This document shows, one piece after another, positions 1 through 64,000 of a stretch of 64,000 nt of DNA; the stretch's first letter is position 1; every line of letters begins with the position of its first letter. The translations under genes were made by a program, and so were the position numbers. A model generated the notes under the pieces. It made no database searches and had not been told where the DNA came from. It worked only from the letters and a program-made list of their open reading frames with translations. Origin of the DNA: a virus; IMG/VR virus record IMGVR_UViG_3300029368_000161. One strand, written 5' to 3'.

Positions 1-982
1 ATTTCCTGAAAAAGCCATCCTTTGTCATGGGACGCTTGTAAGGAAAGACCGGCTTTATTCCATCATCCAAAAGTAGCTTTGCTATTGCAGGAGTTTTATA
101 CCCGGCATCAACGATACAGTATTTCATGCCGATATCTGCAAGCTTATCGTAAAGGCCTTTAAAAGTTCGACTGTCATGCTCATTACCAGGGTTTACTGTA
201 AAATCAATAATCCATCCATTTTTATCGCATGCTGTTTCAATCCCATAAGCAAACACATGCTTGTGCTCGCCTTTCCGAAACCAGCCGCTCTCAGGATCTG
301 TAGTGCTACACTTAATTGTTTTTTCATCTGACGGAACATCATCCGTATAATCTTCAAACTTGTCGTTGCCACCGGAACCAGGTTTGTTGTTATCGTCTTT
401 ATCTTTCAACGGTTTCTTTCCGTGCGCTTCTCTGTCTGCGTTAATGTCCTGACGCAGCATGTCAGCATAAAATAAAGCTTCCTGTTTTGCGATTCGTTTC
501 TGCATCTTTCTGTTGTTCGCCCGCGCTTTCACATGTGTTGCATCAACAAAAATCTCTGTTGAATCAACCAGTTTGAAACGGTAACACTCCTCAAGGATAC
601 GCTGGAAAATCTGCTCGAATAAGTCGGTATCTTTAAAACGACGGGTATAGTTTTTCCCGAAAGTAGAAAAATGAGGGACCGGATCATAAAGTTCAAGTCC
701 AAGGAACCAACGGTAAGCCATGTTTACTTCAATCTCTTTGATTGTCTGCCGCATGCTTTTGATTCCATACAGGTATTGAATAAGCGGTATCTTAATAAGC
801 GTAACCGGATCAATACTTGGTCTACCCATTCCGTCGGAATAAGTATCACGGACGAGATCATAGATGAATGTCCAGTCAATAGCTTTGTCAATAAGTCGTA
901 GAAGATGATTCCGCGGAACAAGATCATCAATACATACCATCTGCATTTGCTTTCTTACTTTTTCTGTTTCTTGTGTCATCAT
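1..982 (-). CDS. IS1182-family transposase (3'-truncated at the window edge; N-terminal part present)
   Basis: Minus-strand ORF starts ATGATG at about 977-982 and runs off the window start. The translation MMTQETEKVRKQMQMVCIDDLVPRNHLLRLIDKAIDWTF...IDPVTLIKIPLIQYLYGIKSMRQTIKEIEVNMAYRWFLGL is typical of the IS1182/IS5-like transposase N-terminus. It is not in the ORF track because it is open at the window edge. Confidence 0.6.
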   Translation of the reverse strand, partial: MMTQETEKVRKQMQMVCIDDLVPRNHLLRLIDKAIDWTFIYDLVRDTYSDGMGRPSIDPVTLIKIPLIQYLYGIKSMRQTIKEIEVNMAYRWFLGLELYDPVPHFSTFGKNYTRRFKDTDLFEQIFQRILEECYRFKLVDSTEIFVDATHVKARANNRKMQKRIAKQEALFYADMLRQDINADREAHGKKPLKDKDDNNKPGSGGNDKFEDYTDDVPSDEKTIKCSTTDPESGWFRKGEHKHVFAYGIETACDKNGWIIDFTVNPGNEHDSRTFKGLYDKLADIGMKYCIVDAGYKTPAIAKLLLDDGIKPVFPYKRPMTKDGFFRK

Positions 983-1200
983 AGAACAATACCGCCTTTT
1001 TTGATACCTTTATTATACCAAAAAGAGACTGAAAAGTCTTGAAAATACTGACTTTTAGCCTCTTTAATACAGAAAAATCCCCGGCAAAAAGCCGAGGACT
1101 TTGTCTACAGTCTGAAAGAGAGTTTTTGAACTCTCTTTTTTTTGAGGCAAGTAAATGGCAAATCTCGGAGTAAGGCTGTTCCCGCTTAGGTCAGAAGTTT

Positions 1201-1258
1201 CATCTCATATTTCCCTATGTAAACAAAAGCAACATTCATCGAAAGGAGAAATGAGAAG
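1201..1258 (+). promoter_or_regulatory. Type-A promoter/leader module (CATATT-N8-TGTAAAC ... CGAAAGGAGAAA RBS)
   Basis: catctcatatttccctatgtaaacaaaagcaacattcatcgaaaggagaaatgagaag ends at the ATG of the 1259 gene. Same motif family as the copies at 1816, 4606, 5128 and others. Confidence 0.5.
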
Positions 1259-1768
1259 ATGGCAGGATATAGCGGGTATTCAATGAGCAACAATGCGGTT
1301 GCAGCGTATGAGAACGGGGAGAAGCCTTTGAGTAAGTGGAAGAAGGCGGATATTCTGGAAGCGGTTAAAACACAGGAAGTTGAACTTAAATGTTCGCCCA
1401 GCAAACTGCAGAAGCTTCCGGCGGTCTTGTTGAAAGAAATTTGCCTGTGCTATTCCTCGTGGCACCACACAAGCAGTCATTACAATGAAACAAAATTTTA
1501 CATGCTGAATGCGGAGTATCTGGAAACTCTTACAGATGCCATGGTTGACGAAATTGCCGCAGAGTACAACAAGACGCATGCAAAAGAAAAACAGTCTGTG
1601 GAAGAAACATGGGAGTGCGCGTTTCTTGAGTGGTCAGGGACAAGGAAACACCCAAAAGCAACCGAAGTTGTTGAACAGGGTATTGTCCGAGGACAATGGT
1701 TTTACCGCAAGGATGGCACCAAAAAGAAGACATCAGCAAATGGATTCCGTTTTATCAAGAGAGTTTAG
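1259..1768 (+). CDS. hypothetical protein (169 aa)
   Basis: ORF with an upstream AAAGGAGAAA RBS and a terminator-like T-run downstream. No recognisable motif. Confidence 0.6.
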   Translation: MAGYSGYSMSNNAVAAYENGEKPLSKWKKADILEAVKTQEVELKCSPSKLQKLPAVLLKEICLCYSSWHHTSSHYNETKFYMLNAEYLETLTDAMVDEIAAEYNKTHAKEKQSVEETWECAFLEWSGTRKHPKATEVVEQGIVRGQWFYRKDGTKKKTSANGFRFIKRV

Positions 1769-1815
1769 GAAAAAAAAGGAAAAGACATGGCTTTGGCTGT
1801 GTCTTTTTTTTTGTG

Positions 1816-1867
1816 TTTCATATTAAAGGATGTAAAGCAAAAACAATCAGCGAAAGGAGAAAACACA
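1816..1867 (+). promoter_or_regulatory. Type-A promoter/leader module upstream of ligA
   Basis: tttcatattaaaggatgtaaagcaaaaacaatcagcgaaaggagaaaacacaATG, preceded by the hairpin/T-run ggctttggctgtgtcttttttttt. Confidence 0.55.
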
Positions 1868-3937
1868 ATGAATGAGACAAAAAAGAAAGAGATGGAGACA
1901 TTAATCGAAGCATTGAATGAGGCATCGTCTGCTTATTACAACGGTGCCACATCTGCGATGTCTGACCGTGAATGGGATGCCATGTTTGACCGGCTTAAGA
2001 AGATGGAAGAAGAAACAGGGATTGTTTATCCGAATTCTCCTACACAGATGGTCGGGGCTCCAGTTAAAGTTGACGAACTGCGGGAAGTCAGACATGAATT
2101 TTCTGCGCGGTCGCTGGATAAGACAAAGGATATTACTGTATTTCCAAAAATCTTCGGGAAAAGAGCTGCAGGCATGGCAGTTGTCATGTGGAAGTTGGAC
2201 GGCAGTACGATCGTCCTTACCTATGACGACGGACAGTTGACGCTTGCTGCCACCCGTGGCAATGGCGAAGTAGGAACGGATATTACACACAATGCCCCGT
2301 ATATTGCCGGTATTCCGCGGAAGATTCCGTACAATGGACATCTGGTAGTCCGCGGGGAAGCAGTCATGTCCTACAAAGAGTTTGAACGGCTCAATAATTC
2401 GCGTCCGGAAGGGGTGGAGGAGTACGCAAATCCGCGTAACCTCGCGAATTCAACAGTATCCATGAAGGATGCGGAGGATATGAGAAAACGTAAGATCCAG
2501 TTCTTTGCGTTTAAGCTTGTCCATATGGATGACCCGTTACCGGAGGATCAGGATACCTTTATGGGCCGCCTGAATTACCTGGATTCCCTTGGTTTTGATA
2601 CGGTGTACCGCCTTTACGGGGACAGCCAGAGTGATCTCATTGATGTCATGAACGGATTTTCTGACGCAGTCGAGCAGTTTGAGTATCCGGTGGATGGACT
2701 TGTTGTTGCATCTGATGATGTCAGGTATGCGGAGACTCTGCCGGGAACCGGGCACAATCCAGACCCGCTCGTTGGTTATGCCTTAAAGTGGGAAGATGAG
2801 ATTGCCAAAACCGTACTCCGGAAGATTGAATGGAGTCTTGGACGCACCGGTGCGATTACTCCGGTAGCAATTTTTGATCCGGTGGAACTTGAAGGCACTA
2901 CGGTCAGCCGTGCGAGCGCACACAACGTCAGTATCATGAAGAAATACCGGCTGCGTGTGGGAGATACAATCGGTGTATACAAGGCAAACAAGATTATTCC
3001 GCAGGTTGCAGTGAACTATACCGCGGATGAGAATCATACGCCGGCTCTTAAATACGAGGAAAGCCATAGCGTGCATTGCCCGTGCTGTGGAATGGAAACA
3101 GAACCGCATATTTCCGATGACGGCACAACGGAAATCGAAGTATGTGTTAATCCGAAATGTCCAGCAAAAGATGTAAAGAAGTTCGCGCATTTCGTTGAGC
3201 GCGACTGTATGAACATCAAAGGACTGTCGGAGGCAACACTGCAGAAATTCCTTGATTCCGGTTTCCTGCATGAGTTCGCAGATCTGTACCATTTGGACAG
3301 ATACAAGGACCAGATCGTTCCGATGGAAGGCTTTGGACAAAAATCATACGACAACCTGATTGCCTCCGTTGAGAAAAGCCGCAGGTCTTCCTTTGTTCCA
3401 TTTATCCATTCCCTCGGTATCCCTAATATCGGAAAAGGACAGGCAAAACTGTTTGACAAGGAATATAATGGAGATGTTGAGAAGTTTTTCGTTGATGTGT
3501 ACCAGAGACATGACTTTACCCACATCGAAGGTATTGGAGATGTCTTAAACGATAACCTCTGGAAATGGGGGAATGAATACTTAAGATGTATTCCATTTGA
3601 GGATAGTTTGAATAAGGTGTCACCGCCTCTTAATCTGGAAGTTTACAACCTGCTCAAAGAAGTGGATATCCAGATCCCGGAGAAAGCATCAACGGGTGCA
3701 TCTTCCCTTGCCGGGAAAACATTTGTAATTACCGGCAAGTTAAAGCATTTTACAAACCGGGATGCACTGGTGGCAAAGATTGAAGAACTTGGAGGAAAAG
3801 CTTCCGGTTCGGTATCAAAGAATACCTCATATCTGATCAACAACGATGTTGAGAGCACATCCGGAAAGAACAAGAAGGCAAAGGAACTCGGAGTGCCGGT
3901 TATTTCGGAAGACGGGTTTCTGGAGATGATTAAATAA
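1868..3937 (+). CDS. ligA: NAD-dependent DNA ligase LigA
   Basis: Adenylation motif WKLDGSTIVLTYDDGQ (K-x-D-G). About 690 aa. Contains a Cys4 zinc motif (CPCCG...CVNPKCP). C-terminal BRCT-like segment GKTFVITGKL...TSYLINND. The ATG at 1868 has a GAAAGGAGAAAA RBS, whereas the track ORF starts upstream at 1787. Confidence 0.9.
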   Translation: MNETKKKEMETLIEALNEASSAYYNGATSAMSDREWDAMFDRLKKMEEETGIVYPNSPTQMVGAPVKVDELREVRHEFSARSLDKTKDITVFPKIFGKRAAGMAVVMWKLDGSTIVLTYDDGQLTLAATRGNGEVGTDITHNAPYIAGIPRKIPYNGHLVVRGEAVMSYKEFERLNNSRPEGVEEYANPRNLANSTVSMKDAEDMRKRKIQFFAFKLVHMDDPLPEDQDTFMGRLNYLDSLGFDTVYRLYGDSQSDLIDVMNGFSDAVEQFEYPVDGLVVASDDVRYAETLPGTGHNPDPLVGYALKWEDEIAKTVLRKIEWSLGRTGAITPVAIFDPVELEGTTVSRASAHNVSIMKKYRLRVGDTIGVYKANKIIPQVAVNYTADENHTPALKYEESHSVHCPCCGMETEPHISDDGTTEIEVCVNPKCPAKDVKKFAHFVERDCMNIKGLSEATLQKFLDSGFLHEFADLYHLDRYKDQIVPMEGFGQKSYDNLIASVEKSRRSSFVPFIHSLGIPNIGKGQAKLFDKEYNGDVEKFFVDVYQRHDFTHIEGIGDVLNDNLWKWGNEYLRCIPFEDSLNKVSPPLNLEVYNLLKEVDIQIPEKASTGASSLAGKTFVITGKLKHFTNRDALVAKIEELGGKASGSVSKNTSYLINNDVESTSGKNKKAKELGVPVISEDGFLEMIK

Positions 3938-3946
3938 GGAGGACAT

Positions 3947-4537
3947 ATGTCACATATGAAAGGAATCCATGTTTCCTTCGATATTGTGGACGAGTTTATT
4001 CCACGGGTGCCGCGTCAGCGGTGTCCGGGAGAAGATGAGACAGTTCCGCGGATCTGTGTTGCGGAAGACATCCTGAATGCTGTTAATGCGGTCCCACAGG
4101 CAGGGCTTGTTATGGAGAATATGAAAAATCTCGGTTTTCCTGTCATAATCCATGCTTATTACCTTACAGGAGAGGGCATGGGAAAAGAGGAAGTGCAGAA
4201 CTACGTTCCGGATGCAAAGCTGACAGGGGAGTTCTGGCTGACAGAAAAACCCAGGGAAGTACGGCGTGTGGACTACGAGATTGTGGATTTTACAACGGAA
4301 ACGGTTAAGGATCCGTTTGGACACGATCTTACGGCTGTTGTGATTATTTCTTTCAATAAATGTGAATATCAGGACAATGTGGAAAATTTCCTGCATTCCA
4401 TGAACGGATGTGGGGACGTATCCAAAGAGCGCATGGAAAGAGCACGGAAAATTTTCAAGGAATATTCGTTCCGTACCGTAATATCGAATATCGGAGATTT
4501 AATTACGAAAAACGGAGATGCAATTACGAAAAAATAA
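3947..4537 (+). CDS. hypothetical protein (196 aa)
   Basis: RBS TAAGGAGGACAT-ATG. A terminator follows at about 4545-4572 (gaacctgcgggttcttcttttttt). Confidence 0.6.
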   Translation: MSHMKGIHVSFDIVDEFIPRVPRQRCPGEDETVPRICVAEDILNAVNAVPQAGLVMENMKNLGFPVIIHAYYLTGEGMGKEEVQNYVPDAKLTGEFWLTEKPREVRRVDYEIVDFTTETVKDPFGHDLTAVVIISFNKCEYQDNVENFLHSMNGCGDVSKERMERARKIFKEYSFRTVISNIGDLITKNGDAITKK

Positions 4538-4605
4538 GAGAAAAGAGGAACCTGCGGGTTCTTCTTTTTTTCTTTCCATCTTAAGCGGTTAGTGCGGAAA
4601 TTTTG

Positions 4606-4658
4606 TTTCATATTGGTAGTGTAAACGAAACTATTTCAACAACGAAAGGAGAAAACTT
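4606..4658 (+). promoter_or_regulatory. Type-A promoter/leader module
   Basis: tttcatattggtagtgtaaacgaaactatttcaacaacgaaaggagaaaacttATG. It is part of an 84-bp direct repeat with 5745-5838. Confidence 0.55.
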
Positions 4659-5087
4659 ATGTTAATTTACGGAGTATGTGTTTCAGACATTAAACATTAC
4701 AATACGGAGAAGGCAGAGAAATTCTTGAATAGTCTCTTGGATACTGCTTGCCGCGGCATCGCCGACAATTACTTTGAAAACAAAGCGGATGGAAATAATC
4801 TTTACGACTGGCTTGATGGATACGATTCTTGCGATGGCTATTCAGGTCCAGCGGCTTGTTTCAAAGAAATCATCCGGGAATTGGAAGGAATCGATGTGGA
4901 CTGCGACGATCCAAACGGCGATCAGTTCCTTGGTATTTCCGCTGATGCACCATGGCATTTCAATGAGAAAACAAGGAATTTGTCAAAAGAAGAGTTCCAT
5001 GAGATCTTATCGCGGTATGTTTCTTATTTTACTGATGATGAGTTGGGGATCCGTTGGTGGCGTGCCAACGATGACTGCGAATATTAA
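4659..5087 (+). CDS. hypothetical acidic protein (142 aa)
   Basis: ORF with a type-A leader upstream and a terminator at 5095-5125 (agagttttcgggctcttctttttttt). Confidence 0.6.
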   Translation: MLIYGVCVSDIKHYNTEKAEKFLNSLLDTACRGIADNYFENKADGNNLYDWLDGYDSCDGYSGPAACFKEIIRELEGIDVDCDDPNGDQFLGISADAPWHFNEKTRNLSKEEFHEILSRYVSYFTDDELGIRWWRANDDCEY

Positions 5088-5127
5088 GAAAGGAAGAAGA
5101 AGAGTTTTCGGGCTCTTCTTTTTTTTA

Positions 5128-5176
5128 TTTCATATTAAATGTGTAAACAAAATGTTTCAACGAAAGGAGAAAAATT
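5128..5176 (+). promoter_or_regulatory. Type-A promoter/leader module
   Basis: tttcatattaaatgtgtaaacaaaatgtttcaacgaaaggagaaaaattATG. Confidence 0.55.
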
Positions 5177-5698
5177 ATGAGAAAAGAAAGATATGAGCAG
5201 GAGATGCAGGAAAAACACAACGCTTCTGTGCTTCAGACAATTAAGGAACTGGATCAGAAGATATGGAAAAAATATCATCCGGATTACAATGGAGAAAACG
5301 AACCGTCTTTACAGTTGGCTCCAATATGGTTGAAAACGGATGTAATTTCTGTTCTTATGGATTTCCCGGGAAGCGAAGGGGATATCTTGTCCATGATCCA
5401 AAAATCGGCATATGCTGATGAAATTTTCAAGAAGTATCTTGCTATGGAAGAGGTCAGAAGACAGATTGCTGTCAGAAACGATTTTAAGGCGGCCTTTAAT
5501 TCAGTCAAACATGGATGGGAGCTTTCCAGTGATCTTGATTACTCCATGTCGAAAAAAGACTTGTCCAATCTTGCAAAACTGCATAAAGCTGGAAAATGCA
5601 GAAGAAAAATAGAGGAACTGCTCACAGACTGTAATTTCCATTCGGCGTGTGGAGCGTTTTGCAAGCACGACTACGATGAGTTTTTATCAGAAAATTAA
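5177..5698 (+). CDS. hypothetical protein (173 aa)
   Basis: ORF followed by a terminator at 5712-5745 (aaacttgcaacctgcgggtttctcttttttttt). Confidence 0.6.
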   Translation: MRKERYEQEMQEKHNASVLQTIKELDQKIWKKYHPDYNGENEPSLQLAPIWLKTDVISVLMDFPGSEGDILSMIQKSAYADEIFKKYLAMEEVRRQIAVRNDFKAAFNSVKHGWELSSDLDYSMSKKDLSNLAKLHKAGKCRRKIEELLTDCNFHSACGAFCKHDYDEFLSEN

Positions 5699-5781
5699 TA
5701 AGAAAAGAGAGAAACTTGCAACCTGCGGGTTTCTCTTTTTTTTTTGCCTTCCCATCTTAAGCGGTTAGTGCGGAAATTTTG

Positions 5782-5838
5782 TTTCATATTGGTAGTGTAA
5801 ACGAAACTATTTCAAAAGCGAAAGGAGAAAAAAGACTA
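5782..5838 (+). promoter_or_regulatory. Type-A promoter/leader module (duplicate of the 4606 copy)
   Basis: Near-identical to 4575-4658 (cttaagcggttagtgcggaaattttgtttcatattggtagtgtaaacgaaactatttcaa...cgaaaggagaaaa). It leads only to a 14-codon ORF and then an AT-rich cassette. Confidence 0.5.
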
Positions 5839-5941
5839 TGCGAAAAAAGAAAATAAAAATCATCGAAAAACCTCCTCGGTCTTGAAATTTTTGTATAAGT
5901 AAGAAAACAAGAGTTTCAATAGAAAATTGGAGGAAAATATT

Positions 5942-6259
5942 ATGGTACAAACAATTAAAATACCAAGCAAAGAAATGGAATTAATTAATGATTTGCTAAA
6001 CCTCACAGGAGATGAGATTTATCAGAAATATGGATATAAGCGAGACGAAACAATTACACATACTGCCAAATTCCCAAATGGAATTGAAGCAGATATTAAG
6101 TTAGTAATTTGTGAAGAAGAAGCTCCATATACAGAAGGTATATTATTCCATAATGGATTTGAACTAACATGCACAGAACCAGATTGTACATATGACGGTG
6201 AATGGAACTTCGAACATAATGGAATTGAATACACTGTTCTCGTGGAAGTGGAAAATTGA
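5942..6259 (+). CDS. hypothetical protein (about 105 aa) in an AT-rich inserted cassette
   Basis: GGAGGAAAATATT-ATG start. The local base composition is markedly AT-rich by eye compared with the flanks. Confidence 0.5.
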   Translation: MVQTIKIPSKEMELINDLLNLTGDEIYQKYGYKRDETITHTAKFPNGIEADIKLVICEEEAPYTEGILFHNGFELTCTEPDCTYDGEWNFEHNGIEYTVLVEVEN

Positions 6260-6303
6260 AGAAACGATGGCTTAACAGATTAAGATTTAAAAGAGGGGAA
6301 CAA

Positions 6304-6552
6304 ATGCAAATAAATGTTAAATATAATGTTGGAGAAAAAATAAAAAGACCACGTAATTGTTTTGCCACTACATCTCATTCTGGTTCAAGCGCAGAACAAA
6401 TTCTCAGAGTTGAAAGAATAATTATTGAAAGAGGAAATTTTTTCAACGGTTGGAAAACAAAATTCTACTATGAGTGCCAAGATGAGCAGAATGGTAATTT
6501 TGTCACATTGGATGATGAAGAAATAGATAAATGTAGTAGTATGAAACGATGA
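6304..6552 (+). CDS. hypothetical protein (about 82 aa) in an AT-rich cassette
   Basis: AAAAGAGGGGAACAA-ATG start (the track ORF starts at 6256). AT-rich. Confidence 0.45.
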   Translation: MQINVKYNVGEKIKRPRNCFATTSHSGSSAEQILRVERIIIERGNFFNGWKTKFYYECQDEQNGNFVTLDDEEIDKCSSMKR

Positions 6553-6609
6553 TTTTATTAAGAAAATAAACAGGATAAAGGCACGGCTCCGGCTGTGTCT
6601 TTTTTTGTA

Positions 6610-6660
6610 TTTCATATTAAAAATGTAGAGATTTTTTTTGCGAAAGGAGAAAGAGAAAAT
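6610..6660 (+). promoter_or_regulatory. Type-A promoter/leader module upstream of the CCA-adding enzyme gene
   Basis: tttcatattaaaaatgtagagattttttttgcgaaaggagaaagagaaaatATG. Confidence 0.55.
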
Positions 6661-8043
6661 ATGAAAAAAGAAGAATTAATACCGGATGTCCGCTCACGGG
6701 AAGATATTAACCGGCTATATCAGGTGTTTACCGCATCAGGATATCAGCTGTATCCCGTTGGGGGCTGTGTGAGGGATGCTGTAGCCGGAACAGCGCCACA
6801 CGACTACGATATGTGTACAAATGCTGTTCCGGCGCGGGTCATTCAGATTTTGCAGGACGGGCAGATTCCGTTCCATGCACCGGGGATCGACTTTGGTACG
6901 GTCATTGCAGATGTAAGAGGGAATTCCTACGAAATTACGAGCTTCCGGTCAGAAAGAGAATATACCGATGGCCGGCATCCGGGTAAGATCGTATTTGAGA
7001 AGGAGATAAATAAGGATCTTTCCAGAAGAGACTTTACGATCAATGCGATGGCTTACGATCTGCAGTCCGAAACGGTCATTGACCCATTCAACGGCATCAG
7101 CGACCTACAGAACGGCATCATTAAATGTGTTGGAGACCCTTTCGAGCGCTTTCAGGAGGACGGGCTTCGGATTGTCCGGGCACTTCGATTTGCAATCCGC
7201 TATGGGGCAGATTTTGATGGGAAAACGGCGGGAGCAATCCATGAGAACCTTGGAATGCTGCAGAACGTTTCAAAAGAACGTATCCTTATGGAATTTAGGA
7301 AAATCCTGAGTATGGATAAACCGGTTTCCAGAGTTTTTGTGGAATATGCAGATGTAATTACCTGCCTTATTCCGGAATTAAAGTCGTGCGTACATTTCAA
7401 TCAGAACAACAGATACCATAAGCATGATGTGTACGAGCATCTGCTCGCTGTAACAGATTTGTGCCAGACCACAAAATTTGAGATTAAGATGGCAGCACTG
7501 CTTCACGATATTGGAAAGCCGGACAGCTACATGGAAGATGAGAACGGACATGGTCATTTTTACGGGCATCCGGCAGTATCCGCGGAGATTGCAAAGGGAG
7601 TTCTGAAAACGGATTTTAAGGGGTTGAAGACGGAAGAATATGACCGTATCGTTGCGCTTGTGAAAACGCACGACAAATCAATTTCGTCGTCAAGAAAATC
7701 CGTAAAAAGATTCATCGCTGCTCATGGAGCGGATTTCCTCGATGACTGGGCTGTTTTAAAGAAAGCAGATTTCGATGACCACATTTTCCCGTCAGAACCG
7801 CCAAAAAACTGGTTTACGGATATTCCAGATGTCCTGAAAATCCGTGATGAACTTGTGGCAGAGGAAGAGTGCTTTTCCCTGAAAGATCTGGCAGTTAATG
7901 GGAAAGATCTGATGAAAGAACTTGGCCTAAAACCGGGAAAGAAGATTGGTGCTATCCTGCAGCAGATGCTTGAAGCGGTCATTAACGAAACGGTAACAAA
8001 CAATCGGGATGAACTTCTTTCCCTCGCACAGAAACTTATTTAA
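6661..8043 (+). CDS. cca: CCA-adding tRNA nucleotidyltransferase with HD domain
   Basis: GGCVRD motif (LYPVGGCVRDAVAG...DYDM) of the poly(A) polymerase/CCA family. RDFTINAMAYD motif. HD-domain motifs HKHDVYEHLLAV and LLHDIGKP. About 460 aa. Confidence 0.85.
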   Translation: MKKEELIPDVRSREDINRLYQVFTASGYQLYPVGGCVRDAVAGTAPHDYDMCTNAVPARVIQILQDGQIPFHAPGIDFGTVIADVRGNSYEITSFRSEREYTDGRHPGKIVFEKEINKDLSRRDFTINAMAYDLQSETVIDPFNGISDLQNGIIKCVGDPFERFQEDGLRIVRALRFAIRYGADFDGKTAGAIHENLGMLQNVSKERILMEFRKILSMDKPVSRVFVEYADVITCLIPELKSCVHFNQNNRYHKHDVYEHLLAVTDLCQTTKFEIKMAALLHDIGKPDSYMEDENGHGHFYGHPAVSAEIAKGVLKTDFKGLKTEEYDRIVALVKTHDKSISSSRKSVKRFIAAHGADFLDDWAVLKKADFDDHIFPSEPPKNWFTDIPDVLKIRDELVAEEECFSLKDLAVNGKDLMKELGLKPGKKIGAILQQMLEAVINETVTNNRDELLSLAQKLI

Positions 8044-8045
8044 CA

Positions 8046-8084
8046 CAAAAAAAGAAAGCCTGTATCCCAGACTTTCTTTTTCTT
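8046..8084. terminator. bidirectional Rho-independent terminator
   Basis: aaaaaagaaagcctgtatcccagactttctttttc is a hairpin flanked by A-run and T-run, between the convergent cca gene and the 8088 minus-strand gene. Confidence 0.6.
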
Positions 8085-8087
8085 TCC

Positions 8088-8300
8088 TTACTTCGCCTCG
8101 ATAATGAGTACGTTGTCTGATATCGTAATGTATCCGACATGCATGTCGAGGATTTCGTCGACCGGCTTTCCGTAGCCGTCTTTTAAAGTGCTGAATAGCA
8201 CGGGTGCTTCGCGCCACTGTTTCCTATCGCGGCAGTTGTAAATTGCGTAATTGCAATTTGCATCGAAACTATCCGAATAAATAAGATCTCCAACCAACAT
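8088..8300 (-). CDS. hypothetical protein (70 aa)
   Basis: Minus-strand ORF with RBS GGAGGAAAACAT-ATG (reverse complement of 8301-8318). Last gene of a 3-gene minus-strand operon. Confidence 0.5.
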   Translation of the reverse strand: MLVGDLIYSDSFDANCNYAIYNCRDRKQWREAPVLFSTLKDGYGKPVDEILDMHVGYITISDNVLIIEAK

Positions 8301-8318
8301 ATGTTTTCCTCCTTGTGT

Positions 8319-8531
8319 TCAATCGCATGACGCCCATGCGACAGCTTCTTCGGCGGTATCGAACCAATCCGGCGTTTCAACTCCATCTTTTTCCAGATGG
8401 AATCCATACAGAATTTCTGTATTTGGATGTTCGCGGAGACATTCCTCAACTTCTGTATAAATATCTCCATATATTCCGTCGCCACTATCGTTTGCACAGA
8501 CTACTGACAATTTGTATCCATTGATTAACAT
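8319..8531 (-). CDS. hypothetical acidic protein (70 aa)
   Basis: Minus-strand ORF with RBS GGAGGAAAAACGT-ATG. Confidence 0.5.
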   Translation of the reverse strand: MLINGYKLSVVCANDSGDGIYGDIYTEVEECLREHPNTEILYGFHLEKDGVETPDWFDTAEEAVAWASCD

Positions 8532-8543
8532 ACGTTTTTCCTC

Positions 8544-9047
8544 CTACCCGTAGTATTCCTGTTTGAGAAAATCTGGTTCTCCTTCAATTCCAAGCGAGTC
8601 CATGCATTCTTTACAAATGGATTTAAGTTTTTCTTGCGTTAAACTTTTTTCCTCTTCGTTGTAGTTCCATGGGTAATCTTCTTGGAAAATGACAGCTGGA
8701 TAAGTGTCACAATCTGGATCAGCTCCGTAATAGGAAAAACGGATGCCTGTTACACGAGTCATTACATTGCTGATGACAGCGCCTGCGCCCTGTGATCCGG
8801 AAGTTTGGCAGCTGTAGGAATCGAAAGTTTTTTCAATGATGTCTTCTAGTTCAGATTCATCCATTTTTTTTGGTTTCCCATTTTCATCTTTTACATTGAG
8901 ACGTTCTGAAAACAGGTTGAAAAGTTCAACCTCTTCATTACTCATGCAAAAATGAAAAAGGTTATTTTCGAGAAATTCTTTGAATTTTTTTGGCTTACAA
9001 TCGCAGTTAAATCCAATGCCGCAGTAAATGATTGAGTTCATATTCAT
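8544..9047 (-). CDS. hypothetical protein (167 aa)
   Basis: Minus-strand ORF. RBS AAAGGAGATACAAAAT-ATG. A type-A motif lies upstream on the minus strand. Confidence 0.55.
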   Translation of the reverse strand: MNMNSIIYCGIGFNCDCKPKKFKEFLENNLFHFCMSNEEVELFNLFSERLNVKDENGKPKKMDESELEDIIEKTFDSYSCQTSGSQGAGAVISNVMTRVTGIRFSYYGADPDCDTYPAVIFQEDYPWNYNEEEKSLTQEKLKSICKECMDSLGIEGEPDFLKQEYYG

Positions 9048-9049
9048 AT

Positions 9050-9108
9050 TTTGTATCTCCTTTCGATAGTAAAAAAATTGTTTTACAACTTTAATATGAA
9101 ATAAAAAA
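9050..9108 (-). promoter_or_regulatory. Type-A promoter/leader module on the minus strand (drives 9047->8088 operon)
   Basis: Reverse complement reads tttcatattaaagttgtaaaacaatttttttactatcgaaaggagatacaaaatATG. It is arranged back-to-back with the plus-strand copy at 9134. Confidence 0.5.
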
Positions 9109-9133
9109 GTTTTCTTCTGTGGTTGGATTTTTC

Positions 9134-9184
9134 ATTTCATATTGTTGGCGTAAACAAAAAACCTGTGCGAAAGGAGAAAATGAG
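9134..9184 (+). promoter_or_regulatory. Type-A promoter/leader module
   Basis: tttcatttcatattgttggcgtaaacaaaaaacctgtgcgaaaggagaaaatgag. Confidence 0.5.
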
Positions 9185-9493
9185 ATGGAAAAGAAAGAGA
9201 TTGGAACGATGAGAGAGAAAGAATTCAAAGATGCCCTGCAGGAATCCAGAGAATATCTCTCAGACTATATTTGCGTTAGCAAAGATGTAATCAGGGCAAT
9301 CCAGCGGCATGCAAAGCGCTATGGCATCATGCCTGGAATCTGTGCATGGTATCTCGACTGGGAAGATTTTTGTTCTGACTGGTGTGATCAGTGTGGATAT
9401 ACGCGAACGCAGGCAAGAAAACTGTTGCATGGAGGAATCGGGGAATTTCAGGTTTTGCCAAATGGAAACGGAATCATCCGGTATACATTGTAA
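9185..9493 (+). CDS. hypothetical protein (about 102 aa)
   Basis: In-frame ATG after the GAAAGGAGAAAA RBS (the track ORF starts at 9119). Confidence 0.5.
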   Translation: MEKKEIGTMREKEFKDALQESREYLSDYICVSKDVIRAIQRHAKRYGIMPGICAWYLDWEDFCSDWCDQCGYTRTQARKLLHGGIGEFQVLPNGNGIIRYTL

Positions 9494-9505
9494 GAGGAGA
9501 AAACT

Positions 9506-9718
9506 ATGAATAAGACTTATTATATTTTTCGACACCGTGTTGGCGTACCAAGGCATCTGGATGTCTGCCTTGCGGATGAGAAGAATGGAAGTAATTTCAT
9601 TTTCCAGACGAAAGATGCCGCTCAGAGATGTCTTGAGAAAGAATTCCGTAAAGGGAGAGCGTTTCATGACCAAAAATATGGATATGTAAAGCATTACATT
9701 CGGTATTTTTACAGTTAA
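9506..9718 (+). CDS. hypothetical protein (70 aa)
   Basis: RBS GAGGAGAAAACT-ATG. Terminator at 9722-9762 (aaagagttccttttttagagggggactcttttttttg). Confidence 0.5.
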   Translation: MNKTYYIFRHRVGVPRHLDVCLADEKNGSNFIFQTKDAAQRCLEKEFRKGRAFHDQKYGYVKHYIRYFYS

Positions 9719-9764
9719 GCGTATGCGAAAGAGTTCCTTTTTTAGAGGGGGACTCTTTTTTTTG

Positions 9765-9816
9765 TTTCATATTACTGGTGTAAACTTTTTAAGACTATTC
9801 GAAAGGAGAAAATAAG
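9765..9816 (+). promoter_or_regulatory. Type-A promoter/leader module
   Basis: tttcatattactggtgtaaactttttaagactattcgaaaggagaaaataagATG. Confidence 0.55.
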
Positions 9817-10620
9817 ATGAAAGTAAAGAAATTAGCGGATGGAACAATACAGTTCCAAAAAGATGAGCGCGATTATGAGGACGTTGTTTACACCGTTTTC
9901 TTTGAAACAAATTTACTGCTTCTTGGTTTGAAGAAAGAAGATACTTCTGAAACTGTGCAGTTCTTTTACAGCATGGATACCGACAAGAAATACGGCACGG
10001 TTCATTTGCCGGAAGATCAGAAACGGTTTGATGCTGGCGAGGTATTAACTCTGTATCCGATGGATATGACGATGGATGACTATGAAGTTCTTTGCAATGA
10101 AAAACTTATGTTTGAGATGTCTGGAGGACAGGTAATGGATGCGTTCTCGATTAATGAGAAATCTTTTGTTTTGTGTCCGTACGTCGTTGTTCCACATAAG
10201 GAGAAACCTTCCTTCAAATGCCTTGTATTCGACTATGAAATGAATCCAGTGGATGGATATGTGGATGTTTGTGGAGACAATCCTTTCACAGTTATGAAAA
10301 GGGTAATGGAAAAACTTGGGTTGGATGAGGAGAGTCCTGTATCGCGCATTGAAACAACGTCTGCTTTAATGCGTGCTAGATATCGTAAATGGTTTTACAC
10401 ATACGGAAGCAGTAACCAGTTTCCTTTCCAGAGTGGCTGGACAGAGGTGCTTGCTACTGATGCAAAACGAGCAAATCAAACTTTTCGTGGTGTTCACCCA
10501 GATGTAACTCCTGGTTATTTGAATTGTGCGTACATGTACAGTCAGGATGAGTTCCCAATGAGTATGGCTTCCGCAGGAAATTATGGAAGCTGGACGCAGG
10601 AAACCCTGATTGCCAGATAG
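9817..10620 (+). CDS. hypothetical protein (267 aa)
   Basis: ORF with a type-A leader upstream and a terminator at 10622-10668 (aaaaagctgtgcatatttgcatggctttttttttg). Confidence 0.6.
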   Translation: MKVKKLADGTIQFQKDERDYEDVVYTVFFETNLLLLGLKKEDTSETVQFFYSMDTDKKYGTVHLPEDQKRFDAGEVLTLYPMDMTMDDYEVLCNEKLMFEMSGGQVMDAFSINEKSFVLCPYVVVPHKEKPSFKCLVFDYEMNPVDGYVDVCGDNPFTVMKRVMEKLGLDEESPVSRIETTSALMRARYRKWFYTYGSSNQFPFQSGWTEVLATDAKRANQTFRGVHPDVTPGYLNCAYMYSQDEFPMSMASAGNYGSWTQETLIAR

Positions 10621-10697
10621 TTGAAAAAGAAGAAAAAGCTGTGCATATTTGCATGGCTTTTTTTTTGTGTGTGGGTGTGAGAAATGGAGAAAAAGTT

Positions 10698-10752
10698 TCA
10701 TTTCATATTCCTTATGTGAACATTTTTACAAAGTTGAAAGGAGAAAGAATCT
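10698..10752 (+). promoter_or_regulatory. Type-A promoter/leader module
   Basis: tttcatttcatattccttatgtgaacatttttacaaagttgaaaggagaaagaatctATG. Confidence 0.5.
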
Positions 10753-11613
10753 ATGAAAACAACAATTAAACTGTGGTATGAGGAAAAATATCTGCCAAAT
10801 AAAAGATGCCGTAAATTAAGAGAGCGTGCTGTCAGCAAAGATGTTGATATTGAGGTTTGCGAGGTTACCAAGGAAGAATTTCCGGTTGCGTTTGTCATAC
10901 ATGACTATGAGAGTGTGTATGAAGGTGCAAAGTCATATAGTGATTTTGAAGGAAACGGAGATTACAGGATGTTTTCAGAAGAGATCAGGACATATAATGG
11001 GAAACTGTACAAGCCTCTCCGTGTTACGTACGGCACAGCAATTAGTACAAACTTTGAGACATTGGATACTTTAAAATATAAGCTGCAGGAACAGGCTCCA
11101 TACTGGAAAGGCGGAGAGGATTATTCAGAAGAATCCATCATTAAGGAAAGCAATTTTAATGAGAAAATGAATTCCGCGAATAAAAGGGCCGAGGTTTATA
11201 TTGTATGTGACGGTGTCATCTGGGAAACTTGTGGAGAACCGATGTATGTTATAAATACATTTGGTCTTGGACACAACCATGGTGGGACAGGATTTTTTAT
11301 TGAATATTTTTATAATGACAATATTTCAGCCCAAAACTACTTCAACGCCTTGCAGCGCGAGGAAGCGATTACCTATGGCAAAAACGTAGCTCTTGGACGT
11401 GGGGATGACAAAAGCGTGGATGGCATGGGAGACCACGACATCATTGAGGTCAAGATGCCGGAAATGGTTAAGAGATGCCCACAGAAAGATCATGGGGATG
11501 GAGATCCATTTTTAAACGAGCTTGAAGGTATCATTTCCCATAGCGACAGCATTGGCGAAGCGGGGCTTCTTACAGTTCTTACGACAATGGCAGAGTGCAA
11601 CGCAGAAAAATAA
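10753..11613 (+). CDS. hypothetical protein (286 aa)
   Basis: ORF with a type-A leader. No recognisable catalytic motif. Confidence 0.6.
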   Translation: MKTTIKLWYEEKYLPNKRCRKLRERAVSKDVDIEVCEVTKEEFPVAFVIHDYESVYEGAKSYSDFEGNGDYRMFSEEIRTYNGKLYKPLRVTYGTAISTNFETLDTLKYKLQEQAPYWKGGEDYSEESIIKESNFNEKMNSANKRAEVYIVCDGVIWETCGEPMYVINTFGLGHNHGGTGFFIEYFYNDNISAQNYFNALQREEAITYGKNVALGRGDDKSVDGMGDHDIIEVKMPEMVKRCPQKDHGDGDPFLNELEGIISHSDSIGEAGLLTVLTTMAECNAEK

Positions 11614-11729
11614 GATTAAAAGGGTTCGTCTGATGACGGGCTCTTCTTTTATGGCAACCTTCGTGGCAATTTTTCCTATATTTTCTCTTTTCCCAAGATT
11701 TTCTCAAAAACTTTGAAAAAAATTTAAAA

Positions 11730-11780
11730 AATTTCCGAAATCCTTTGACGATTTTTCAAATGGCGCAATATGTGTATGGA
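11730..11780 (+). promoter_or_regulatory. Type-B promoter (TTGACG -35 and conserved AAATGGCGCAATATGTGTAT spacer/-10 block)
   Basis: ctttgacgatttttcaaatggcgcaatatgtgtatgg. Same block as copies at 13155, 19940, 22552, 28975, 33105, 37230, 38130, 41330, 41593. Confidence 0.55.
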
Positions 11781-11999
11781 AAAGGCATAAAAGGATTCAT
11801 GGTCCTGCCTTTTCCTGTGGAGATTCGTCTCTCCACAGACCTCCGAATTTTAAATGTATATCTATGACTGCACTGTCCTCCTGTTACGGGGCAGTACAGG
11901 AGGGGTCCACAGAGCTTTGCCAGCACTGGACACAAAGTGGCTGTTCATCCGGTTCGAGTCCGGAGGATTCCTTTCGTATAAGAAGAAAGGGGGAAAAGA
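11781..11999 (+). promoter_or_regulatory. L2 structured 5' leader (paralog of 41371-41580), ending in a T-arm-like hairpin tccggttcgagtccgga
   Basis: Shared about 80-nt block caggaggggtccacag...cacaaagtggctgttcatccggttcgagtccggaggattcc with 41455-41545. An internal hairpin ctgtggagattcgtctctccacag is present. Confidence 0.4.
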
Positions 12000-12224
12000 A
12001 TGAGCAAAGAAGCATTAACTTTGGAAGAATTAAAAAACATGCAAGGACAGCCCGTGTGGTGCCCGGACCTCAACTCTTACGGCATCATCAAGTGTGACAC
12101 GTCCGGGAAATGGAAGGGAATTCCCTATATCCACGGTTCCCAGTATTTCCCGGAATTTGGAACCTCGACGGATTTTGAATACAACATCTTAGAGCGCGGA
12201 CTTGTCTGCCAGCATATTCTCTGA
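12000..12224 (+). CDS. hypothetical protein (74 aa)
   Basis: RBS AGGGGGAAAAGA-ATG. Confidence 0.5.
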   Translation: MSKEALTLEELKNMQGQPVWCPDLNSYGIIKCDTSGKWKGIPYIHGSQYFPEFGTSTDFEYNILERGLVCQHIL

Positions 12225-12346
12225 ACCGTGGAAAAGCTGGAAACCCGCAGAAAGGAAGAAGCGGTATGAGAAATGTGTGGCCAGTCCATGCTTTTGTTTT
12301 TACAGCATAATTGTAAATTGTTTGTGATTTAAGGAGGAAAAAGAAG

Positions 12347-13084
12347 ATGTTAAACAAGTATCTTGATTTGTTGCAGCATGCGACGGAGGCGATGACGAGT
12401 GTCGGAAAGACCGGGGCTGGAGCAGCTGAATATTTTCAGGCAGTTGGATATGAGTTTCTTGTTATTGGGCTTGGATTTTTGTATCTTGTAGGAATTGTTC
12501 TGTTGGTTGCAGGACCTGTACTGGTATTTTACCATGGTGTCTTCAAAGCCGGGTTTGCTTCAAAGAAATTAAAGGAAATGTATATGATTGCGGAAGAGTA
12601 TGTCAATGCAAGTAATCAATGTAACGAATTACAGTATGATTTCGCTAACGATGGGAAGAAATGCCGTGTTGAAAATTTTGAGAAGCTGTGTGAATGTATC
12701 GGACAGTATTACAAAGCTTTCAGTAAGGATGTTGGATACGGAATGGTTCCAGGTGATACAATGGAAGAAAAGAAATGTTTTCTGAGAGAAACAAAACATC
12801 CTCACGATTTTTCATGCGGTCTTCCACGCTTGTTTGGTATATATGGGTGGTCATTTGAGAGTAGTGAATATTCAAGAATTACTAAATGGAATTTATTCGC
12901 TGATATTGCCGCACCTGGAGAGGAATCGTCAATATTTACGGGCCAGGTTAAGAAGCTGTACCCATCATCAGGCGCATTCCTTCATGACGTTAAAATTTTC
13001 AAGGCAAAATGTATATCGATCATGGCTGCGACGGTGGTCCTATATGCAATCTTTGTGCTTCCACTGTGCCTTATGTTCTTCTAG
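12347..13084 (+). CDS. hypothetical membrane protein (245 aa)
   Basis: RBS AAGGAGGAAAAAGAAG-ATG. Hydrophobic segments near the N-terminus (FLVIGLGFLYLVGIVLLVAGPVLVF) and C-terminus (IMAATVVLYAIFVLPLCLMFF). Terminator at 13100-13140. Confidence 0.6.
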   Translation: MLNKYLDLLQHATEAMTSVGKTGAGAAEYFQAVGYEFLVIGLGFLYLVGIVLLVAGPVLVFYHGVFKAGFASKKLKEMYMIAEEYVNASNQCNELQYDFANDGKKCRVENFEKLCECIGQYYKAFSKDVGYGMVPGDTMEEKKCFLRETKHPHDFSCGLPRLFGIYGWSFESSEYSRITKWNLFADIAAPGEESSIFTGQVKKLYPSSGAFLHDVKIFKAKCISIMAATVVLYAIFVLPLCLMFF

Positions 13085-13154
13085 GCTATCCAAATTTCGC
13101 ATGAGAGAGGGGGAAATTTTTTCCCTCTCTTTTTTTTATAAATTTCTCCCGAAT

Positions 13155-13195
13155 TCCTTTGACGATTCCCCAAATGGCGCAATATTTGTATTAGA
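13155..13195 (+). promoter_or_regulatory. Type-B promoter
   Basis: cctttgacgattccccaaatggcgcaatatttgtat. Confidence 0.5.
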
Positions 13196-13233
13196 AAAAC
13201 ATAAATAAGCATTCGTTCGAAAGGAAAATTCGT
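13196..13233 (+). promoter_or_regulatory. Type-C short leader (aaacataaataagcattcgttcgaaaggaaaattcgt-ATG), paralog of 53030-53070
   Basis: The two copies (13196-13236 and 53030-53070) share aaacataaaYaagcattcgttcRaaagRaaRattcgtatgtg. Confidence 0.4.
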
Positions 13234-13479
13234 ATGTGTAAAAAGAGGGTGAGAGGGAAAGGGAGGAAAACAAAGAAACAGCGGGAAAATCTTTACCGGT
13301 GTGGAAACGGAGAGAAAGTCCTGTTTTCGTATTCCAAGAAGCGTAAGATGGACAGAAAATCTCATGTTTCAAGCATTGCATGTGCAAGGAAAGCGGGAAA
13401 AAATTACTGGGATATGTGGGGCAGGGGTTACCCGAACCGTTCAAGAATCAGAGCGTATTTTACGTATCTGCGAATATAG
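13234..13479 (+). CDS. hypothetical small basic protein (81 aa, Lys/Arg-rich)
   Basis: Translation MCKKRVRGKGRKTKKQRENLYRCGNGEK.... A terminator follows at 13506-13535 (ccacaggaaaacctgtggttttt). Confidence 0.5.
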   Translation: MCKKRVRGKGRKTKKQRENLYRCGNGEKVLFSYSKKRKMDRKSHVSSIACARKAGKNYWDMWGRGYPNRSRIRAYFTYLRI

Positions 13480-13618
13480 CATTTTAAGGAAAACTCACTA
13501 ATTCCCACAGGAAAACCTGTGGTTTTTCGCCACAATTTTATAACTCAAAACAAAAAATTTGTGAATGATTGGATTATCTGGATATTTTTTGCTAAAGGAT
13601 CATTTGGAGGTATTGTAT

Positions 13619-14083
13619 ATGAGAATTCCATTACCGTGTAAGTTTGGAGAAACATTTGGGTATAAGGGGAAAAGCCTGAAATTATTGAGTGTATCATGGT
13701 TTAAATGGTCGTATAAGGGTTTGGAATTTACGTATACCACGGATAAGGAATTTGTCACTAGCACCGATATGAATCAGCCGGAGTATATGGAAATTCCAGA
13801 TGAAATGATTAAATCGTGTCAAATTAAAGGTCTTGGCTATCCTTTGAAGGGGATTGGCTATGTAGCAGGAATTCAATTTCGGGAAGGTCGTTTGTTCGCC
13901 GATATCATCGTTGAGAGTAGATATTTAATACATATTCTTTGCGAGTGTGATGGAGATGGGAAATATAAGAAGAATGGTGAAATTCAATTTCCACCGGTTC
14001 CAAGTTTTGAAACGGATGAGAAACGAAAGGCAGCGGTCTTAAAGCAGTTTTATAATGTACCTTTTGGAACTATCAAATTGTAA
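13619..14083 (+). CDS. hypothetical protein (about 154 aa)
   Basis: GGAGGTATTGTAT-ATG start (the track ORF starts at 13565). Confidence 0.5.
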   Translation: MRIPLPCKFGETFGYKGKSLKLLSVSWFKWSYKGLEFTYTTDKEFVTSTDMNQPEYMEIPDEMIKSCQIKGLGYPLKGIGYVAGIQFREGRLFADIIVESRYLIHILCECDGDGKYKKNGEIQFPPVPSFETDEKRKAAVLKQFYNVPFGTIKL

Positions 14084-14109
14084 GGTATGCATGAGAAAGA
14101 GGGAATGTA

Positions 14110-14439
14110 ATGAGATTAATTAACAAAAACAAAGGAACTCCGTTTGCAGATGTAGGTGCATACGTTTGCGAGCTTACCGACGAATTGGATGCTCTTGCGA
14201 AGACTGTGTCAGACGCAAGTGTCAACCGGCACTATATTTTGGCGGATGAATTCTGTAAAAGGAATAAATGCCTTGCAATCCGTATACCAGGCTGCACTTT
14301 GGGCGGAATACATTACAACCACGACAATATTGTTACAGGGATCGAAATTAATACAGACTGCATGAACAAGATATATTTATTGAACGCAAAAGAACTGGTT
14401 AATAAATACATCGGAGATAAAATTGAGTTTGCAAAATAA
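14110..14439 (+). CDS. hypothetical protein (109 aa)
   Basis: RBS GAGGGAATGTA-ATG. Confidence 0.45.
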   Translation: MRLINKNKGTPFADVGAYVCELTDELDALAKTVSDASVNRHYILADEFCKRNKCLAIRIPGCTLGGIHYNHDNIVTGIEINTDCMNKIYLLNAKELVNKYIGDKIEFAK

Positions 14440-14989
14440 GTTTCTCTGGTAAGTTTCGGAGGAAGAAAAAAGGAGAATCATGGAAATGGAAGTATGGCCA
14501 GTTCTAACTGATAAAAGCCGAGCAATTACTTTCTGCCTGCTGGCATTTCTATATCAAACAGGTATTTCATATTAAAGTTAAAGAAAGGGATCATCTTTAA
14601 AATTTTCCCTTTAAAATATACAAAGGACTGGTACAACATATGAGAACAGAAACAACTAGCATTTCGGCAAGAAGAAAGAAAAAGACGAATACAGAACTTA
14701 ATAAGGTTAATCATGAGGCGCGTGCGCGGGGCATGTCGTATGGACAGTATTCATCCAAGGCGTATGCCCCGGTGGTTGAAAAAAGAGGAAGAATTGTGTA
14801 AGGATGTACTTTGATTGATCAAAGTTAGTTAACACAAAAATAGCAAGCAGTTTCTCGTTTCCAGAAATTCTGGGAAAGAAACTGCTTTTTGTATACATTG
14901 AATGCCTTGGCTGCATCAGAGGTATTCGTCGATGTCGTCGTAGTCCTGTATATCTTTAATATGCAACAAGAAAAGTTTGCGGCGCTTTT

Positions 14990-15046
14990 TTCATCTCATA
15001 TTCCTGATGTAAACAAATTTTGAAAATCGAAAGGAGATAATTTATT
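14990..15046 (+). promoter_or_regulatory. Type-A promoter/leader module
   Basis: ttttttcatctcatattcctgatgtaaacaaattttgaaaatcgaaaggagataatttattATG. A large terminator hairpin lies upstream at 14842-14890. Confidence 0.55.
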
Positions 15047-16963
15047 ATGGAAGGACAGATGAGTTTATTCAATACACCGGAGGTATCCGGAACATCGGCA
15101 CTTAAGGTTTCCAGAGATTTTGGAGAACATATCGGAGGCGCGAGAAAGGAACTCTGGTCAGCTGGAGGCATCAATCTTGAGGATCTTTTAGATATGAATG
15201 ATGCTGAGAAAGCAAAATTCGTAAAGAAAGACAATATCTGGAAGAAACCGGGTTACGAGCAGATGGTTGAAGCTGGCGTTCCGAAGGTAGTCGCTTACGC
15301 GATCAAAGAGGTGCGCAATGCAATTCCAGCAAAGCCATATGTTTCGTATTTCGAGCAGGACGATCCAGAGAAGGTGAAATACCGGATGGAGTGTTACGTC
15401 AAATTCGTGACCATGATCAGGGATACCATGTCGGGTGTTTCTTCTGAAGAAGAGTTTATGGAGAAACAGCAGGTTGTTTACAATCAGATTGTTGATCCGG
15501 AGCGCAGTACGCGTTACAGTATCTCTTCCAAACCGGAGTATACCGGATTGTTCCAGACGAAGCTTTTGCGTGCGATCCGCTGTGGTCATCAGACTTTCTC
15601 TGGCTACGCATACTGTGCAGAAGAAGAACAGTTTGCTGTGAAGAAAGAAGATAAGATACCTGCCGGATGGAAGATTGAAAAATATTCCCCGGATGGTTTT
15701 TACAGCCGTAGCCGTGTCGGATGCATCAGGGATACTTACATTGTTTCCAAAGGGTATTCTGTCATTGAGAAGAATATCCCAACGTACGAGGAAGCACTTT
15801 GTAAGTGCCAGGAATACGCAAAGCAGCTGAGAGCCAAGAAGCCACGCAAGGCTTCCGCTACTCCAAAGCAGCTGAAACGGGTTGAGCGTACCGGCCTTCC
15901 TGATGTCCGGAACGGACGGGATATCGTAGGAGAGGATTTCCTTAAGGATTTTGGTATCCGCGGTGGAGAGTTCGGCAACTGGATGTCCGAAAAGGACGCA
16001 CAGGCAAGTCTTAACATGGCGTACGAAGCATTCTGCGATTTTGCAGATGTCCTTGGCATCCCGTTATCTTCCGTGTCTTTCGGAGGCCGTCTTGCAATCG
16101 CTTTTGGTGCAAGAGGGCAGGGTTCCGCCGTCGCTCATTACGATCCGCTTCGTGAGGTAATCAATATTACGAAGATGAAAGGAGCCGGATCGCTTGGTCA
16201 TGAGATGTTCCATGCACTTGATGACATCGTAGCAAAGAAATTGGGATTAAAGAAAATGATGACAGAATCATTTGAGAAAGAAAAAATCCCGGAGAGCGTG
16301 CGAAATGTGATTTCTGCCATGCAGTACCGCAAGGCGACAAAAGAAGAGATCGAAGCTGAGAAGACAAAGAAGATCGAGGGCACAGAAAAACGTCTTCAGA
16401 AATGTATTGATTCTGTTTTCCCGGCAGACGGTCTTACAGATGCGCAGGTCAAAAAGAGAGCGGAACTTGTAAGGAATATCTTCGCAGACAAAGAGGAGCA
16501 CCTTATATCCATTGATGGAACGGCAACAGCTGCAATCGAGGCACTTTCTTCCTGCAAAAAAGAAGTGACCGGGCGTGTGATCAATAAGGAATCCAGAAAA
16601 GATCTGTTCTGGACCTGGTACAGATACGAAAGGGCTGTGACTGCTTCCTATAATGACATGCAGATGTTATCGGAATACTACAAGGAATCCAAAAAGATGG
16701 ATGACTGCACTTCCAAAGACAAGTTTGGATACTGGTCATCCACCGTTGAGATGTTTGCCCGCGCTGGTGCATGCTACCTGACCGATATGCTGAAAGCCAA
16801 GGGCGCCAAGAGCGATTACTTATCCGGGCATTCAGAAAGCTGTGTAGGCGTGGATAAGAACCTTGATCCTGTTTTTGCAATGCCGCGTGGTTCAGAAAGA
16901 GAAGCAATCAATGTGGCAATTCACGACATGATTGAAGATCTCAAGGCAAAAGAACTTATTTAA
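15047..16963 (+). CDS. large hypothetical protein with HExxH zincin-like motif (GHEMFHALDD); possible ArdC/anti-restriction-like metallopeptidase-domain protein
   Basis: 638 aa. The HEMFH motif is embedded in AFGARGQGSAVAHYDPLREVINITKMKGAGSLGHEMFHALDD. The family assignment is tentative. Confidence 0.55.
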   Translation: MEGQMSLFNTPEVSGTSALKVSRDFGEHIGGARKELWSAGGINLEDLLDMNDAEKAKFVKKDNIWKKPGYEQMVEAGVPKVVAYAIKEVRNAIPAKPYVSYFEQDDPEKVKYRMECYVKFVTMIRDTMSGVSSEEEFMEKQQVVYNQIVDPERSTRYSISSKPEYTGLFQTKLLRAIRCGHQTFSGYAYCAEEEQFAVKKEDKIPAGWKIEKYSPDGFYSRSRVGCIRDTYIVSKGYSVIEKNIPTYEEALCKCQEYAKQLRAKKPRKASATPKQLKRVERTGLPDVRNGRDIVGEDFLKDFGIRGGEFGNWMSEKDAQASLNMAYEAFCDFADVLGIPLSSVSFGGRLAIAFGARGQGSAVAHYDPLREVINITKMKGAGSLGHEMFHALDDIVAKKLGLKKMMTESFEKEKIPESVRNVISAMQYRKATKEEIEAEKTKKIEGTEKRLQKCIDSVFPADGLTDAQVKKRAELVRNIFADKEEHLISIDGTATAAIEALSSCKKEVTGRVINKESRKDLFWTWYRYERAVTASYNDMQMLSEYYKESKKMDDCTSKDKFGYWSSTVEMFARAGACYLTDMLKAKGAKSDYLSGHSESCVGVDKNLDPVFAMPRGSEREAINVAIHDMIEDLKAKELI

Positions 16964-17004
16964 CAACAACGAAGAAGGGCTTGCAGCGATGCAGGCCTTT
17001 TTTT

Positions 17005-17057
17005 GTTTCATATTAAAGAATGTAAACAATTTGATCATCGAAAGGAGAAAAAATACT
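17005..17057 (+). promoter_or_regulatory. Type-A promoter/leader module
   Basis: tttcatattaaagaatgtaaacaatttgatcatcgaaaggagaaaaaatactATG, after the terminator aagggcttgcagcgatgcaggccttttttt. Confidence 0.55.
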
Positions 17058-17942
17058 ATGAAAAAATCAAACGAAGAAAAAACTTATGCAACTCTTAAAC
17101 TTGGTAAGACTTATAAGTTTGCCGGATACAATTGGATGGCCTGTGAAGTGGATAATGACCGTCATGTTGTTGTAATCCAGTCGCATGGGGTAACCCATGG
17201 TGCATGGCCGGGATATACAATGCCACAGTTTGGAAACGGCAATTACTATTCCAATTCCATTGATGGAAAGGACATCAGCGACTACGATGACAAGATGCGG
17301 GCACTTTACGATGACATCAAAGATGCAGAGGATAAAGCTGCTCCTTATGGGGAAGGACTGTATTTGATATCAGTGGAAAAAGCCGAGTTTAAGGAATGGG
17401 ATAACACAGGTTCCGGAAATTACTGGCAGGCATTGAAGGCAACGGCAGAAAACGCCCATTCGTTCCGGGATGCCAATTACTTTGCGTGGCTCGGTGCTGA
17501 CAATGGCAGCAAAGGCGCGTGGTGTGTTGACTCGGATGGCTGCTTCTACAACTACTTCAATAAACGCAACGACTTTGTTATTGCCCCATGCTTCAACTTA
17601 GATTTATCGAAGGTTAAAGTTGTAGATAACGAAATCGTCATTATAGACAATAAATTTGGTATATCCTTAATTGAGAAACCAGATGTTTATGGCCTGGTAA
17701 AATCAGAAATCATTAAAATGTATGACATGCTGGACACGGATGAAGTATACCCGTTAGAAATCAGCGGTTCCCAGAGTTCTGCAATGGGCTTTATTACCCA
17801 AAAGGCAGCGGAAGTCATTGATTATGACTACGAGAATTCGGGGCTGAATGAATTTATATCATCTATTCTGGATGATATGGATAAGGAATCAGAAGACAGT
17901 ATCTATGATTTCCATGGTGTTAAAATTCATCTTGAACGTTGA
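17058..17942 (+). CDS. hypothetical protein; paralog family 1 (QSHGVTHGxWPG...FGNGNYY...SGNYWQALK...APxFNLDLSK)
   Basis: The N-terminal ~190 aa are paralogous to the 60632 and 61216 gene products. Confidence 0.6.
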   Translation: MKKSNEEKTYATLKLGKTYKFAGYNWMACEVDNDRHVVVIQSHGVTHGAWPGYTMPQFGNGNYYSNSIDGKDISDYDDKMRALYDDIKDAEDKAAPYGEGLYLISVEKAEFKEWDNTGSGNYWQALKATAENAHSFRDANYFAWLGADNGSKGAWCVDSDGCFYNYFNKRNDFVIAPCFNLDLSKVKVVDNEIVIIDNKFGISLIEKPDVYGLVKSEIIKMYDMLDTDEVYPLEISGSQSSAMGFITQKAAEVIDYDYENSGLNEFISSILDDMDKESEDSIYDFHGVKIHLER

Positions 17943-18046
17943 TCAGTCATACATAACCCGATGCACCGGGAACTAAAAATTGAGGTTCCCGTGTAAAGGG
18001 GGAACCTCTTTGTTTAACAGCATTGTGCTGAGAAAGAGAGGAAATT

Positions 18047-18892
18047 ATGAGCTATTACAAAGTAAGAAGTGTTGCATTTAAGCGGTCTATTGGAGAAATC
18101 TATGTTACCTGTGCCGATTCGTCTCTGCGCCCACTCAAGTATTACAGGAGCGAATACGCAGAGAATATTGAGGATTTCGCAGAAAAATGCAAGCTGTTCT
18201 GGGTGGATGTCCTGTCTGGAAATTTCCAGTTTACGGAGAGTAATCAATGGCATTTTTATGTTAAGAATGCTTATGCAGAAATGCACCTGATTGCACACAA
18301 CATCGACATTTTCAGCAAGGATTTGGATTACAGAACTAATTTTTATAATGAATTGCAAGAGTATGTTGCAAAAACTTACCTTGTACCTCTTGTAACAAAG
18401 GAAGCAAAACGTATCGATATTGATTTCGAAGCAGATTTTGCCGAGAGATGTCAGAAAAGATGGGATGAGATTGATAAGGAACGTGCCGAAAAGAAGCAGA
18501 TCAGCATCCGTGCAGCTTTGATATCAGATGTATTTCCTGGATGGGATACGCTTTTGAGTAAAAAAGAGAATCGTATCATTGTTGCAAAGAGTCAGAATTA
18601 CGATAATCATGGTTTGCTGGATAATTCAGATAAAACAGCTGTTCTACTACCAGAAGGCAGTGGAAATGATTGGCGCTGGATTGCGTACGCAAATATGGAA
18701 GATCTTCCGGAGATTCTGGAAAAATATCCGCAACTTGTAAGTGCTATCACTGTCGAAGCATCATATCAGTCCGGAGAGCGTGCTGTAATGGATGGCTATA
18801 CAAAAATCTGCCAGAAACCAGATGGGAAGGCTCTGTATGTAGAAAATAGTAATGGAAAAGTATCCTGGGCAGAGGAAACTGGATATTGCTAG
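18047..18892 (+). CDS. hypothetical protein (281 aa)
   Basis: RBS GAGAGGAAATT-ATG. Confidence 0.55.
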   Translation: MSYYKVRSVAFKRSIGEIYVTCADSSLRPLKYYRSEYAENIEDFAEKCKLFWVDVLSGNFQFTESNQWHFYVKNAYAEMHLIAHNIDIFSKDLDYRTNFYNELQEYVAKTYLVPLVTKEAKRIDIDFEADFAERCQKRWDEIDKERAEKKQISIRAALISDVFPGWDTLLSKKENRIIVAKSQNYDNHGLLDNSDKTAVLLPEGSGNDWRWIAYANMEDLPEILEKYPQLVSAITVEASYQSGERAVMDGYTKICQKPDGKALYVENSNGKVSWAEETGYC

Positions 18893-18906
18893 GAGGTGTA
18901 AGAATC

Positions 18907-19203
18907 ATGCAACAAATTACATCATATAACCAGCTGTTCACTAATATTTCAGAGCATCCAGAATATCCATACATAATCATTGATTTTCTTGTTGTAAATG
19001 ATGAGAAAGTAGATCTTTGGTGTTCGCAGCGTACTTCATCATTATTGAAGATTGGAGAACCAAAGCATCGGCTATTGAGAGGAAAAGTAGCTTATGATAC
19101 CCCGGAAATGAAAAGAATAGGCAGAGAGATAAAGAGAAAACTGCAGAAAGATTTGCGTGGTACTGGTTTTGAAGTGCATAGCAATCTGCGTTTTAGGTTC
19201 TGA
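18907..19203 (+). CDS. hypothetical protein (about 98 aa)
   Basis: AGGAGGTGTAAGAATC-ATG start. Terminator at 19219-19250. Confidence 0.5.
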   Translation: MQQITSYNQLFTNISEHPEYPYIIIDFLVVNDEKVDLWCSQRTSSLLKIGEPKHRLLRGKVAYDTPEMKRIGREIKRKLQKDLRGTGFEVHSNLRFRF

Positions 19204-19247
19204 CATTTACAGATGGAATTAAGAAGAGTCTTCTGGCTCTTCTTTTT

Positions 19248-19301
19248 TTTATTGCATATTAAGGGTGTAAACAAAACATATTTGAAAGGAGAATTGAAAC
19301 T
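19248..19301 (+). promoter_or_regulatory. Type-A promoter/leader module
   Basis: attgcatattaagggtgtaaacaaaacatatttgaaaggagaattgaaactATG. Confidence 0.55.
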
Positions 19302-19796
19302 ATGAAAGAGTACAAAGAATTTAAAGATCAGGATGAAATGTATAAAGTAATTACTTTCTGGAGTAATTGCTGCGGTGACCTGCATCACAACGGGGAATAC
19401 GATGTCAGCGAGGAACAGCTTCCGGAAGAATTGCAAAGGGCATACCGCGAACTGTGGGAAGAAGGCAACGGATGCCTGGAATATCTTCTTGAGTATGGCG
19501 GCAGATATTACGTTGCGTTGTCTGCGGAATTTGATGGCGATTACGCAGATATGCTTGGTCTTTCCATGGACGAACTGTATGCGGTTGGTAAATGCAATGC
19601 ACTTAAACTGTATTGCACGGATCTGTTTAAGGATACACTGCTTCTTATGGCAAAAAAGCCGCTAGATGGAGATTGCCACGAATTCATATTCCTGGTTCCG
19701 GCAATGGAGTCGAAGGAAGTTTACGATGAAATCGAGAAGGAAATCAGCAAAAAAATCTGGGATGTCCCGAAGGAAGTTGTGGATAAGAGAAGATAG
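19302..19796 (+). CDS. hypothetical acidic protein (164 aa)
   Basis: ORF with a type-A leader. Confidence 0.55.
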   Translation: MKEYKEFKDQDEMYKVITFWSNCCGDLHHNGEYDVSEEQLPEELQRAYRELWEEGNGCLEYLLEYGGRYYVALSAEFDGDYADMLGLSMDELYAVGKCNALKLYCTDLFKDTLLLMAKKPLDGDCHEFIFLVPAMESKEVYDEIEKEISKKIWDVPKEVVDKRR

Positions 19797-19939
19797 CAAC
19801 AAATCACTTAAGGGGGAATGGGAAACCGTTCCTTCTTTTTCTGCCTGCAAGCAGACGATGTATACAGTTTATTTCAAAAATTAAAATATGAGGTTTTTCA
19901 GTATACGGTTGTAAAAATATTTTTAAAAAACTTTCTAAA

Positions 19940-19978
19940 TTCCTTTGACAATTTTCCAGATGGCGCAATATGTGTATT
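19940..19978 (+). promoter_or_regulatory. Type-B promoter
   Basis: cctttgacaattttccagatggcgcaatatgtgtattg. Confidence 0.5.
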
Positions 19979-20115
19979 GTAAAGGTCATAAACCGGGCTG
20001 CCAGGGTTACCGGCTGGCAGAAATCCTTTCGAAAATGTTTACGCTTCCGGGAAAACCCGGAAAGGAGCAGGAGGACAGCAGCACATGCTGCTTCCGGGTG
20101 CGATTCCCGGATGCT
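19979..20115 (+). promoter_or_regulatory. L1 structured 5' leader RNA, copy a (candidate riboswitch/attenuator) upstream of the helicase gene
   Basis: gtaaaggtcataaaccgggctgccagggttaccggctggcag...ttccgggaaaacccggaa...GGAGCAgg..agcagcacatgctgct..tccgggtgcgattcccgga-TGCTTC-tttt. About 85% identical to the copies at 33143 and 38171. The outer stem covaries across copies (GGAGCA/TGCTTC here). The T-arm-like hairpin is followed by a U-tract. Confidence 0.5.
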
Positions 20116-20184
20116 TCTTTTACAAGACCGCACGAAGCGGCGCAAAAACCACATAAACATGACAAAATACAGGGAGATTAAAAA

Positions 20185-22485
20185 ATGAATCAGAATAAGA
20201 AGATAGCAGAGAAAAAATCAAGACCATACCAGCAGGAATGCATTGATAAGGTAGACAGCTTAAAAGAAGGAAGATTCCTGATTGCTCTTGCAACAGGGCT
20301 TGGGAAGACATGGATCTTCTCCCATTTTAAGAGATACGGAAGAGTGCTTATTCTTTCACACAGGGATGAACTGGTCAACCAGCCGAGACGGTATTTCGAC
20401 TGTAGTTTTGGCGTAGAAAAGGCAGAAAACCATTCCAATGGGGAAGAGGTAGTATCTGCGAGTGTTCAGACACTCAGCCATGACTCCCGTCTTAAGCAGT
20501 ATAAGCCGGACGATTTCCACACGATCATCATTGATGAGGCGCACCACGCTGCCGCGCCATCCTATAAGAAGATCTTAAATTACTTTTCCGGCGCTAAGCG
20601 TGTGATCGGTGTCACGGCAACTCCGAAGCGTAGCGACAACGTCCGGTTAGATGACGTTTTTAACGAGATTATTTATGCAAAGGACCTTCGTTGGGGGATT
20701 AAAAATAAATATTTAAGTCCGGTGCACTGCCGGGAGGTCCGTGCAAAATATTCCCTGAAAGGCGTAAAAAAATCTATGGGGGATTTTAATGTATCCGATT
20801 TGGACGGTTGTATTACGGAAGAAGCTGTAATAAGTGTTGCAAAAGTTCTTACAGACTGTCTTCAGGAGAATCGGCATATTCTTATTTATTGTACTACTGT
20901 CAGAACCTGTAATTTCCTGAAGGCAGTAGTTGACAAACTGCTCCCGGAAAAAGAACGTGGCAGTGTTGCTGTTTTATCAGGGAAAACGCAGGAAGAAGAT
21001 AGAAAAAATATGCTTGATGGTTTTATGAACGGGAGTGTCCGCGCCATTATTAACTGCATGGTTTTAACAGAAGGTACAGATCTTCCTATTACGGATACCA
21101 TTATCAACTTCCGGCCGACGTGCAACGCGTCTTTGTATCAGCAGATCATCGGAAGAGGAACCCGGCTCTATGAAGGTAAGGAAAACTGTTTATGCATTGA
21201 TATTCTTCCAGATGATGGCAGCGGAACAAATCTGTGTACAGCTCTTACTCTTTTTGGTATAGATGCAAAACTTCTTGGAAAGAAACAGTCTCGAATGCTT
21301 GAAGGTGAGACTGATCCGCTTGAGATTAGCGATGAAATTGCAGGACGATTTGCAGAACTTACAAAGGCATATGAATATCGGTTGGAGCAGGTTAATCGCT
21401 TTGTGCAGGAGCAGGAAGAAATTATATCTTCTGCGCGGAAGAAACCACATGCAGATTTAAACGACCTTGCGCATGCAGTAGATAAATATAATTCAAAGAA
21501 AATGGATGAATTCCAAAATGATTATGATTTCCTTGGAATGGATTACTCACTTATGCCGGATACGGAACATCGTTATTGTATCAAACCTACATGGAATGAC
21601 CATATTTACCTTGCTGATCCAGATGTTATGGGAAATACAACAGTTACGTTTGATCTTACTGCTAGTGTCGGGAAATATTATATCGGTGAAATGAAAATGC
21701 AGGATGCAATTTCATTTGTTCATGATTTTTGTATGATATCTCCAGATTATATGAAATATTCCTGGAACGTGGCATTACAGGATGAATGGGGGAAAATAAA
21801 AGCAACTGAAAATCAAATTGGACGTCTTATGAATGAGTATGACGGGTTTCACAAAGGAAATATTAACAAACTTCAAGCATCCAGACTGATTGATCTTGCC
21901 TCTCGTATTTCGAAGATGAAGGCAGAGGGGAAAATGATGCTTATTACACCAAGAATGCAGGAAAAAACAATTGATAAAAAAAAGAAAATGTTTAAGGAAA
22001 TACTCGAAAAGGAACTGAGGGCAAAAGAGCAGGGGCGTAGTGAGTTTGGAGAATTCCAGTCGAAAATCTTTGCTTTAGCAGAAAAAAAGAAAAAAGACGA
22101 AGAGAAATTAAAGAACCAAAAGCCTTTGGAAGAAGAAATGCTCGAAAATGGGGCGATTACAGTTAATATTGCTGTTTTTAGTTCAAAAAAAACAGCAAGC
22201 GATGCGCAGATAAAATTTCTTGGTAATTTAAAAGATAAATTAAAAAACAGAGGAGTGGCTGTTGATAAAAAAATTCCTTATATAGGAATGGGAGCAGAAG
22301 AGGCAAGTGTATATATTACTATATTAAAAACGCTTGTAGATCGTAACGTAGACCTTATAAAATATGGTAAAAAAATTTATTTTAATCCAAATACAATCAT
22401 GAGTGTTGTATTAAAACTAAAGGACACTTCATCCAGAGAAATTAAATGTTGTATCCCGTTCGAAAAAATAGAAGAATTGAGATAA
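20185..22485 (+). CDS. SF2 DEAH-box helicase (type III restriction Res / phage helicase-like) with lysine-rich C-terminal extension
   Basis: Walker A LATGLGKTW, motif II IIIDEAHHAA, motif III VIGVTATP, motif VI QQIIGRGTR. 766 aa. There is no HD nuclease domain at the N-terminus. Confidence 0.8.
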   Translation: MNQNKKIAEKKSRPYQQECIDKVDSLKEGRFLIALATGLGKTWIFSHFKRYGRVLILSHRDELVNQPRRYFDCSFGVEKAENHSNGEEVVSASVQTLSHDSRLKQYKPDDFHTIIIDEAHHAAAPSYKKILNYFSGAKRVIGVTATPKRSDNVRLDDVFNEIIYAKDLRWGIKNKYLSPVHCREVRAKYSLKGVKKSMGDFNVSDLDGCITEEAVISVAKVLTDCLQENRHILIYCTTVRTCNFLKAVVDKLLPEKERGSVAVLSGKTQEEDRKNMLDGFMNGSVRAIINCMVLTEGTDLPITDTIINFRPTCNASLYQQIIGRGTRLYEGKENCLCIDILPDDGSGTNLCTALTLFGIDAKLLGKKQSRMLEGETDPLEISDEIAGRFAELTKAYEYRLEQVNRFVQEQEEIISSARKKPHADLNDLAHAVDKYNSKKMDEFQNDYDFLGMDYSLMPDTEHRYCIKPTWNDHIYLADPDVMGNTTVTFDLTASVGKYYIGEMKMQDAISFVHDFCMISPDYMKYSWNVALQDEWGKIKATENQIGRLMNEYDGFHKGNINKLQASRLIDLASRISKMKAEGKMMLITPRMQEKTIDKKKKMFKEILEKELRAKEQGRSEFGEFQSKIFALAEKKKKDEEKLKNQKPLEEEMLENGAITVNIAVFSSKKTASDAQIKFLGNLKDKLKNRGVAVDKKIPYIGMGAEEASVYITILKTLVDRNVDLIKYGKKIYFNPNTIMSVVLKLKDTSSREIKCCIPFEKIEELR

Positions 22486-22551
22486 TAATATTATATTAAA
22501 ATAAAAGTTTGATACTATGTATAAAAATAAATACAATATTCTTTTAAAATT

Positions 22552-22590
22552 TTTTTGACGTTTGTTTAAATGGCGCAATATTCATAACGA
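22552..22590 (+). promoter_or_regulatory. Type-B promoter driving mini-array M1
   Basis: ttttttgacgtttgtttaaatggcgcaatattcata, about 70 nt upstream of the first M1 repeat. Confidence 0.45.
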
Positions 22591-22659
22591 AGGAAGTAAA
22601 CAGTTAAAAATAATCCCACGGGGATAGAGGTTAGTGAATAGCTTTAAGCCACTGTTATA

Positions 22660-22893
22660 GTTGCACCACGCAAGGGTGCAGGGGTGAAATATTATACTGA
22701 ATCGTCGCTGCCTGCATAGATATAGTTGCATCCCTTATGGGATGTATGGGTTGAAATTCAATAGAAACAGATGCATTCGGAGGTGTTACAAGTTGCACCC
22801 CCGCAAGGGGTGCATGGGTTGAAAATAAGAAATGGTAGGAAGGAATTCAGATATGAACATTAGTTGCATCCCGCAAGGGTGCAGGGGTGAAGT
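22660..22893 (+). CRISPR. Mini CRISPR array M1: 4 degenerate type I-C-like repeats, 3 spacers
   Basis: Repeats are gttgcaccacgcaagggtgcaggggtgaaat, gttgcatcccttatgggatgtatgggttgaaat, gttgcacccccgcaaggggtgcatgggttgaaaat and gttgcatcccgcaagggtgcaggggtgaag. Spacers are 34-36 nt. Spacer 2 (tcaatagaaacagatgcattcggaggtgttacaa) recurs in M3. Confidence 0.7.
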
Positions 22894-23052
22894 AAAAGGA
22901 TGTTGCCATATATGTCAACCAAACTCGACTATTGAATAAATAACCGAGCATGATTCCTTCGGAACTGCTGAATCATGTAGTCTGACTGGTGAAGCGATGG
23001 TATACATATTTGAACAAATTAAACAAAAATACAGAATCAGAGGGAAAATAAT

Positions 23053-23700
23053 ATGTCAAAAACAAAAGGACTATCAAAGAAGAAAAAATTACTAAAAACG
23101 CTCATACATAAATACCTTCCATTGCAGGTACTACTTACTGTCTTTTTGTATGCAGTAATTGTATTTATTAACATTCCAATTAATAAATGGCTTACTCTCA
23201 ACTGTCAGAAATGGTCAAGTGGGGAATATCATTTTTATGATGCATTTTTTATTCTTCCATTTGCTGAACTGTTAATTTTTGCCATTATGTCTGCCGTTAT
23301 TTGCGCTGTTTATTATTTTGTCAGTGGAATAATCGCATATAGGAATTACTGTTACATTCCACTTACAGAAGATGAAATCAAGAAAAAAGGATTTAAAAAT
23401 GCAGATGAGTATTTTGCTTATGTGTGCAACATGTGTTCTTATGGTTTTAAAAATAATAAAGACTACATTCTTGTTGGTGATGAAGACCTCCAAAAAATGT
23501 TAACTACCTGTCTGCAGGTATTTCCTGATAATGGGACAATTTTTGGAATAAACCGCCATATGGTACGAAATATCATATGGGATCCTGATTTTCTTTCCGC
23601 ACTTGCACTAGCCAGTGACCAAAGGGCGGAAATCATCAATGGACGTGTTGTATTGTCTGGCACCACAAAAGATGGTGACAGAAAAGAATATAAGATATAA
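23053..23700 (+). CDS. array-associated membrane protein, paralog family 2 (MSKTKGxSKKK..., 2 TM segments)
   Basis: 215 aa, about 50% identical to the 46073 product. Begins about 160 nt after the last M1 repeat. Confidence 0.6.
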   Translation: MSKTKGLSKKKKLLKTLIHKYLPLQVLLTVFLYAVIVFINIPINKWLTLNCQKWSSGEYHFYDAFFILPFAELLIFAIMSAVICAVYYFVSGIIAYRNYCYIPLTEDEIKKKGFKNADEYFAYVCNMCSYGFKNNKDYILVGDEDLQKMLTTCLQVFPDNGTIFGINRHMVRNIIWDPDFLSALALASDQRAEIINGRVVLSGTTKDGDRKEYKI

Positions 23701-23716
23701 AGCAAGGAGATATAAT

Positions 23717-23935
23717 ATGTCAAAGAAAGCATCAGAAACACCGGAGGTGCCATCATATATCCCTCCGGCAAGTGAAAAGGAAAAGATTATAGAAAAGATC
23801 CGAAAAAAAGGAATTGAATGCAAACCGGATGGTACCGGGATTCCAATATTCTACACAAATGACCCGAAAGTAATGGATATGATCCGAAAAGAGATCAATG
23901 AACGATTTTCGTTCGGGTTTCATATTCGTCCATAG
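23717..23935 (+). CDS. hypothetical small protein (72 aa)
   Basis: AGCAAGGAGATATAAT-ATG start. Confidence 0.45.
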   Translation: MSKKASETPEVPSYIPPASEKEKIIEKIRKKGIECKPDGTGIPIFYTNDPKVMDMIRKEINERFSFGFHIRP

Positions 23936-23974
23936 GGAAAATAATAGAAAATAAGATTATAGGAGAAATAGTAC

Positions 23975-24307
23975 ATGTCAAAGAAAAAAATATCAAAAAA
24001 GAAAAATGTATTAAAGGTGTTATGGAATGAGTGTATAACATTCAAGGTGTTAATTTTTATCATAGCATATGTAGTGCTTGCGTTTATTAATATGCCATTT
24101 GAAAAATGGCTCTCACTTTATTTCGAATGGGAAAAATTAAAGGATTATCAAGAAGTATTCATGGAGGAGATAACATTATTAGTAATTCTCCCTCTCATGG
24201 AGATAGCTGCTGTTGCATTAATTTGTTTTATTATCTATGAGTTTTTTTGCTCTGTCAGTAAGATGATTGCATCTGATGAAGTAATTTCGATTGAAAAGGA
24301 AGAATGA
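23975..24307 (+). CDS. truncated paralog of family 2 membrane protein (110 aa)
   Basis: MSKKKISKKKNVLKVLWNECITFKVLIFIIAYVVLAFINMPFEKWL matches the N-termini of the 23053 and 46073 products. Confidence 0.55.
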   Translation: MSKKKISKKKNVLKVLWNECITFKVLIFIIAYVVLAFINMPFEKWLSLYFEWEKLKDYQEVFMEEITLLVILPLMEIAAVALICFIIYEFFCSVSKMIASDEVISIEKEE

Positions 24308-24375
24308 TACGAAAAGAACACCGCTATTAGGTCAGAAATAAATAGCAGAGGTTTGCAGATATAAGGAGGATCGGA

Positions 24376-24546
24376 ATGTGTACTTTAAAGGATAAGTTAG
24401 TGGAATGTGGAGCATGTGTAGCAGCTGTAATTCTTGTGTTGGCAGTTTGTTATGGACTAAGTTGGATTGTAACATGTGGAGTTATTAAGCTGATTACGAT
24501 GTGTTTTGGATTAACATTTAAGTGGTCCATTGCAACCGGTAAATGA
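24376..24546 (+). CDS. small hydrophobic peptide (56 aa, Cys-rich TM)
   Basis: RBS ATAAGGAGGATCGGA-ATG. Two hydrophobic segments. Confidence 0.35.
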   Translation: MCTLKDKLVECGACVAAVILVLAVCYGLSWIVTCGVIKLITMCFGLTFKWSIATGK

Positions 24547-24802
24547 GCTATGACAATATTAAATTTTATCATTGAGTGTTGGAAGAATTCTTGCGACGAA
24601 AAAATCAAAAGGAATTATGTTGAATCCCTTGCTAAAGTGGCGGTTTCAGTGGCCATCATTATTATATCTGTTTTATTATATTTGCACATATGAAATGTAT
24701 AACGGAAATGTATATTTTGGGGGAGGAGGGGTAAGTACAAACATAATTTTTAAAAAAGTAGCGCAAAGAAAGAATTCACTAATGCAGAAGGGGCGTAACA
24801 AT

Positions 24803-26626
24803 ATGATCAACGGAGAATTAGTTGTAGATAATTTTGCGGGCGGAGGAGGAGCTTCCACAGGAATTGAACTTGCTACCGGATACAGCGTAGACATAGCTAT
24901 TAACCATGATCCGGAGGCCATTAAGATGCATAAAGTAAATCATCCCAATACAAAACACTATTGTGAAAACGTATGGGAGGTTGATCCAGTAAAAGCCTGC
25001 AAGGGGCACCCTGTCGGTCTTGCATGGTTTTCTCCGGACTGTAAGCATTTTTCCAAGGCCAAGGGGGGAAAACCGGTAGAAAAGAATATTCGCGGTCTTG
25101 CGTGGGTTGTGCTTAAATGGGCGGCACTTGTCAGACCAAGAGTTATCATGCTTGAAAATGTGGAAGAATTTCAGACATGGGGACCATGTATTCCTATCAG
25201 GGATAAAGATACAGGACGCGTTATTGTCAGCATGGTAGGAAGGCATGACAGAGAGAAGAACGAGCCGCGTACGAGGGTTGCAGATCCAGGAGAAGTTGTT
25301 CCTGTGGATCGCCAGATATTCCAACCAGATCCTAAAAGGAGCGGCCAGACATACAAAAAATGGAGAAAGCAGCTAGAAGCACTTGGATATGAGATAGATA
25401 CAAAGGAACTTGTAGCAGCTGATTATGGCGCACCTACTATGAGAAAGAGATTCTTTATGATTGCACGGTGTGATGGCAAGCCGATTGTCTGGCCGGAACC
25501 AACACATGGACCGGCAGATAGTGAAGAGGTAAAGGCAGGACTGTTAAAACCATACGTTGGAGCGTATACGCAATTGGATTTTTCTCTTCCTTGCCCGAGC
25601 ATATTTGATACGGCAGAGGAAATCAAAAGGAAATATGGAATACGCGCTGTACGTCCATTGGCGCAGAAAACAATGGATCGAATCGCAAGAGGATTGAAAA
25701 AGTTCGTATTAGACAATCCGGAGCCGTTTATTATCCAATGCAATCATGGTGGAGAGCGTAGACAAAACGACATCAAAGAGCCTTTACCTACTATTACTGG
25801 AAAACACGGATATGGAATTGTGGAACCTAAGATTGTTCCATATATGGGAACCAATACAACAAATCATCCAGGTGGAAATTGTAAAAATCCTATACATACA
25901 ATTACAACAGGAAATCAACAGTGCCTTATCAGCCCAACGCTGATTCAGTATCATTCCGAAACATCGAAGGATGAAGTCAGAGGCCAATCGATTGAAGATC
26001 CGATAATGACCGTGGATGGTTCGAACCGATACGGATTGGTCACGTCGTTTCTACATAAATATTATGACGGAGGATACACTGGAGCTGGTGATACTGTCGA
26101 AAATCCGTTACCGACAGTAACATCCTGGGATCATAACAGTCTGTGTGCAGTTAATCTGATCCAAATGAATAATCATTGCGATGGAAGGGACGTGAAGGAG
26201 CCAATTCCAACAATCACAGCAGGCGATGGTCATTTCGGAGAGGTTAGAGCATTTCTGATCAAGTATTATGGTCAGGGAACTGGACAGGATGTTAAGGAAC
26301 CTTTGGATACGGTTACATCAAGAGATCGATTTGGTTTAGTTACAATTAATGGTACCGACTATAAGATCGTGGATATCGGATTGAGGATGCTTGAACCGAA
26401 AGAACTGTATGGATGCCAGGGATTTCCAGATGATTACATCATAGACCGCGATTACACAGGGAAAAAATACCCAAGAAGCGAGCAGGTACGCAGGTGTGGA
26501 AATGCTGTATGTCCTCCGATTCCGGCTGCTCTTGTAAAAGCAAATCTTCCGGAATTATGCGTAGCGAAACGCACTGGGAATATGAAAATTCGTGAGGAAC
26601 AGACCGGGCAGCTTAGATTTGCATAA
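24803..26626 (+). CDS. DNA (cytosine-5)-methyltransferase, large, with repeat-containing target-recognition region
   Basis: Motif I DNFAGGGGASTG, PC-type motif IV FSPDCKHFSKAKGG, motif VI MLENVEEF. Six tandem P-[LI]-x-T-[IV]-T units (PLPTITGKHGYG, PIHTITTGNQQC, PIMTVDGSNRYG, PLPTVTSWDHNS, PIPTITAGDGHF, PLDTVTSRDRFG). C-terminal GCQGFPDDY...RCGNAVCPP. The ATG at 24803 is chosen over the track's upstream start. Confidence 0.8.
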   Translation: MINGELVVDNFAGGGGASTGIELATGYSVDIAINHDPEAIKMHKVNHPNTKHYCENVWEVDPVKACKGHPVGLAWFSPDCKHFSKAKGGKPVEKNIRGLAWVVLKWAALVRPRVIMLENVEEFQTWGPCIPIRDKDTGRVIVSMVGRHDREKNEPRTRVADPGEVVPVDRQIFQPDPKRSGQTYKKWRKQLEALGYEIDTKELVAADYGAPTMRKRFFMIARCDGKPIVWPEPTHGPADSEEVKAGLLKPYVGAYTQLDFSLPCPSIFDTAEEIKRKYGIRAVRPLAQKTMDRIARGLKKFVLDNPEPFIIQCNHGGERRQNDIKEPLPTITGKHGYGIVEPKIVPYMGTNTTNHPGGNCKNPIHTITTGNQQCLISPTLIQYHSETSKDEVRGQSIEDPIMTVDGSNRYGLVTSFLHKYYDGGYTGAGDTVENPLPTVTSWDHNSLCAVNLIQMNNHCDGRDVKEPIPTITAGDGHFGEVRAFLIKYYGQGTGQDVKEPLDTVTSRDRFGLVTINGTDYKIVDIGLRMLEPKELYGCQGFPDDYIIDRDYTGKKYPRSEQVRRCGNAVCPPIPAALVKANLPELCVAKRTGNMKIREEQTGQLRFA

Positions 26627-26766
26627 ATTGCATAAATTGCTATACTGTAAAAAGAAAATGTAAATATTGCTATCATTTGTATTTTTATAGACGTTCATAT
26701 GCGCAATACATAATTCTTTTTGAAAAAGTAATGAGATGGTAACAAAGAAAAAAGGAGAGTGAAAGA

Positions 26767-27225
26767 GTGGTTCAAAATTTTGAGGCGTATGGAGTTGAAA
26801 TTACGGTAGAGAAACCAATTGCTGTATGCGTAGCGTGCTCATTTTGTGTAAACATAGATATGGCGGTGGATAAAAATGTTACTCATTTTTGTGAAATTCT
26901 TGGGAAAGAAATGACTAATCAAGAAGCTGATAATAAACCTTGTTCAGAATGTCCAATTACATATAGAAATAAAGAGTCTTTAAATGAAAAGAAGGAGAAA
27001 GGAAAAATGTTGATAATAAGTATTGTAATTTTATTTATGGGACTTGTATACATGGGGGCTATTGGAGTTGAAACTTTTTCACGCTCATTAATTTTTATTA
27101 TGATTTCCATCGTTGAGCTTTTTCTTATCGTGTATGCGGACCGAAAAGATTTTGAAGAAAAAAGAAAACGTGATCATTCCATAACTCAATATGATCCGGA
27201 TGAAGAAACAATAGAAGAGGATTAA
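26767..27225 (+). CDS. hypothetical protein with Cys motifs and C-terminal TM segment (152 aa, GTG start)
   Basis: AAAAAAGGAGAG RBS with a GTG start. Located in an AT-rich accessory region. Confidence 0.45.
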   Translation: MVQNFEAYGVEITVEKPIAVCVACSFCVNIDMAVDKNVTHFCEILGKEMTNQEADNKPCSECPITYRNKESLNEKKEKGKMLIISIVILFMGLVYMGAIGVETFSRSLIFIMISIVELFLIVYADRKDFEEKRKRDHSITQYDPDEETIEED

Positions 27226-27295
27226 AAAATGGGGGATGAAATTTGCTATTTGCATGCTTCAGAATAGGAAATTAAAAGGATAATGGAGAATAGAA

Positions 27296-27658
27296 ATGGG
27301 AGTTTTTCAAACAAAAGTATACAAGGAATGTTATCCATTTTCGAGAGAGGTTTTGTACAATACAGAAAAACGGAAATTAATAATTCATTTACTAGAATTC
27401 CGTAATCCGGATCTTGTTTATGGCTCAAAAAAGAAAGCAATGATAACTGGAAGAAAATTAAGGAAACAGGTTTTAGTTGCTGTTGACGAAGAATTAGATA
27501 AAATAGATGAAATTTATACATATATAGAAAATAGAGAGTATGCGAAAGTTGACGGTATTTATATGAATTGGCTTCTCAAATTCTACAAATCCAGGATACG
27601 ATGTTTTTTGGGAATAGGATTATATATGCCATATCAATGCTTTCAGTTATTTGAATAA
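27296..27658 (+). CDS. hypothetical protein (120 aa)
   Basis: ORF in an AT-rich region. Confidence 0.4.
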   Translation: MGVFQTKVYKECYPFSREVLYNTEKRKLIIHLLEFRNPDLVYGSKKKAMITGRKLRKQVLVAVDEELDKIDEIYTYIENREYAKVDGIYMNWLLKFYKSRIRCFLGIGLYMPYQCFQLFE

Positions 27659-27944
27659 AGGTGGTGATATAATTATGCATGAAATAGAAAACAAAATTTT
27701 AGAAGAATTGCTTGTTGCACCTTTGTGCATTGTTCAAGACCGGTATGGTGGATGTTATTCTGGAGCAGAATATCTGGCATTTAATATGGAACCGTATTTA
27801 GTAACAGAATTGGACGTAGATGCAGGTGATATGAGCTGTCGCGATTTTTGGGAATACGAAGCGAAAGAGTATATTATTGGAAAAGGAAATACTCCGTTAG
27901 AAGCACTATGCGATTTACAAATTAAATTAACTTCAAAGAAGTGA
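27651..27944 (+). CDS. hypothetical protein (97 aa)
   Basis: RBS AAGGTGGTGATATAATT-ATG. Confidence 0.4.
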   Translation: MNKGGDIIMHEIENKILEELLVAPLCIVQDRYGGCYSGAEYLAFNMEPYLVTELDVDAGDMSCRDFWEYEAKEYIIGKGNTPLEALCDLQIKLTSKK

Positions 27945-28138
27945 TTGTGGCAGAAAGAACGGGTATAAAATGAAAAAGATTCCATGGCTTGTCTTATCTA
28001 TCAATAACAGCAGAGTACCACTTCCATATGATGCTCCGCATGGGAGTGGTAGTTCATAAAAAAGCTTCCATCAATGCTTTTGAAAAGCTATAATTATAAC
28101 GTGTTATGGTCAAGCTTATAATAAGGAGATGAATAAAT

Positions 28139-28354
28139 ATGTACGGTATATCAAGGAAAATCCATGAGAGATTCATAAATAGAAAGTCAAAGAAACACGA
28201 TGAAAAATATACAGTCCCATTTCCTACGGACATTCCAAACCCAAATATCGTGGTTTTCGGTACTCATGGGAGTGGTAAATGTCGGATGCCTCTTCGCGTT
28301 AATGCTCAAATAAAAGAACTGACTACATATGATGGACTGACAGAAAGGAGATAA
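28139..28354 (+). CDS. hypothetical protein (71 aa)
   Basis: RBS AAGGAGATGAATAAAT-ATG. Confidence 0.4.
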   Translation: MYGISRKIHERFINRKSKKHDEKYTVPFPTDIPNPNIVVFGTHGSGKCRMPLRVNAQIKELTTYDGLTERR

Positions 28355-28356
28355 AT

Positions 28357-28701
28357 ATGGGAACTATTAGAAACAGATTGACGATTGTGAATGATTACAA
28401 TTTTGATAGAATTACCAACACAAGACAAAATGCGGTTGAATATTTTGGAAAAATCATGCGAGATGAATTTGACTTTCCGGATTATGATGTGAACACACAG
28501 ATGATAAGTCCTATTTTGCCAAGTGTAGTAAACGGCATATACACCTTTGTTATTATGGGAGACTGCTCAAAAGACGGATGGGAATTATCTAACGATTTTA
28601 AAAAGTACAGAGACGAGTGGATTCGGAAAAATAAGGGTCTAAATATATTGGTTGCAGACTTTGGAGAGGGAGATGCAGAAGCATATATAAAAGAGTATTA
28701 A
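28357..28701 (+). CDS. hypothetical protein (114 aa)
   Basis: RBS AAAGGAGATAAAT-ATG. Translationally coupled with the previous ORF. Confidence 0.45.
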   Translation: MGTIRNRLTIVNDYNFDRITNTRQNAVEYFGKIMRDEFDFPDYDVNTQMISPILPSVVNGIYTFVIMGDCSKDGWELSNDFKKYRDEWIRKNKGLNILVADFGEGDAEAYIKEY

Positions 28702-28974
28702 TGCCCGTTTACAGTCTATAAAAGACATATTGTATCCAGAATTAAGCAAACAAGCCGTTTCTTCTCGCCTGTAGAAGGAAGGTTGAACTGGATGAAGATG
28801 TGACAGTAGACAACTGGAAGGCTCGTATAGATATTGATGAATTAGAAGCTACATATCGGGTCGCAGATTTATATACCGGTTCAATCGAAGCGTGATAGTT
28901 AATGTGTAAAGAAAGAGTCTTGGAATAAGGCTCTTTTTTTTATTTCAGAAAAATTTTCAAGAAATTTCTGATTT

Positions 28975-29012
28975 ACTTTGACGATTTTTCAAAAGGCGCA
29001 ATATGTGTAATG
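28975..29012 (+). promoter_or_regulatory. Type-B promoter
   Basis: tactttgacgatttttcaaaaggcgcaatatgtgtaatg, after the terminator aaagagtcttggaataaggctctttttttt. Confidence 0.5.
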
Positions 29013-29047
29013 AAGACGAAAATAAGACGATTTTGGAGGGAGAAAAA

Positions 29048-29377
29048 ATGAAAATTTACTTTGAGGATGGAAAACTTGTCAATATTAAGCAATTACCGAT
29101 TGCGCCGGATTATGTGATTGATGCTTCTGATGGAGTAACTGCCTGCATGGATATGCTGGATCGAATTTACTCGACTAATCGAGATGCAGTTGTATATACA
29201 AATTCAATTATTGCATTCAGTAACCGGTATGCATGGAATGAAGAGAAGAAAATTTCGGATGTTTATATCAGAGATGGAGAGGGTATGGAATTTACCAATA
29301 TTGCGCTTCTGACAAATAGACAACTTCGGGAGGGGCATAATCTCGCGAAGTTGTATCTTGGCGGTGAGTTCCGGTAG
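29048..29377 (+). CDS. hypothetical protein (about 109 aa)
   Basis: GGAGGGAGAAAAA-ATG start (the track ORF starts at 29003). Confidence 0.5.
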   Translation: MKIYFEDGKLVNIKQLPIAPDYVIDASDGVTACMDMLDRIYSTNRDAVVYTNSIIAFSNRYAWNEEKKISDVYIRDGEGMEFTNIALLTNRQLREGHNLAKLYLGGEFR

Positions 29378-29545
29378 GAAAGAAAGGGAAAAATCATGGA
29401 CAAAAGTGGAGTAATTAACGGATAGACTTACGAGGAAACAAACCAGACTGCGAAAACTGCATGATTGTGGGAAAAAATATGTACAGATAGGATTGGTCCT
29501 ATGTCAAGATTTAGTACAAGTTAAAATGAGAAATTTCTCTCCATT

Positions 29546-30460
29546 TTAACCTGCCAGAAGCTCAGCCTCAGTGTTCGTTCTTTTATACAATCGTTCGAAT
29601 TCGTTTGGCGACATATAGTTGCAATGGCTATGAATTCGTTTCGTATTGTAGAAAGCTTCCAGATATTCAAAAATCAACTGGTATGCTTGCTTATAATCAC
29701 GGATTTTAAAGCGATTGAGCCATTCACGTTTGATAACAGAATGAAAGGATTCAATGCATGCATTATCCCACGGAAAAGCTTTCTTCGAATAACTGCGCTG
29801 CATATTTTCGGTTGCTTTTTTATATTCCTTTGCAACATATTGGCTGCCACGATCCGAATGGATAATTAATGGTTGATCGATATTTCGGCGAGCTTTGGCT
29901 TTGTTTATCGTATCAATCACGCAGGATACTTCCAGTGTTTCTGAAAGCGTCCAGGCTATGATTTTTCTGGAAAATAAATCCATAACACTGGTCAGATAGA
30001 CAAATCCATCTATTGTCCAGATGTAGGTAATATCCGAACACCAGACTGCATTCGGACGATCAGGATTAAACTGCTCATCGAGGATATTTTGTAATTCAGT
30101 GCTGAAATCGGAATCTTTTGTGGTGATCGTCCATGGTTTGCTCCACTGAGCACGGATTCCCATTTGGCGCATATATGTACCAACGGTTCTTTCCGAAATG
30201 ACTTCACCAGTTTTTCGAAGTTCTACAGTGATTTTCGGAGCACCGTAGTTCTGCTTGGAATCATCATAAATATCCTGTATTTTTGCTTTTACAGATTCAC
30301 GGCGTTTTTCTGTATCAGAAGGCACGCGGTGGAGCCATGCACGATATCCTGAACGTGAGACACCTAAAAATTTCAACATTCCGGAGACGGAAAACCGGCG
30401 TCCAGCCTTTTGGGCAGCTTCCGTCTTCTCAGACACTTCGAGATAAATGGCTTCCGTCAT
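29546..30460 (-). CDS. IS3-family transposase OrfB (DDE integrase core)
   Basis: 304 aa. ...CSDITYIWT...LIIHSDRGSQYVAKEYK...DNACIESFHSVIKREW... (DD(35)E rve fold). Confidence 0.85.
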   Translation of the reverse strand: MTEAIYLEVSEKTEAAQKAGRRFSVSGMLKFLGVSRSGYRAWLHRVPSDTEKRRESVKAKIQDIYDDSKQNYGAPKITVELRKTGEVISERTVGTYMRQMGIRAQWSKPWTITTKDSDFSTELQNILDEQFNPDRPNAVWCSDITYIWTIDGFVYLTSVMDLFSRKIIAWTLSETLEVSCVIDTINKAKARRNIDQPLIIHSDRGSQYVAKEYKKATENMQRSYSKKAFPWDNACIESFHSVIKREWLNRFKIRDYKQAYQLIFEYLEAFYNTKRIHSHCNYMSPNEFERLYKRTNTEAELLAG

Positions 30461-30741
30461 TTTCCCAGAATGTTGATTGCTTTTTTTAATACATCAAGTG
30501 CATCTTGGGCATCACGTAATTCACGTCTGAGACGGGCGATTTCTTTCTGTTCATCGGATGCGTAATTACCAGAACCCCGAACAGGAATATCACCGGATTC
30601 ACGGAAGTCTTTCAGCCACTTTGTTAGTGTGCTGTATCCGATGCCAAGATTTTCTGCACATCCACGTACTCCGAGATCTTTATGATCTTGATAGTACTGG
30701 ATTGCATCAAGTTTAAATTGTTTGTCATGTTGCTTTGCCAT
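30457..30741 (-). CDS. IS3-family transposase OrfA (HTH)
   Basis: 94 aa, MAKQHDKQFKLDAIQYYQDHKDLGVRGCAENLGIGYSTLTKWLK...RRELRDAQDALDVLKKA, with a leucine-zipper-like end. Confidence 0.8.
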   Translation of the reverse strand: MAKQHDKQFKLDAIQYYQDHKDLGVRGCAENLGIGYSTLTKWLKDFRESGDIPVRGSGNYASDEQKEIARLRRELRDAQDALDVLKKAINILGK

Positions 30742-31115
30742 ATGAGATCCTCCTTCAGCATGTTTCTATTGTACCATGCTTATGTGTATTTGGAATTTCT
30801 CATTTTGGCTTGTACTATTTATATTCTAGCACCAGATGTCCTACGACAGCTTATGGGATTTGTGTAGGCATACAAAAAGGAAATTGATGAATACTATGCG
30901 GTCGGAGTCCCAGAAGAGCGCCTGGAAAATGCAGAAAAACAGAGAAAGGAAGAAAAACTTGAGCAAGAATCTAATTTGCATATGAGGGTATAGCAGATTC
31001 AAGATCGGTTGTATGTATTATTTTTGAAAGGGGTGATGCCTATTGAGAGTTAATTTTAAAGAGAGTACATAAATAGCAGTTTAAAAAATCATAAAGAATG
31101 TGAGGGAAAAAATAT

Positions 31116-32900
31116 ATGAGTGGTTTACCATTTGATCCTATTATTATTGCGGTTGTCGCGGTCGTTGTGATCCTTATCGGCATACTTGCCAGCGGGTATG
31201 TCAAAGCGCCGGCAGACAAGGCATACATCATTTCCGGACTTAAGAAAGTTCCGAAGGTGTTAATTGGCCGGGCAGGAATTAAGATTCCTTTTCTGGAAAG
31301 AAAAGACGAACTTCTGTTAAAGCAGATCGGTATTGATATTAAAACCGGAGGCTATGTTCCAACGAAAGATTTCATCGGTGTTGATATTGATGCGATTGCA
31401 AAAATCCGTCTGATTTCCATGCAGGATGTAGGCAAAGAGAAAACCTATACCAGAACAATCGTTGATGAGATTGTTGACGGCAGCAATACAAAAGATGGAG
31501 ATAAAGAATATTCAACTCATACAGAAACTGTTACAATCAAGATTACAGAAGATATGGCGCGTGCGGCAATGCGGAATTTCCTTAATATGAAAGAATCCAA
31601 CATTGTTGAAGCTTTACAGGATTCTTTACAGGGAAATATGAGAGAAATCGTTGGTACGCAGACATTGCGTGCTTTGTGCCAGGATCGTAAATCTTTTGGT
31701 GATGAGGTTCAGAGCAAAGCGCAGCCGGATATGAATGCCCTCGGTGTATGGATCGAGTCCTGCAATATTCAGCGTATTGAGGACGAACAGGATCTGATCA
31801 ATGCTCTTGGTATGGATAACATGGCTGCTATCCAGAAGAGTGCAAGCATTGCAAAGGCAGAGGCTGACAAAGACGTTGCGATTGCACAGGCGAAGGCAGC
31901 AAGAGAAGCAAATGATGCAAAAGTCGCCGCTGATACGGAAATTGCTGAGAAGCAGAACGAGCTTGCAATCAAAAAGGCAGAATTACAGCAGCTCTCTGAC
32001 ACAAAGAAGGCGATTGCGGATGCTGCTTATAAGATTCAGGAACAGGAACAGCGTAAAGCGATTGAGACAGCAAAAGTTAATGCAGATATTGCAGAGCAGG
32101 AAAGAACTGTTGAACTTCGCGAGAAGGAAGCACAGGTTGCAGAACAGACACTTAATGCGACGGTAAAGAAGCAGGCGGATGCAGATAAGTACAGCAGACA
32201 GCAGGCTGCAGAAGCAAATCTGATTGAAAAATCCCGTCAGGCTGATGCAGAAAAATATCAGCAGGAGAAGGAAGCAGAAATCCAAAAGATTAAGGCAGAG
32301 GCCGATAAGGAAGCGAAGAAAAAAGAAGCAGAAGGTATTCTTGCAATCAAGAGATCAGAAGCAGAAGGTATCGCCGCTGTAGGTAAAGCAGAAGCTCAGG
32401 CAATCGAAGCAAAAGGTATTGCAGAAGCTCAAGCAATGGAGAAAAAAGCAGAAGCTTATTCAAAGTATAACAAGGCTGCTGTTGCAGAAATGACGATCAA
32501 AATGCTTCCAGAGCTTGCAGCCAAAGTTGCTGAGCCGCTTGGACAGATTGACAAAATCACAATCATCGGAGGCGGCGATGGCAGCAATGGTATCGAACAG
32601 GTTGCCGGGAATGTTCCTGTTGTTATGGCGAAGGTCTTTGAGAGTGTCAAAGAAGCTACAGGGATAGATCTGACAAGTATTGTTAATGCTGAGTCTTACG
32701 ATGCGAAGGTTAACCGCAATGTTAATTTAACCGGTATCAAAGATACGGTGGCAATTTCCGGCGGATCAAAGAGTGATACTGACGCAGATAAAACCGAGAA
32801 TTCCGGCATCGATTCTGATTTATCAGGAGAAAATGCAGAGGTCATCCGTTCTTTGGCAGAAAATGCTAATCAGGAATCAGCTGACAGTAATCTGGACTAA
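31116..32900 (+). CDS. flotillin / SPFH (band 7) domain protein with long coiled-coil E/A/K-rich region (YqiK/FloT-like)
   Basis: N-terminal TM segment IIIAVVAVVVILIGILASGYV followed by an SPFH-type fold. It ends in a very long EA repeat coiled-coil (AKAEADKDVAIAQAKAAREANDAKVAADTEIAEKQNELAIKKAELQQ...), as in flotillins. Confidence 0.75.
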   Translation: MSGLPFDPIIIAVVAVVVILIGILASGYVKAPADKAYIISGLKKVPKVLIGRAGIKIPFLERKDELLLKQIGIDIKTGGYVPTKDFIGVDIDAIAKIRLISMQDVGKEKTYTRTIVDEIVDGSNTKDGDKEYSTHTETVTIKITEDMARAAMRNFLNMKESNIVEALQDSLQGNMREIVGTQTLRALCQDRKSFGDEVQSKAQPDMNALGVWIESCNIQRIEDEQDLINALGMDNMAAIQKSASIAKAEADKDVAIAQAKAAREANDAKVAADTEIAEKQNELAIKKAELQQLSDTKKAIADAAYKIQEQEQRKAIETAKVNADIAEQERTVELREKEAQVAEQTLNATVKKQADADKYSRQQAAEANLIEKSRQADAEKYQQEKEAEIQKIKAEADKEAKKKEAEGILAIKRSEAEGIAAVGKAEAQAIEAKGIAEAQAMEKKAEAYSKYNKAAVAEMTIKMLPELAAKVAEPLGQIDKITIIGGGDGSNGIEQVAGNVPVVMAKVFESVKEATGIDLTSIVNAESYDAKVNRNVNLTGIKDTVAISGGSKSDTDADKTENSGIDSDLSGENAEVIRSLAENANQESADSNLD

Positions 32901-33104
32901 CAGAATATGTAATTTAAGACATATACCGGGGTACTTGCGTATTCTGGTATATGTCTTTTTATGCTTTTATGGTGAGAGTTTTATTTTTGATCATGGCGAA
33001 ACGATACCAAAGAAAGTCCGGTTTGCAGTGTACGAAAAATGCAACCACCGGTGCAGTTTTTACTTCGAAAAGATCGGACTGGATATGGCGTAAGTTTTCA
33101 AAAA

Positions 33105-33142
33105 ATCTTTGACGATTTTTCAAAAGGCGCAATATGTATAGT
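33105..33142 (+). promoter_or_regulatory. Type-B promoter
   Basis: atctttgacgatttttcaaaaggcgcaatatgtatagtg. Confidence 0.5.
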
Positions 33143-33300
33143 GTAAAGGTCATAAACCGAGCTGCCAGGGTTACCGGCTGGCAGAAAATCCTTTCGAAAA
33201 ATGTTTACGTTCCGGGAAATCCCCGGAAAGGATAGTGGGTACGCAGCGCAAGTTATTCCGGGTTCGACTCCCGGATATCCTTTTTCAAAATTGCAGGAAA
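33143..33300 (+). promoter_or_regulatory. L1 structured 5' leader RNA, copy b
   Basis: gtaaaggtcataaaccgagctgccagggttaccggctggcagaaaatcctttcgaaaaatgtttacgttccgggaaatccccggaaAGGATAgtgggtacgcagcgcaagttattccgggttcgactcccggaTATCCTTTTT. Outer stem AAAGGATA/TATCCTTT. Confidence 0.5.
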
Positions 33301-33318
33301 AATGTGGAGGAAAAGAGA

Positions 33319-33624
33319 ATGGATGAACTGATCAAGAAACTTCGGATGTATGCAGACACATACAAAAAAGAACCAGCCGGACGGGAAGTTGAAGGTACCG
33401 TGGAATTGCTCGAAAATTCTGCAGATGCTTTGCAGGAAGCAGGGGAGGCTGTTCAAAAATTAAAGCAGAGATTTGTGGATGGAATAGATGTCCATTACCA
33501 GGGACATGATGCCGACGATTACATTGAGTGTCCTTTCTGCGGATACGAGGTTGCAGCGATCGACGATTACTGTGAGCTGCGCCCAAATCATTGTCCGAAA
33601 TGTGGAACAAAGCTGATATACTAG
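33319..33624 (+). CDS. hypothetical zinc-ribbon protein (about 101 aa)
   Basis: GTGGAGGAAAAGAGA-ATG start. C-terminal CPFCG...CPKCG motif. Confidence 0.5.
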   Translation: MDELIKKLRMYADTYKKEPAGREVEGTVELLENSADALQEAGEAVQKLKQRFVDGIDVHYQGHDADDYIECPFCGYEVAAIDDYCELRPNHCPKCGTKLIY

Positions 33625-33639
33625 ATATAGGAGGCTGGC

Positions 33640-33867
33640 ATGAAAGAATTGAGGAAGTTGTGCATGCACCCATTGTGCGATGCAGAGCCAAAAATGCATA
33701 CGATTTACGAATATATCGGAAAAGCCGGGACGAAAGGTACGACAGTTTTGTGGTTCCTTGAGATCCCAAAAAAGGAGCCAAAGTGTATGGGATCAGTGAG
33801 GAAGACCATGTTTCTCCGTATATGGAAGGCATGGCATTCCGGTATGCAGAATTCAAACCATACATGA
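33640..33867 (+). CDS. hypothetical protein (75 aa; weak)
   Basis: RBS GGAGGCTGGC-ATG. Coding quality uncertain. Confidence 0.3.
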   Translation: MKELRKLCMHPLCDAEPKMHTIYEYIGKAGTKGTTVLWFLEIPKKEPKCMGSVRKTMFLRIWKAWHSGMQNSNHT

Positions 33868-33976
33868 TTGATGAGATTTACAGCAATGGATTCGTTGTCT
33901 GCCACGAGTGTTAGGATGAGACAAAAATGCGTGTCCAATTAACAAGAAGGAATATGCGGTAAGTAATGGAGATATT

Positions 33977-34456
33977 GTGGATATAAATGCAGAATACCAC
34001 AAAAGGGCATCAAATCTTGGCATGGAGAAGCAGAGGACTTACCTTCAGTATGAGATCTCCAAGCCAGATGCCATCAGAAAAGATCTTGAGACCGCAAAAA
34101 AGAGGCTGGAAAATGCAAAAGAAAGAAATTTTAAAACGTTGGATGAGTGGGAAGAAAAAATTGAAGCTTATACGAAAGTGTTGGAAGATAGCAAAGTATC
34201 TTCCTTGTTTTACAATGATATTTCTAACGCCATTTCGGACGGAACAGCACAGTGCCGTATCTGTACCTTCGTTTGGCGGGGTAAATGGAAATATACGGAA
34301 AATATTTCCCTTGGAGTGTGCGTCGTGATCAAGCACATGGGGTACACCTACATTTTTGGCACAAGTCCAGACAGCCAGTATTCTCCATGTTTTGCAGTAT
34401 GGGAAAGCGAAGGAGAACCAGAGCTGGAAGAAGAAAACTACCTTATAGTCAAGTAA
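33977..34456 (+). CDS. hypothetical protein (159 aa)
   Basis: ORF upstream of the tRNA cluster. Confidence 0.45.
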   Translation: MDINAEYHKRASNLGMEKQRTYLQYEISKPDAIRKDLETAKKRLENAKERNFKTLDEWEEKIEAYTKVLEDSKVSSLFYNDISNAISDGTAQCRICTFVWRGKWKYTENISLGVCVVIKHMGYTYIFGTSPDSQYSPCFAVWESEGEPELEEENYLIVK

Positions 34457-34508
34457 GAAAGAAGCCGGGGAATCCCGACTTTTCTGCTGCATTGTGTGTA
34501 TATTTTAA

Positions 34509-34582
34509 CGCCGCCTGCGGGATTCGAACCCGCGGATAAAGAGTTCAAAGCTCCCTGCGTTAACCTTTTCGCCAAGGCGGAG
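34509..34582 (-). tRNA. tRNA-Gln(TTG)-like (terminal acceptor pair mismatched)
   Basis: Reverse complement folds with T-arm GCGGG-TTCGAAT-CCCGC. Anticodon stem GGGAG/CTCTT with loop CTTTGAA. No encoded CCA. Confidence 0.5.
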
Positions 34583-34650
34583 CACACCCGGAAGGACTCG
34601 AACCCTCGTTACCGGTTTTGGAGACCAGTTTCTGTCCATCAGACAGGTGC
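34583..34650 (-). tRNA. tRNA-Trp(CCA)
   Basis: Anticodon loop CTCCAAA flanked by stem CTGGT/ACCGG. T-loop TTCGAGT. Acceptor GCACCTG/CGGGTGT has G.U pairs. Confidence 0.55.
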
Positions 34651-34654
34651 GTAA

Positions 34655-34725
34655 CAGGCGATAATGGAATCGAACCATTGTTTTCTGAGTCAGAATCAGA
34701 TGTCTTACCATTGAACGAATCGCCC
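34655..34725 (-). tRNA. tRNA-Gln(CTG)
   Basis: Acceptor GGGCGAT/ATCGCCT. Anticodon stem TCTGA/TCAGA with loop TTCTGAC. T-arm AATGG-TTCGATT-CCATT. Confidence 0.6.
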
Positions 34726-34727
34726 AG

Positions 34728-34801
34728 TATCCCCAAAGGGACTCGAACCCTTAACCGACAGATTAGAAATCTGTTGCTCTTTCCAATTGAGCTATGGGGA
34801 T
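34728..34801 (-). tRNA. tRNA-Arg(TCT)
   Basis: Clean cloverleaf: ATCCCCA-TA-GCTC-AATTGGAAA-GAGC-A-ACAGA-TTTCTAA-TCTGT-CGGTT-AAGGG-TTCGAGT-CCCTT-TGGGGAT-A. Confidence 0.8.
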
Positions 34802-34807
34802 ATATAG

Positions 34808-34897
34808 CGCAGACACCGGGGATCGAACCCGGACAGCGGGTGTGCCGCATGCCACATTAGCAGTGTGGAGGGGTACCATTTACCTTTATATGTCTGC
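34808..34897 (-). tRNA. tRNA-Ser(GCT)-like, 90 nt with long variable arm (D-arm atypical)
   Basis: Anticodon stem-loop CCACA-CTGCTAA-TGTGG. Variable arm GCGG-CACA-CCGC. T-arm CCGGG-TTCGATC-CCCGG. Acceptor GCAGACA/TGTCTGC. Confidence 0.5.
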
Positions 34898-34902
34898 ATA
34901 AG

Positions 34903-34974
34903 AGGCATCGGAGGGGATCGAACCCTCGCCTTCCGGGTTGCAGCCGGACGCCTTCGCCGTTTGGCTACGATGCC
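34903..34974 (-). tRNA. tRNA-Cys(GCA)
   Basis: GGCATCG-TA-GCC...GGC-TCCGG-CTGCAAC-CCGGA-..GAGGG-TTCGATC-CCCTC-CGATGCC-T. The U73 discriminator is typical of Cys. Confidence 0.8.
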
Positions 34975-35004
34975 ATATAATTCTTCCCGATAAGAGAAGA
35001 TGAG

Positions 35005-35088
35005 CGCTGGGGCAGGGAGTCGAACCCTGATATCCTTTCGGAATGACGGTTTTCAGGACCGTTGCTTTACCAGTTGAGCCACCACAGC
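35005..35088 (-). tRNA. tRNA-Ser(TGA) with long variable arm
   Basis: Anticodon stem ACGGT/ACCGT with loop CCTGAAA. Variable arm TCC-GAAA-GGA. T-arm CAGGG-TTCGACT-CCCTG. 3-bp D stem GCT/AGC. Confidence 0.6.
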
Positions 35089-35333
35089 AAAAATAAAAGC
35101 ATACACCTCTCAATCGAAAGATGTATGCTTTGCAATTCCAGGTATTTCCAATATTCTCCCGGAAATTTCCCTACAATGACCACATTTCTTTCAATTTGAG
35201 ACAATATTTATTTGCACGACAACTACGCCAGATACATGACTGCGACTGACTCATACTTGCCTGTGAATATTGTCTCATTACTGCTGTAATCATTGATTTT
35301 CCCTTCCTTTCCTTGGTTTTCTTGAATATTTAG

Positions 35334-35407
35334 TGTGTCTGGTGGGACTTGAACCCGACGACCCCACGATTAAAAGTCGCGTGCTCTGCCAACTGAGCTA
35401 CAGACAC
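35334..35407 (-). tRNA. tRNA-Lys(TTT)
   Basis: GTGTCTG-TA-GCTC-AGTTGGCA-GAGC-A-CGCGA-CTTTTAA-TCGTG-GGGTC... acceptor CAGACAC-A. Strongly resembles Bacillus tRNA-Lys. The T stem has irregular pairing. Confidence 0.7.
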
Positions 35408-35412
35408 ATAAG

Positions 35413-35484
35413 CGGATCAGGAGGGAATCGAACCCTCATCTTCCGGTAGACAGCCGGATGTACTAGCCGCTATACTACAGATCC
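35413..35484 (-). tRNA. tRNA-Asp(GTC)
   Basis: Anticodon stem TCCGG/CCGGA with loop CTGTCTA. T-arm GAGGG-TTCGATT-CCCTC. One T.T mismatch in the acceptor stem. Confidence 0.65.
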
Positions 35485-35488
35485 ATAA

Positions 35489-35561
35489 AGCTCCCGTCCG
35501 GCTTCGAACCGGAAACCTTCTGATTACAAGTCAGATGCACTACCAGTTGTGCTACAGGAGC
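35489..35561 (-). tRNA. tRNA-Thr(TGT)
   Basis: GCTCCTG-TA-GCAC-AACTGGTA-GTGC-A-TCTGA-CTTGTAA-TCAGA-AGGTT-TCCGG-TTCGAAG-CCGGA-CGGGAGC-T. Confidence 0.8.
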
Positions 35562-35645
35562 AGGAACACTTCCGACGGGTGCTGCCCCGCTATCTCCGCC
35601 GTGACAGGGCGGTGACTCTGTTGTTTGTCCTCGGAAGTAAATAAG

Positions 35646-35727
35646 TGCGCCGGGGAGGACTCGAACCTCCGGTGTTTCTTTGTGGCTGATTTACAGTCAG
35701 CTGCTGTCGCCTCTGAGCCACCGACGC
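35646..35727 (-). tRNA. tRNA-Tyr(GTA), 82 nt with extended variable region
   Basis: Acceptor GCGTCGG/CCGGCGC. Anticodon stem GCTGA/TCAGC with loop CTGTAAA. T-arm GGAGG-TTCGAGT-CCTCC. Confidence 0.65.
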
Positions 35728-35732
35728 ATAAG

Positions 35733-35804
35733 CTGGTCCGGAGGGTCTCGAACCCTCAACGCCCCGGTTAACAGCCGGGTGCTCTACCATTGAGCTACGG
35801 ATCA
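35733..35804 (-). tRNA. tRNA-Asn(GTT)
   Basis: D-arm GCTC-AATGGTA-GAGC. Anticodon stem CCCGG/CCGGG with loop CTGTTAA. T-arm GAGGG-TTCGAGA-CCCTC. One A.C mismatch in the acceptor. Confidence 0.7.
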
Positions 35805-35805
35805 G

Positions 35806-35877
35806 AGCATGTGACGGGTCTCGAACCCGCCCGTCCTGCTTGGAAGGCAGGTGTGCCGCCAACAACACTTCACATGC
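35806..35877 (-). tRNA. tRNA-Gly(TCC)
   Basis: Acceptor GCATGTG/CACATGC with discriminator U. Anticodon stem CCTGC/GCAGG with loop CTTCCAA. 4-nt variable loop. T-arm GCGGG-TTCGAGA-CCCGT. Confidence 0.7.
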
Positions 35878-35942
35878 ATGCGGATAAAAGAAGTGCCTGT
35901 TTTCTCTTATCCATTCAGTTTTTTTACCGCATCGCTGCGGAG

Positions 35943-36014
35943 TGGACAGGAGTGGTAACGATCCACCCTGTAAGGATTTTCAGTCCTTCGCTAATCCATC
36001 TCAGCTACCTGTCC
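35943..36014 (-). tRNA. tRNA-Phe(GAA)-like with non-canonical T-loop (ATCGTTA)
   Basis: Acceptor GGACAGG/CCTGTCC (perfect 7 bp). 8-9 is TA. Anticodon stem AAGGA/TCCTT with loop CTGAAAA. T-arm GGTGG-ATCGTTA-CCACT lacks the T54/A58 identities. It lies 65 nt away from the main cluster. Confidence 0.45.
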
Positions 36015-36432
36015 ATGGCTTTTTCTGCAATAAAAAAGCCGCATCAAGAAATTTCCTCTTCTCTCTGCGGTCATCTGCGTTTTGCAATATTTCGGTTTTA
36101 AGTGCCTGGTTTAAAATCGAAATCGACCGCGGGAAGGTGTATCATAATAGTTCTGTCCCCATGTTTTCCCGGATTTTGAGCATGAGAAACTAAACATATT
36201 GCTGAAATCGCCGTATGTTCTACAATCATTATTAAAATTTTTACTACTCATCATCTTTAACATGGTTTTCTTTTCCTTTCATTTTAATTAATGCTGGATA
36301 AACAAAAAGCCCGTCACTTAACTCAAAGCTACACATCCAAATAGCTCTGAGTTAAAAGACAGGCACTTCTTTTATCTCATGCACTTATCATATCATACTG
36401 ATCGTGAAGTGTCAACAGGAAATTTAAAAAAG

Positions 36433-36510
36433 GTTATTTTTGGTTATTTTGGTTATTTTTCAAAATAAAACAAAATAAAACAAAATAAAACAAATAAAAA
36501 TCTCCGCCAA
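36433..36510. repeat. tandem microsatellite-like repeats (GGTTATTTT)x3 then (AAAACAAAAT)x4
   Basis: ggttatttttggttattttggttatttttcaaaataaaacaaaataaaacaaaataaaacaaataaaaa, immediately before a hairpin terminator (atctccgccaaaatagacggagattt). Confidence 0.7.
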
Positions 36511-36530
36511 AATAGACGGAGATTTGAAAA

Positions 36531-37151
36531 TTAACAGGTTAATTCGTAGTCGTACAGATCGAGCGGCGTTTTGTTTCCGCTGGACCACTCAAACTCTTCG
36601 TTGTCCCAAATGCTGCGGGCGTTGTTCAGATTGATCTCATCCGTCAATACCTTTTCTTCGATATTAATGAACCGTTCCAAAGATTCTTTGAAGCGGTTGA
36701 TGACTTCCTCGGGATTCTTTGAATGCCAGCTGTATTCGTCGAAAAACCTTCCACTGGCGGTAATTGTTAATTTCTCGCCGTTATCCGACAATCCAGATAG
36801 TTCAAGTGTAACCATTCCCTCGGAAATATCGCTATAATATTCGCCTGGTTTGTTGGTATCGTTGATTTTGTTCCCTAGTTCTTCCGCTTTTTCCATCATG
36901 CCCCAAATTTCCCCTGGAAGCGTAAGGTAGTCTTCTGGATAGTATTCCACGGTTGGGTTGATTTCCTCTTGCAGGAGATCTTCAACAAAATTGTCTCCTT
37001 TAAAAATAGCAAAAGAGTCGACACCTCTTGCGGAAACCTCAACTTTCCCGCATTTGCATGGGAATATTTTAAAAAGTCTTCTATCTCGAGTGTCATAAGC
37101 TACTGAAAAAATGCCGCATTCTTTGCATTTAAAATTTCTTTGTGTTTTCAT
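36531..37151 (-). CDS. hypothetical protein with N-terminal zinc-ribbon (about 206 aa)
   Basis: Minus-strand ORF. AAGGGAGAAAAATC-ATG start (MKTQRNFKCKECGIF...CKCG). The track ORF extends further upstream. Confidence 0.55.
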   Translation of the reverse strand: MKTQRNFKCKECGIFSVAYDTRDRRLFKIFPCKCGKVEVSARGVDSFAIFKGDNFVEDLLQEEINPTVEYYPEDYLTLPGEIWGMMEKAEELGNKINDTNKPGEYYSDISEGMVTLELSGLSDNGEKLTITASGRFFDEYSWHSKNPEEVINRFKESLERFINIEEKVLTDEINLNNARSIWDNEEFEWSSGNKTPLDLYDYELTC

Positions 37152-37159
37152 GATTTTTC

Positions 37160-37215
37160 TCCCTTCATCAATGGTTTTATTTACACTTTTAATATGAAAT
37201 ATTAAAAATATTTCA
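37160..37215 (-). promoter_or_regulatory. Type-A promoter/leader module on the minus strand
   Basis: Reverse complement reads tttcatattaaaagtgtaaataaaaccattgatgaagggagaaaaatcATG. Divergent from the plus-strand type-B promoter at 37230. Confidence 0.5.
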
Positions 37216-37229
37216 AAAAATTTCCCGGA

Positions 37230-37268
37230 AATTTTTGACGAAATTTCAAAAGGCGCAATATATGTAAT
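37230..37268 (+). promoter_or_regulatory. Type-B promoter
   Basis: atttttgacgaaatttcaaaaggcgcaatatatgtaatg. Confidence 0.5.
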
Positions 37269-37289
37269 GAAAGGAGGAGGAAATACAAA

Positions 37290-37622
37290 TTGAAATGTTT
37301 GACATGCAAGAAACACTGGTCGCAGGGAGGCCGCTGTTCAGAGAACGTGAGAAACTGCCTGCATTATGAGGAAGAACCAAGAGGAAAAATGGTCCGCACA
37401 GAACTGTCTTTTCGTATGGATGCAGAGGCGGAAACTCCGGTGGTCAGATTTGGAGAGAAAATACTGGTTTCCGATGGTTCAAAAGCGGTCGAGATGACTG
37501 TGGTCAAGATCAACTGGGTTAATCTTCGGGATATGCTCTGCAATGTATCCGCGGATTATCATGAGAATGAGATGCCGCGATTTGAGAAAGAAAAGAAGTT
37601 CAAAGCATTACATGGAAAATAG
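37290..37622 (+). CDS. hypothetical protein (110 aa, TTG start)
   Basis: AAAGGAGGAGG RBS. A TTG start gives the 110-aa product, whereas the nearby ATG gives only 26 aa. Start assignment uncertain. Confidence 0.4.
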   Translation: MKCLTCKKHWSQGGRCSENVRNCLHYEEEPRGKMVRTELSFRMDAEAETPVVRFGEKILVSDGSKAVEMTVVKINWVNLRDMLCNVSADYHENEMPRFEKEKKFKALHGK

Positions 37623-37781
37623 TTGCATTCCAGTGGAATGCATGGGGTGAAAGAAATAGGCAAATCGCATGACAATTTCTGAAATTAAATTGTTGCGCTC
37701 CCGTGGAGGGGGGCGTATGGATTGAAATGTGGAATCCTGTGATTGGCACATACTTGGGTGTAGTGCAGAAAAAGTGACCCA

Positions 37782-38057
37782 TTACAGATCACTTTCGATG
37801 AAAATTTGCTTTGCGATTTTTCCGATCACCCAATTTGGAATGTCGCTGCGGCATCCAGAATGGATTTCTCCGTTTTCAACAAAAAAGAATGCGGATTCTT
37901 CCGTTTTCATGCGGTCTAAAGCTTGCGCAGAAAAATATAAGGAATGGTGGAAGTCGCATCTTTGTGCCTCCTCATATGTATGGACTTCCTCTATTTTCCC
38001 ATCGATCAGGCTGACACAGCCGGACCAGAACTCTTTTCCTTCGAATATTGCTGCCAT
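37782..38057 (-). CDS. hypothetical protein (91 aa)
   Basis: Minus-strand ORF. TTGAAAGGAGCAAAAC-ATG start with a type-A motif upstream on the minus strand. Confidence 0.5.
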   Translation of the reverse strand: MAAIFEGKEFWSGCVSLIDGKIEEVHTYEEAQRCDFHHSLYFSAQALDRMKTEESAFFFVENGEIHSGCRSDIPNWVIGKIAKQIFIESDL

Positions 38058-38112
38058 GTTTTGCTCCTTTCAAAATACTTTCGTTTACACTTTCAATATG
38101 AAATGAAAATAT
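38058..38112 (-). promoter_or_regulatory. Type-A promoter/leader module on the minus strand
   Basis: Reverse complement reads tttcatattgaaagtgtaaacgaaagtattttgaaaggagcaaaacATG. Divergent from the type-B promoter at 38130. Confidence 0.5.
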
Positions 38113-38129
38113 TTCAAAACATTTCCAAA

Positions 38130-38170
38130 AACTTTTGACGATTTTTTAAATGGCGCAATATGTATCATGT
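38130..38170 (+). promoter_or_regulatory. Type-B promoter
   Basis: acttttgacgattttttaaatggcgcaatatgtatcatg. Confidence 0.5.
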
Positions 38171-38345
38171 AAAGGTCATAAACCGAGCTGCCAGGGTTAT
38201 CGGCTGGCAGAAATCTTTTCGATATTTGTTTACACTCCGGGGAAACCCGGAAGGGGTAGTGAGGACGCAGCGTGTGCTGTTTCCGGGTTCGATTCCCGGG
38301 TATCCCTTTTGACTGCCACATACGGTCTTCTCAAAATTCAGCCGT
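38171..38345 (+). promoter_or_regulatory. L1 structured 5' leader RNA, copy c
   Basis: gtaaaggtcataaaccgagctgccagggttatcggctggcag...tccggggaaacccggaa-GGGGTA-gtgaggacgcagcgtgtgctgtt-tccgggttcgattcccgg-GTATCCC-tttt. The loop change GGTTACCGG to GGTTATCGG and the outer stem GGGGTA/TATCCC covary relative to copies a and b. Confidence 0.5.
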
Positions 38346-38588
38346 CTGCGGCCTGTGGAACTTTCCACTGGACCAAAATAACGATAACCGCCAGAATAAC
38401 AGCAGCGTGCGTTGGCGTGAGAACTATCGGCGCACAGGGATTACTCCTTTCATATTTATCTATCAAACCTTTCCGTACATCGTATGGAAAGGTTATGGGA
38501 CAGCAGGTGCATAGACATGAACTATTCCGGGATCGTTTCCCGGATGTTCCATTTTTAAAACATTAAAACAAATCATAGGAGGGAATTG

Positions 38589-39314
38589 ATGATGGAGAAA
38601 GAAGTAGTATATGTTGCAGAACTGGATTCCGATGTTGATGATGTCGTTGCGGCACATTACTTATTTAACGAGGGTGTGTTAAAGTGTGTAGTATGCGATC
38701 CATATCCAAGAACACCGGAGGGGTTGGCACGAAAGGGAAAGCTGGAAACGCTTGGCATCGATGTGGTTAAGAAAATGCCACCGGTTGCAAAATATGTGTT
38801 TGTTGGCGGCGCTCTTACGGCTGTTGCTGGCTATATCCGGATGCACCATGTCGACTGGCTGGTAATGAACGGAGGCTTTGTTGGAGCAAATATTGCGACC
38901 TTTGAACTGGATAAGTTCAAGGGGAAGAACACTGTCCGTACCTTCAATTTCAACTGCGATGTTGTGGCTGCAGATACGGTTTTGAAAACTGATGAGAAGC
39001 ATATTTCTCATATTGTTCTTGTCGGAAAAAACGTCTGCCATGACGTCCGAAATACGAAAAATGGTCTCTGGAGTGGCGAGAAATACAAGAAATTGTTCGA
39101 TGAGTACCGGGTTAAGGATGAGAAGCGTCAACACGACTTGCTTGCCTGCCATGAGGGGCTTGCATTTCTGCGGGGAACCAATGCGATCTGTGAGTATGAG
39201 ATGGTAAGACCATACAACACAGGCTTGAATGGCAAGCTGACGCAGTGGGGTAGCACAAAAACCATGGAAACACCATATCGCGAAGTGCTTGCTGCTGTTG
39301 GCTACCAGAATTAA
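38589..39314 (+). CDS. nucleoside hydrolase-like protein (IU-NH family signature DxDxxxDD)
   Basis: N-terminal VYVAELDSDVDDVVAAHYL matches the IUNH aspartate cluster. 241 aa. ATAGGAGGGAATTG-ATG start. Confidence 0.5.
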   Translation: MMEKEVVYVAELDSDVDDVVAAHYLFNEGVLKCVVCDPYPRTPEGLARKGKLETLGIDVVKKMPPVAKYVFVGGALTAVAGYIRMHHVDWLVMNGGFVGANIATFELDKFKGKNTVRTFNFNCDVVAADTVLKTDEKHISHIVLVGKNVCHDVRNTKNGLWSGEKYKKLFDEYRVKDEKRQHDLLACHEGLAFLRGTNAICEYEMVRPYNTGLNGKLTQWGSTKTMETPYREVLAAVGYQN

Positions 39315-39316
39315 AA

Positions 39317-39488
39317 GCTGCATCATGTGCGGGGGTGTATGGATTGAAATGTCGGAGTATGGTGTAAGAATCATATATATTCCTACGTTGTGCTCCTCCC
39401 GGTTGGTGCATGGGTTGAAATATAGTTCTAAAAATGGTTGGAAGACCTGTTTTTTGGTTACACCCATTGTCAGCTGTAAACCACAGTT
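39317..39488 (+). CRISPR. Mini CRISPR array M2: 3 degenerate repeats, 2 spacers, starting 2 nt after the stop of the preceding gene
   Basis: gctgcatcatgtgcgggggtgtatggattgaaat / spacer gtcggagtatggtgtaagaatcatatatattcct / acgttgtgctcctcccggttggtgcatgggttgaaat / spacer atagttctaaaaatggttggaagacctgttttttg / gttacacccattgtcagctgtaaaccacagtt. Confidence 0.55.
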
Positions 39489-40119
39489 AAGGCTTTCGGA
39501 TGCGGTTAAAGTTTAAAAAGGCAACACCGCCAGATGGCTGTTCCTTTCGCGCCCTGAGATCAAGAAATCATTATGGGGCGGGCACTTACCAAATGAACTT
39601 GAAAGAAAGATCTACGTGGAATCCATGATCCACAGGACAAAGGATAATCCCATTGTCCTTTATGACTTTGATGACAGGTTTTACCAGTGCATGTACATGC
39701 TCCACTATGCGTGAAGATGGCACAGTCGCTGAAAGACGGTTCTTAAAACTCCCGGCAGAATACGACTCTCTGCAACATAAGATCGATCATATCAAACGTG
39801 CACGGCACCATGGTTCCAGACGTGTTTCAAACCTCTGGGCATATGCAGACGACGTCAATAAAGACATTGTTGTAAAAACAGCCCAGTTTGTTACGGATAC
39901 TGCCGTGCTGCATGTTAACAGCATGCAGTTGCGGTGTTATCACTGTGTCCTCAGTCAGCGAGTCCATACGGGAAAACAGGTATGGAAGCACGCGAATTTA
40001 GTCATGTGAGACTTCACGGCCGGCCGCCGAAAGGACGTACACTACAAAAGCCTTTTGCACCTGACTTTTCTGTGGTATACTGAAAATATAAAAGATATTT
40101 CAAGGAGAAGGCAGAGAAA

Positions 40120-40992
40120 ATGAGAAAAAGTGTGAAAGATTTTGGAAATTTTGTAAGAAAAGACAATTACCCGGAGCTTCCAGAAGAATTGAAAGAATTT
40201 AACTATTTTTTGAGTGATGGCGAGACGGGACATGTGATCATGGCTGTGCCTGAGCACACTTTGAATAAAGCAGAAGAAAATGTGGATGAACTGGATGATT
40301 ACGAATGTCCAGTTCCAGTGGCATATGTTCTTAAGAATGGCTATCGGCTGTATAAGAACCATGTAATATGCCAGGTTCCGTACGATGAGAAACTGGGGAT
40401 GCGTATTCCGGAAGAATATTACGAACCGTCGATTATTTCTACAGATGCCGGGGAAGCAGAGAATCCGGTGTCCGGAGAGTTCCCTTATGAGAAAAGGAAA
40501 TGCTATCCAGAATTTGCAAACCATGCAGAAGCTGTAGTTGCGGACATCGTTAAGGATTACGTGCAGATCCGCGTATTTTTTAAAAATCCTACAGAAAACG
40601 AGATTGCACAGTTTTCTCCGGATGCCAGACTGAAAATTCGTTTTACGGAGATGGATGGAACCTGTCTGTTTACCGTTAAAGCTGGTGATTTGTCATGGAT
40701 GGATGCACCATACCATGCAAAACTTGCAAAAGATTTGTCTGGATTCGACTTTACAGGTGAAGGTGAGATTCCGTTATATCTCCTCCTGATCGACTCATCG
40801 AATGGTGAGGTCAAAGCGGTTCGAAATGTCCAGTTGTCAGAAGAGTTTTCCAGCAAATTGAGAAATCTGGTGGATCGTCAGGTCAACTCTGATTTTGATA
40901 AAAAGAAATATGCGGATATATTGTCCAACATTTATCTCCTTTTTTCATCGGATGAGCTGGCGGATGCCAGCACCATTAAGTGTCAGTGGTAG
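40120..40992 (+). CDS. hypothetical protein (290 aa)
   Basis: RBS CAAGGAGAAGGCAGAGAAA-ATG. Extended -10 tgtggTATACT upstream at about 40068-40078. Confidence 0.55.
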   Translation: MRKSVKDFGNFVRKDNYPELPEELKEFNYFLSDGETGHVIMAVPEHTLNKAEENVDELDDYECPVPVAYVLKNGYRLYKNHVICQVPYDEKLGMRIPEEYYEPSIISTDAGEAENPVSGEFPYEKRKCYPEFANHAEAVVADIVKDYVQIRVFFKNPTENEIAQFSPDARLKIRFTEMDGTCLFTVKAGDLSWMDAPYHAKLAKDLSGFDFTGEGEIPLYLLLIDSSNGEVKAVRNVQLSEEFSSKLRNLVDRQVNSDFDKKKYADILSNIYLLFSSDELADASTIKCQW

Positions 40993-41012
40993 GTAAGAAG
41001 ATATACTTTACT

Positions 41013-41231
41013 GTTGCGCCCCATTGGGTGCATGGGTTGAAATCTTTATGACCTTCTGAAAAGTGAGGGCATCTTAGTTGCACCCCCGCAAGGGATGTAT
41101 GGGTTGAAATTCAATAGAAACAGATGCATTCGAAGGCGTTACAAGTTGCACCCCGCGAGGGGTGTATGGGTTGAAATTGCAGAAAGCTCAGGATTGGAAG
41201 GTTGCATCCTATGGGATGCATGGATTGAAAC
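41013..41231 (+). CRISPR. Mini CRISPR array M3: 4 repeats, 3 spacers; the middle repeat-spacer-repeat unit is near-identical to M1
   Basis: gttgcgccccattgggtgcatgggttgaaat / ctttatgaccttctgaaaagtgagggcatctta / gttgcacccccgcaagggatgtatgggttgaaat / tcaatagaaacagatgcattcgaaggcgttacaa / gttgcaccccgcgaggggtgtatgggttgaaat / tgcagaaagctcaggattggaag / gttgcatcctatgggatgcatggattgaaac. Confidence 0.7.
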
Positions 41232-41329
41232 GAACATATTTGTTATTATTTATTATTGAGATCAGAAAGGTCTGCAGTCAGTTAATCTGGCTGCAGATTT
41301 TTTTTTGCAATTTTTTAAAAATTTTCCAA

Positions 41330-41370
41330 AATCTTTTGACGATTTTTTAAAAGGCGCAATATACATATTG
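41330..41370 (+). promoter_or_regulatory. Type-B promoter (first of two tandem copies upstream of cas5c)
   Basis: atcttttgacgattttttaaaaggcgcaatatacatattgaagggataaacaggggcttaccg. The +1 region TATTGAAGGRATAAACAGGGGCTTRCCG is shared with the 41593 copy. Confidence 0.5.
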
Positions 41371-41580
41371 AAGGGATAAACAGGGGCTTACCGTTTGTTT
41401 CTTCAATAAGAGTTTTTCTCTTATATGCCTCCTTAAGTTTCCTGCGCTGCATTTACAGCATTTTGGCAGCGCAGGGGGAATCCACAGGACTGCATTTGAC
41501 GTTGTGTGGCGGCCTGCTCATCCGGTTCAACCCCGGAGGATTCCCTTACCGCTTATTTTTGCGGAGACAAAAATTTTAAA
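41371..41580 (+). promoter_or_regulatory. L2 structured leader (paralog of 11781-11999), ending in T-arm-like hairpin tccggttcaaccccgga
   Basis: cagcgcagggggaatccacaggactgcatttgacgttgtgtggcggcctgctcatccggttcaaccccggaggattccc, then a weak terminator ccgcttatttttgcgg. Confidence 0.4.
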
Positions 41581-41592
41581 AAATATTCAAAA

Positions 41593-41632
41593 ATTCTTTG
41601 ACGATTTTTTAAAAGGCGCAATATGTGTATTG
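41593..41632 (+). promoter_or_regulatory. Type-B promoter (second tandem copy, proximal to cas5c)
   Basis: ttctttgacgattttttaaaaggcgcaatatgtgtattgaaggaataaacaggggcttgccg. Confidence 0.5.
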
Positions 41633-41677
41633 AAGGAATAAACAGGGGCTTGCCGCTGTTGATTACCAGAGTTAAAA

Positions 41678-41709
41678 GTTGTGCCCCTATGGGGTGCATG
41701 GGTAATAAG
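41678..41709 (+). repeat. solitary degenerate CRISPR repeat in the cas5c 5' UTR
   Basis: gttgtgcccctatggggtgcatgggtaataag versus the M3 repeat gttgcgccccattgggtgcatgggttgaaat (hairpin-forming core retained). It ends 9 nt before the cas5c ATG. Confidence 0.55.
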
Positions 41710-41717
41710 AGAAAGGA

Positions 41718-42392
41718 ATGGAAAAAGAAAAAATGGGAGTGAAACTAAAAGTCTGGGGAGATTACGCATTGTTCACCAGACCAGAACTGAAAACTGAACG
41801 GTATACATACGATGTGATGACACCGTCGGCGGCTAGAGGAATTCTGGAATCTATCTACTGGCATCCGGGACTTCGGTGGTATGTAGACAAGATTCATGTA
41901 TTAAATCCGATTGCCACTACGAGCGTGAGAAGAAATGAACTTCTCAGTAAGATACCAAAGTCAAATATGCTGCAGGCATACAACGGCGGGGATGTGAAAC
42001 TGTATAACTCGTCAAGAGACGATATTATCCAGAGGGCATCTGTTATTCTCCGGGATGTCTGCTATGTGATTGAGGCGCATTTTGAAATGACAGGGAAAGC
42101 GAGCCCAACAGACAGCCCGGCAAAGTTTATAAGTATCTTTAACAACAGGGCAAGAAAAGGGGCATGTTATTCGATGCCGTATTTTGGTGTAAGGGAATTC
42201 CCGGCACACTTTGAACTCTGCGAAGGAGATGAAAAGATCCCATCCTACTATGAAGGACTTCCGGATAAAGATCTCGGGCTGATGCTTTATGATCTGGATT
42301 ACTCCTGCGGTAGAGATATCCAGCCAATGTATTATCATGCGATTATGAAAAACGGCGTTATTGACGTTGGAAACAGTGAGGTGCTTCGATGA
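41718..42392 (+). CDS. cas5c: Cas5c (type I-C Cas5d; Cascade subunit and pre-crRNA endoribonuclease)
   Basis: N-terminus ...KLKVWGDYALFTRPELKTERYTYDVMTPSAARGILESIYWHP matches the Cas5d hallmark. 224 aa. Overlaps cas8c by ATGA. Confidence 0.8.
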   Translation: MEKEKMGVKLKVWGDYALFTRPELKTERYTYDVMTPSAARGILESIYWHPGLRWYVDKIHVLNPIATTSVRRNELLSKIPKSNMLQAYNGGDVKLYNSSRDDIIQRASVILRDVCYVIEAHFEMTGKASPTDSPAKFISIFNNRARKGACYSMPYFGVREFPAHFELCEGDEKIPSYYEGLPDKDLGLMLYDLDYSCGRDIQPMYYHAIMKNGVIDVGNSEVLR

Positions 42393-44128
42393 TCCTTCAG
42401 TCACTTGTGAAATTATATGAAACACTTGCGGATCAGGGAAAAGTGTCCCGTCCTGGCTGGTGTAATGCAAAGGTATCCTATGCGGTGGTTTTAAACCATG
42501 ATGGGACGATTAAAGATATTGTTTCCGTGAAACAGAAAGTGAAGAGAGGAAAGAAGACTGTTGAAATTCCAATAATTATGCAGGTTCCAGAGATGGTCAC
42601 CCGCGCTAACAACATTGCCTCCAGCTTTCTCTGCGAAAATGCAAAGTATCTCTTTGGGATTGACGAAAAGATGAGTTTGCGTACACTGGAATGTTTTAAG
42701 GCGGCAAAGAAAAAACATCTTGATATTCTTGATGTTGTGGATTCACCTGTAGCACAGACGGTATGTAACTTTTTCCGTTCATGGGATCCGGAACAGGCGT
42801 TGGATCAACCGGCTGTTGCAAAACTTGCAGAAGAGTTTTATAAAGGCGGAAACCTCGTTTTTGAAGTAGATGGGGAATATGTGCATGATAATGAAGAAGT
42901 CCGCAGGGCATGGATGGATTACAGCAGTGTACCATATGAAATGGTAATTGGAAGATGCCTTATTACTGGAGAGGAAGCGGAGATTGCCCGCACGCACGGG
43001 AAAATCAAAGGAGTTCCGGGAGCACAGTCATCTGGCGCGTCGCTTGTATCATTTAACGGAGCATCCCTTGAGTCTTATGAAAAAACACAGAGCTACAACG
43101 CGCCGATTAGCACCTATGCGGCGTATGCATATGTGACCGCGCTGAATTACTTGCTTTCTACGGACGGGTATCACAGCAAGGTAGGAGATTCCATGGTGGT
43201 TTTCTGGACAGATTCCGGGGATGTGGATGATGTGAGCAGACTGCGGAAGATGATGGGAAGCATCAATGAAAAGGATCACACCCCTACAGATACGGATGAA
43301 AAACTGTACGTCCTCTGCCTTGCACCAAATGCCGGGCGAATTGCAGTCCGGTTCTTCTATGAGGATGCGATCGGGGTAATCTGGGAAAACCTGTCCGAAC
43401 ATGCCAGTCGGATGAAGATTGTAAAACCAGTATTTGAGGATCAAGAATTTATCAATATCTGGCAGATGCTCATGGAGACAGTCAACCAGAATCTTACAGA
43501 TAAAACACCTGTCCCGCATATGTCAGCAATGACGTTACAGTCAGTCATTTCGGATACACCGTATCCGCAGAGTCTGTATGCAGGTGTGTTATCTCGTATC
43601 CGCGCGGAGCACAAAGGTGTTACTTACAGAAAAGCATCGATTATTAAAGCTTTTTTAATAAAGAACTACAAATGGGAGGAAGGAAAAAATATGGAAGCAT
43701 TAAATGAAGGCTGTAAGGATCGGGCATATATCCTTGGAAGACTGTTTGCGGTTATGGAAAAGGCACAGAAAGAAGCAGTTGGCAATATCAACCAGACAAT
43801 TTGTGATAAGTTTTACAATTCCGCGTGCACAACACCAAGATCGATCTTTCCAGTACTGATCAGGCTATCTAACAGTCATTTAAGTAAGTTGAAACGGACA
43901 AAACCGGGGAGAGGATATTATTTTACAGCTAAAATGCAGGATTTAATGGATAAAATTCCGGTAACAGATGATGATCCGGGATTCCCGCGGCGTTTCTCAT
44001 ATGAGGATCAGGGTAAGTTTGCACTTGGTTATTATCATCAGATGCGGGCGGAATATACAAGCAGTAAGTTAAAAGATAATGATTCAGAAGGTGATCAGAC
44101 AAATGCAGAGAATATGGAGGAAAACTAA
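42389..44128 (+). CDS. cas8c: Cas8c (Csd1, type I-C large subunit)
   Basis: 579 aa, of the size expected for Cas8c/Csd1. Assigned from the conserved order cas5c-cas8c-cas7c and translational coupling to cas5c (ATGA overlap). Confidence 0.7.
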   Translation: MILQSLVKLYETLADQGKVSRPGWCNAKVSYAVVLNHDGTIKDIVSVKQKVKRGKKTVEIPIIMQVPEMVTRANNIASSFLCENAKYLFGIDEKMSLRTLECFKAAKKKHLDILDVVDSPVAQTVCNFFRSWDPEQALDQPAVAKLAEEFYKGGNLVFEVDGEYVHDNEEVRRAWMDYSSVPYEMVIGRCLITGEEAEIARTHGKIKGVPGAQSSGASLVSFNGASLESYEKTQSYNAPISTYAAYAYVTALNYLLSTDGYHSKVGDSMVVFWTDSGDVDDVSRLRKMMGSINEKDHTPTDTDEKLYVLCLAPNAGRIAVRFFYEDAIGVIWENLSEHASRMKIVKPVFEDQEFINIWQMLMETVNQNLTDKTPVPHMSAMTLQSVISDTPYPQSLYAGVLSRIRAEHKGVTYRKASIIKAFLIKNYKWEEGKNMEALNEGCKDRAYILGRLFAVMEKAQKEAVGNINQTICDKFYNSACTTPRSIFPVLIRLSNSHLSKLKRTKPGRGYYFTAKMQDLMDKIPVTDDDPGFPRRFSYEDQGKFALGYYHQMRAEYTSSKLKDNDSEGDQTNAENMEEN

Positions 44129-44129
44129 G

Positions 44130-45041
44130 ATGAGCACACCAATTAAGAACAGATATGATTTCGTAGTATTATTCGACGTAGAGAATGGAAATCCGAACGG
44201 TGATCCGGATGCCGGAAATATGCCGAGAGTTGATCCAGAGACTGGCATCGGGCTTGTGACAGATGCCTGCATAAAGCGCAAGATCCGTAATTATGTGGAA
44301 ACTGTAAAAGAAGATGCAGCCGGGTTCAAGATCTATATTAAAGAGGGGGTCCCGCTGAACCGGAGTGACCTTAAGGCAGTCGAAAGTCTTGGTATTGACG
44401 TCGGTGACGACAAAAATGCACTTGAAGATGTAAAGAAGCTGAAAAAGACAGATGAAGATGTGGATCTTAAGCTCCGTGACTATATGTGTAGTAATTTCTA
44501 TGATATCCGTACATTTGGTGCTGTCTTGACTACCTTTACAAAGGCGGCATTAAACTGTGGGCAGGTACGTGGCCCGGTACAGATTGGTTTTGCAAAAAGT
44601 ATTGATCCTGTTTTCAGCCAGGATATTACTGTAACCAGAGTTGCAATCACAACGGAAAAGGATGCGGAAAAGAAAAATACAGAAATGGGAAGAAAGAGTA
44701 TTATTCCTTATGGACTTTACCGTGTGGAGGGATATATTTCTGCTAATCTTGCCCGTAAGACCACCGGCTTTTCTGAAGACGATCTGGAACTGCTTTGGGA
44801 AGCAATCATTAACATGTTTGAGAATGACCATTCCGCAGCACGCGGGAAGATGGCAGTGCGTGAGCTCATCGTATTCAAGCATAACAGCGAGCTTGGCAAT
44901 TGTCCATCGTACAAACTGTTTGAAACTGTTGATGTTAAGAAGAATGATGGTGTTGAGTTTCCTCGTAAATATTCCGATTATGCAGTGACTATTCATGAGG
45001 ATGCGATTCCGGATGGCGTGACAATGACTCGCAAAATCTAA
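44130..45041 (+). CDS. cas7c: Cas7c (Csd2/DevR family, type I-C backbone subunit)
   Basis: MSTPIKNRYDFVVLFDVENGNPNGDPDAGNMPRVDPETGIGLVTDACIKRKIRNYVE. The GNPNGDPD motif is the Csd2/Cas7 signature. RBS GGAGGAAAACTAAG-ATG. Confidence 0.85.
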   Translation: MSTPIKNRYDFVVLFDVENGNPNGDPDAGNMPRVDPETGIGLVTDACIKRKIRNYVETVKEDAAGFKIYIKEGVPLNRSDLKAVESLGIDVGDDKNALEDVKKLKKTDEDVDLKLRDYMCSNFYDIRTFGAVLTTFTKAALNCGQVRGPVQIGFAKSIDPVFSQDITVTRVAITTEKDAEKKNTEMGRKSIIPYGLYRVEGYISANLARKTTGFSEDDLELLWEAIINMFENDHSAARGKMAVRELIVFKHNSELGNCPSYKLFETVDVKKNDGVEFPRKYSDYAVTIHEDAIPDGVTMTRKI

Positions 45042-45290
45042 AAAGATTTCCAGAGATTACAAGGCAACCCGCGTTTTGCGGGCTGCATCTGCTTGGGTTA
45101 TGCCGAAATGTAGAATTCCGGTGCGAACTGAAAGCTTACATAGCTTCTCTGGGAGACTCGCACCGGAAATGGAGGTATTAGTGTACAAAAAGAACACAAA
45201 ACCCAACTGTATAAGGCCGTTTGAGAACAATTAATTAGAGGAATTGTTTATATTTTGGCGATCGGGAGAGTTGTTTCTGTTCACTTTTAC

Positions 45291-46058
45291 AGCTACGCCC
45301 CATGGAGGGGCGTATGGATTGAAAATACCGCAACAATTAAAGGCAATGAAAATCTTGTACGCTACGCCCCATGGAGGGGCGTATGGATTGAAAATGATTG
45401 TTATTGTTTTTTATTCATGGAGAGGAAAGCTACGCCCCATGGAGGGGCGTATGGATTGAAAAGTAAGGTTTCGTCTCGAAGCCTTTATTCTGTTTTGCTG
45501 CGCCCCATGGAGGGGCGTATGGATTGAAATACCAAAATCTTTTGACATTCTTATAAATGGTAACAGCTACGTCTTATGGGGTACGTATGGATTGAAATCA
45601 TAATAATTGTAGAGATCTCAATACAAAATAAAGCTGCGTCTCATGGAATACGTATGGATTGAAATGAAAAGGCGAGTTTGCGAAAGCAGATATTGGAATG
45701 TTGCGTCTCGTGGAGTACGTATGGATTGAAATTCCAACTTTAACTACATAACTATCCTGATAAACTTGCTGCACCCCATGGAGAGTGTATGGATTGAAAT
45801 TTAAAAAATCATGGATAACATCTGCGATAAGACGTTGCACCTCGCTAGGGGTGTATGGGTTGAAATTTCCATAATCGGTAGCCAATTATTATCATTAGGT
45901 GTTGCACCCCATAGAGGGTGTATGGATTGAAATTATATAAAAATGATGAATATGTAAAAAAAATAAAAGAGTTACGCTCCATGGAGTGCGTATGGCTTGA
46001 AACCTCTTATTTTTTTAAAGATATCACAATTACGCCCAAAGTGGGCTTACGTAAATTT
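45291..46058 (+). CRISPR. Type I-C CRISPR array: 11 repeats (33-34 nt, consensus GYTRCRCCCCATGGAGRGKGTATGGATTGAAAT) plus a terminal degenerate repeat; 10-11 spacers of 26-38 nt
   Basis: The repeat end GGATTGAAAT/C and internal hairpin match canonical I-C repeats. The leader side is adjacent to cas7c. Repeats degenerate toward the distal end (ttacgctccatggagtgcgtatggcttgaaac, then ttacgcccaaagtgggcttacgtaaatt, which runs into the RBS of the 46073 gene). Spacers are listed in the findings. Confidence 0.85.
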
Positions 46059-46072
46059 AAAGGAGAAAAGTA

Positions 46073-46721
46073 CATGTCAAAAACAAAAGGAATATCAAAA
46101 AAGAAAGATATATTAAAGGTATTTTGGAATGAGTGTGCAGTATTTAAGGTAGTTGTTTGTATTCTTGCGTATGTGATACTCGGCTTTATCAATATACCAA
46201 TTAACAGGTGGCTTACATTTCATGTACCTAAATGGTCAGATGGGAAACTACATGATATAACAGGATCATTTTTTGTTCTTCCTATCCTTGAAGTATTAGC
46301 GGTCACTTTAATTTATCTTATCGCTAATGGATGCTTTTATTTCATCAGCAAGATGATCGCGTACAGGAATTACTGTTACATTCCGCTTACGGAAGATGAA
46401 ATTAAAGGAAAGAAATTTAAGAATGCAAATGAGTATTTTTCCTATGTCCTCAATGTCCTTTCCTATGGTTTTAAGAATGAAAAAGAAAATCTCCAGGTTA
46501 GTGATGATGATCTTCGAGAAATGCTTATAACTTGTCTGATTGTATTCCCTGATAATGGGACAATATTTCAGATAAAACCAGAAACTGCGTGGAATGTTTC
46601 AGACGACATCCTTTTCTCCGAAGCCGTTGAATTGAATTGCGGAAAAGCAGAAATAATTGATAAGCATGTTGTATTGTCTGGTGATAATAGAAACGGCAAA
46701 AGAGAAGAATATACAGTGTGA
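46073..46721 (+). CDS. array-associated membrane protein, paralog family 2
   Basis: MSKTKGISKKKDILKVFWNECAVFKVVVCILAYVILGFINIPINRWLTFHVPKW... has 2 TM segments. Its RBS AAAGGAGAAAAGTAC-ATG lies inside or just after the terminal degenerate repeat. Confidence 0.6.
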
Positions 46722-46772
46722 AAGTTGATAGGTCCTCATTCGAATTTTTTATCAAATTATGGAGGAATGGCA

Positions 46773-47297
46773 ATGGAAACAATAAGAGATTACGAAGCAA
46801 TGGTATACGTACTTGAACATAACCGGAAAAGTGCCGGAACAGGTGAAAATATCAGTTGGAAGAAAATATCATATGAAAAGTTAAGTAAAGAGATGAAAAG
46901 CTATACCGGACGGATTAAGCGTATGCTTGGAGAACTTATATTAAACGGACGGATAGAGATTAAAACAGAACGTCCTTTTGTTTACCGTGTTCTTATTAAA
47001 TCCGTGTTTACAGAAGAAGAATTTAAGGAATACCAGGATACCCGTCTTCTTGGAAAATTCCATGACTCATTATCAAAATTAACTGATACTGTGGAAACTG
47101 CTTCCGAAACAGTACAAGCTGTTTGGCGTCCAAGTGAAGCTATGCAGAAACGCCAGACGGGTGCGGGGAATACGTTTGTGTATAGCAAAGGGAATTCTTT
47201 AAGCGTGCATGAGAGTTTTGAACGGTCAAAACAGAACCGGGAATACCGGCCGGCAGGAGAAAAGGCAGGAAAGAGAAAAGCTGTAACGATATGGTAA
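46773..47297 (+). CDS. hypothetical protein (about 174 aa)
   Basis: GGAGGAATGGCA-ATG start. Confidence 0.5.
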   Translation: METIRDYEAMVYVLEHNRKSAGTGENISWKKISYEKLSKEMKSYTGRIKRMLGELILNGRIEIKTERPFVYRVLIKSVFTEEEFKEYQDTRLLGKFHDSLSKLTDTVETASETVQAVWRPSEAMQKRQTGAGNTFVYSKGNSLSVHESFERSKQNREYRPAGEKAGKRKAVTIW

Positions 47298-47325
47298 TTA
47301 AAAAGTAGGAAGGAAGTGAAGCGGA

Positions 47326-47790
47326 ATGTATGGTCTTATTATTAAGAAAAAATGGTTGGATTTAATCATGAGCGGGCAGAAGACTCTGGAGATCCGCGGA
47401 AGCAGGACTTCCCATGCAGGAGAAGAGATTGCGCTTCTCGAAAGCGGATCACAGAAGATCCGTGGTTTTTGTACGATTAAAGAAGTAACGGCCTTGGATA
47501 AAGGAAAATGGGAAGCACACAGGGATCGCCATTGCGTGGATGTGCCGTGGGAAAATCTTATTAAACGATATAAGACGCCATATGCGTGGCACTTATCTTC
47601 AATCACACCAACGGAGGAACTTACATATGAGCATCCAAAGGGTGCCGTGATCTGGGTTAACCTGGATCATGTTCCTGTATTTAAAAAAATGAACAATAAA
47701 GGAAGAAATTGTCATGAACAAATCAAGGGAACCAGCTTGCACAAATATTTCATCTCGGGAGGGTTCTATGGAAAATATCATAACTTATAA
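47326..47790 (+). CDS. ASCH-domain protein
   Basis: N-terminus MYGLIIKKKWLDLIMSGQKTLEIRGSRTS... is typical of ASCH/PUA-like (KxWxxxIxxGxKTxExR). The 3' end overlaps the next ORF, so the stop assignment is uncertain. Confidence 0.6.
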   Translation: MYGLIIKKKWLDLIMSGQKTLEIRGSRTSHAGEEIALLESGSQKIRGFCTIKEVTALDKGKWEAHRDRHCVDVPWENLIKRYKTPYAWHLSSITPTEELTYEHPKGAVIWVNLDHVPVFKKMNNKGRNCHEQIKGTSLHKYFISGGFYGKYHNL

Positions 47791-48172
47791 AACGACAAAC
47801 TTATTTTCAACACCAGATCTGGTTTCTCTTTTCACATCTGTTGGATGGGTTAATGAAAGTGCAGAATATCCTAATCGATTGGAAAATGCAATGTATCATT
47901 CAGATATTGTTTTTAGCGCATGGGACGGAGATAAGCTTGTTGGTTTATTAAGTACCATAAGTGATACAATGCATGTTTATATAACATATCTTCTAGTCGA
48001 TCCATCTTATCAAAATAGAAAGATAGGTACTAAATTGTTAAATATGTTTGAAAAACATTATGTTAATTACAAAAAAGAACTTAAAACGGAGAAAGCATCA
48101 GATTATTATAAACGCTTTGGGTGGCATTCGGATTCTGTGGGGATGGTTAAGAATGATCTTCCCCCTTTATGA
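47714..48172 (+). CDS. GNAT-family N-acetyltransferase
   Basis: Motif A VDPSYQNRKIGTKLL (Q/R-x-x-G-x-G/A). The alternative start at 47768 (MENIITYK) is equally plausible. Confidence 0.6.
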   Translation: MNKSREPACTNISSREGSMENIITYKTTNLFSTPDLVSLFTSVGWVNESAEYPNRLENAMYHSDIVFSAWDGDKLVGLLSTISDTMHVYITYLLVDPSYQNRKIGTKLLNMFEKHYVNYKKELKTEKASDYYKRFGWHSDSVGMVKNDLPPL

Positions 48173-48327
48173 TTATTGATTCTTAACAAATGCACCAATT
48201 GCGAAGTAGAAGGAGACGCAAATGTCATATATGAGTGAGTGGATTTATTCCGAAGAAGATGCATATTTTATTATTTTAGCAGTTGCTGATATTGTAACAG
48301 GGATTTCAACACTTGGAGGTTTTAACC

Positions 48328-48753
48328 ATGAATAACGTTGTATTGATAATTATAGCTATTGCCACAACATTTGTAATTGATAAAGTATTTGATGATGTTC
48401 TAAGTCCTGCTGCAAAGTTTATTGTGACATTGTTGACGATATTGTTTTTCGTTTTTATTTATGTTTTTGGACAGTATGCAGCGGGTTCTGCCACTGCTGA
48501 ACTACACAAATTTGTAGAACAACTTGATACGGAACAGCAGAATCAGGTAGTTGAGACAGAAAAACAAGCTAATCCAAAAAAGCAAACAAGAAAAGAGCAG
48601 GAAGAGAAATTACATAAACTTGCCGCATCTGGTAAAGCGAAGATTGTAATAGATGGTGAACCGACAAGTGATGAGTTTGATATTGATGGCATTAAATTAA
48701 AAGATTATGATATCAAATTTAAGAATGGAAAAGTCTATTTGATATCAAAATAG
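48328..48753 (+). CDS. hypothetical membrane protein; C-terminal DIDGIKLKDYDIKFKNGKVYLISK module shared with the 57940 product
   Basis: N-terminal TM segments. CTTGGAGGTTTTAACC-ATG start. Confidence 0.5.
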   Translation: MNNVVLIIIAIATTFVIDKVFDDVLSPAAKFIVTLLTILFFVFIYVFGQYAAGSATAELHKFVEQLDTEQQNQVVETEKQANPKKQTRKEQEEKLHKLAASGKAKIVIDGEPTSDEFDIDGIKLKDYDIKFKNGKVYLISK

Positions 48754-48990
48754 GAAGCTATTACTATGTATTTCATTACTCTTATCTAAGTTTTGTTAGA
48801 ATTAAAGAGGTTTGTCATGCTTATTGTTTTGAGCGTCATTATAGTATTTATGGGTAATTCAGAATGGGTATCCTGCAAGAATTGTAATAGAAAAATCTGA
48901 GGCTATTAATTCATTATTCTTTCCTAAAAATACAGAAGCCAAAGATTAGATTATTCTTGCAAAAATGCATTTAAGGAGGAACAAATTTTA

Positions 48991-49479
48991 ATGAATACGT
49001 TGGAAAATTTAGAAATGGTATTGTTTGACTTTGATGATACGCTGTGTATACATAGTCATCGCTCAGATTCTTATGAGGAACTGATGGAATATTTGTCATA
49101 TATTCATTCAGGTGAAACATTTCCAAAATCATGGAATAAATCAAAACCGAATTTGCAGTTAAAGAAATTCATGGATTATCTTGCTTATAAGAATATCCCT
49201 ATGGGTTTAATTAGCGGAGTGCGTGATTGTAAGACTGCGGAAAGAAAGATCAAATGGGTTAAAGAAAATTACGGTTACTTACTGGAAAATTACTGTGTAT
49301 CCAGTCAGGAACAGAAGATTATTGAACTTAAGGTCCTTGCAAAGGTTAACAGGCTTCATGAAAACCAGATTGCTATTATCGACGATTTATATCCCAATCT
49401 TGAAAAAGCAGAAAGTGAAGGTTTCGTTGCTCTTTCCCCAATGCAGGTTGTCAATTTATTTAATGAAATATCTAAATAG
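48991..49479 (+). CDS. HAD-superfamily hydrolase-like protein (DxDxT)
   Basis: MVLFDFDDTLCIHS is HAD motif I. Paralogous to the N-terminal half of the 49669 product (about 60% identical). Confidence 0.55.
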   Translation: MNTLENLEMVLFDFDDTLCIHSHRSDSYEELMEYLSYIHSGETFPKSWNKSKPNLQLKKFMDYLAYKNIPMGLISGVRDCKTAERKIKWVKENYGYLLENYCVSSQEQKIIELKVLAKVNRLHENQIAIIDDLYPNLEKAESEGFVALSPMQVVNLFNEISK

Positions 49480-49668
49480 AGACCTACTGATACTGCCGAG
49501 ATTGCACAAGATTACGATTTTCCATTGCAGGATATGTGAGAGATAATTTGTTGAATTAGAGGTGATTATATTGGATTTATTTGGAAGAGATTTATGGACC
49601 CAAGCAGATGAAGATTTTTTAGGTAGAAAGTGTTATTTGTTGCAAAGTACGGTTGGAAGGGGATTTTA

Positions 49669-50664
49669 ATGAATAAGTTGGAAAATTTAAAAATGGTGCT
49701 GTTTGACTTTGATGATACATTGGCTGTGCATAGTCAAGGACATCGCATAAGCGATCATCTGATGAAATATATGATAAACGTGCATTCTGGAAGTAAAGAA
49801 TTATGGAATACCTCGAAACCGAATTTACAATTAAAGAAATTCATGGATTATCTCGCCTGTAAGAACATTTCTATGGGATTGATTAGTGGAGTACATGATT
49901 GTAAAGCCGCGGAAAGAAAAATCGAATGGGTCAAAGAAAACTATGGGTATTCATTAGAGAATTATTGTGTATCCAGTCAAGAACAGAAGATGATTGAATT
50001 ATCAACCATTGCAGAGGTTAATGGATTTCATGAAAGCCAGATTGCTCTTGTTGATGACTACTATGAAAATCTCGGAAATGCTGAAAAAATGGGATTTACA
50101 ACATTTTCTCCTATGGAAATTGTTAATTTGGTTAATTGCTTTCAAAATACAGATTTGGAAAAAATGTTGATCAGCCCTGATCCTGGGTGGGGGATAAATT
50201 TACGAAATAAATACATATTCTGGGATATAGACGGCACTTTAGCGGAATACCGGTTTAACGGGCATGTTTCAGATCCGGAAGGTACTGATAACGGTATGAG
50301 TTTAAAAGAAATTGAGGATGGGGTTTTTCTCAAGAGAAAACCATCTTATCATATGCAGATGGTATTGTCTACATGTGGCGCGAAGCAGAACATTGTAATG
50401 GGGCACTGCCAGGTACAGAAAGAAATGGATGATAAACAGCTCTGGCTGGACAAGTATTATCCAAGTATCACAGAACGTTTACTTGTGTCGGAAGATAAAT
50501 CGAAAGCAGATACCATTTTGCAATACTGTAAGGATCATGATATTAGCTTGCAAGATGTGGTATTTGTTGATGACACGATTCCATTTCTCCGCGAAGCAGA
50601 GCGAAAAGGGATTAAATCATTTCATATCAGCAGTTTTTTGGATTGGGATTTCGAAAGGAGGTAA
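49669..50664 (+). CDS. tandem-duplicated HAD-like hydrolase
   Basis: First half has MVLFDFDDTLAVHS. Second half has a second DxDxT (IFWDIDGTLAEY) and ...VVFVDDTIPFL. Confidence 0.55.
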   Translation: MNKLENLKMVLFDFDDTLAVHSQGHRISDHLMKYMINVHSGSKELWNTSKPNLQLKKFMDYLACKNISMGLISGVHDCKAAERKIEWVKENYGYSLENYCVSSQEQKMIELSTIAEVNGFHESQIALVDDYYENLGNAEKMGFTTFSPMEIVNLVNCFQNTDLEKMLISPDPGWGINLRNKYIFWDIDGTLAEYRFNGHVSDPEGTDNGMSLKEIEDGVFLKRKPSYHMQMVLSTCGAKQNIVMGHCQVQKEMDDKQLWLDKYYPSITERLLVSEDKSKADTILQYCKDHDISLQDVVFVDDTIPFLREAERKGIKSFHISSFLDWDFERR

Positions 50665-50668
50665 CATA

Positions 50669-51736
50669 ATGGATTTATGTATTGACTACAACTTGTTGTT
50701 TGCAGAATTAAAGAAACATGGTTTCTGCCTTGGTTTTTCAACAATTGAGAATGTTGCGCTTTCAAAGGATCAGGTGGATTACTGGCATCGTGGCAATTTC
50801 ATTTGTTGTGTAAAATCAAAGGGATTAATTGCAACTTATGTATGCTTTATTACTGGTGATGAATTGAAAGATGAATTCTCTACTTATAAGAGTGTTCATG
50901 AGTATTTGAATTTCACAGATACTATAGAAGCTCAGCGGAGACCATCAATCATTAAAGCATTTGAAAACGTTTTATTTGCCAGTTATTCTGATGCAGTTGC
51001 TAAATATAATCAGATGCTTGCTGTTTTTCCAAAATTTACACCAGCATTTAAAGAATTGTTTGCAGAAGAAATGGATGCTCTTGCAGTATCTAATACGTCA
51101 ATTCAGGTTAAACCTGATTTGTCTAAAATTTATATAAATAAAGAGCATGAATATTGTTACATCTCAGCTGTTACACCGGATAGTGTTTGTGTTAACCGGC
51201 TCACCGCTGTATCTTTTGAAAAAGAGCTGGATTATCGTGAATTGCAGCAATACACTGCCGTTCCAGAAGTTTTTGACGAATTACGTTCACTTCTGTTAAC
51301 AGTATTACACGGTCTTTCTTCTGTTATCAAGATAAATAATCTGCCTGAAGATAACAGTGTTTCTTTGAAATATTATAATGAAACCGATGAATTCCGTGAT
51401 ACAAGATATACTGCAGTTGGTCAAAATTTCGAATTGATACTTATCAATATGCTTGGTGCTTCCTGTTATTTGAGTGATAAGTCTCGTACACATGATTCAG
51501 ATAATAAGTGTCACGCATACGATATTGCTGATGTTTTTTCAGCAAATGCTAAAGCCAAACGTATTCATGATTTTCTTGTAAAACTCATGAAAGAGTTTGC
51601 GCCTATTTTAGCAGGTGACCTGGCATTGCGGAAGCAGCTTTTCGATTATTTGTATACACTTGAGGATGGTGATAATTCCGTTAATGCGCAGCAACCAGGG
51701 TTGCCAGATAATACGGATTCTTTGCCTCATAAATAG
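50669..51736 (+). CDS. hypothetical protein (about 355 aa)
   Basis: GGAAAGGAGGTAACATA-ATG start (the track ORF starts at 50429). Confidence 0.5.
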   Translation: MDLCIDYNLLFAELKKHGFCLGFSTIENVALSKDQVDYWHRGNFICCVKSKGLIATYVCFITGDELKDEFSTYKSVHEYLNFTDTIEAQRRPSIIKAFENVLFASYSDAVAKYNQMLAVFPKFTPAFKELFAEEMDALAVSNTSIQVKPDLSKIYINKEHEYCYISAVTPDSVCVNRLTAVSFEKELDYRELQQYTAVPEVFDELRSLLLTVLHGLSSVIKINNLPEDNSVSLKYYNETDEFRDTRYTAVGQNFELILINMLGASCYLSDKSRTHDSDNKCHAYDIADVFSANAKAKRIHDFLVKLMKEFAPILAGDLALRKQLFDYLYTLEDGDNSVNAQQPGLPDNTDSLPHK

Positions 51737-51764
51737 GAAGAAAAAGGAGGAAAATAATTGCGAT

Positions 51765-52547
51765 ATGTATACTAAAATATATGCTATTTTTACGACAGTG
51801 GTTAAATATTTTATTCTGGCGTGTGGTATATCCTTATTACTATTTTTCTTTTATGATAATGAATTAGAACCAACAAAAGACAATATTAAATGTGTAGTTA
51901 GCATAATATATATGAATTTATTAACTGCAGTAGTAATTACATATTTATTTAAAAAATTAATTGGTAGTATTAAGGAAGACGTTGTAAATGCAAAGCCGTA
52001 TGGAAAAGCGCAAATAGGAAATAAAGAAAAAACGTATGAGAATATAAGAGAAATGATTACTGTTCACGAAGCAGGTCATGCAGTAATGTCTTATTTAAAA
52101 AATGCAGATACAATTATTGTGAATGCTTCTCTTTGCGAACCCAATGTAGTATCGGGATATGATAGCGTAGTAAATGCAGAAGTTGTGAAAAGCATGATAC
52201 TTATTAAATACGCAGGAGCAATAGCAGAAGAATTAATATTTGGACATTATGATGCAGGTTCTTTTCTCGGATCTAATTCAGATTTTAAAAATGCGACGGA
52301 ATTAATTAAGGGCTACATTACTATGATTGATCCAGAACGGAGCAAAACACTATTAGATGACGAACTGAAAGATCAACTTATAGATATATCAAAAACTTTT
52401 TATCAAGAATGCAAAGAATTACTTAGCTGTAATATAAAATTAGTTGAACATTTATCTAATGTATTGACATACAAAGAAAGATTAACCACAGAAGAAGTAC
52501 TTGAGATAATAAATGCTTTCAAGGAGAGCAAAGAAATAAATACTTAA
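51765..52547 (+). CDS. membrane-anchored M41 (FtsH-like) zinc peptidase domain protein lacking an AAA module
   Basis: Two N-terminal TM segments followed by ITVHEAGHAVMSY (HEXXH as in FtsH TAYHEAGHA) ...IKYAGAIAEELIFG. Confidence 0.6.
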   Translation: MYTKIYAIFTTVVKYFILACGISLLLFFFYDNELEPTKDNIKCVVSIIYMNLLTAVVITYLFKKLIGSIKEDVVNAKPYGKAQIGNKEKTYENIREMITVHEAGHAVMSYLKNADTIIVNASLCEPNVVSGYDSVVNAEVVKSMILIKYAGAIAEELIFGHYDAGSFLGSNSDFKNATELIKGYITMIDPERSKTLLDDELKDQLIDISKTFYQECKELLSCNIKLVEHLSNVLTYKERLTTEEVLEIINAFKESKEINT

Positions 52548-52707
52548 ATTTTTATCATTTCCGGATGTCACGATTATCTGCAATGATTGCCACGGCAGAG
52601 GCTTTGCGGTTGTTGCAGAGAGTATTCGTGAACTGTCCGACAATATAAAGCAGCTGATTGAACAGAACAATAAGGATTGAAGATGATATTCTGTATTTAA
52701 TGTCAAA

Positions 52708-52908
52708 GTGAAAGGAGAATTGTATATGGTTGTTATTATTGGAGCAATAATTGTTTTTTGCCTTTTCATGGGAGTTATTCTTATAATTTCCGGATGTCAC
52801 GATTATAACGAAGCAAACAGAGGAATGGAGATTGGCATTGGTATTTCTCTTATCCTCGCCCCAATTGTTGTTACGTTGACATATCTGGCTTTTGGAGGTG
52901 TGTTGTAA
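52708..52908 (+). CDS. small membrane protein (66 aa, 2 TM)
   Basis: RBS AAAGGAGAATTGTAT-ATG. Confidence 0.4.
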   Translation: MKGELYMVVIIGAIIVFCLFMGVILIISGCHDYNEANRGMEIGIGISLILAPIVVTLTYLAFGGVL

Positions 52909-53029
52909 TTTCTTGCGGAGCAGAGCAGAGGAAGGCTCACCGGGCTCATGACCTGGGTGTCGGATGTTCGATTCCTTTCTCCGCAATTAATTTTAAAAAA
53001 GGGAGGTTATAACATGTTCTAACTGATTA

Positions 53030-53100
53030 GAAAACATAAACAAGCATTCGTTCAAAAGAAAGATTCGTATGTGAAAAAAGGATGGGAGGAAAAGAAAATC
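53030..53100 (+). promoter_or_regulatory. Type-C leader with ATG-TGA start-stop mini-ORF, upstream of the AAA ATPase gene
   Basis: gaaaacataaacaagcattcgttcaaaagaaagattcgtATGTGAaaaaaggatgggaggaaaagaaaatcATG. Paralogous to the leader of the 13234 gene, where the ATG instead opens an 81-codon ORF. Confidence 0.4.
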
Positions 53101-54066
53101 ATGGGAATGGATGTAAACATGCTTGCCTGCGTGCGGGCACTTGCAGAAAACAGAATACAGGATGCGAAGAAATACGCGGTCTGCTGTTGTGCCAATGACA
53201 ATACGAAGAAAAATGAGAGCCAAGTCAGAAGATGTAAAAATCTTCTGCTCAACGGTCCAAATATGATCGAGCTGCCAGCAAATCTTAACGGGCTCCTACG
53301 TATGGAAGATGTGTCCAGCTTTCATGCCGAGCGGTACTACCTTGGGAAAACCCAGTGGGATCTTTTTGAAAAGATTAAACGTGGTGTGGCGGTCACGCTT
53401 AAATTAATGGAGTATGGGATTCCCTACAAAAACAGCACCCTCATATACGGCGTGCCCGGCACTGGGAAAACGGAGTTTGCCAGATATGTGGCGTATTCCC
53501 TGGGTATTCCTTATGCATATATTAATTTTTCCTTCCTGATCGACTCATTCATGGGGAATACATCGAAGAATATCCAGCGTGTGTTTGATTTCTGCAAAGG
53601 GCAGAAATGTGTCCTGATGCTTGATGAGATCGACTGTATCGGATTAAAGCGCGGCATAGGAGGAAATGGGGGACCAGATGGGGAAATATCAAGAACGACC
53701 ATTTCTCTTATGCAGGCATTGGACGATCTGACAGACGGGCAGATCATCATTGCTGCCACGAACCGGTACGACCTGCTTGATCCCGCTTTGTCCAGACGGT
53801 TCCAGAACCATGTGGAATTCCGTCCATTCAATTTTGAAGAAAACAGGGAGATGATGGAAAAATTCCTGGCGGCAGTGGACGAGTCTTTGCTGAGTGTTAT
53901 GGAAATTGTAACGTATGCAAGAGAAAACCATACGCAGGCAGAGGTAACCGGGCATCTCATTGAAGTACTGACGCGCAAGGTATCGCAGGAAGTGGATGTG
54001 GAAGCGGCGCTGGAAGCACTAAAAAGTGGGAATGGAAGAACAGATGACTGGGAAAAGCTTTTCTAA
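53101..54066 (+). CDS. AAA+ ATPase (FtsH/Cdc48-type AAA core)
   Basis: Walker A GVPGTGKTEFA, Walker B VLMLDEIDCIG, sensor-1 IIIAATN, arginine finger region DPALSRRF. Confidence 0.75.
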   Translation: MGMDVNMLACVRALAENRIQDAKKYAVCCCANDNTKKNESQVRRCKNLLLNGPNMIELPANLNGLLRMEDVSSFHAERYYLGKTQWDLFEKIKRGVAVTLKLMEYGIPYKNSTLIYGVPGTGKTEFARYVAYSLGIPYAYINFSFLIDSFMGNTSKNIQRVFDFCKGQKCVLMLDEIDCIGLKRGIGGNGGPDGEISRTTISLMQALDDLTDGQIIIAATNRYDLLDPALSRRFQNHVEFRPFNFEENREMMEKFLAAVDESLLSVMEIVTYARENHTQAEVTGHLIEVLTRKVSQEVDVEAALEALKSGNGRTDDWEKLF

Positions 54067-54096
54067 CCGGTATTAATGGCAATAAGGAGGAAAATC

Positions 54097-55020
54097 ATGG
54101 ACAATCAGATTAACATTAAATATATGTTCACTGTGATCGGTGGAGGCTGGGAGCGTGTATCGAGGGCGTATTTTATTGCTGATGATAGGGTTTATTTTTT
54201 AAATAAGTTTTCACCAGATGATTTAAAAATGTTGGAGAATCATTTTGATGATATCACAGCTACACTTGCTTCCGTGAATTTTGATACAACCGGGCTGGAT
54301 TTTGTGAATCATGGCACGAATGTAGGGTTTGATATGCCGACAATTACCATGTACCGGTATGAGGATGGGAAATACAAAAAATTGTGGTCAGAAGGGGATT
54401 ATCGAAATTCAGAAGCTGTCGATACAATCCAGAGCATTTTTCAGGATTCCGGCTACCTGGCAAAAGGGGGAAACCCGGTCTGCAAATACCGCTACTTCAT
54501 GAGTGGGATGTTTTACCCGACTGACGGAAACGAATACGAGATCAATATTCCATCTCCAGTGATACATGACTCTGAAGAAGAAGCTATGGCTGATGGAAAC
54601 TTTGGTTACCGCTTTATACAGATAGATAGATCGGTTGGACCGGTAATCGTTATATTTGAAAATGAAAATTTCAAAGTCACAACTGATGAAAAAGGTCAGT
54701 CCTGTTTAGAACAATGGGTTGAAGGGAAAATCGTCGGTACTTATACGTTTGAACAATTCAAAAAATCGGGCGGATACATTCGAATGCTTAAACCGGAATG
54801 CAAAGGGAGAGGTTTCATTGATGGAAATACCGATTTTGTTCCAACGGAGAAAACGTTTGCGGACATATTCCCGGATATTCAGCCGCAAAAGCTTTATTAC
54901 ATTGATAACGAAGCATATTGGATTGGTGAATTAAAGAGAAATAAGGAAGAAACTCCGGATGGAAAGCCGAAGCTGTATACCGGGGATATTAACGAGCTGA
55001 TCAAGAAGTTCCAAAAGTAA
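54097..55020 (+). CDS. hypothetical protein (about 307 aa)
   Basis: AAGGAGGAAAATC-ATG start. Confidence 0.5.
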   Translation: MDNQINIKYMFTVIGGGWERVSRAYFIADDRVYFLNKFSPDDLKMLENHFDDITATLASVNFDTTGLDFVNHGTNVGFDMPTITMYRYEDGKYKKLWSEGDYRNSEAVDTIQSIFQDSGYLAKGGNPVCKYRYFMSGMFYPTDGNEYEINIPSPVIHDSEEEAMADGNFGYRFIQIDRSVGPVIVIFENENFKVTTDEKGQSCLEQWVEGKIVGTYTFEQFKKSGGYIRMLKPECKGRGFIDGNTDFVPTEKTFADIFPDIQPQKLYYIDNEAYWIGELKRNKEETPDGKPKLYTGDINELIKKFQK

Positions 55021-55091
55021 TCAGATCCGCAAAGTTGCCTCATGCCGGGGCAGTTTCTTATCGTCAAATACGGATACACAGAGGTTTAAAT

Positions 55092-55832
55092 ATGTTGGAA
55101 AAATACAGTTATGAATTGTGGAATGGAAATTGTCTGGAATTAATGAAATCTATTCCTGATAAATCAATAGATATGATTTTATGTGATCTGCCATATGGGA
55201 CAACTAAGTGCAAATGGGATATCGTAATACCATTTAAACCAATGTGGGATCAATATAGTCGTATTGCAAAAGATAATGCTGCAATCGTATTGTTTGGACA
55301 GGAGCCATTTTCTTCTTTATTAAGGGTAAGCAATATCAGCGATTACAAGTATGATATTTACTGGGAAAAAGAGCGGTTAACAAATATTAATCAGGTTAAA
55401 CGGAGAGTTGGGAAAACTGTAGAGACAATATCTGTATTTTATAAAAAACAATGTACATATAATCCTCAAATGGTTAAGCATGAAGGGAAACTAAGGAAAA
55501 ACAGGGTAAAAAATGGTAAACTCGGAAAACTTACAGATGAAAATGAAAAAAAAGTAATTGAGTATAATGATACTGGGTGGCGTTACCCTACGCAAGTTTG
55601 GAAATTCCAAAGAGATTGTCTGACTTCAAATTTGCATCCAACCCAAAAACCATTGCTTTTATGTGAGACACTTGTCAAAACATTTTCCAATGAAGGCGAT
55701 ATTGTCCTGGATAATTGTATGGGGTCTGGAACAGTTGGTGTAGCATGCAAACTTCTAAACCGTAAATTTATTGGTATAGAACTTGAAGAGAACTATTTCA
55801 AAATTGCAAAGGAAAGGATTAGCCAAAATTGA
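55092..55832 (+). CDS. beta-class DNA methyltransferase (N6-adenine or N4-cytosine)
   Basis: Motif IV DLPYG precedes motif I (FxGxG) DNCMGSGT. HPTQKP motif present. About 246 aa. Confidence 0.75.
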   Translation: MLEKYSYELWNGNCLELMKSIPDKSIDMILCDLPYGTTKCKWDIVIPFKPMWDQYSRIAKDNAAIVLFGQEPFSSLLRVSNISDYKYDIYWEKERLTNINQVKRRVGKTVETISVFYKKQCTYNPQMVKHEGKLRKNRVKNGKLGKLTDENEKKVIEYNDTGWRYPTQVWKFQRDCLTSNLHPTQKPLLLCETLVKTFSNEGDIVLDNCMGSGTVGVACKLLNRKFIGIELEENYFKIAKERISQN

Positions 55833-57649
55833 GAAAAGGACAGATTAAATTACTGGAAAAAGCAGAAAAAGAAGGATTTACAGAAGAACAGCTGGCTGTA
55901 TTACGTGGTAATCAGATGTTATACACTTTAGATTATTATTACTTTTTGCTGAAGCGTGGTGTTTCTGCTTCTGTAATTAATGCAATCATCAAAGCTGGTG
56001 AAGGATGGGGAATGCATTCGTTTGGATTCCAGTTGATGGAATGTGGTTATTCATTGGAGGATATCCTTACATATATTGAGAAAAGCAAAAAGCTGTTACT
56101 TAATCATAATTATTTTTACGAAGAGATCATGACAGGGAAAAGTAAAAATGAAACTGATGTGTCTTTGCGTAAAAGCTATGCAGAAACACTTATACAGATT
56201 CCCGAATTATTGAGTTGCCATGATCAATATATTACAAGGGCTGTCGAATTTGCAATCAATTCACGAATTTCAGTGAAAGATTTTATTGAGGAATTTTTCC
56301 CAAAGGAAGAGGATAGCTGGAAGGTCTTTAGAAACGGAAATTATAAAGATAGCCAGTATACCGCTTTACTTTCGTTTTGGCGTAACCATATTCCACATTT
56401 ATCAGACTTGTTATTGCCCAATGACAACAGTTTGTTTTACGAGCAGAAAGAAGTAGCTTTGGAAGATCAGATGAAACTTTTTATGGAAGCATGGAAAGCC
56501 CTTAACCATGTAACAGGGAAAGAACATTTCATTAAAATAAAAGACTGCCCCATGTACTACAGGAGTATTGACATTAATAAGTCAGCAGTTAATATTGATC
56601 TGGCTTCGTCTTCTTATACAAATATTAACAATGGCGAATTCCATTTTGATGCACCGGAAGTATCTATGAAACTGGTCATTTTTCATTCCGGTGGATATTA
56701 CTATAAGGGTTTCAAAGACCGGCTGTTTCCGCTTTCCTTAAAGAAATTAAGTTCCATATGGAATGATTATGGAAATCTTGGAAAACAGGTGGTTGCATTC
56801 ATCCTTGGACATGCAATGGAAAAATTAAATGCCCCGGTCATGAAGGATATCCTGCGAACATTTGAAAAAGATAATTTTATGCTGCTTCCAATCAGACTTA
56901 TCGACTGCCGAGATTCGTATAATTACAATCATCTGCTTCAGAAGAGGTGGGTTGCTGCGGATAAGATCAACTGGAGCAGGACAGACGTCAACCTTGCTTA
57001 CCTCGTAATTAAAAGTCTTCCGTACCTGGGACGTGAAATCGATAAAAAACGATTATTACAGACAAAAGATGCATCCCTGCTTGATGTGGTGGATTCTTCC
57101 TTCTGGAAGAGGAGATGGAACAACAAATGTATTTCCACTTTCCTCGGATGCTTTATTGCAGACGGTATCAGTGATGTGCCTGAAGACGGCGGTCTGAATA
57201 AGGTCAGAACCACAGCGGATGATTACATAAAAATGGCACACGAGATGCACCAAAAGGTTAAGCTTGGGTTCCGTAGCTGGAAGAAACTTAAGGATGCGCA
57301 TGACAAAATATCAAAGAAATACAAAAATCGACTTCACCGGGTGCATGTTCCAAAGAACAGCAAGTTCAACCATCTGAGGGAACTGCTCCCGGAATCCTAT
57401 GAATGGATCCGTACAGGCAGCCGTCTCCGCATGGAAGGTATTGAGATGGGACACTGTGTGAATTCTTACTGGCAATACATAAACCAGGATACCTGTGCCA
57501 TATATTCCTTTACAGCAGGAGAAAAACGCTACACTGCAGAATTCCGTGTTGGCAGTAACGGGAAATATACGGTCCGGCAGATCCAGTCAAAGTATGACAG
57601 GGGATGTCCGGCTTCTGTCCGGAAACAGGTGGGTAAGTTGATTTCCTAA
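55829..57649 (+). CDS. large hypothetical protein downstream of the MTase (possible cognate restriction/defence component; TTG start uncertain)
   Basis: 606 aa. Overlaps the MTase stop (aTTGa). No nuclease motif recognised with confidence. Confidence 0.4.
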   Translation: MRKGQIKLLEKAEKEGFTEEQLAVLRGNQMLYTLDYYYFLLKRGVSASVINAIIKAGEGWGMHSFGFQLMECGYSLEDILTYIEKSKKLLLNHNYFYEEIMTGKSKNETDVSLRKSYAETLIQIPELLSCHDQYITRAVEFAINSRISVKDFIEEFFPKEEDSWKVFRNGNYKDSQYTALLSFWRNHIPHLSDLLLPNDNSLFYEQKEVALEDQMKLFMEAWKALNHVTGKEHFIKIKDCPMYYRSIDINKSAVNIDLASSSYTNINNGEFHFDAPEVSMKLVIFHSGGYYYKGFKDRLFPLSLKKLSSIWNDYGNLGKQVVAFILGHAMEKLNAPVMKDILRTFEKDNFMLLPIRLIDCRDSYNYNHLLQKRWVAADKINWSRTDVNLAYLVIKSLPYLGREIDKKRLLQTKDASLLDVVDSSFWKRRWNNKCISTFLGCFIADGISDVPEDGGLNKVRTTADDYIKMAHEMHQKVKLGFRSWKKLKDAHDKISKKYKNRLHRVHVPKNSKFNHLRELLPESYEWIRTGSRLRMEGIEMGHCVNSYWQYINQDTCAIYSFTAGEKRYTAEFRVGSNGKYTVRQIQSKYDRGCPASVRKQVGKLIS

Positions 57650-57748
57650 TCGGTACCGGAAACAAAACTGCCGTAAGGAAAACATGACATGCGGATTTTT
57701 ATGTCATCCTTTAAATACGGAATAAGATCGGAGATTCGATAATAAATC

Positions 57749-57943
57749 ATGGGTTTTAAATTTGAAGAAAAAAACGTCAGCTTAAAATGCACTGAGTGCG
57801 GTCAGGATTACGAAGATACGCAGATAATTGTGAATGGTGTTCCGAGCTGCAAATTCCACATATGTCCGGAATGTAAAAGAAAAGTAATTGAAAAAGCTTT
57901 TGGAAAGATCAACGAAGTTAATAAGAAAGGTGATAGGAAATGA
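57749..57943 (+). CDS. small zinc-ribbon protein (64 aa)
   Basis: CTECGQDY...CKFHICPECKRK. Confidence 0.45.
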   Translation: MGFKFEEKNVSLKCTECGQDYEDTQIIVNGVPSCKFHICPECKRKVIEKAFGKINEVNKKGDRK

Positions 57944-58275
57944 ATACATGTTTTTTGATTTTTGGAATTATTTTTATAGTTGCTGGAATACTTCTCGAAA
58001 TATACGGATTGGGTAGTCATAATAAGAGGCCTATTGCGGTTTGCGAAGGTATTACGCTTGTATTATTAGGTATTGGTATGTTCATAGAACGGAATGAAAA
58101 ATCGCCTTATGAAATACAGGCAGAACTTGAGTCGGAAGCTATTGAAAACTATGATAACGGTTCAGAAGTTTATATCAATGGCAAGAAAACCGATGACATA
58201 GACATTAACGGTATTAATCTTGATAGATACAATATTAAAATCAAGGAAGGAAAAATTTACCTGATTGATAAATAA
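57940..58275 (+). CDS. membrane protein with C-terminal module DIDINGINLDRYNIKIKEGKIYLIDK (paralog of the 48328 product C-terminus)
   Basis: ATGA overlap with the previous ORF. Two TM segments. Terminator at 58278-58325. Confidence 0.5.
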   Translation: MNTCFLIFGIIFIVAGILLEIYGLGSHNKRPIAVCEGITLVLLGIGMFIERNEKSPYEIQAELESEAIENYDNGSEVYINGKKTDDIDINGINLDRYNIKIKEGKIYLIDK

Positions 58276-58349
58276 GCAGCCAAAACACAGTTCCATATTC
58301 ATGATATAGGACTGTGGTTTTTTTTGTAAGAAAATAAATAAAATTTTAA

Positions 58350-58390
58350 ATTTCCTTTGACGAATTTTGAGATGGATAAATATATATACA
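58350..58390 (+). promoter_or_regulatory. Divergent type-B-like promoter (TTGACG -35, variant spacer)
   Basis: tttcctttgacgaattttgagatggataaatatatatacag. Confidence 0.35.
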
Positions 58391-58478
58391 GAAGATAAAA
58401 ATTGCCATACAGGAGACAGAACGCATAGAATTTTCTGCCATCCTTTAAATATCAGAAAATTAAAGGAGAATAATTTCC

Positions 58479-59924
58479 ATGAAAGAAAAATTTTTCCACC
58501 AGCTTCTTTCCATGTTTAGGGTAACACCGGAATATCCGGAAACGCTTATCCCGTCCGTAGAGGAAACCGCAAGAATTTTAAAAACAAACCCGGAAATATA
58601 TAAGAGATTTGAGAATGCCTACCAGACTTCAGATGCTATAGGTATTCCCGGCTATCCCGTAAATGCAAAACAGGCTGCCAGAGAAAAAGAGGGAGTGGAT
58701 ACATCTGCTCCGGATCTTTCCTCTCTTATGAACAGGATCGTTAGAGAGTTGGAAAACGATACTTTTATCTGGCAGTACACGGATGGAACTGTTTCCCCAT
58801 TTAGTATCAACATTCCGGAAATAACAGAAATACCGGAACCTGTAACGGTGGAAGAGTTAAACATTGTTCCAAGGGAATACCGCCCACAGCTTGCCGGGAA
58901 TATCGTCTGCAGGGGCTGGAATGACCATGCAGGGCGGCAGGCTGCATACTGGTATAATCTTGCAGTTAGTGAAAAATCAGAAAAGAAAAGGGAAGAAGCT
59001 TATTCCATGTTCCGGAAAAGTCTGGATATCCTTAACCCTGATCCTGTTACATACAAAATGATCGGGATGCATGTCAATTCCATGGGTTACTGGCTTCCAA
59101 AGATGGTGAATGCCATAAAGGAAGACGGCTTCTTTAAAATTCCAGACACAACAATCATTAAAATCCCGCTTCCTCTGTTACAGCTCACATTTCTGGAATA
59201 CAGCGACATTAACCGTACAACCCTTGATATCGTTGATGATTACTGCAGGAAGGTTTTTTCGTTGGACGAGACAAAGGAATACTTCATTAAAACCGGAGTT
59301 TTTTCATCCAAATATGATTTCAGAAATGCCCGTGTAAGTGGGTCAAAGGAAGTCCGTGAACTTGGCGAATACCTGCTGTATATCCATGGATTTTCAAGGG
59401 TTGTTGGTGGCCCAACATCCTATGGTGCTGCCACAACTAACGAGTGGGTGGTTCGTGACTTTATTCCGGACACAGAGAATAACCCAACGATCTACCATGG
59501 TCTGCCGCTCCATACGGAATACCGGGTATTTGTGGATTTTAATGCTACAGATCCCTTTGAGCAGGTGCTTGGTATCAGTCCGTATTGGGAACCAAAAACC
59601 ATGAAAAATCATTTCATGCCTCTTGTAGAAGGTCGCAGTGGAATGAATCCGGATGCATACCATGACTACTGCACGTATTCCGTTGCCGAGGAAAAACTGA
59701 TGAAGAGGTACGAAGAAAACAAGGAGAGAGTTCTGGATCATGTTTTGAATATCGTCCGCTGCAATGAACAGATGCACGGACAGTGGTCCATGGATATTAT
59801 GCAGAATGGAAATGATTTCTGGTTTATCGACATGGCAACAGCAAGTGAATCTGCATTAAAAGAATGTATTCCGAAAGGAAAATTAAAAAAGATGAAAGAA
59901 AACTGGATTCCGGAGATCAGATAG
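58479..59924 (+). CDS. hypothetical protein, possible ATP-grasp-like fold (tentative)
   Basis: EYRVFVDFN... and WFIDMATAS resemble ATP-grasp strand motifs. 481 aa. Confidence 0.4.
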   Translation: MKEKFFHQLLSMFRVTPEYPETLIPSVEETARILKTNPEIYKRFENAYQTSDAIGIPGYPVNAKQAAREKEGVDTSAPDLSSLMNRIVRELENDTFIWQYTDGTVSPFSINIPEITEIPEPVTVEELNIVPREYRPQLAGNIVCRGWNDHAGRQAAYWYNLAVSEKSEKKREEAYSMFRKSLDILNPDPVTYKMIGMHVNSMGYWLPKMVNAIKEDGFFKIPDTTIIKIPLPLLQLTFLEYSDINRTTLDIVDDYCRKVFSLDETKEYFIKTGVFSSKYDFRNARVSGSKEVRELGEYLLYIHGFSRVVGGPTSYGAATTNEWVVRDFIPDTENNPTIYHGLPLHTEYRVFVDFNATDPFEQVLGISPYWEPKTMKNHFMPLVEGRSGMNPDAYHDYCTYSVAEEKLMKRYEENKERVLDHVLNIVRCNEQMHGQWSMDIMQNGNDFWFIDMATASESALKECIPKGKLKKMKENWIPEIR

Positions 59925-59933
59925 GGGGAAACT

Positions 59934-60635
59934 ATGAAAATTATTTATTCTAAATATACATTTGAAGAAGTCCACAATACAAGAAGAAAATGGTTATCTG
60001 ATGAACCTGGTACTTCGCATGAAAAAATAAAAATTGTATTACGATCCTTTCCATTTTTAGTTTATTTTTTATTTTGTGAGTATATCCTTCTCAAGTATAC
60101 CCTTCTCATTAACATATTTGATTATTCACAGCCGCTGGCTTATAGAAATGTTATGAGGAAAATAATGAACCTTGATATTTATAAAAACGCAGGGGTTTAT
60201 ACGAAGTTTTCAATCGATATACTATCGTACATATGTTATATGAGCGCTATTGGCATTGCATTATGTCTAATAGCGATACTAATTTGCAAAATATATAAAA
60301 ATATTGTATGCAGAATTATACCAATCAGTACGCCATGTATAGATAGAAATAAGAAAAATCGATACGGGTATGATAAAACAATTGATATTGAAAAATTACT
60401 TGAAAGACAGAAAATGTTAAAAGAATTTATCAGTGATCACAATGCAGTATTTGTTCTAACAGGGAACGTGTTAAAAGTGACAATTTGTGAAGATGGATAT
60501 TGCGAAGAAAAGTCTTTCCAGTTATCAGAGACAGAAGCAGAAAACATTCGGGAAAATGGGACATTTGATTTTTCTTATCTTGATGAAGAATGGGAAAAAA
60601 TAATGTCGTACATACGAGGAGAAGAGAAAATATGA
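59934..60635 (+). CDS. hypothetical membrane protein (233 aa)
   Basis: RBS AGGGGGAAACT-ATG. Hydrophobic segments. Confidence 0.45.
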   Translation: MKIIYSKYTFEEVHNTRRKWLSDEPGTSHEKIKIVLRSFPFLVYFLFCEYILLKYTLLINIFDYSQPLAYRNVMRKIMNLDIYKNAGVYTKFSIDILSYICYMSAIGIALCLIAILICKIYKNIVCRIIPISTPCIDRNKKNRYGYDKTIDIEKLLERQKMLKEFISDHNAVFVLTGNVLKVTICEDGYCEEKSFQLSETEAENIRENGTFDFSYLDEEWEKIMSYIRGEEKI

Positions 60636-61210
60636 ACAGTGAAATATTTAGAGTAGGTCAAACCTACAGTTTCATGGGTTACGATTGGACGGCCTGTGAG
60701 CTGATCAATAAAGGTAAAACCCTTGTGATTCAGTCCCATGGTGTAACCCATGGGGAATGGCCGGGCTTTGTAATGCCACAGTTTGGCAATGGTAATTACT
60801 ATGCTGATTCCATTGATGGACAGGATATCAGTGCCTATGACAACAAGATGCAGGCACTCTACGATGCCATCAAGGATGCTGAGGATTCATCCACTTCCTA
60901 TGGTAAGGGATTGTTTCTTATTAGCAAAGAAAAAGTCGGTTTTACGGAATGGGGTAAATCTGGTTCCGGAAATTACTGGCAGGCTTTGAAAAAAACAGCG
61001 GAAAACGCCTGTTCGTTCGGGTCTCCCGACAACTATGCGTGGCTTGGTACCGTCTACGGTAGCGGCGGCGCGTGGTATGTCAACTCGAATGGCGGCGTCT
61101 CCTACAACGATCAGAGCGACGACTATGTGGTCGCGCCCGCTTTTAATCTCGACTTATCCAAAGTTGAGGTTGTTGAAAATCAAATTGTCAAAATAAGGTT
61201 AGAAAGGTGA
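60632..61210 (+). CDS. paralog family 1 protein (short form)
   Basis: MNSEIFRVGQTYSFMGYDWTACELINKGKTLVIQSHGVTHGEWPGFVMPQFGNGNYY..., about 55% identical to the 17058 and 61216 products. Confidence 0.55.
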   Translation: MNSEIFRVGQTYSFMGYDWTACELINKGKTLVIQSHGVTHGEWPGFVMPQFGNGNYYADSIDGQDISAYDNKMQALYDAIKDAEDSSTSYGKGLFLISKEKVGFTEWGKSGSGNYWQALKKTAENACSFGSPDNYAWLGTVYGSGGAWYVNSNGGVSYNDQSDDYVVAPAFNLDLSKVEVVENQIVKIRLER

Positions 61211-61215
61211 AAAAT

Positions 61216-61833
61216 ATGAATAGTCAAATTACAAAAAATAACAATGTTTTAGAACTCGGAAAACCATACCAATTTGCCGGTTATAAATGGACAGCCTGTG
61301 AACTGATCAATAAAGGTAAAACTCTTGTGATCCAGTCCCATGGTGTAACCCATGGCGCATGGCCGGGATATGTAATGCCGCAGTTCGGCAACGGGAATTT
61401 TTATGCAGCAGATATTGATGGCGAGGATATTAGTGCCTACGATGACAAGATGCAGACACTCTACGATGCCATCAAGGAGGCTGAGGATTCATCCGCTTCC
61501 TATAGTAAGGGATTGTTTCTTATTAGCAAAGAAAAAGCCGGTTTTACGGAATGGCGTGAACCCGGCTCTGGAAATTACTGGCAGGCTTTGAAAGAGGCTG
61601 CGATGAATTATCAGTCGTTCGGGGCTGCCGACGGCATCGCGTCGCTCGGTACTGTCAACGGCAGCAACAACGCGTGGTATGTCTACTCGGATGGCTACGT
61701 CTACAACGACGAAAATCAGGACTACGACTTTGTTGTCGCGCCCGCTTTTAATCTCGATTTATCCAAAATAGAGATTGTTGGGGACGAGATTATCATTATG
61801 CATAAAGAAAATTTTAAAGATGAAGAAAAATAA
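61216..61833 (+). CDS. paralog family 1 protein (short form), tandem duplicate
   Basis: MNSQITKNNNVLELGKPYQFAGYKWTACELINKGKTLVIQSHGVTHGAWPGYVMPQFGNGNFY.... Confidence 0.55.
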   Translation: MNSQITKNNNVLELGKPYQFAGYKWTACELINKGKTLVIQSHGVTHGAWPGYVMPQFGNGNFYAADIDGEDISAYDDKMQTLYDAIKEAEDSSASYSKGLFLISKEKAGFTEWREPGSGNYWQALKEAAMNYQSFGAADGIASLGTVNGSNNAWYVYSDGYVYNDENQDYDFVVAPAFNLDLSKIEIVGDEIIIMHKENFKDEEK

Positions 61834-61978
61834 TATAATGAATTACGTTTTAAATTTATGGCGAAAAATCCACAGGCTTGCCTGTGGGATGAAAGCTACA
61901 TTTTTCACTTACTTGTTTCAACAGTTGGACACATAAGTGAAACTACAGTGATCAAATACATTGAGGAGCAGAAAATAC

Positions 61979-63304
61979 ATGGATGCTGACGAGTACAAAA
62001 AACTTCTGAAAAAATTTCATAAACTTTCTGACAGGCATATCCTGGTCGCTGAGACGGATATGTCTTATCCTGATGTGCAGAAGGTCGTAAATTTCTCCGG
62101 CAGGATCCGGAAAGCTGGCAATGAGCTTGTTGGTGTCATGAAAAAGAATTATGAACAGCTCATGCGTACCAAAAAGTACCGAAAGTTGCTTCAGCTGTAT
62201 GGCTCCACTGAGGACAAGAAGAAACGCAAAACATATGCCGGACAGCTCAATGAGATGCAGGAACAGTACAACGTCACATGGGATTTCTGCCGGGCTTCAA
62301 TGATACCCATTGGAAAGAAATATGGCATTGATGCCATATTTGCCCTCACGAAAGCCGAGGACGTGTGGCGAGGCGTTGAAAAATGCCTTTACGGGAATGG
62401 AAGGATGCTTCATTTCTCCAAATATGGAGACTTTCCATGCATCCGGGCAAAGCAGATCAACCGTGGCATCCCGATGTCCGTAAAAAACGATGAACTGAAG
62501 TTTAAGCTGGGAAAATTAGTTTTCGGGATACAGGTCAAAGACCGGTTCCAGACAGACGAAGTCAATGCCGTCCTGGATTATCTGGCACAGCCGGAAGTCA
62601 TAGACAACAAGGCAGTAAAGACTCTTCAGGATGAAGCGTGCTGTATCAGCACGTACCGGCCTTGCTACGCAACGCTCGTACCGAAATTCATCCGTGGGAA
62701 ATACAGGGTGTACCTGCATCTCGTCATCGAAGGAAAGGCAAAACCGAAGTACGACAGTTCCGGCAATCCGCGGCATAAATACGGCAGGGGCGTCGTTGGT
62801 GCGGACATTGGCACACAGACGGTAGCCTATACTTCCGATACAGAGACAGGACTTAAAAACTTATCAGAAAGAGGCAACAGCATACAGAAATCCGAACGTC
62901 TGGAAAGACTGTATTACCGCGCCATGGACAGGAGCAGACGCGCCACGAATCCGAAGAATTACAATGCCGATGGCACCATTAAGAAAGGAAAAAAGAAGTG
63001 GACTTACTCCAGGCATTACAAAAAACTGAAGGCAAAACATGCGGAACTCTGCTGCATAAATGCCACAAACAGGCAGCTTGCCATAAATGAGGATGTAAAC
63101 CACCTGCGTTGTCTCGGAGATACATTTGTCACGGAACCTAAAAATGCAGCCAGGCTCATGAAACGTTCGAAAGATACAACCGTTAATAACAAAGGCAAAA
63201 TTAACAGGAAGAAACGTTTTGGAAAGTCGGTAAAGAACCGGTGCCGGGCGGTTTCCAGGCTGCCGTGGAAAATAAGTTCAAAACATCCGGCGGTACATAC
63301 ATAG
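61979..63304 (+). pseudogene. TnpB-like (OrfB_IS605 / RuvC-like) gene, disrupted: frameshift and about 590-bp insertion separating the C-terminal RuvC-II/Zn region
   Basis: RuvC-I motif GRGVVGADIGTQTVAY. Basic arm KKGKKKWTYSRHYKKLKAKH. RuvC-II region DTFVTEPKNAARLMK. The intact-frame C-terminus (NRCPGGFQAAVENKFKTSGGTYIEVPNNYRASQYDHTADDY...) occurs only in the second copy of a 190-bp duplication at 63766 onward. The first copy has a 1-nt deletion (gtgccgggcgg versus gtgcccgggcgg). Confidence 0.5.
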
Positions 63305-63365
63305 AAGTGCCCAATAATTACAGGGCAAGCCAGTATGACCACACGGCAGATGATTACATAAATTA
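63176..63365 (+). repeat. 190-bp direct repeat, copy 1 (copy 2 at 63766-63955), about 93% identical
   Basis: caaccgttaataacaaaggcaaaattaacaggaagaaacgttttggaaagtcggtaaagaaccggtgccgggcggtttccaggctgccgtggaaaataagttcaaaacatccggcggtacatacatagaag... recurs at 63766 with SNPs and a 1-nt indel. Confidence 0.7.
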
Positions 63366-63387
63366 GAGTTGTAGAAAGGATATATGA

Positions 63388-63768
63388 ATGATTCTAACAG
63401 AACATGAACAGGTAATTATTAACAATATGAGACACCCATCAATTCGTACAGTAACGGCGAGCAAATCGTATAAAGATTTATCCGATGAAGAGCTTACTTC
63501 ACTAATTGGCAAAATAGATGACTATGTGAATGAAATTGGTGAAACACAGAGAGCTTTCGGTAATTATGATGAATTTTACGTATTAGAATTTGATTCGATT
63601 AAGGCTCGTCTAGTAGATGAATGTCAACGCAGAAAAATTATGCTTAGAATGCAAGGCGATAAATTTGACGTTTATCGAAAAGAATATAATGAAATAGTAA
63701 ATAGCGCAATGAATCATCCTGTTGGATGCAGCCAGACTCATGAAACGGGCGAAAGAGACAACTGTTAA
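63388..63768 (+). CDS. hypothetical protein (126 aa) carried on the insertion inside the TnpB-like gene
   Basis: AGGATAT-ATG start. It sits between the two 190-bp direct repeats. Confidence 0.35.
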   Translation: MILTEHEQVIINNMRHPSIRTVTASKSYKDLSDEELTSLIGKIDDYVNEIGETQRAFGNYDEFYVLEFDSIKARLVDECQRRKIMLRMQGDKFDVYRKEYNEIVNSAMNHPVGCSQTHETGERDNC

Positions 63769-64000
63769 TAACAAAGGCAAGATCAACAGGAAGAAACGTT
63801 TTGGAAAGTCGGTAAAGAACCGGTGCCCGGGCGGTTTCCAGGCTGCCGTGGAAAATAAGTTCAAAACATCCGGCGGTACATACATAGAAGTACCCAATAA
63901 TTACAGAGCAAGCCAGTATGATCACACGGCAGATGATTACATTAAAAAGAAACTGTCTGACAGGATGTATAAACTTGCAGACGGGACACTGGTACAAAGG

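What the first reader, a model, noticed from the sequence alone, without database searches (positions are those of the whole stretch)
19979..20115. Conserved structured leader RNA (L1; 3 copies at 19979, 33143, 38171) with covarying helices and a tRNA T-arm-like hairpin plus U-tract: candidate riboswitch or attenuator family
Each copy follows a type-B promoter and precedes a different gene (helicase, zinc-ribbon protein, nucleoside hydrolase-like). Shared architecture: (i) hairpin CTGCCAG-GGTTAYCGG-CTGGCAG with flanking aaaccgRgc that can pair with the loop (pseudoknot potential). (ii) hairpin TTCCGGG-aaaa-CCCGGAA. (iii) an outer stem that differs in sequence but keeps pairing (GGAGCA/TGCTTC, AAAGGATA/TATCCTTT, GGGGTA/TATCCC). 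This outer stem encloses a small hairpin and a perfect T-arm mimic (tCCGGGTTCGAYTCCCGGa, the GGTTCGANTCC TpsiC consensus), then UUUU. Compensatory changes in the outer stem argue for selection on RNA structure. The terminal structure looks like an intrinsic terminator, so the upstream part could be a ligand- or protein-controlled antiterminator. The tRNA-like minihelix could alternatively be a substrate or decoy for RNase P, the CCA enzyme or a tRNA-modifying enzyme. It does not match a riboswitch class recognisable by eye (not T-box, preQ1, c-di-GMP or SAM).
Basis: seen in the sequence. Interest (0 to 1): 0.7.

Follow-up and report, generated by a model that had tools for sequence, protein, structure and literature searches.

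The report
Leader RNA ending in mini-tRNA
A large mobile element from human gut bacteria starts several of its transcripts with a conserved, previously undescribed ~145-base structured RNA: a small pseudoknot, a ribosome-site-complementary box, and a stripped-down tRNA followed by a run of U that probably stops or cuts the transcript before the gene.

Summary
Three copies lie at 19979-20121, 33143-33285 and 38169-38310. Each starts directly after a conserved promoter box and precedes a different gene. No Rfam family matches.

I found 32 distinct relatives in a narrow clade of 90-340 kb human-gut elements, 3-5 per genome. Orthologues are 88-90% identical, against 71-75% for the adjacent helicase gene.

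Pair counts support the proposed helices:
- the outer stem has two-sided changes in 5 of 7 pairs;
- the 5' pseudoknot (AACC:GGUU) is paired in every sequence.

The 3' domain looks like the 3' half of a class-II tRNA: acceptor-like stem, variable-arm-like hairpin and T arm, with no D or anticodon arm.

New findings:
- This mini-tRNA plus U tract also ends other leaders with different 5' domains, so 5 of the window's 11 such promoters carry it.
- The element's own tRNAs lack CCA, and it encodes a CCA-adding enzyme.
- L1's single-stranded box UCCUUUCG-N5-GUUUAC is the exact complement of both ends of the element's other 5'UTR class.

Best reading (0.4): a promoter-proximal attenuator ending in a tRNA-derived terminator or processing module, with an unknown signal. 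Main rival: a released small RNA that masks ribosome-binding sites in trans.

The parts
19940..19976 (+). Promoter box (TTGACA-N15-GGCGCAATATGT) directly upstream of L1 copy 1. Equivalent boxes lie at 33104-33140 and 38130-38166.
   Evidence: An 11-copy repeat family, all on the + strand (D1/D4). The box precedes every full L1 copy in relatives. The simple sigma-70 scan does not call it.
19979..20121 (+). L1 copy 1, upstream of the helicase gene (ATG 20185). Parts: pseudoknot AACC 19991-19994 with GGTT 20005-20008; hairpin 1 19998-20020; CU box TCCTTTCG 20024-20031 and GTTTAC 20037-20042; hairpin 2 20045-20062; outer (acceptor-like) stem 20064-20069 with 20112-20117; variable-arm-like hairpin 20077-20092; T arm 20093-20111; T4 20118-20121.
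   Evidence: (179 bits).
33143..33285 (+). L1 copy 2, 33 nt upstream of the zinc-ribbon ORF (ATG 33319).
   Evidence: (162 bits).
38169..38310 (+). L1 copy 3. It is followed by a second unit and then the nucleoside-hydrolase-like ORF.
   Evidence: (156 bits).
38405..38556 (+). Second unit in tandem, with no promoter of its own. Order: hairpin, CUCCUUUC box, hairpin, mini-tRNA junction (T loop GAUCGUU, as in the element's tRNA-Phe), then T5.
   Evidence: D20; z -5.1; 27 bits.
11778..11974 (+). A different leader ('class X') after promoter box 11740-11776. It has other 5' hairpins and a CCUCC box, then the same mini-tRNA module (outer stem GGGGTCC/GGATTCC, T arm TCCGG-TTCGAGT-CCGGA) followed by TTT. 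The gene's ribosome-binding site and ATG 12000 come next.
   Evidence: No Rfam match.
41370..41544 (+). Another leader ('class Y') after promoter box 41331-41367. It has a CCUCCUU box, a hairpin, and a mini-tRNA module (GGAATCC/GGATTCC, T arm TCCGG-TTCAACC-CCGGA) without a U tract. A second promoter box and cas5d follow.
6595..8043 (+). Context: element-encoded tRNA nucleotidyltransferase (CCA-adding enzyme).
   Evidence: phrog_2244, E 1.4e-72. The element's tRNA genes lack an encoded CCA.
4621..4661 (+). Example of a 'type A' 5'UTR (GTAAAC-N14-17-CGAAAGGAG-ATG). Both ends are complementary to the L1 central box. Seven others start at 1219, 5143, 5797, 9150, 9780, 15009 and 17022.

Best explanation
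L1 is the 5' leader of a subset of the element's 'type B' transcripts and acts as a promoter-proximal transcription attenuator.

Transcription starts a few bases after the GGCGCAATAT box, which is inferred. The nascent RNA then folds, in order, into:
- a small H-type pseudoknot (AACC:GGUU over the 7-bp hairpin 1);
- a single-stranded CU-rich box;
- hairpin 2;
- a tRNA-derived three-way junction. Its acceptor-like stem is followed at once by U3-6.

When that stem closes, RNA polymerase terminates. A roughly 145-nt RNA is released and the gene is not transcribed. When the stem is prevented from closing, the gene is read. The most likely way to prevent it is the CU box pairing with the GA-rich 5' strand GGAAAGGA.

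The conserved 5' domain decides which state forms. I infer that it is read by an element-specific macromolecule (protein or RNA) rather than a metabolite.

Because the closing module is a mini-tRNA, the same structure is probably also seen by RNase P, RNase Z and the element's CCA-adding enzyme. These would trim or stabilise the released RNA.

Shown: the family, its position, its structure and its conservation. Inferred: termination, switching, the nature of the signal, and processing.
For: Position:
- Every full copy begins right after the promoter box and is followed by a same-strand gene with no other promoter. Gaps to the gene are 13-65 nt, or about 250-270 nt when a second unit intervenes.

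Structure:
- The outer stem has 5 of 7 pairs with two-sided changes, and the whole structure exceeds 500 of 500 shuffles.
- Single changes in hairpin 1 and the pseudoknot all give G-U pairs on the + strand and no mismatches.

Selection:
- Orthologues are 88-90% identical, against 71-75% for the adjacent helicase coding sequence.

Terminator shape:
- The stem abuts the U tract.
- The U tract is longest (U5-U8) in the unit nearest the gene.

Switching:
- Folds of transcripts truncated before the 3' strand pair AUCCU/UCCUU with AGGGA/AAGGA in about half of the variants.
- Full-length alternative folds lie within a few kcal/mol of each other.

Modularity:
- The CU box, hairpin, mini-tRNA and U tract end leaders that have different 5' domains. 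This is the usual layout of a sensor plus an expression platform.
Against: - No experiment or transcript data is available.
- U tracts are short (U3-5) compared with the element's ordinary terminators (U8, D11/D17). Class Y has none.
- A plain terminator does not need a T loop, yet the T arm is conserved and covaries across classes. Something tRNA-specific must therefore also act.
- Complementarity between upstream sequence and the 5' strand of the outer stem is not above shuffles in most classes.
- The P1 pairing GUAAA:UUUAC is broken in both L015 copies.
Confidence: 0.4

Rival explanations
1. L1 is mainly a trans-acting small RNA, and the mini-tRNA is its 3'-end maturation signal. RNase P cuts 5' of the acceptor-like stem and RNase Z cuts after it, in the manner of plant mitochondrial t-elements or MALAT1/mascRNA. 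This releases an approximately 85-nt RNA (pseudoknot, CU box, hairpin 2). Its exposed box UCCUUUCG-N5-GUUUAC pairs with the Shine-Dalgarno region and the 5' end of the element's type A mRNAs and blocks their translation. The downstream gene is a passenger on the same transcript.
For: - The box is the exact reverse complement of GTAAAC...CGAAAGG. That motif begins 8 5'UTRs on the + strand, against 0.05 expected. CGAAAGGA occurs 20 times against 2.7 expected.
- Predicted duplexes are -14 to -20 kcal/mol, against -9 +/- 1.6 for dinucleotide shuffles (0 of 300).
- The box fits type A UTRs better (8+6 bp) than L1's own segments (7+5 bp).
- The junction aligns to the 3' half of class-II tRNA-Ser.
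- The T stem plus outer stem give a 12-bp stack with a G at the +1 position.
- The element's tRNAs are CCA-less with U-first trailers, and it encodes a CCA-adding enzyme.
- Tandem units (L1 plus unit 2) make sense as tRNA-style punctuation.
Against: - Part of the complementarity follows automatically if L1 pairs with its own GUAAA 5' end and carries any anti-Shine-Dalgarno-like switching sequence. Only about 3 extra nucleotides are specific to type A UTRs.
- The eight UTRs share one motif, so the test is effectively a single comparison.
- The other leader classes lack GUUUAC.
- The scan imposed the 12-bp rule, so that rule is not independent evidence. Several stems can extend beyond 12 bp.
- No unit is found as a free-standing gene away from a downstream ORF or promoter.
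Confidence: 0.25
2. L1 is a metabolite-sensing riboswitch. The 5' pseudoknot is an aptamer for a small molecule, for example a nucleotide-derived signal. Ligand binding shifts the CU box between the aptamer and the terminator.
For: - The H-type pseudoknot has sound loop geometry (3, 0 and 5 nt) and 100% pairing.
- The layout is aptamer followed by an expression platform.
- It matches no known class, so it would be a new one.
Against: - It occurs only in one narrow clade of mobile elements. It is absent upstream of 44-64% identical helicase homologues and of flotillin homologues.
- Copies within a genome are near-identical even in stems.
- The regulated genes have no shared metabolic function.
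- Sister leaders use quite different 5' domains with the same platform.
Confidence: 0.12
3. L1 is a nut/put-like processive antitermination site. Hairpin 1 and the pyrimidine-rich box (boxB- and boxA-like) load a factor onto RNA polymerase so that it reads through the mini-tRNA terminator and later terminators.
For: - Near-identical RNA sites sit just downstream of several promoters of one element, each followed by a terminator-like structure.
- The hairpin followed by CCUUUCGAAAA resembles, from my memory, the Firmicute rrn boxA UUCUUUGAAAA.
Against: - The boxA resemblance was not tested against the host.
- No N-, Q- or LoaP-like gene was identified.
- The other leader classes lack hairpin 1.
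Confidence: 0.1
4. L1 is a constitutive structured 5'UTR with no switch. The 5' stem-loops and a compact tRNA-like fold protect the mRNA from RNase J or RNase Y, or tune translation. A further possibility is a DNA-level element such as an operator palindrome.
For: - In classes X and L172 the GA-rich 5' end is locked in a stable 5'-terminal hairpin.
- Hairpin 1 and hairpin 2 are palindromes at the DNA level.
Against: - Observed single substitutions give G-U pairs on the + strand, which would be C-A mismatches on the other strand and break DNA palindromes.
- Simple stabilisers do not need a pseudoknot, a T loop and a U tract kept together.
Confidence: 0.08

Closest known systems
Intrinsic-terminator attenuators and riboswitch expression platforms (e.g. 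pT181/pIP501 rep leaders, pyrG leader, T-box leaders)
   Same: - Promoter-proximal leader.
- A stem followed by a U tract just before the gene.
- An upstream sequence able to pair with the 5' strand of the terminator.
- Modular: a sensor domain plus a shared platform.
   Different: - The terminator is not a simple hairpin. It is a three-way junction that copies the acceptor stem, variable arm and T arm of a tRNA.
- The signal is unknown.
- The antiterminator pairing is not statistically established.
tRNA-like processing signals: plant mitochondrial t-elements (PMC1920247), MALAT1/MEN-beta mascRNA-type 3' ends
   Same: - An acceptor-like stem stacked on a T arm, lacking a full cloverleaf.
- It is placed between a non-coding or leader segment and the next RNA.
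- It is expected to be cut by RNase P and RNase Z.
   Different: - Those examples are eukaryotic or organellar.
- Here the element is in a bacterial mobile element, always inside promoter-proximal leaders, and followed by a U tract typical of bacterial terminators.
- Processing was not shown.
Phage P1/P7 C4 and P4 CI RNAs (Rfam C4 family; from my own knowledge)
   Same: - Small RNAs of mobile elements cut out of leader transcripts by RNase P thanks to a tRNA-like fold.
- They then pair with complementary sites on other transcripts of the same element.
   Different: - No sequence or structure match to the Rfam model.
- The architecture differs (pseudoknot plus mini-tRNA).
- The putative targets are Shine-Dalgarno regions.
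Lambda nut sites and the PR'-tR' 6S transcript; HK022 put RNA
   Same: - Repeated, near-identical RNA sites just downstream of several promoters of one element.
- A short terminated transcript is produced unless a factor intervenes.
   Different: - No antiterminator protein was identified.
- The sites differ between leader classes.
- The terminator is tRNA-like.
tRNA-like domains of tmRNA and bacterial Y RNA (YrlA)
   Same: - Acceptor stem plus T arm.
- A single-stranded G-rich stretch takes the place of the D arm.
   Different: - No tag reading frame and no Ro-binding stem.
- No Rfam or ARAGORN call.
- A variable-arm-like hairpin is present.

Membership tests
Any described RNA family (Rfam 15) | Match to a curated covariance model at or near the gathering score | tested here: not met
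   - The gathering-threshold scan of the window returns only 14 tRNAs.
- E-value mode on copy 1 and on class X gives only chance-level hits: tRNA-Sec 15.5 bits against 47, and Deinococcus Y RNA T arm 15.5 against 80.
Intrinsic terminator / attenuator | G+C-containing stem immediately followed by a U tract | tested here: met
   - The outer stem of 6-8 bp abuts U3-U6 in L1 and U5-U8 in gene-proximal units.
- This is weaker than the element's ordinary terminators, which have U8.
Intrinsic terminator / attenuator | Mutually exclusive antiterminator pairing | tested here: inconclusive
   - RNAalifold chooses the pairing AUCCUUUC:GAAAGGAU, as do about half of the truncated-transcript folds.
- It is not above shuffles in 9 of 11 units.
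Intrinsic terminator / attenuator | Transcripts end at the U tract; read-through is regulated | not testable with these tools
   This needs Term-seq, in vitro transcription or reporters.
Riboswitch | Conserved aptamer fold with covariation | tested here: met
   The pseudoknot plus hairpin 1 are paired in 100% of 32 distinct sequences, with wobble and two-sided variants. Diversity is low.
Riboswitch | Specific small-molecule ligand | not testable with these tools
The downstream genes give no hint of a ligand.
Riboswitch | Distribution across many lineages upstream of functionally related genes | tested here: not met
   It is confined to one clade and lies upstream of unrelated genes.
tRNA / tRNA-like element | T arm with a T loop (U54...A58, G53-C61) whose stem covaries | tested here: met
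   - There are 28 distinct modules with T stems such as UCCGGG/CCCGGA, UUCAGGG/CCCUGAA, UUCCGG/CCGGAA and UCCCGG/CCGGGG.
- Shuffled sequence gives 1-3.
tRNA / tRNA-like element | Acceptor stem stacked on the T stem (12 bp) with both strands present | tested here: met
   Splits of 5+7, 6+6 or 7+5 bp occur, with a G at +1. The scan required 12 bp, so this shows compatibility rather than an independent measurement.
tRNA / tRNA-like element | D arm and anticodon arm; called as a tRNA | tested here: not met
   - There is no D or anticodon arm. The junction aligns only to the variable arm, T arm and 3' acceptor of tRNA-Ser.
- ARAGORN and Rfam do not call it.
tRNA / tRNA-like element | Cleavage by RNase P / RNase Z, CCA addition | not testable with these tools
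   Only context is available: CCA-less tRNAs with U-first trailers, and an element-encoded CCA-adding enzyme.
Trans-acting antisense small RNA | Accessible seed complementary to targets beyond chance | tested here: met
   Two-block complementarity to 8 type A 5'UTRs, z about -5 and 0 of 300 shuffles. It is partly explained by cis constraints.
T-box leader | Stem I specifier loop and T-box antiterminator bulge | tested here: not met
   There is no Rfam T-box hit, and no such elements are visible in the sequence.

The most novel reading that the evidence does not exclude
A prevalent gut megaplasmid or jumbo phage uses tRNA-derived mini-tRNAs as punctuation inside its early leaders. The module terminates or pauses transcription and is then cut by RNase P and RNase Z, and possibly CCA-tailed by the element's own enzyme. 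This releases a family of anti-Shine-Dalgarno small RNAs that shut down translation of the element's other (type A) gene class. That would be a temporal switch built from tRNA-processing machinery. Because the module keeps the acceptor stem and long variable arm, it could also be read by a class-II tRNA-binding protein such as SerRS.
Probability: 0.15. Interest if true: 0.85.

Novelty: new variant of a known kind. Interest (0 to 1): 0.65.

Why it matters
The helicase protein encoded next to copy 1 is on record in 279 blocks of the assembly collection, so the carrier element is common in human gut metagenomes. Its regulation is unknown.

Five of the eleven conserved promoters in this window run into the same tRNA-derived module. 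The module is therefore probably a main control point of the element's early programme.

If the mini-tRNA works as a terminator, it is an unusual terminator architecture. If it is a processing signal, it would bring tRNA punctuation, known from organelles and long non-coding RNAs, into bacterial mobile elements. It would also tie in with the element's own tRNAs and CCA-adding enzyme.

Either way this is a clean, testable new RNA family. It comes with a covariance model seed of 32 sequences and an explicit candidate target motif.

Tried and rejected
**Alternative identities for L1**
- Small protein: an ATG in the promoter box opens ORFs through L1. Single-base indels between copies shift the frame after GGCAGAAA, so this was rejected.
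- DNA operator palindromes, or an RNA from the minus strand: rejected because single substitutions give G-U pairs on the + strand only.
- tracrRNA or CRISPR-repeat mimic: the window carries type I-C cas genes and degenerate arrays. L1 has no anti-repeat to GTATGGATTGAAAT. The AUAAACCG match to the E. coli type I-E 5' handle has the wrong spacing and was judged a coincidence.
- tRNA-gene 3' fragment as an integrase att site: rejected because the 5' acceptor strand is present and covaries, and there are many different copies per genome.
- RAT/LicT-like and H-type pseudoknot with the 3' flank (GGGUU:AAUCC): rejected on loop geometry.
- Conserved small ORF after the Shine-Dalgarno-like AGGAGG inside copy 1: absent in the other copies.

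**Searches that gave nothing**
- blastn against phage records.
- An exact 23-mer in IMG/VR.
- Close helicase relatives in IMG/VR.
- A loose L1 pattern in IMG/VR: 120 chance hits, none confirmed by the model.
- The promoter-box pattern in IMG/VR: chance hits only.
- GTDB genomes: chance hits in high-GC organisms, and no model hit.
- Loci around 44-48% identical helicases and 55-75% identical flotillins: no L1.

**Tests that did not help**
- PHROGs and PADLOC on the downstream genes were uninformative.
- The test for a cis antiterminator across leader classes was not significant.

Full report
**1. The observation**

The three copies are present as described and align at 88% mean column identity. 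I built a covariance model (R1) from them plus two orthologues. With filters off it finds exactly three full-length matches in the window, at 156-179 bits. It also finds one partial match at 38450-38559, at 27 bits.

Precise extents are 19979-20121, 33143-33285 and 38169-38310.

ARAGORN and the Rfam gathering-threshold scan find only tRNAs in the window. E-value mode on copy 1 returns nothing above noise.

**2. The carrier element**

The window has 40% G+C. It carries:
- 14 called tRNA genes, none with an encoded CCA;
- a tRNA nucleotidyltransferase and an NAD-dependent ligase;
- DNA methylases and a PcfJ-like protein;
- type I-C cas5d, cas8c and cas7 with degenerate arrays.

The helicase next to copy 1 occurs, with identical sequence, on human-gut contigs of up to 344 kb. 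The element is either a jumbo phage or a conjugative megaplasmid. A 2026 preprint describes gut 'Hodor' megaplasmids with a type I-C system and degraded arrays (PMC12934698). I did not establish identity with that group.

**3. Relatives**

Helicase homologues of 71-73% identity (L011, L015) carry L1 in the same place. A 64% homologue does not, and neither do 44-48% homologues.

A scan of metagenome contigs with a degenerate hairpin-1 pattern, followed by R1, gave 44 matches. Of these, 32 are distinct, with 3-5 per genome.

Every full copy sits immediately after the box TTGACR-N15-GGCGCAATATGT. Each is followed by a same-strand gene: the helicase, the zinc-ribbon protein, the nucleoside-hydrolase-like ORF, or one of two membrane-protein-like ORFs.

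Orthologous L1 copies are 88-90% identical. The adjacent helicase coding sequence is 71-75% identical.

**4. Structure**

Pair counts on the 32 distinct sequences:

| Element | Result |
|---|---|
| Whole structure | 93% of cells paired, against 39-55% when partners are slid |
| Whole structure | 12-13 pairs with two-sided changes, against 5.6 in shuffles (0 of 500 reach it) |
| Outer stem | 5 of 7 pairs with two-sided changes |
| Hairpin 1 | Almost invariant; all its single changes give G-U pairs |
| Pseudoknot AACC:GGUU | Paired in every sequence |

The pseudoknot uses the first four loop bases of hairpin 1. Its variants are AACU, AGCU, AGCC, AGCU:GGCU and AGCU:AGUU. Its connecting loops (3, 0 and 5 nt) suit an H-type pseudoknot.

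P1 (GUAAA:UUUAC) is weak and is broken in the L015 copies.

Two caveats apply. The alignment was fitted to the model, and the sequences are closely related.

**5. The 3' domain is a mini-tRNA and a shared module**

The 3' domain aligns to the 3' half of the element's class-II tRNA-Ser genes:
- the small hairpin corresponds to the variable arm;
- then come the T arm and the 3' acceptor strand;
- the D arm and anticodon arm are missing.

I scanned 364 kb of clade DNA for a T-loop hairpin stacked on an acceptor-like stem, outside called tRNAs. This found 28 distinct modules, against 1-3 in shuffled sequence. The T stems and outer stems differ between modules.

Such modules end leaders whose 5' parts are unrelated to L1:
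- window 11778-11974;
- window 41370-41544;
- the tandem second unit at 38405-38556;
- L017, L162 and L172.

All of these share the same order: a CU-rich box (CUCCUUUC or CCUCCUU), a hairpin, a GA-rich run entering the acceptor-like stem, the mini-tRNA, and usually U3-8.

Five of the window's eleven type B promoters lead into this module.

**6. A second regularity**

L1's single-stranded box UCCUUUCG-N5-GUUUAC is the reverse complement of GTAAAC-N14-17-CGAAAGG. That motif begins eight 5'UTRs on the + strand, against 0.05 expected.

Predicted duplexes average -17 kcal/mol. Dinucleotide shuffles give -9 +/- 1.6, and 0 of 300 reach the observed value.

Part of this follows from L1 pairing with its own GUAAA 5' end and from any anti-Shine-Dalgarno-like switching sequence. 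I therefore treat it as a lead.

**7. Mechanism**

The downstream genes have no other promoter. The structure at the U tract therefore sets their expression.

I favour an attenuator (0.4):
- closing the acceptor-like stem terminates transcription;
- pairing of the CU box with GGAAAGGA prevents that;
- the 5' domain chooses between the two states.

The alternative fold is energetically competitive but is not statistically supported across classes.

The narrow distribution, the near-identical copies and the unrelated genes argue for an element-specific protein or RNA signal rather than a metabolite.

A terminator does not need a conserved T arm. That conservation implies tRNA-type recognition. 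With CCA-less tRNAs and an element-encoded CCA-adding enzyme, processing by RNase P and RNase Z is plausible. This is the core of the main rival (0.25), in which a released small RNA masks type A ribosome-binding sites.

**8. Novelty**

No Rfam family matches. The closest known systems are terminator attenuators, tRNA-like processing signals (t-elements, PMC1920247; mascRNA), RNase-P-processed phage immunity RNAs (C4/CI), and nut-type sites.

As far as I know, a leader family closed by a class-II-tRNA-derived three-way junction in a bacterial mobile element has not been described. I rate it a new variant of a known kind, interest 0.65.

Noticed in passing
window 34809-34897 (-): An 89-nt class-II tRNA-like gene lies between tRNA-Arg and tRNA-Cys. 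By eye it has acceptor GCAGACA/TGTCTGC, anticodon loop CUGCUAA (Ser-GCU), a long variable arm and T arm CCGGGTTCGATCCCCGG. Neither ARAGORN nor the Rfam tRNA model called it.
   Followed up: partly
window 41718-45041, 45292-46011; single repeats at 22724, 22792, 37695, 39317, 39391, 41013, 41077, 41144: Type I-C cas5d-cas8c-cas7 (Pfam E 1e-38 to 1e-165) with no cas3 or adaptation genes seen nearby. An array of degenerate repeats ending in ATGGATTGAAAT follows. Scattered one- to three-repeat mini-arrays lie next to other genes.
   Followed up: partly
window 1219, 4621, 5143, 5797, 9150, 9780, 15009, 17022 (+): A second promoter and 5'UTR class. A canonical hairpin-U8 terminator is followed by TTTCATATT-N8-GTAAAC-N14-17-CGAAAGGAGAAAA-ATG. 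CGAAAGGA occurs 20 times against 2.7 expected.
   Followed up: partly
window 6595-8043 (+) and tRNA cluster 34508-36014 (-): The element encodes its own CCA-adding enzyme. All its tRNA genes lack CCA and have trailers starting with U (often UUAU). tRNA-Phe has an unusual T loop, GAUCGUU.
   Followed up: yes
window 31116-32900 (+); L142-L144: The element's flotillin/Band-7 gene is 73% identical to one on bacterial-looking contigs (spermine synthase, lactate dehydrogenase and two-component genes nearby). It is about 60% identical to Lachnospiraceae and Oscillospiraceae proteins. This suggests recent capture from a Clostridia host.
   Followed up: partly
L145 2455-6180: In an element carrying a 68% identical flotillin, the next gene is a 1241-aa Cas12a (Cpf1).
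   Followed up: no
window 41331-41367 and 41593-41629: Two promoter boxes lie 262 bp apart with nearly identical initial transcribed sequences (GAAGGRATAAACAGGGGCTTRCCG). The first runs into the class Y mini-tRNA leader. The second runs into a solitary CRISPR-repeat-like hairpin just before cas5d.
   Followed up: partly
window 17124-17640 vs 60677-61795: Three diverged copies (74-87% identity) of a 300-500 bp coding segment occur in ORFs far apart. This may be a repeated protein domain or paralogues.
   Followed up: no
window 20127-20150; 41545-41565: A small CCGC-loop-GCGG hairpin follows the mini-tRNA in the helicase-type L1 (conserved in L011 and L015) and also in class Y. Its role is unknown.
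   Followed up: no
L011 12393-12518 and 14591-14746; L163 1865-2015: Diverged L1 copies keep the 5' domain but carry a simple hairpin or a degenerate T arm in place of the mini-tRNA, and they lack a U tract. They could be decaying copies or natural 'platform swap' variants.
   Followed up: partly

What the first reader, a model, noticed from the sequence alone, without database searches (positions are those of the whole stretch)
34509..36014. Cluster of 13 tRNA genes plus an outlying tRNA-Phe-like gene, none with encoded CCA, in an element that encodes its own CCA-adding enzyme; several have acceptor-stem mismatches or aberrant arms
Inferred anticodons are Gln(TTG), Trp(CCA), Gln(CTG), Arg(TCT), Ser(GCT), Cys(GCA), Ser(TGA), Lys(TTT), Asp(GTC), Thr(TGT), Tyr(GTA), Asn(GTT) and Gly(TCC), with Phe(GAA)-like at 35943-36014. 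They are packed with 0-5 nt spacers. The CCA-adding enzyme (6661-8043) and NAD ligase are encoded upstream, consistent with a large phage compensating codon usage and tRNA repair. The Phe-like gene has a T-loop ATCGTTA instead of TTCRANY, and the Gln(TTG), Asp and Asn genes have mismatched acceptor pairs. These could be decoys, suppressors or genuinely divergent phage tRNAs. Coordinates were derived by hand and may be off by 1-2 nt.
Basis: partly seen in the sequence, partly recalled or inferred. Interest (0 to 1): 0.5.

Follow-up and report, generated by a model that had tools for sequence, protein, structure and literature searches.

The report
Self-regulated tRNA operon on gut mega-element
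A large mobile DNA element of human-gut Lachnospiraceae carries 14 working-looking tRNA genes, and two tiny genes inside the cluster look like sensors that switch tRNA production on only when those same tRNAs run short, a kind of control not described for tRNA genes in the papers I could search.

Summary
There are 14 tRNA genes on the minus strand at 34509-36014, none encodes CCA, and an intact CCA-adding enzyme lies at 6661-8043. The acceptor mismatches and the odd Phe T-loop are real. Across diverged relatives they are conserved or compensated, so these are working tRNAs, not decoys or suppressors.

The "large phage" reading is unproven. The element is very common in human-gut metagenomes (contigs of 200-354 kb), looks Lachnospiraceae-associated, and may be a megaplasmid. 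Missing CCA is normal for this host group, and the NAD ligase is a DNA ligase.

The array is not simply "packed". It has its own promoter and four conserved terminator hairpins. It also holds a conserved tRNA-like RNA and two conserved small ORFs.
- ORF-A precedes the whole array; 44 of its 49 residues are amino acids served by the array.
- ORF-B precedes only Ser, Cys, Ser, Arg, Gln, Trp, Gln; 19 of its 39 residues are S, C, R, Q or W.
- Each ORF is followed by a terminator next to the following tRNA.
- The 5' arm of that terminator can instead pair with the ORF's last codons.

An independent 20-tRNA array shows the same layout. This is classical leader-peptide attenuation, here gating tRNA genes. 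It is inferred, not shown.

The parts
36387..36415 (-). Sigma-70-type promoter of the array: TTGACA, 17 nt, TGnTATGAT
   Evidence: It matches 11 of 12 consensus positions and has an extended -10. The same TTGACA/TATGAT arrangement is kept in L101, L102, L112 and L113.
36353..36377 (-). Invariant 5' leader motif AGAUAAAAGAAGUGCCUGUCUUUUA, at the predicted transcript start
   Evidence: It is invariant apart from one A/G in four lineages whose flanks are about 50% identical. A metagenome scan for 19 nt of it gave 15 loci; 13 hold tRNA genes, and in most of these the motif lies at the head of the array.
36297..36376 (-). T1: long leader hairpin (about 35 bp) followed by a U-run (36300-36309)
   Evidence: The same hairpin plus U-run occurs in three lineages with different inner sequence. 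Fold z-scores are -8.6, -9.2 and -9.7.
36111..36263 (-). ORF-A, a 50-codon leader ORF (MLKMMSSKNFNNDCRTYGDFSNMFSFSCSKSGKTWGQNYYDTPSRGRFRF) with a conserved GAAAGGA Shine-Dalgarno sequence
   Evidence: - 44 of 49 residues are amino acids served by the array (P 6e-7).
- It ranks top of 325 small ORFs in the window.
- Five variants keep 44-46 residues in that set and never use A, E, H or V.
- pN/pS is 0.62.
- Homologues were found by HMMER.
36125..36137 (-). Antiterminator strand AT2 inside ORF-A, codons about 43-46 (CCUUCCCGCGGUC)
   Evidence: It pairs with the 5' arm of T2 in folds that end before the T2 3' arm. This holds in the window, L101 and L114.
36089..36124 (-). Hairpin spanning the ORF-A stop codon, with CAGGCAC in its loop (complementary to GUGCCUG in the leader)
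   Evidence: It is conserved in the window, L101 and L114.
36032..36070 (-). T2: terminator hairpin (CCGCA...UGCGG) plus U6, between ORF-A and tRNA-Phe
   Evidence: It is conserved in the window, L101 and L102. One pair shows a compensatory A-U to U-A change.
35943..36014 (-). tRNA-Phe(GAA) with T-loop AUCGUUA (A54/U58)
   Evidence: ARAGORN calls it and Rfam scores it 47.6 bits. The T-loop is kept in L011, L101 and L102; between lineages a compensatory change is seen in the anticodon stem (27-43 A-U to C-G), and by my own reading of L101 the T-stem also differs in a pairing-preserving way.
35883..35903 (-). 21-nt arm in the Phe-Gly spacer, complementary (20 of 21) to the leader motif at 36356-36376
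   Evidence: Inverted repeat I3. Both arms are conserved in L101 and L011.
35806..35877 (-). tRNA-Gly(UCC)
   Evidence: There are two both-sided compensatory changes against L101.
35733..35804 (-). tRNA-Asn(GUU), with a conserved A3-C70 mismatch
35646..35727 (-). tRNA-Tyr(GUA), with a long unstructured variable region
35562..35644 (-). TLE: a conserved tRNA-like RNA without a D arm. It has an 8-bp acceptor-like stem, an anticodon-like hairpin with loop CUGUCAC, and a T-like hairpin.
   Evidence: - Fold z-score is -2.6.
- Mean identity is 94% over lineages whose spacers are about 50% identical.
- A covariance model finds a diverged copy next to tRNA-Met in L113, at 43.5 bits.
- There is no Rfam match.
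35489..35561 (-). tRNA-Thr(UGU)
35413..35484 (-). tRNA-Asp(GUC) with anticodon loop CUGUCUA (U37, A38) and a U6-U67 mismatch
   Evidence: The loop is conserved in L011 and L101.
35334..35407 (-). tRNA-Lys(UUU), with a bulged T-stem in this lineage
   Evidence: L101 has a regular T-stem.
35171..35293 (-). ORF-B, a 40-codon leader ORF (MITAVMRQYSQASMSQSQSCIWRSCRANKYCLKLKEMWSL) with a conserved GGAAAGGA Shine-Dalgarno sequence
   Evidence: - 19 of 39 residues are S, C, R, Q or W, the amino acids of the seven downstream tRNAs (P 4e-6).
- It is depleted in the upstream set, 7 of 39.
- The frame stays open in five lineages, with pN/pS about 1 and a conserved core SQSQS..W.SC.
35182..35196 (-). Antiterminator strand AT3 (AAUUGAAAGAAAUGU) in the last codons of ORF-B
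   Evidence: It pairs with the T3 5' arm in the partial fold of three of four lineages, and in the fold downstream of a ribosome stalled at about codon 26 in all four. In five lineages 98.6% of cells are paired and two pairs changed on both sides; slid controls give 27-49%.
35089..35131 (-). T3: 16-bp terminator hairpin plus U-run, directly abutting tRNA-Ser(UGA)
   Evidence: 98.8% of cells are paired in five lineages.
35005..35088 (-). tRNA-Ser(UGA) with C33 in this lineage
   Evidence: The anticodon loop varies among lineages: U33 in L101 and L114, anticodon UAA in L106 and L115, a deletion in L111.
34903..34974 (-). tRNA-Cys(GCA)
34808..34897 (-). tRNA-Ser(GCU) with a deviant D region
   Evidence: Rfam scores it 28.3 bits against a gathering score of 29. 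It folds as a cloverleaf. ARAGORN misses it.
34728..34801 (-). tRNA-Arg(UCU)
   Evidence: It is absent from the L011-type lineage.
34655..34725 (-). tRNA-Gln(CUG)
   Evidence: It is absent from the L011-type lineage.
34583..34650 (-). tRNA-Trp(CCA), 68 nt, with a shortened D arm
   Evidence: Rfam scores it 33.1 bits. The anticodon stem shows a compensatory C-G to G-C change in L011.
34509..34581 (-). tRNA-Gln(UUG) with a U1-C72 mismatch
   Evidence: Its T arm has decayed in L011.
34462..34481 (-). T4: terminator at the end of the array
6661..8043 (+). Class II CCA-adding enzyme with an HD domain, encoded by the element
   Evidence: Pfam domains. Catalytic motifs are intact. The nearest cellular homologues are 50-56% identical.

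Best explanation
The locus is a self-contained tRNA operon on the minus strand of a very common human-gut mobile element. That element is seen on contigs of 200-354 kb and is probably associated with Lachnospiraceae. Whether it is a megaplasmid or a phage is unresolved.

Shown directly: 14 tRNA genes, no encoded CCA, an intact CCA-adding enzyme, and structures conserved across lineages.

How it most likely works (inferred):
1. One sigma-70-type promoter at 36415-36387 drives a polycistronic precursor.
2. RNase P cuts the 5' ends. Eleven of 14 genes in this window have U at -1; Trp does too in the other ten strains.
3. An RNase Z-type enzyme cuts after the discriminator. No trailer begins with CC; 11 of 14 begin with CU.
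4. CCA is added by the host enzyme, by the element's own enzyme, or by both.
5. The mature tRNAs are charged normally, because 13 of 14 discriminator bases fit the bacterial identity rules as I know them.

Output is probably gated by two ribosome-mediated attenuators.
- ORF-A, with terminator T2, controls the whole array. ORF-B, with terminator T3, controls the distal seven tRNAs.
- Each leader ORF is rich in codons for the amino acids whose tRNAs lie downstream of it.
- A ribosome that reaches the end of the ORF covers the antiterminator strand. The terminator then forms and transcription stops.
- A ribosome stalled for want of those tRNAs leaves the antiterminator free, so transcription reads through into the tRNA genes.

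The array would then supply tRNAs on demand, for example when host tRNAs are depleted or cleaved.
For: The tRNAs are real and under selection:
- Detection by ARAGORN and Rfam.
- Both-sided compensatory changes in eight stem pairs between lineages.
- The unusual features are conserved rather than random.

Maturation:
- No CCA is encoded, and the patterns are far from chance: C74 in 11 of 14 (P 3e-5), U75 in 14 of 14, U(-1) in 11 of 14 (12 counting Trp in the other strains; P about 2e-6 for 12).
- CC or CCA trailers inhibit RNase Z (PMC7479834, citing Pellegrini 2003).
- Host-type tRNAs in L093 also lack CCA.
- The CCA-adding enzyme is intact.

Operon layout:
- Promoter and terminators.

Attenuators:
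- ORF composition.
- That composition is kept across five ORF-A variants and, by regex, three ORF-B variants; the alignment shows two further lineages with the ORF-B frame open.
- Set specificity: ORF-B is enriched only in the downstream set and depleted in the upstream set.
- Terminators T2 and T3 are conserved, with covariation.
- Antiterminator strands overlap the last codons of each ORF in all lineages examined.

Independent replication in the distinct 20-tRNA array of L113:
- It has a promoter, a Shine-Dalgarno sequence and an ORF with 23 of 37 residues in {S, Q, W, R, C, I} (P 8e-7).
- A terminator follows, close upstream of a cluster Ser, Gln, Ser, Trp, Arg, Cys, Ile, Gln, Ser, Arg.
- A second ORF-terminator module precedes Asn, Phe, Lys, Ala, Leu, Leu, Tyr.
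- In both modules the antiterminator strand sits at the end of the ORF.
Against: - There are no expression data of any kind. Processing, charging and attenuation are all inferred.
- Only about five lineages are available, so the shuffle controls for covariation are not significant (54/500 and 127/500).
- The structures were derived from one of the sequences, which biases the slid controls.
- In thermodynamic folds of the full leaders the terminator always wins, except in L114 for T2 and in ORF1 of L113.
- ORF-A also looks like a weakly constrained polar small protein, with conserved blocks MFSFSCS, TW and SRGxFRF. Its match to a tRNA set that lacks aliphatic amino acids could partly be coincidence.
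- Random small ORFs are often rich in S, R and C. ORF-B ranks only second of 325.
- Two of the three Arg codons in ORF-B are CGU, which the array's Arg(UCU) does not read.
- Firmicutes generally lack tight coupling of transcription and translation (my own knowledge). Ribosome-mediated attenuation is uncommon there and would need RNA polymerase pausing.
- Neither the extra terminator-like hairpin T1 at the very start of the transcript nor the conserved leader motif is explained by the model.
- The host is inferred only from an IS element and from protein similarity.
Confidence: 0.6

Rival explanations
1. The array is ordinary and constitutively expressed. It simply adds to the tRNA pool by codon or amino-acid compensation. 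The small ORFs are ordinary small protein genes, or spurious, and the hairpins are ordinary terminators or processing and stability elements. No sensing takes place.
For: - tRNA arrays with interspersed small ORFs are common in phages and megaplasmids (my own knowledge).
- The element uses more NNC codons for Tyr, Asn, Phe, Asp and Cys, and more Cys, Asn, Phe, Gly and Lys, than the Lachnospiraceae proxy.
- ORF-A shows protein-like conservation, with pN/pS 0.62 and conserved blocks.
- Both gaps are strongly structured, z -5.9 and -6.5.
Against: - Overall codon usage is nearly the same in the element and the proxy. Codons read by the array make up 48% against 46% of all codons.
- T3 abuts the first distal tRNA, and no promoter was found between ORF-B and it. 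The distal tRNAs therefore need read-through.
- The set-specific composition of four ORFs in two different arrays, and an antiterminator strand at the end of each ORF, would all have to be coincidence.
Confidence: 0.3
2. The array is an anti-defence tRNA set. Its tRNAs carry anticodon-loop and other changes that make them resistant to host tRNA-cleaving defences. The element's CCA-adding enzyme repairs clipped 3' ends. This can coexist with the attenuator model.
For: - Unusual loop positions: Asp U37/A38 is conserved in three lineages. Ser(UGA) has C33 here and Thr has C33 in L101. The Ser(UGA) loop changed independently three times.
- Phage tRNAs with loop changes that evade anticodon nucleases have been described (PMC10264068).
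- Cleavage of CCA tails by Cas12a3 has been described (PMC12851939).
- The CCA-adding enzyme carries an HD domain.
Against: - No host tRNA sequences for Asp, Ser or Thr were available, so loop differences from the host are untested.
- For Asn and Cys the host-type and element loops are identical.
- No tRNA ligase, PNK or nuclease gene was seen among the ORFs scanned.
- The changes in the Ser(UGA) loop in relatives look more like decay or drift.
Confidence: 0.25
3. Most of these genes are decoys, pseudogenes or suppressors.
For: - There are acceptor mismatches, a short Trp D arm, a bulged Lys T-stem and Ser(GCU) below the Rfam threshold.
- Some members do decay in relatives: Gln(UUG) in L011, Tyr in L107 and Ser(UGA) in L111.
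Against: - Thirteen of 14 pass the Rfam gathering score.
- Stems show compensatory changes.
- The mismatches are conserved across lineages rather than accumulating.
- No anticodon reads a stop codon.
- Discriminator bases fit the identity rules (my own knowledge of them).
Confidence: 0.05

Closest known systems
tRNA arrays of phages and megaplasmids (T4 tRNA cluster with its small stable RNAs, T5, cluster C1 mycobacteriophages, tRNA arrays on megaplasmids)
   Same: - Many tRNA genes lie head to tail on one strand of a mobile element, with short spacers.
- The tRNAs are divergent.
- Membership varies between relatives.
- Non-tRNA small RNAs and small ORFs sit inside the cluster.
- There is an accessory tRNA-maturation enzyme.
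   Different: - The array sits on the strand opposite to almost all other genes, with its own promoter.
- It is interrupted by conserved ORF-terminator modules whose composition mirrors the downstream tRNAs.
- There is no close DNA relative in INPHARED, PLSDB or IMG/VR.
Leader-peptide (ribosome-mediated) transcription attenuators of amino-acid operons (trpL, hisL, pheL, thrL, ilv leaders)
   Same: - A short ORF with a Shine-Dalgarno sequence.
- Enrichment of the relevant codons.
- An intrinsic terminator before the regulated genes.
- An antiterminator strand that overlaps the end of the ORF.
   Different: - The regulated genes are tRNA genes, not biosynthetic enzymes.
- The leaders are longer (37-51 codons) and sense five to twelve amino acids at once.
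- The likely host is a Firmicute, where T-box riboswitches normally do this kind of sensing.
- A further leader hairpin (T1) and a conserved 5' motif have no counterpart.
T-box riboswitches
   Same: A leader RNA that senses tRNA status and controls a downstream terminator in Firmicutes.
   Different: No T-box match appears, even at a permissive threshold. Sensing here would go through translation of an ORF, not through direct binding of tRNA.
'Hodor' conjugative megaplasmids of the human gut (bioRxiv 10.64898/2026.02.21.707213)
   Same: - Found in the human gut and very prevalent.
- Size range 211-389 kb.
[quoted passage not shown]
- Bacillota-like genes.
- Previously classed as huge phages.
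   Different: - The defining Rep_3, ParA/B/M, sortase and T4SS genes are not in this window, so they could not be checked.
- GC content here is about 40%, against 44.6-47.1% reported.
- The main text of the preprint does not mention tRNA genes.

Membership tests
Bacterial-type elongator tRNA (Rfam RF00005) | The covariance-model score reaches the gathering threshold of 29 bits. | tested here: met
   Thirteen of 14 score 33.1-71.6 bits. Ser(GCU) scores 28.3 bits, just below.
Bacterial-type elongator tRNA (Rfam RF00005) | A canonical 7-nt anticodon loop with U33 and a purine at position 37, and a T-loop T54-Psi55-C56...A58. | tested here: inconclusive
   Eleven of 14 are fully canonical. The exceptions are Ser(UGA) with C33, Asp with U37, and Phe with A54/U58. 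The Asp and Phe exceptions are conserved across lineages.
Bacterial-type elongator tRNA (Rfam RF00005) | Helices are maintained by compensatory substitutions among relatives. | tested here: met
   Both-sided changes are seen in Phe, Gly (two), Asn, Tyr, Ser(UGA) (two) and Trp.
tRNA array of a mobile genetic element | Many tRNA genes are clustered on one strand of an element distinct from the host chromosome. | tested here: met
   There are 14 genes in 1.5 kb. The element is seen on contigs of 200-354 kb in many human-gut samples. It carries CRISPR-Cas, methylases and IS elements and mostly encodes proteins of unknown function.
Phage (virus) genome | Genes for a terminase, a portal, a capsid or a tail. 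| tested here: not met
   None was identified among the roughly 40 larger ORFs of the 64-kb window that I scanned, nor in about 8 kb beyond each end. The rest of the element could not be read.
Ribosome-mediated transcription attenuator | A short ORF with a ribosome-binding site lies in the leader of the regulated genes. | tested here: met
   ORF-A and ORF-B both have conserved GAAAGGA-type Shine-Dalgarno sequences. Their frames stay open in all lineages except the truncated L102.
Ribosome-mediated transcription attenuator | The leader ORF is enriched in codons tied to the regulated function. | tested here: met
   - ORF-A: 44 of 49 residues (P 6e-7).
- ORF-B: 19 of 39 residues (P 4e-6), with the upstream set depleted.
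- L113 ORFs: P 8e-7 and P 0.01.
Ribosome-mediated transcription attenuator | An intrinsic terminator lies between the ORF and the regulated genes. | tested here: met
   T2 and T3 are conserved hairpins followed by U-runs. T3 directly abuts the next tRNA and T2 lies 17 nt upstream of tRNA-Phe.
Ribosome-mediated transcription attenuator | A mutually exclusive antiterminator has its 5' strand covered by a ribosome at the end of the ORF. | tested here: met
   This is met in silico only. It holds for four modules in two arrays.
Ribosome-mediated transcription attenuator | Read-through depends on translation of the regulatory codons. | not testable with these tools
   This needs reporter assays, Term-seq or ribosome profiling.
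T-box riboswitch | A match to the T-box leader model (specifier loop and T-box sequence). | tested here: not met
   No match appears at the gathering threshold or at E up to 5.
Suppressor tRNA / stop-codon recoding | An anticodon complementary to UAG, UGA or UAA. | tested here: not met
   All 15 anticodons in the window are sense anticodons.
Class II CCA-adding enzyme | A head domain with the motifs GGxVRD, DxD, RRD..N and EDxxR. | tested here: met
   PF01743 matches at 1.4e-35. GGCVRD, DYD, RDFTIN and EDGLR are present. There is also an HD domain.
Hodor megaplasmids | Rep_3, ParA/ParB/ParM, sortases and T4SS genes. | not tested
   These are not in the window or in the flanks that could be fetched.
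Hodor megaplasmids | Human gut, more than 200 kb, and a type I-C system with a degraded array. | tested here: met
   Cas5c, Cas8c and Cas7c are present with degenerate repeats. Contigs of 200-354 kb come from human-gut samples. GC is about 40% here against 44.6-47.1% reported.

The most novel reading that the evidence does not exclude
The array is an autonomous, feedback-controlled "tRNA on demand" module.
- Each leader ORF reports, through ribosome stalling, on the supply of exactly the tRNA species encoded downstream of it.
- It opens a terminator only when those tRNAs are short.
- I found no earlier description of leader-peptide attenuators that control tRNA genes.
- The design is shared by a family of tRNA arrays in gut Clostridia elements that carry the same promoter and 5' leader motif.
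- The invariant leader motif, its CAGGCAC partners and the conserved tRNA-like RNA would be further, still unknown, layers of the same control.
Probability: 0.45. Interest if true: 0.85.

Novelty: new variant of a known kind. Interest (0 to 1): 0.65.

Why it matters
Why mobile elements carry tRNA genes has been argued for decades. The candidates are codon compensation, replacing degraded host tRNAs, and escaping tRNA-cleaving defences.

A built-in sensor that turns an array on only when its own tRNA species are limiting would be direct evidence for the supply-on-depletion idea. It would also make that idea testable with simple reporter constructs.

It would extend leader-peptide attenuation to RNA genes. 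It would show that the composition of one short ORF can encode a multi-tRNA specification.

The element is among the most common large extrachromosomal sequences in human-gut metagenomes. The protein I looked up occurs in 1917 blocks of the collection. Its translation module may therefore matter for the physiology of abundant Lachnospiraceae.

Tried and rejected
Searches for relatives that found nothing or little:
- Near and distant DNA searches in INPHARED and PLSDB gave only generic tRNA similarity.
- Exact patterns and the CCA-adding enzyme against IMG/VR gave nothing.
- The tRNA-like element pattern against GTDB genomes gave nothing.

Flotillin relatives:
- At 73% identity the homologue is chromosomal.
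- At 68% it lies in an unrelated element with Cas12a.
- At 75% it lies in a syntenic element that has no tRNAs at this site.

Homologues of the 159-aa neighbouring protein: the apparently "diverged" hits were frameshifted copies.

Host codon usage:
- Only a rough proxy was possible, built from the flanks of the IS loci and one chromosomal contig.
- It gave no clear compensation signal.
- No host tRNAs other than Asn and Cys could be obtained.

Folding the ORF-B region with a stretch masked to mimic a ribosome was uninformative, because the terminator always formed. Folding up to the terminator loop was the informative test.

Ideas rejected:
- T-box or any known leader family: rejected by Rfam.
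- The tRNA-like element as a normal tRNA: rejected, since it has no D arm and no T-loop consensus, and its stems do not covary in L113.

The supplementary files of the Hodor preprint are not held, and Pellegrini 2003 is not held.

Full report
**1. Observation**

ARAGORN reports 13 tRNA genes on the minus strand between 34508 and 36014. They are, in gene order, Phe, Gly, Asn, Tyr, Thr, Asp, Lys, Ser(UGA), Cys, Arg, Gln(CUG), Trp and Gln(UUG). It also reports a separate tRNA-Met at 52913-52987 on the plus strand.

Rfam scores 13 genes of the cluster at or above the tRNA gathering score (33-72 bits). That gene folds as a cloverleaf with an aberrant D region.

No gene has CCA after the discriminator. 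So is the Phe T-loop AUCGUUA.

The ORF at 6661-8043 is a class II CCA-adding enzyme with intact catalytic motifs and an HD domain.

Two corrections apply. Trp is a 68-nt gene starting at 34650. The array is not uniformly packed: there are gaps of 29, 64, 83 and 244 nt.

**2. The element**

Nearly all other genes of the window are on the plus strand. Pfam identifies the following:
- a LigA-type DNA ligase
- the CCA-adding enzyme
- an LPD1-domain protein and a helicase
- DNA methylases
- an IS3 transposase
- a flotillin
- type I-C Cas5c, Cas8c and Cas7c, with degenerate repeats scattered around them
- FtsH-like pieces
- a PcfJ-like protein

No virion gene was identified among the roughly 40 larger ORFs I scanned.

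The flotillin, as an exact protein sequence, occurs in 1917 blocks of the assembly collection. The contigs are 200-354 kb long and come from human-gut samples, and they carry the same tRNA array. Nothing similar is in INPHARED, PLSDB, IMG/VR or the GTDB representative genomes.

Several lines point to Lachnospiraceae as the host:
- The IS3 copy is absent from the other strains. It is 96-97% identical to IS copies in Roseburia, Blautia, Coprococcus and Lachnospira.
- The nearest cellular flotillins include Lachnospiraceae proteins, and the nearest homologues of the CCA enzyme lie on long, chromosome-like contigs.
- The best plasmid hit of the PcfJ-like protein is the 361-kb megaplasmid of Butyrivibrio proteoclasticus.

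A 2026 preprint describes "Hodor" conjugative megaplasmids of the human gut. They are 211-389 kb long, carry a type I-C system with a degraded array, and were formerly taken for huge phages. This element may be one of them. However, the defining replication, partition, sortase and T4SS genes lie outside what I could read, and the GC content differs. I treat this as a lead only. "Large phage" is not established.

**3. Are the tRNAs functional?**

Three increasingly distant lineages were recovered:
- L011, about 98% identical over the shared segments
- L101 and L114, with tRNAs 78-99% identical and spacers 46-66% identical
- a distinct 20-tRNA array, L113

Between lineages, stems change by both-sided compensatory substitutions in Phe, Gly, Asn, Tyr, Ser(UGA) and Trp.

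The odd features are conserved rather than accumulating. The Phe A54/U58 loop is kept in four lineages while the Phe stems change in pairing-preserving ways. Asp U37/A38, Asn A3-C70 and Asp U6-U67 are kept in L101.

By my own knowledge of bacterial identity rules, the discriminators fit:
- A73 for Phe, Tyr, Lys and Arg
- G73 for Asn, Asp, Ser, Gln and Trp
- U73 for Cys and Gly

A weak 1-72 pair is also a known feature of tRNA-Gln.

Membership of the array is labile at its 3' end. Arg(UCU) and Gln(CUG) are deleted and Gln(UUG) is decaying in the L011-type lineage. The Ser(UGA) anticodon loop changed three times independently:
- U33C in this window's lineage
- G35A in L106 and L115, which puts a UAA anticodon on a Ser-type body
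- a deletion in L111

Decoys or suppressors are therefore unlikely in this window.

**4. Maturation**

The trailers are far from random. C74 occurs in 11 of 14 genes (P 3e-5), U75 in 14 of 14, and U at -1 in 11 of 14 in this window; Trp has U(-1) in the other ten strains, which makes 12 (P about 2e-6 for 12).

Trailers that begin with CC or CCA inhibit RNase Z (PMC7479834). None does so here.

The two host-type tRNA genes I could read also lack CCA. Post-transcriptional CCA addition is therefore the norm in this host group, and missing CCA is not a peculiarity of the element.

The steps RNase P, then RNase Z, then CCA addition are inferred. The element's own CCA-adding enzyme may add capacity or repair 3' ends. 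Cleavage of CCA tails by a defence nuclease has been described (PMC12851939).

**5. Codon usage**

Codon usage of the window's genes and of a rough Lachnospiraceae proxy are almost the same. Codons read by the array make up 48% against 46% of all codons. There is a modest excess of NNC codons for Tyr, Asn, Phe, Asp and Cys in the element. Compensation is not excluded, but it is weak on this evidence.

**6. Architecture of the array**

A strong promoter lies upstream (36415-36387). Immediately downstream of it is a 25-nt motif that is invariant in four lineages whose flanks are about half identical. A metagenome scan for 19 nt of this motif returned 15 loci. Thirteen of them hold tRNA genes, and in most the motif lies at the head of the array.

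The motif forms the 5' arm of a hairpin of about 35 bp followed by a U-run (T1). That hairpin is kept in three lineages with different inner sequence, at z -8.6 to -9.7.

The motif is also complementary to two other sites:
- a 21-nt arm in the Phe-Gly spacer, matching 20 of 21
- a CAGGCAC loop in a hairpin that spans the ORF-A stop codon

A CAGGCAC loop also occurs in L113. I cannot explain T1 or these pairings.

Between Tyr and Thr lies an 83-nt tRNA-like RNA without a D arm (the TLE). It is as conserved as the tRNAs, at 94% mean identity. It has no Rfam match. A diverged copy lies next to tRNA-Met in L113. Its function is unknown.

**7. Leader ORFs and attenuators**

Two small ORFs with conserved Shine-Dalgarno sequences sit in the two largest non-tRNA stretches: the leader between the promoter and tRNA-Phe, and the 244-nt gap.

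ORF-A (36263-36111) precedes the whole array:
- 44 of its 49 residues belong to the 12 amino acids served by the array (P 6e-7).
- It ranks first among 325 small ORFs of the window, and no 49-residue window of the long ORFs reaches this fraction.
- Five variants, down to 52% identity, keep 44-46 such residues and never use A, E, H or V.

ORF-B (35293-35171) precedes only Ser, Cys, Ser, Arg, Gln, Trp and Gln:
- 19 of its 39 residues are S, C, R, Q or W (P 4e-6).
- The amino acids of the upstream tRNAs are depleted, at 7 of 39.
- As a protein it evolves neutrally (pN/pS about 1). Yet the frame, the start and the core SQSQS..W.SC are kept in five lineages.

Each ORF is followed by a conserved terminator hairpin with a U-run. 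T2 lies 17 nt upstream of tRNA-Phe and T3 directly abuts tRNA-Ser.

The informative test was to fold each leader only up to the terminator loop. In those folds the terminator's 5' arm pairs with the last codons of the ORF.
- For T3 the partner is the invariant AAUUGAAAGAAAUGU at or just before the stop codon. This appears in the partial fold of three of four lineages, and in all four when only the RNA downstream of a ribosome stalled at about codon 26 is folded.
- In five lineages 98.6% of cells are paired and two pairs changed on both sides. Slid controls give 27-49%.
- For T2 the partner is codons about 43-46 of ORF-A, in three lineages.

This is the topology of a classical ribosome-mediated attenuator.

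The distinct array L113 repeats the design:
- It has a promoter, a Shine-Dalgarno sequence and an ORF (MKAFTMVSSISQRSIQSSICRQSWSICSEIEYDAEMSE).
- 23 of its 37 residues are S, Q, W, R, C or I (P 8e-7).
- A terminator follows, close upstream of the cluster Ser, Gln, Ser, Trp, Arg, Cys, Ile, Gln, Ser, Arg.
- Ile is enriched in the leader exactly where a tRNA-Ile is present.
- Its two Arg codons, CGA and AGA, match the two Arg tRNAs, ACG and UCU.
- A second module precedes Asn, Phe, Lys, Ala, Leu, Leu and Tyr (P 0.01).
- In both modules the antiterminator strand sits at the end of the ORF.

**8. Weighing the attenuator model**

The model is coherent and is replicated in two arrays, but it is wholly in silico. 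The caveats are:
- There are few lineages, and the shuffle controls are not significant.
- The terminators dominate the equilibrium folds.
- ORF-A could be a real polar small protein.
- Random ORFs tend to be rich in S, R and C.
- Two CGU codons in ORF-B are not read by the array's Arg tRNA.
- Firmicutes are not known for tight coupling of transcription and translation (my own knowledge).
- T1 is unexplained.

I found no paper in the library that links leader peptides to tRNA arrays.

**9. Verdict**

The phage, repair, decoy and suppressor parts are unsupported.

What makes the locus interesting is its conserved regulatory anatomy. The most likely reading is that the array is produced on demand under leader-peptide attenuation. 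My probabilities are:
- about 0.9 that the tRNAs are functional
- about 0.75 for the maturation route
- about 0.45-0.5 for attenuation

Noticed in passing
window 41718-45041; repeats at 45292-46011, 41013-41178, 39317-39421, 37695-37729 and 22724-22826: The window encodes type I-C Cas5c, Cas8c and Cas7c. No Cas3, Cas1, Cas2 or Cas4 was identified among the ORFs scanned. Degenerate CRISPR-like repeats (...GTATGGRTTGAAAT) form one array and several mini-arrays or single copies spread over 23 kb.
   Followed up: partly
window 11740-58388 (11 copies) and 4601-19273 (8 copies): Two families of repeated intergenic motifs occur, presumably two promoter classes of the element. One is TTTGACGATTTTTCAAAWGGCGCAATATGTGTA. 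The other is TTTCATTTCATATTnnnnnTGTAAACA.
   Followed up: no
window 29546-30741 (-): An IS3-family insertion (orfA plus an rve transposase) is present in this strain. It is absent from the ten other strains fetched. It is 96-97% identical to IS copies in Roseburia, Blautia and Coprococcus, which I used as a host clue.
   Followed up: yes
window 52913-52987 (+): A lone, weak tRNA with anticodon CAU (Rfam 35.4 bits) lies on the plus strand, far from the array. It could be Met, fMet or Ile2 type; this was not resolved.
   Followed up: no
window 35562-35644 (-); L113 5760-5844 (-): This is the conserved tRNA-like RNA without a D arm. Its anticodon-like loop CUGUCAC is the canonical tRNA-Asp loop, whereas the array's true tRNA-Asp has CUGUCUA. 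The core GCAGAGUC..CUGUCACG..AGAUAGCGGGGUCAGCACCCGU is invariant even in the distant array. One strain (L004) has CUGCCAC.
   Followed up: partly
window 36356-36376 / 35883-35903, and 36100-36108: The invariant leader motif has a 21-nt reverse-complement partner in the Phe-Gly spacer. A CAGGCAC partner sits in the loop of the hairpin over the ORF-A stop codon. A CAGGCAC loop also follows tRNA-Asn in L113. The purpose is unknown.
   Followed up: partly
L106 4905-4989, L115 2664-2748, L111 2575-2658: In a sister lineage the Ser(UGA) gene keeps its Ser-type body and G73 but has anticodon UAA (a Leu anticodon), or a one-base deletion in the loop. If charged by SerRS, it would put Ser at UUA/UUG codons. 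Alternatively it is a pseudogene.
   Followed up: partly
window 36432-36499 (-): Just upstream of the array promoter there are two A/T-rich tandem repeats: TTTTATTTTG four times, then AAAAATAACC three times. They are mutually complementary and may be an UP element or a binding site.
   Followed up: no
L102 3874-4160: A relative holds only the promoter, the leader hairpin, a truncated ORF-A fused through T2, and tRNA-Phe. This suggests that the ORF-A/Phe unit can exist, or move, on its own.
   Followed up: partly
L113 5989-7302 (-): A 437-aa ORF lies inside the 20-tRNA array, between tRNA-Ile(UAU) and the TLE/tRNA-Met pair. It was not scanned against any protein family library.
   Followed up: no
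window 17124-17640, 60677-61190 and 61279-61795: Three paralogous gene segments are 74-87% identical. Two lie in tandem near 61 kb and one lies 43 kb away.
   Followed up: no
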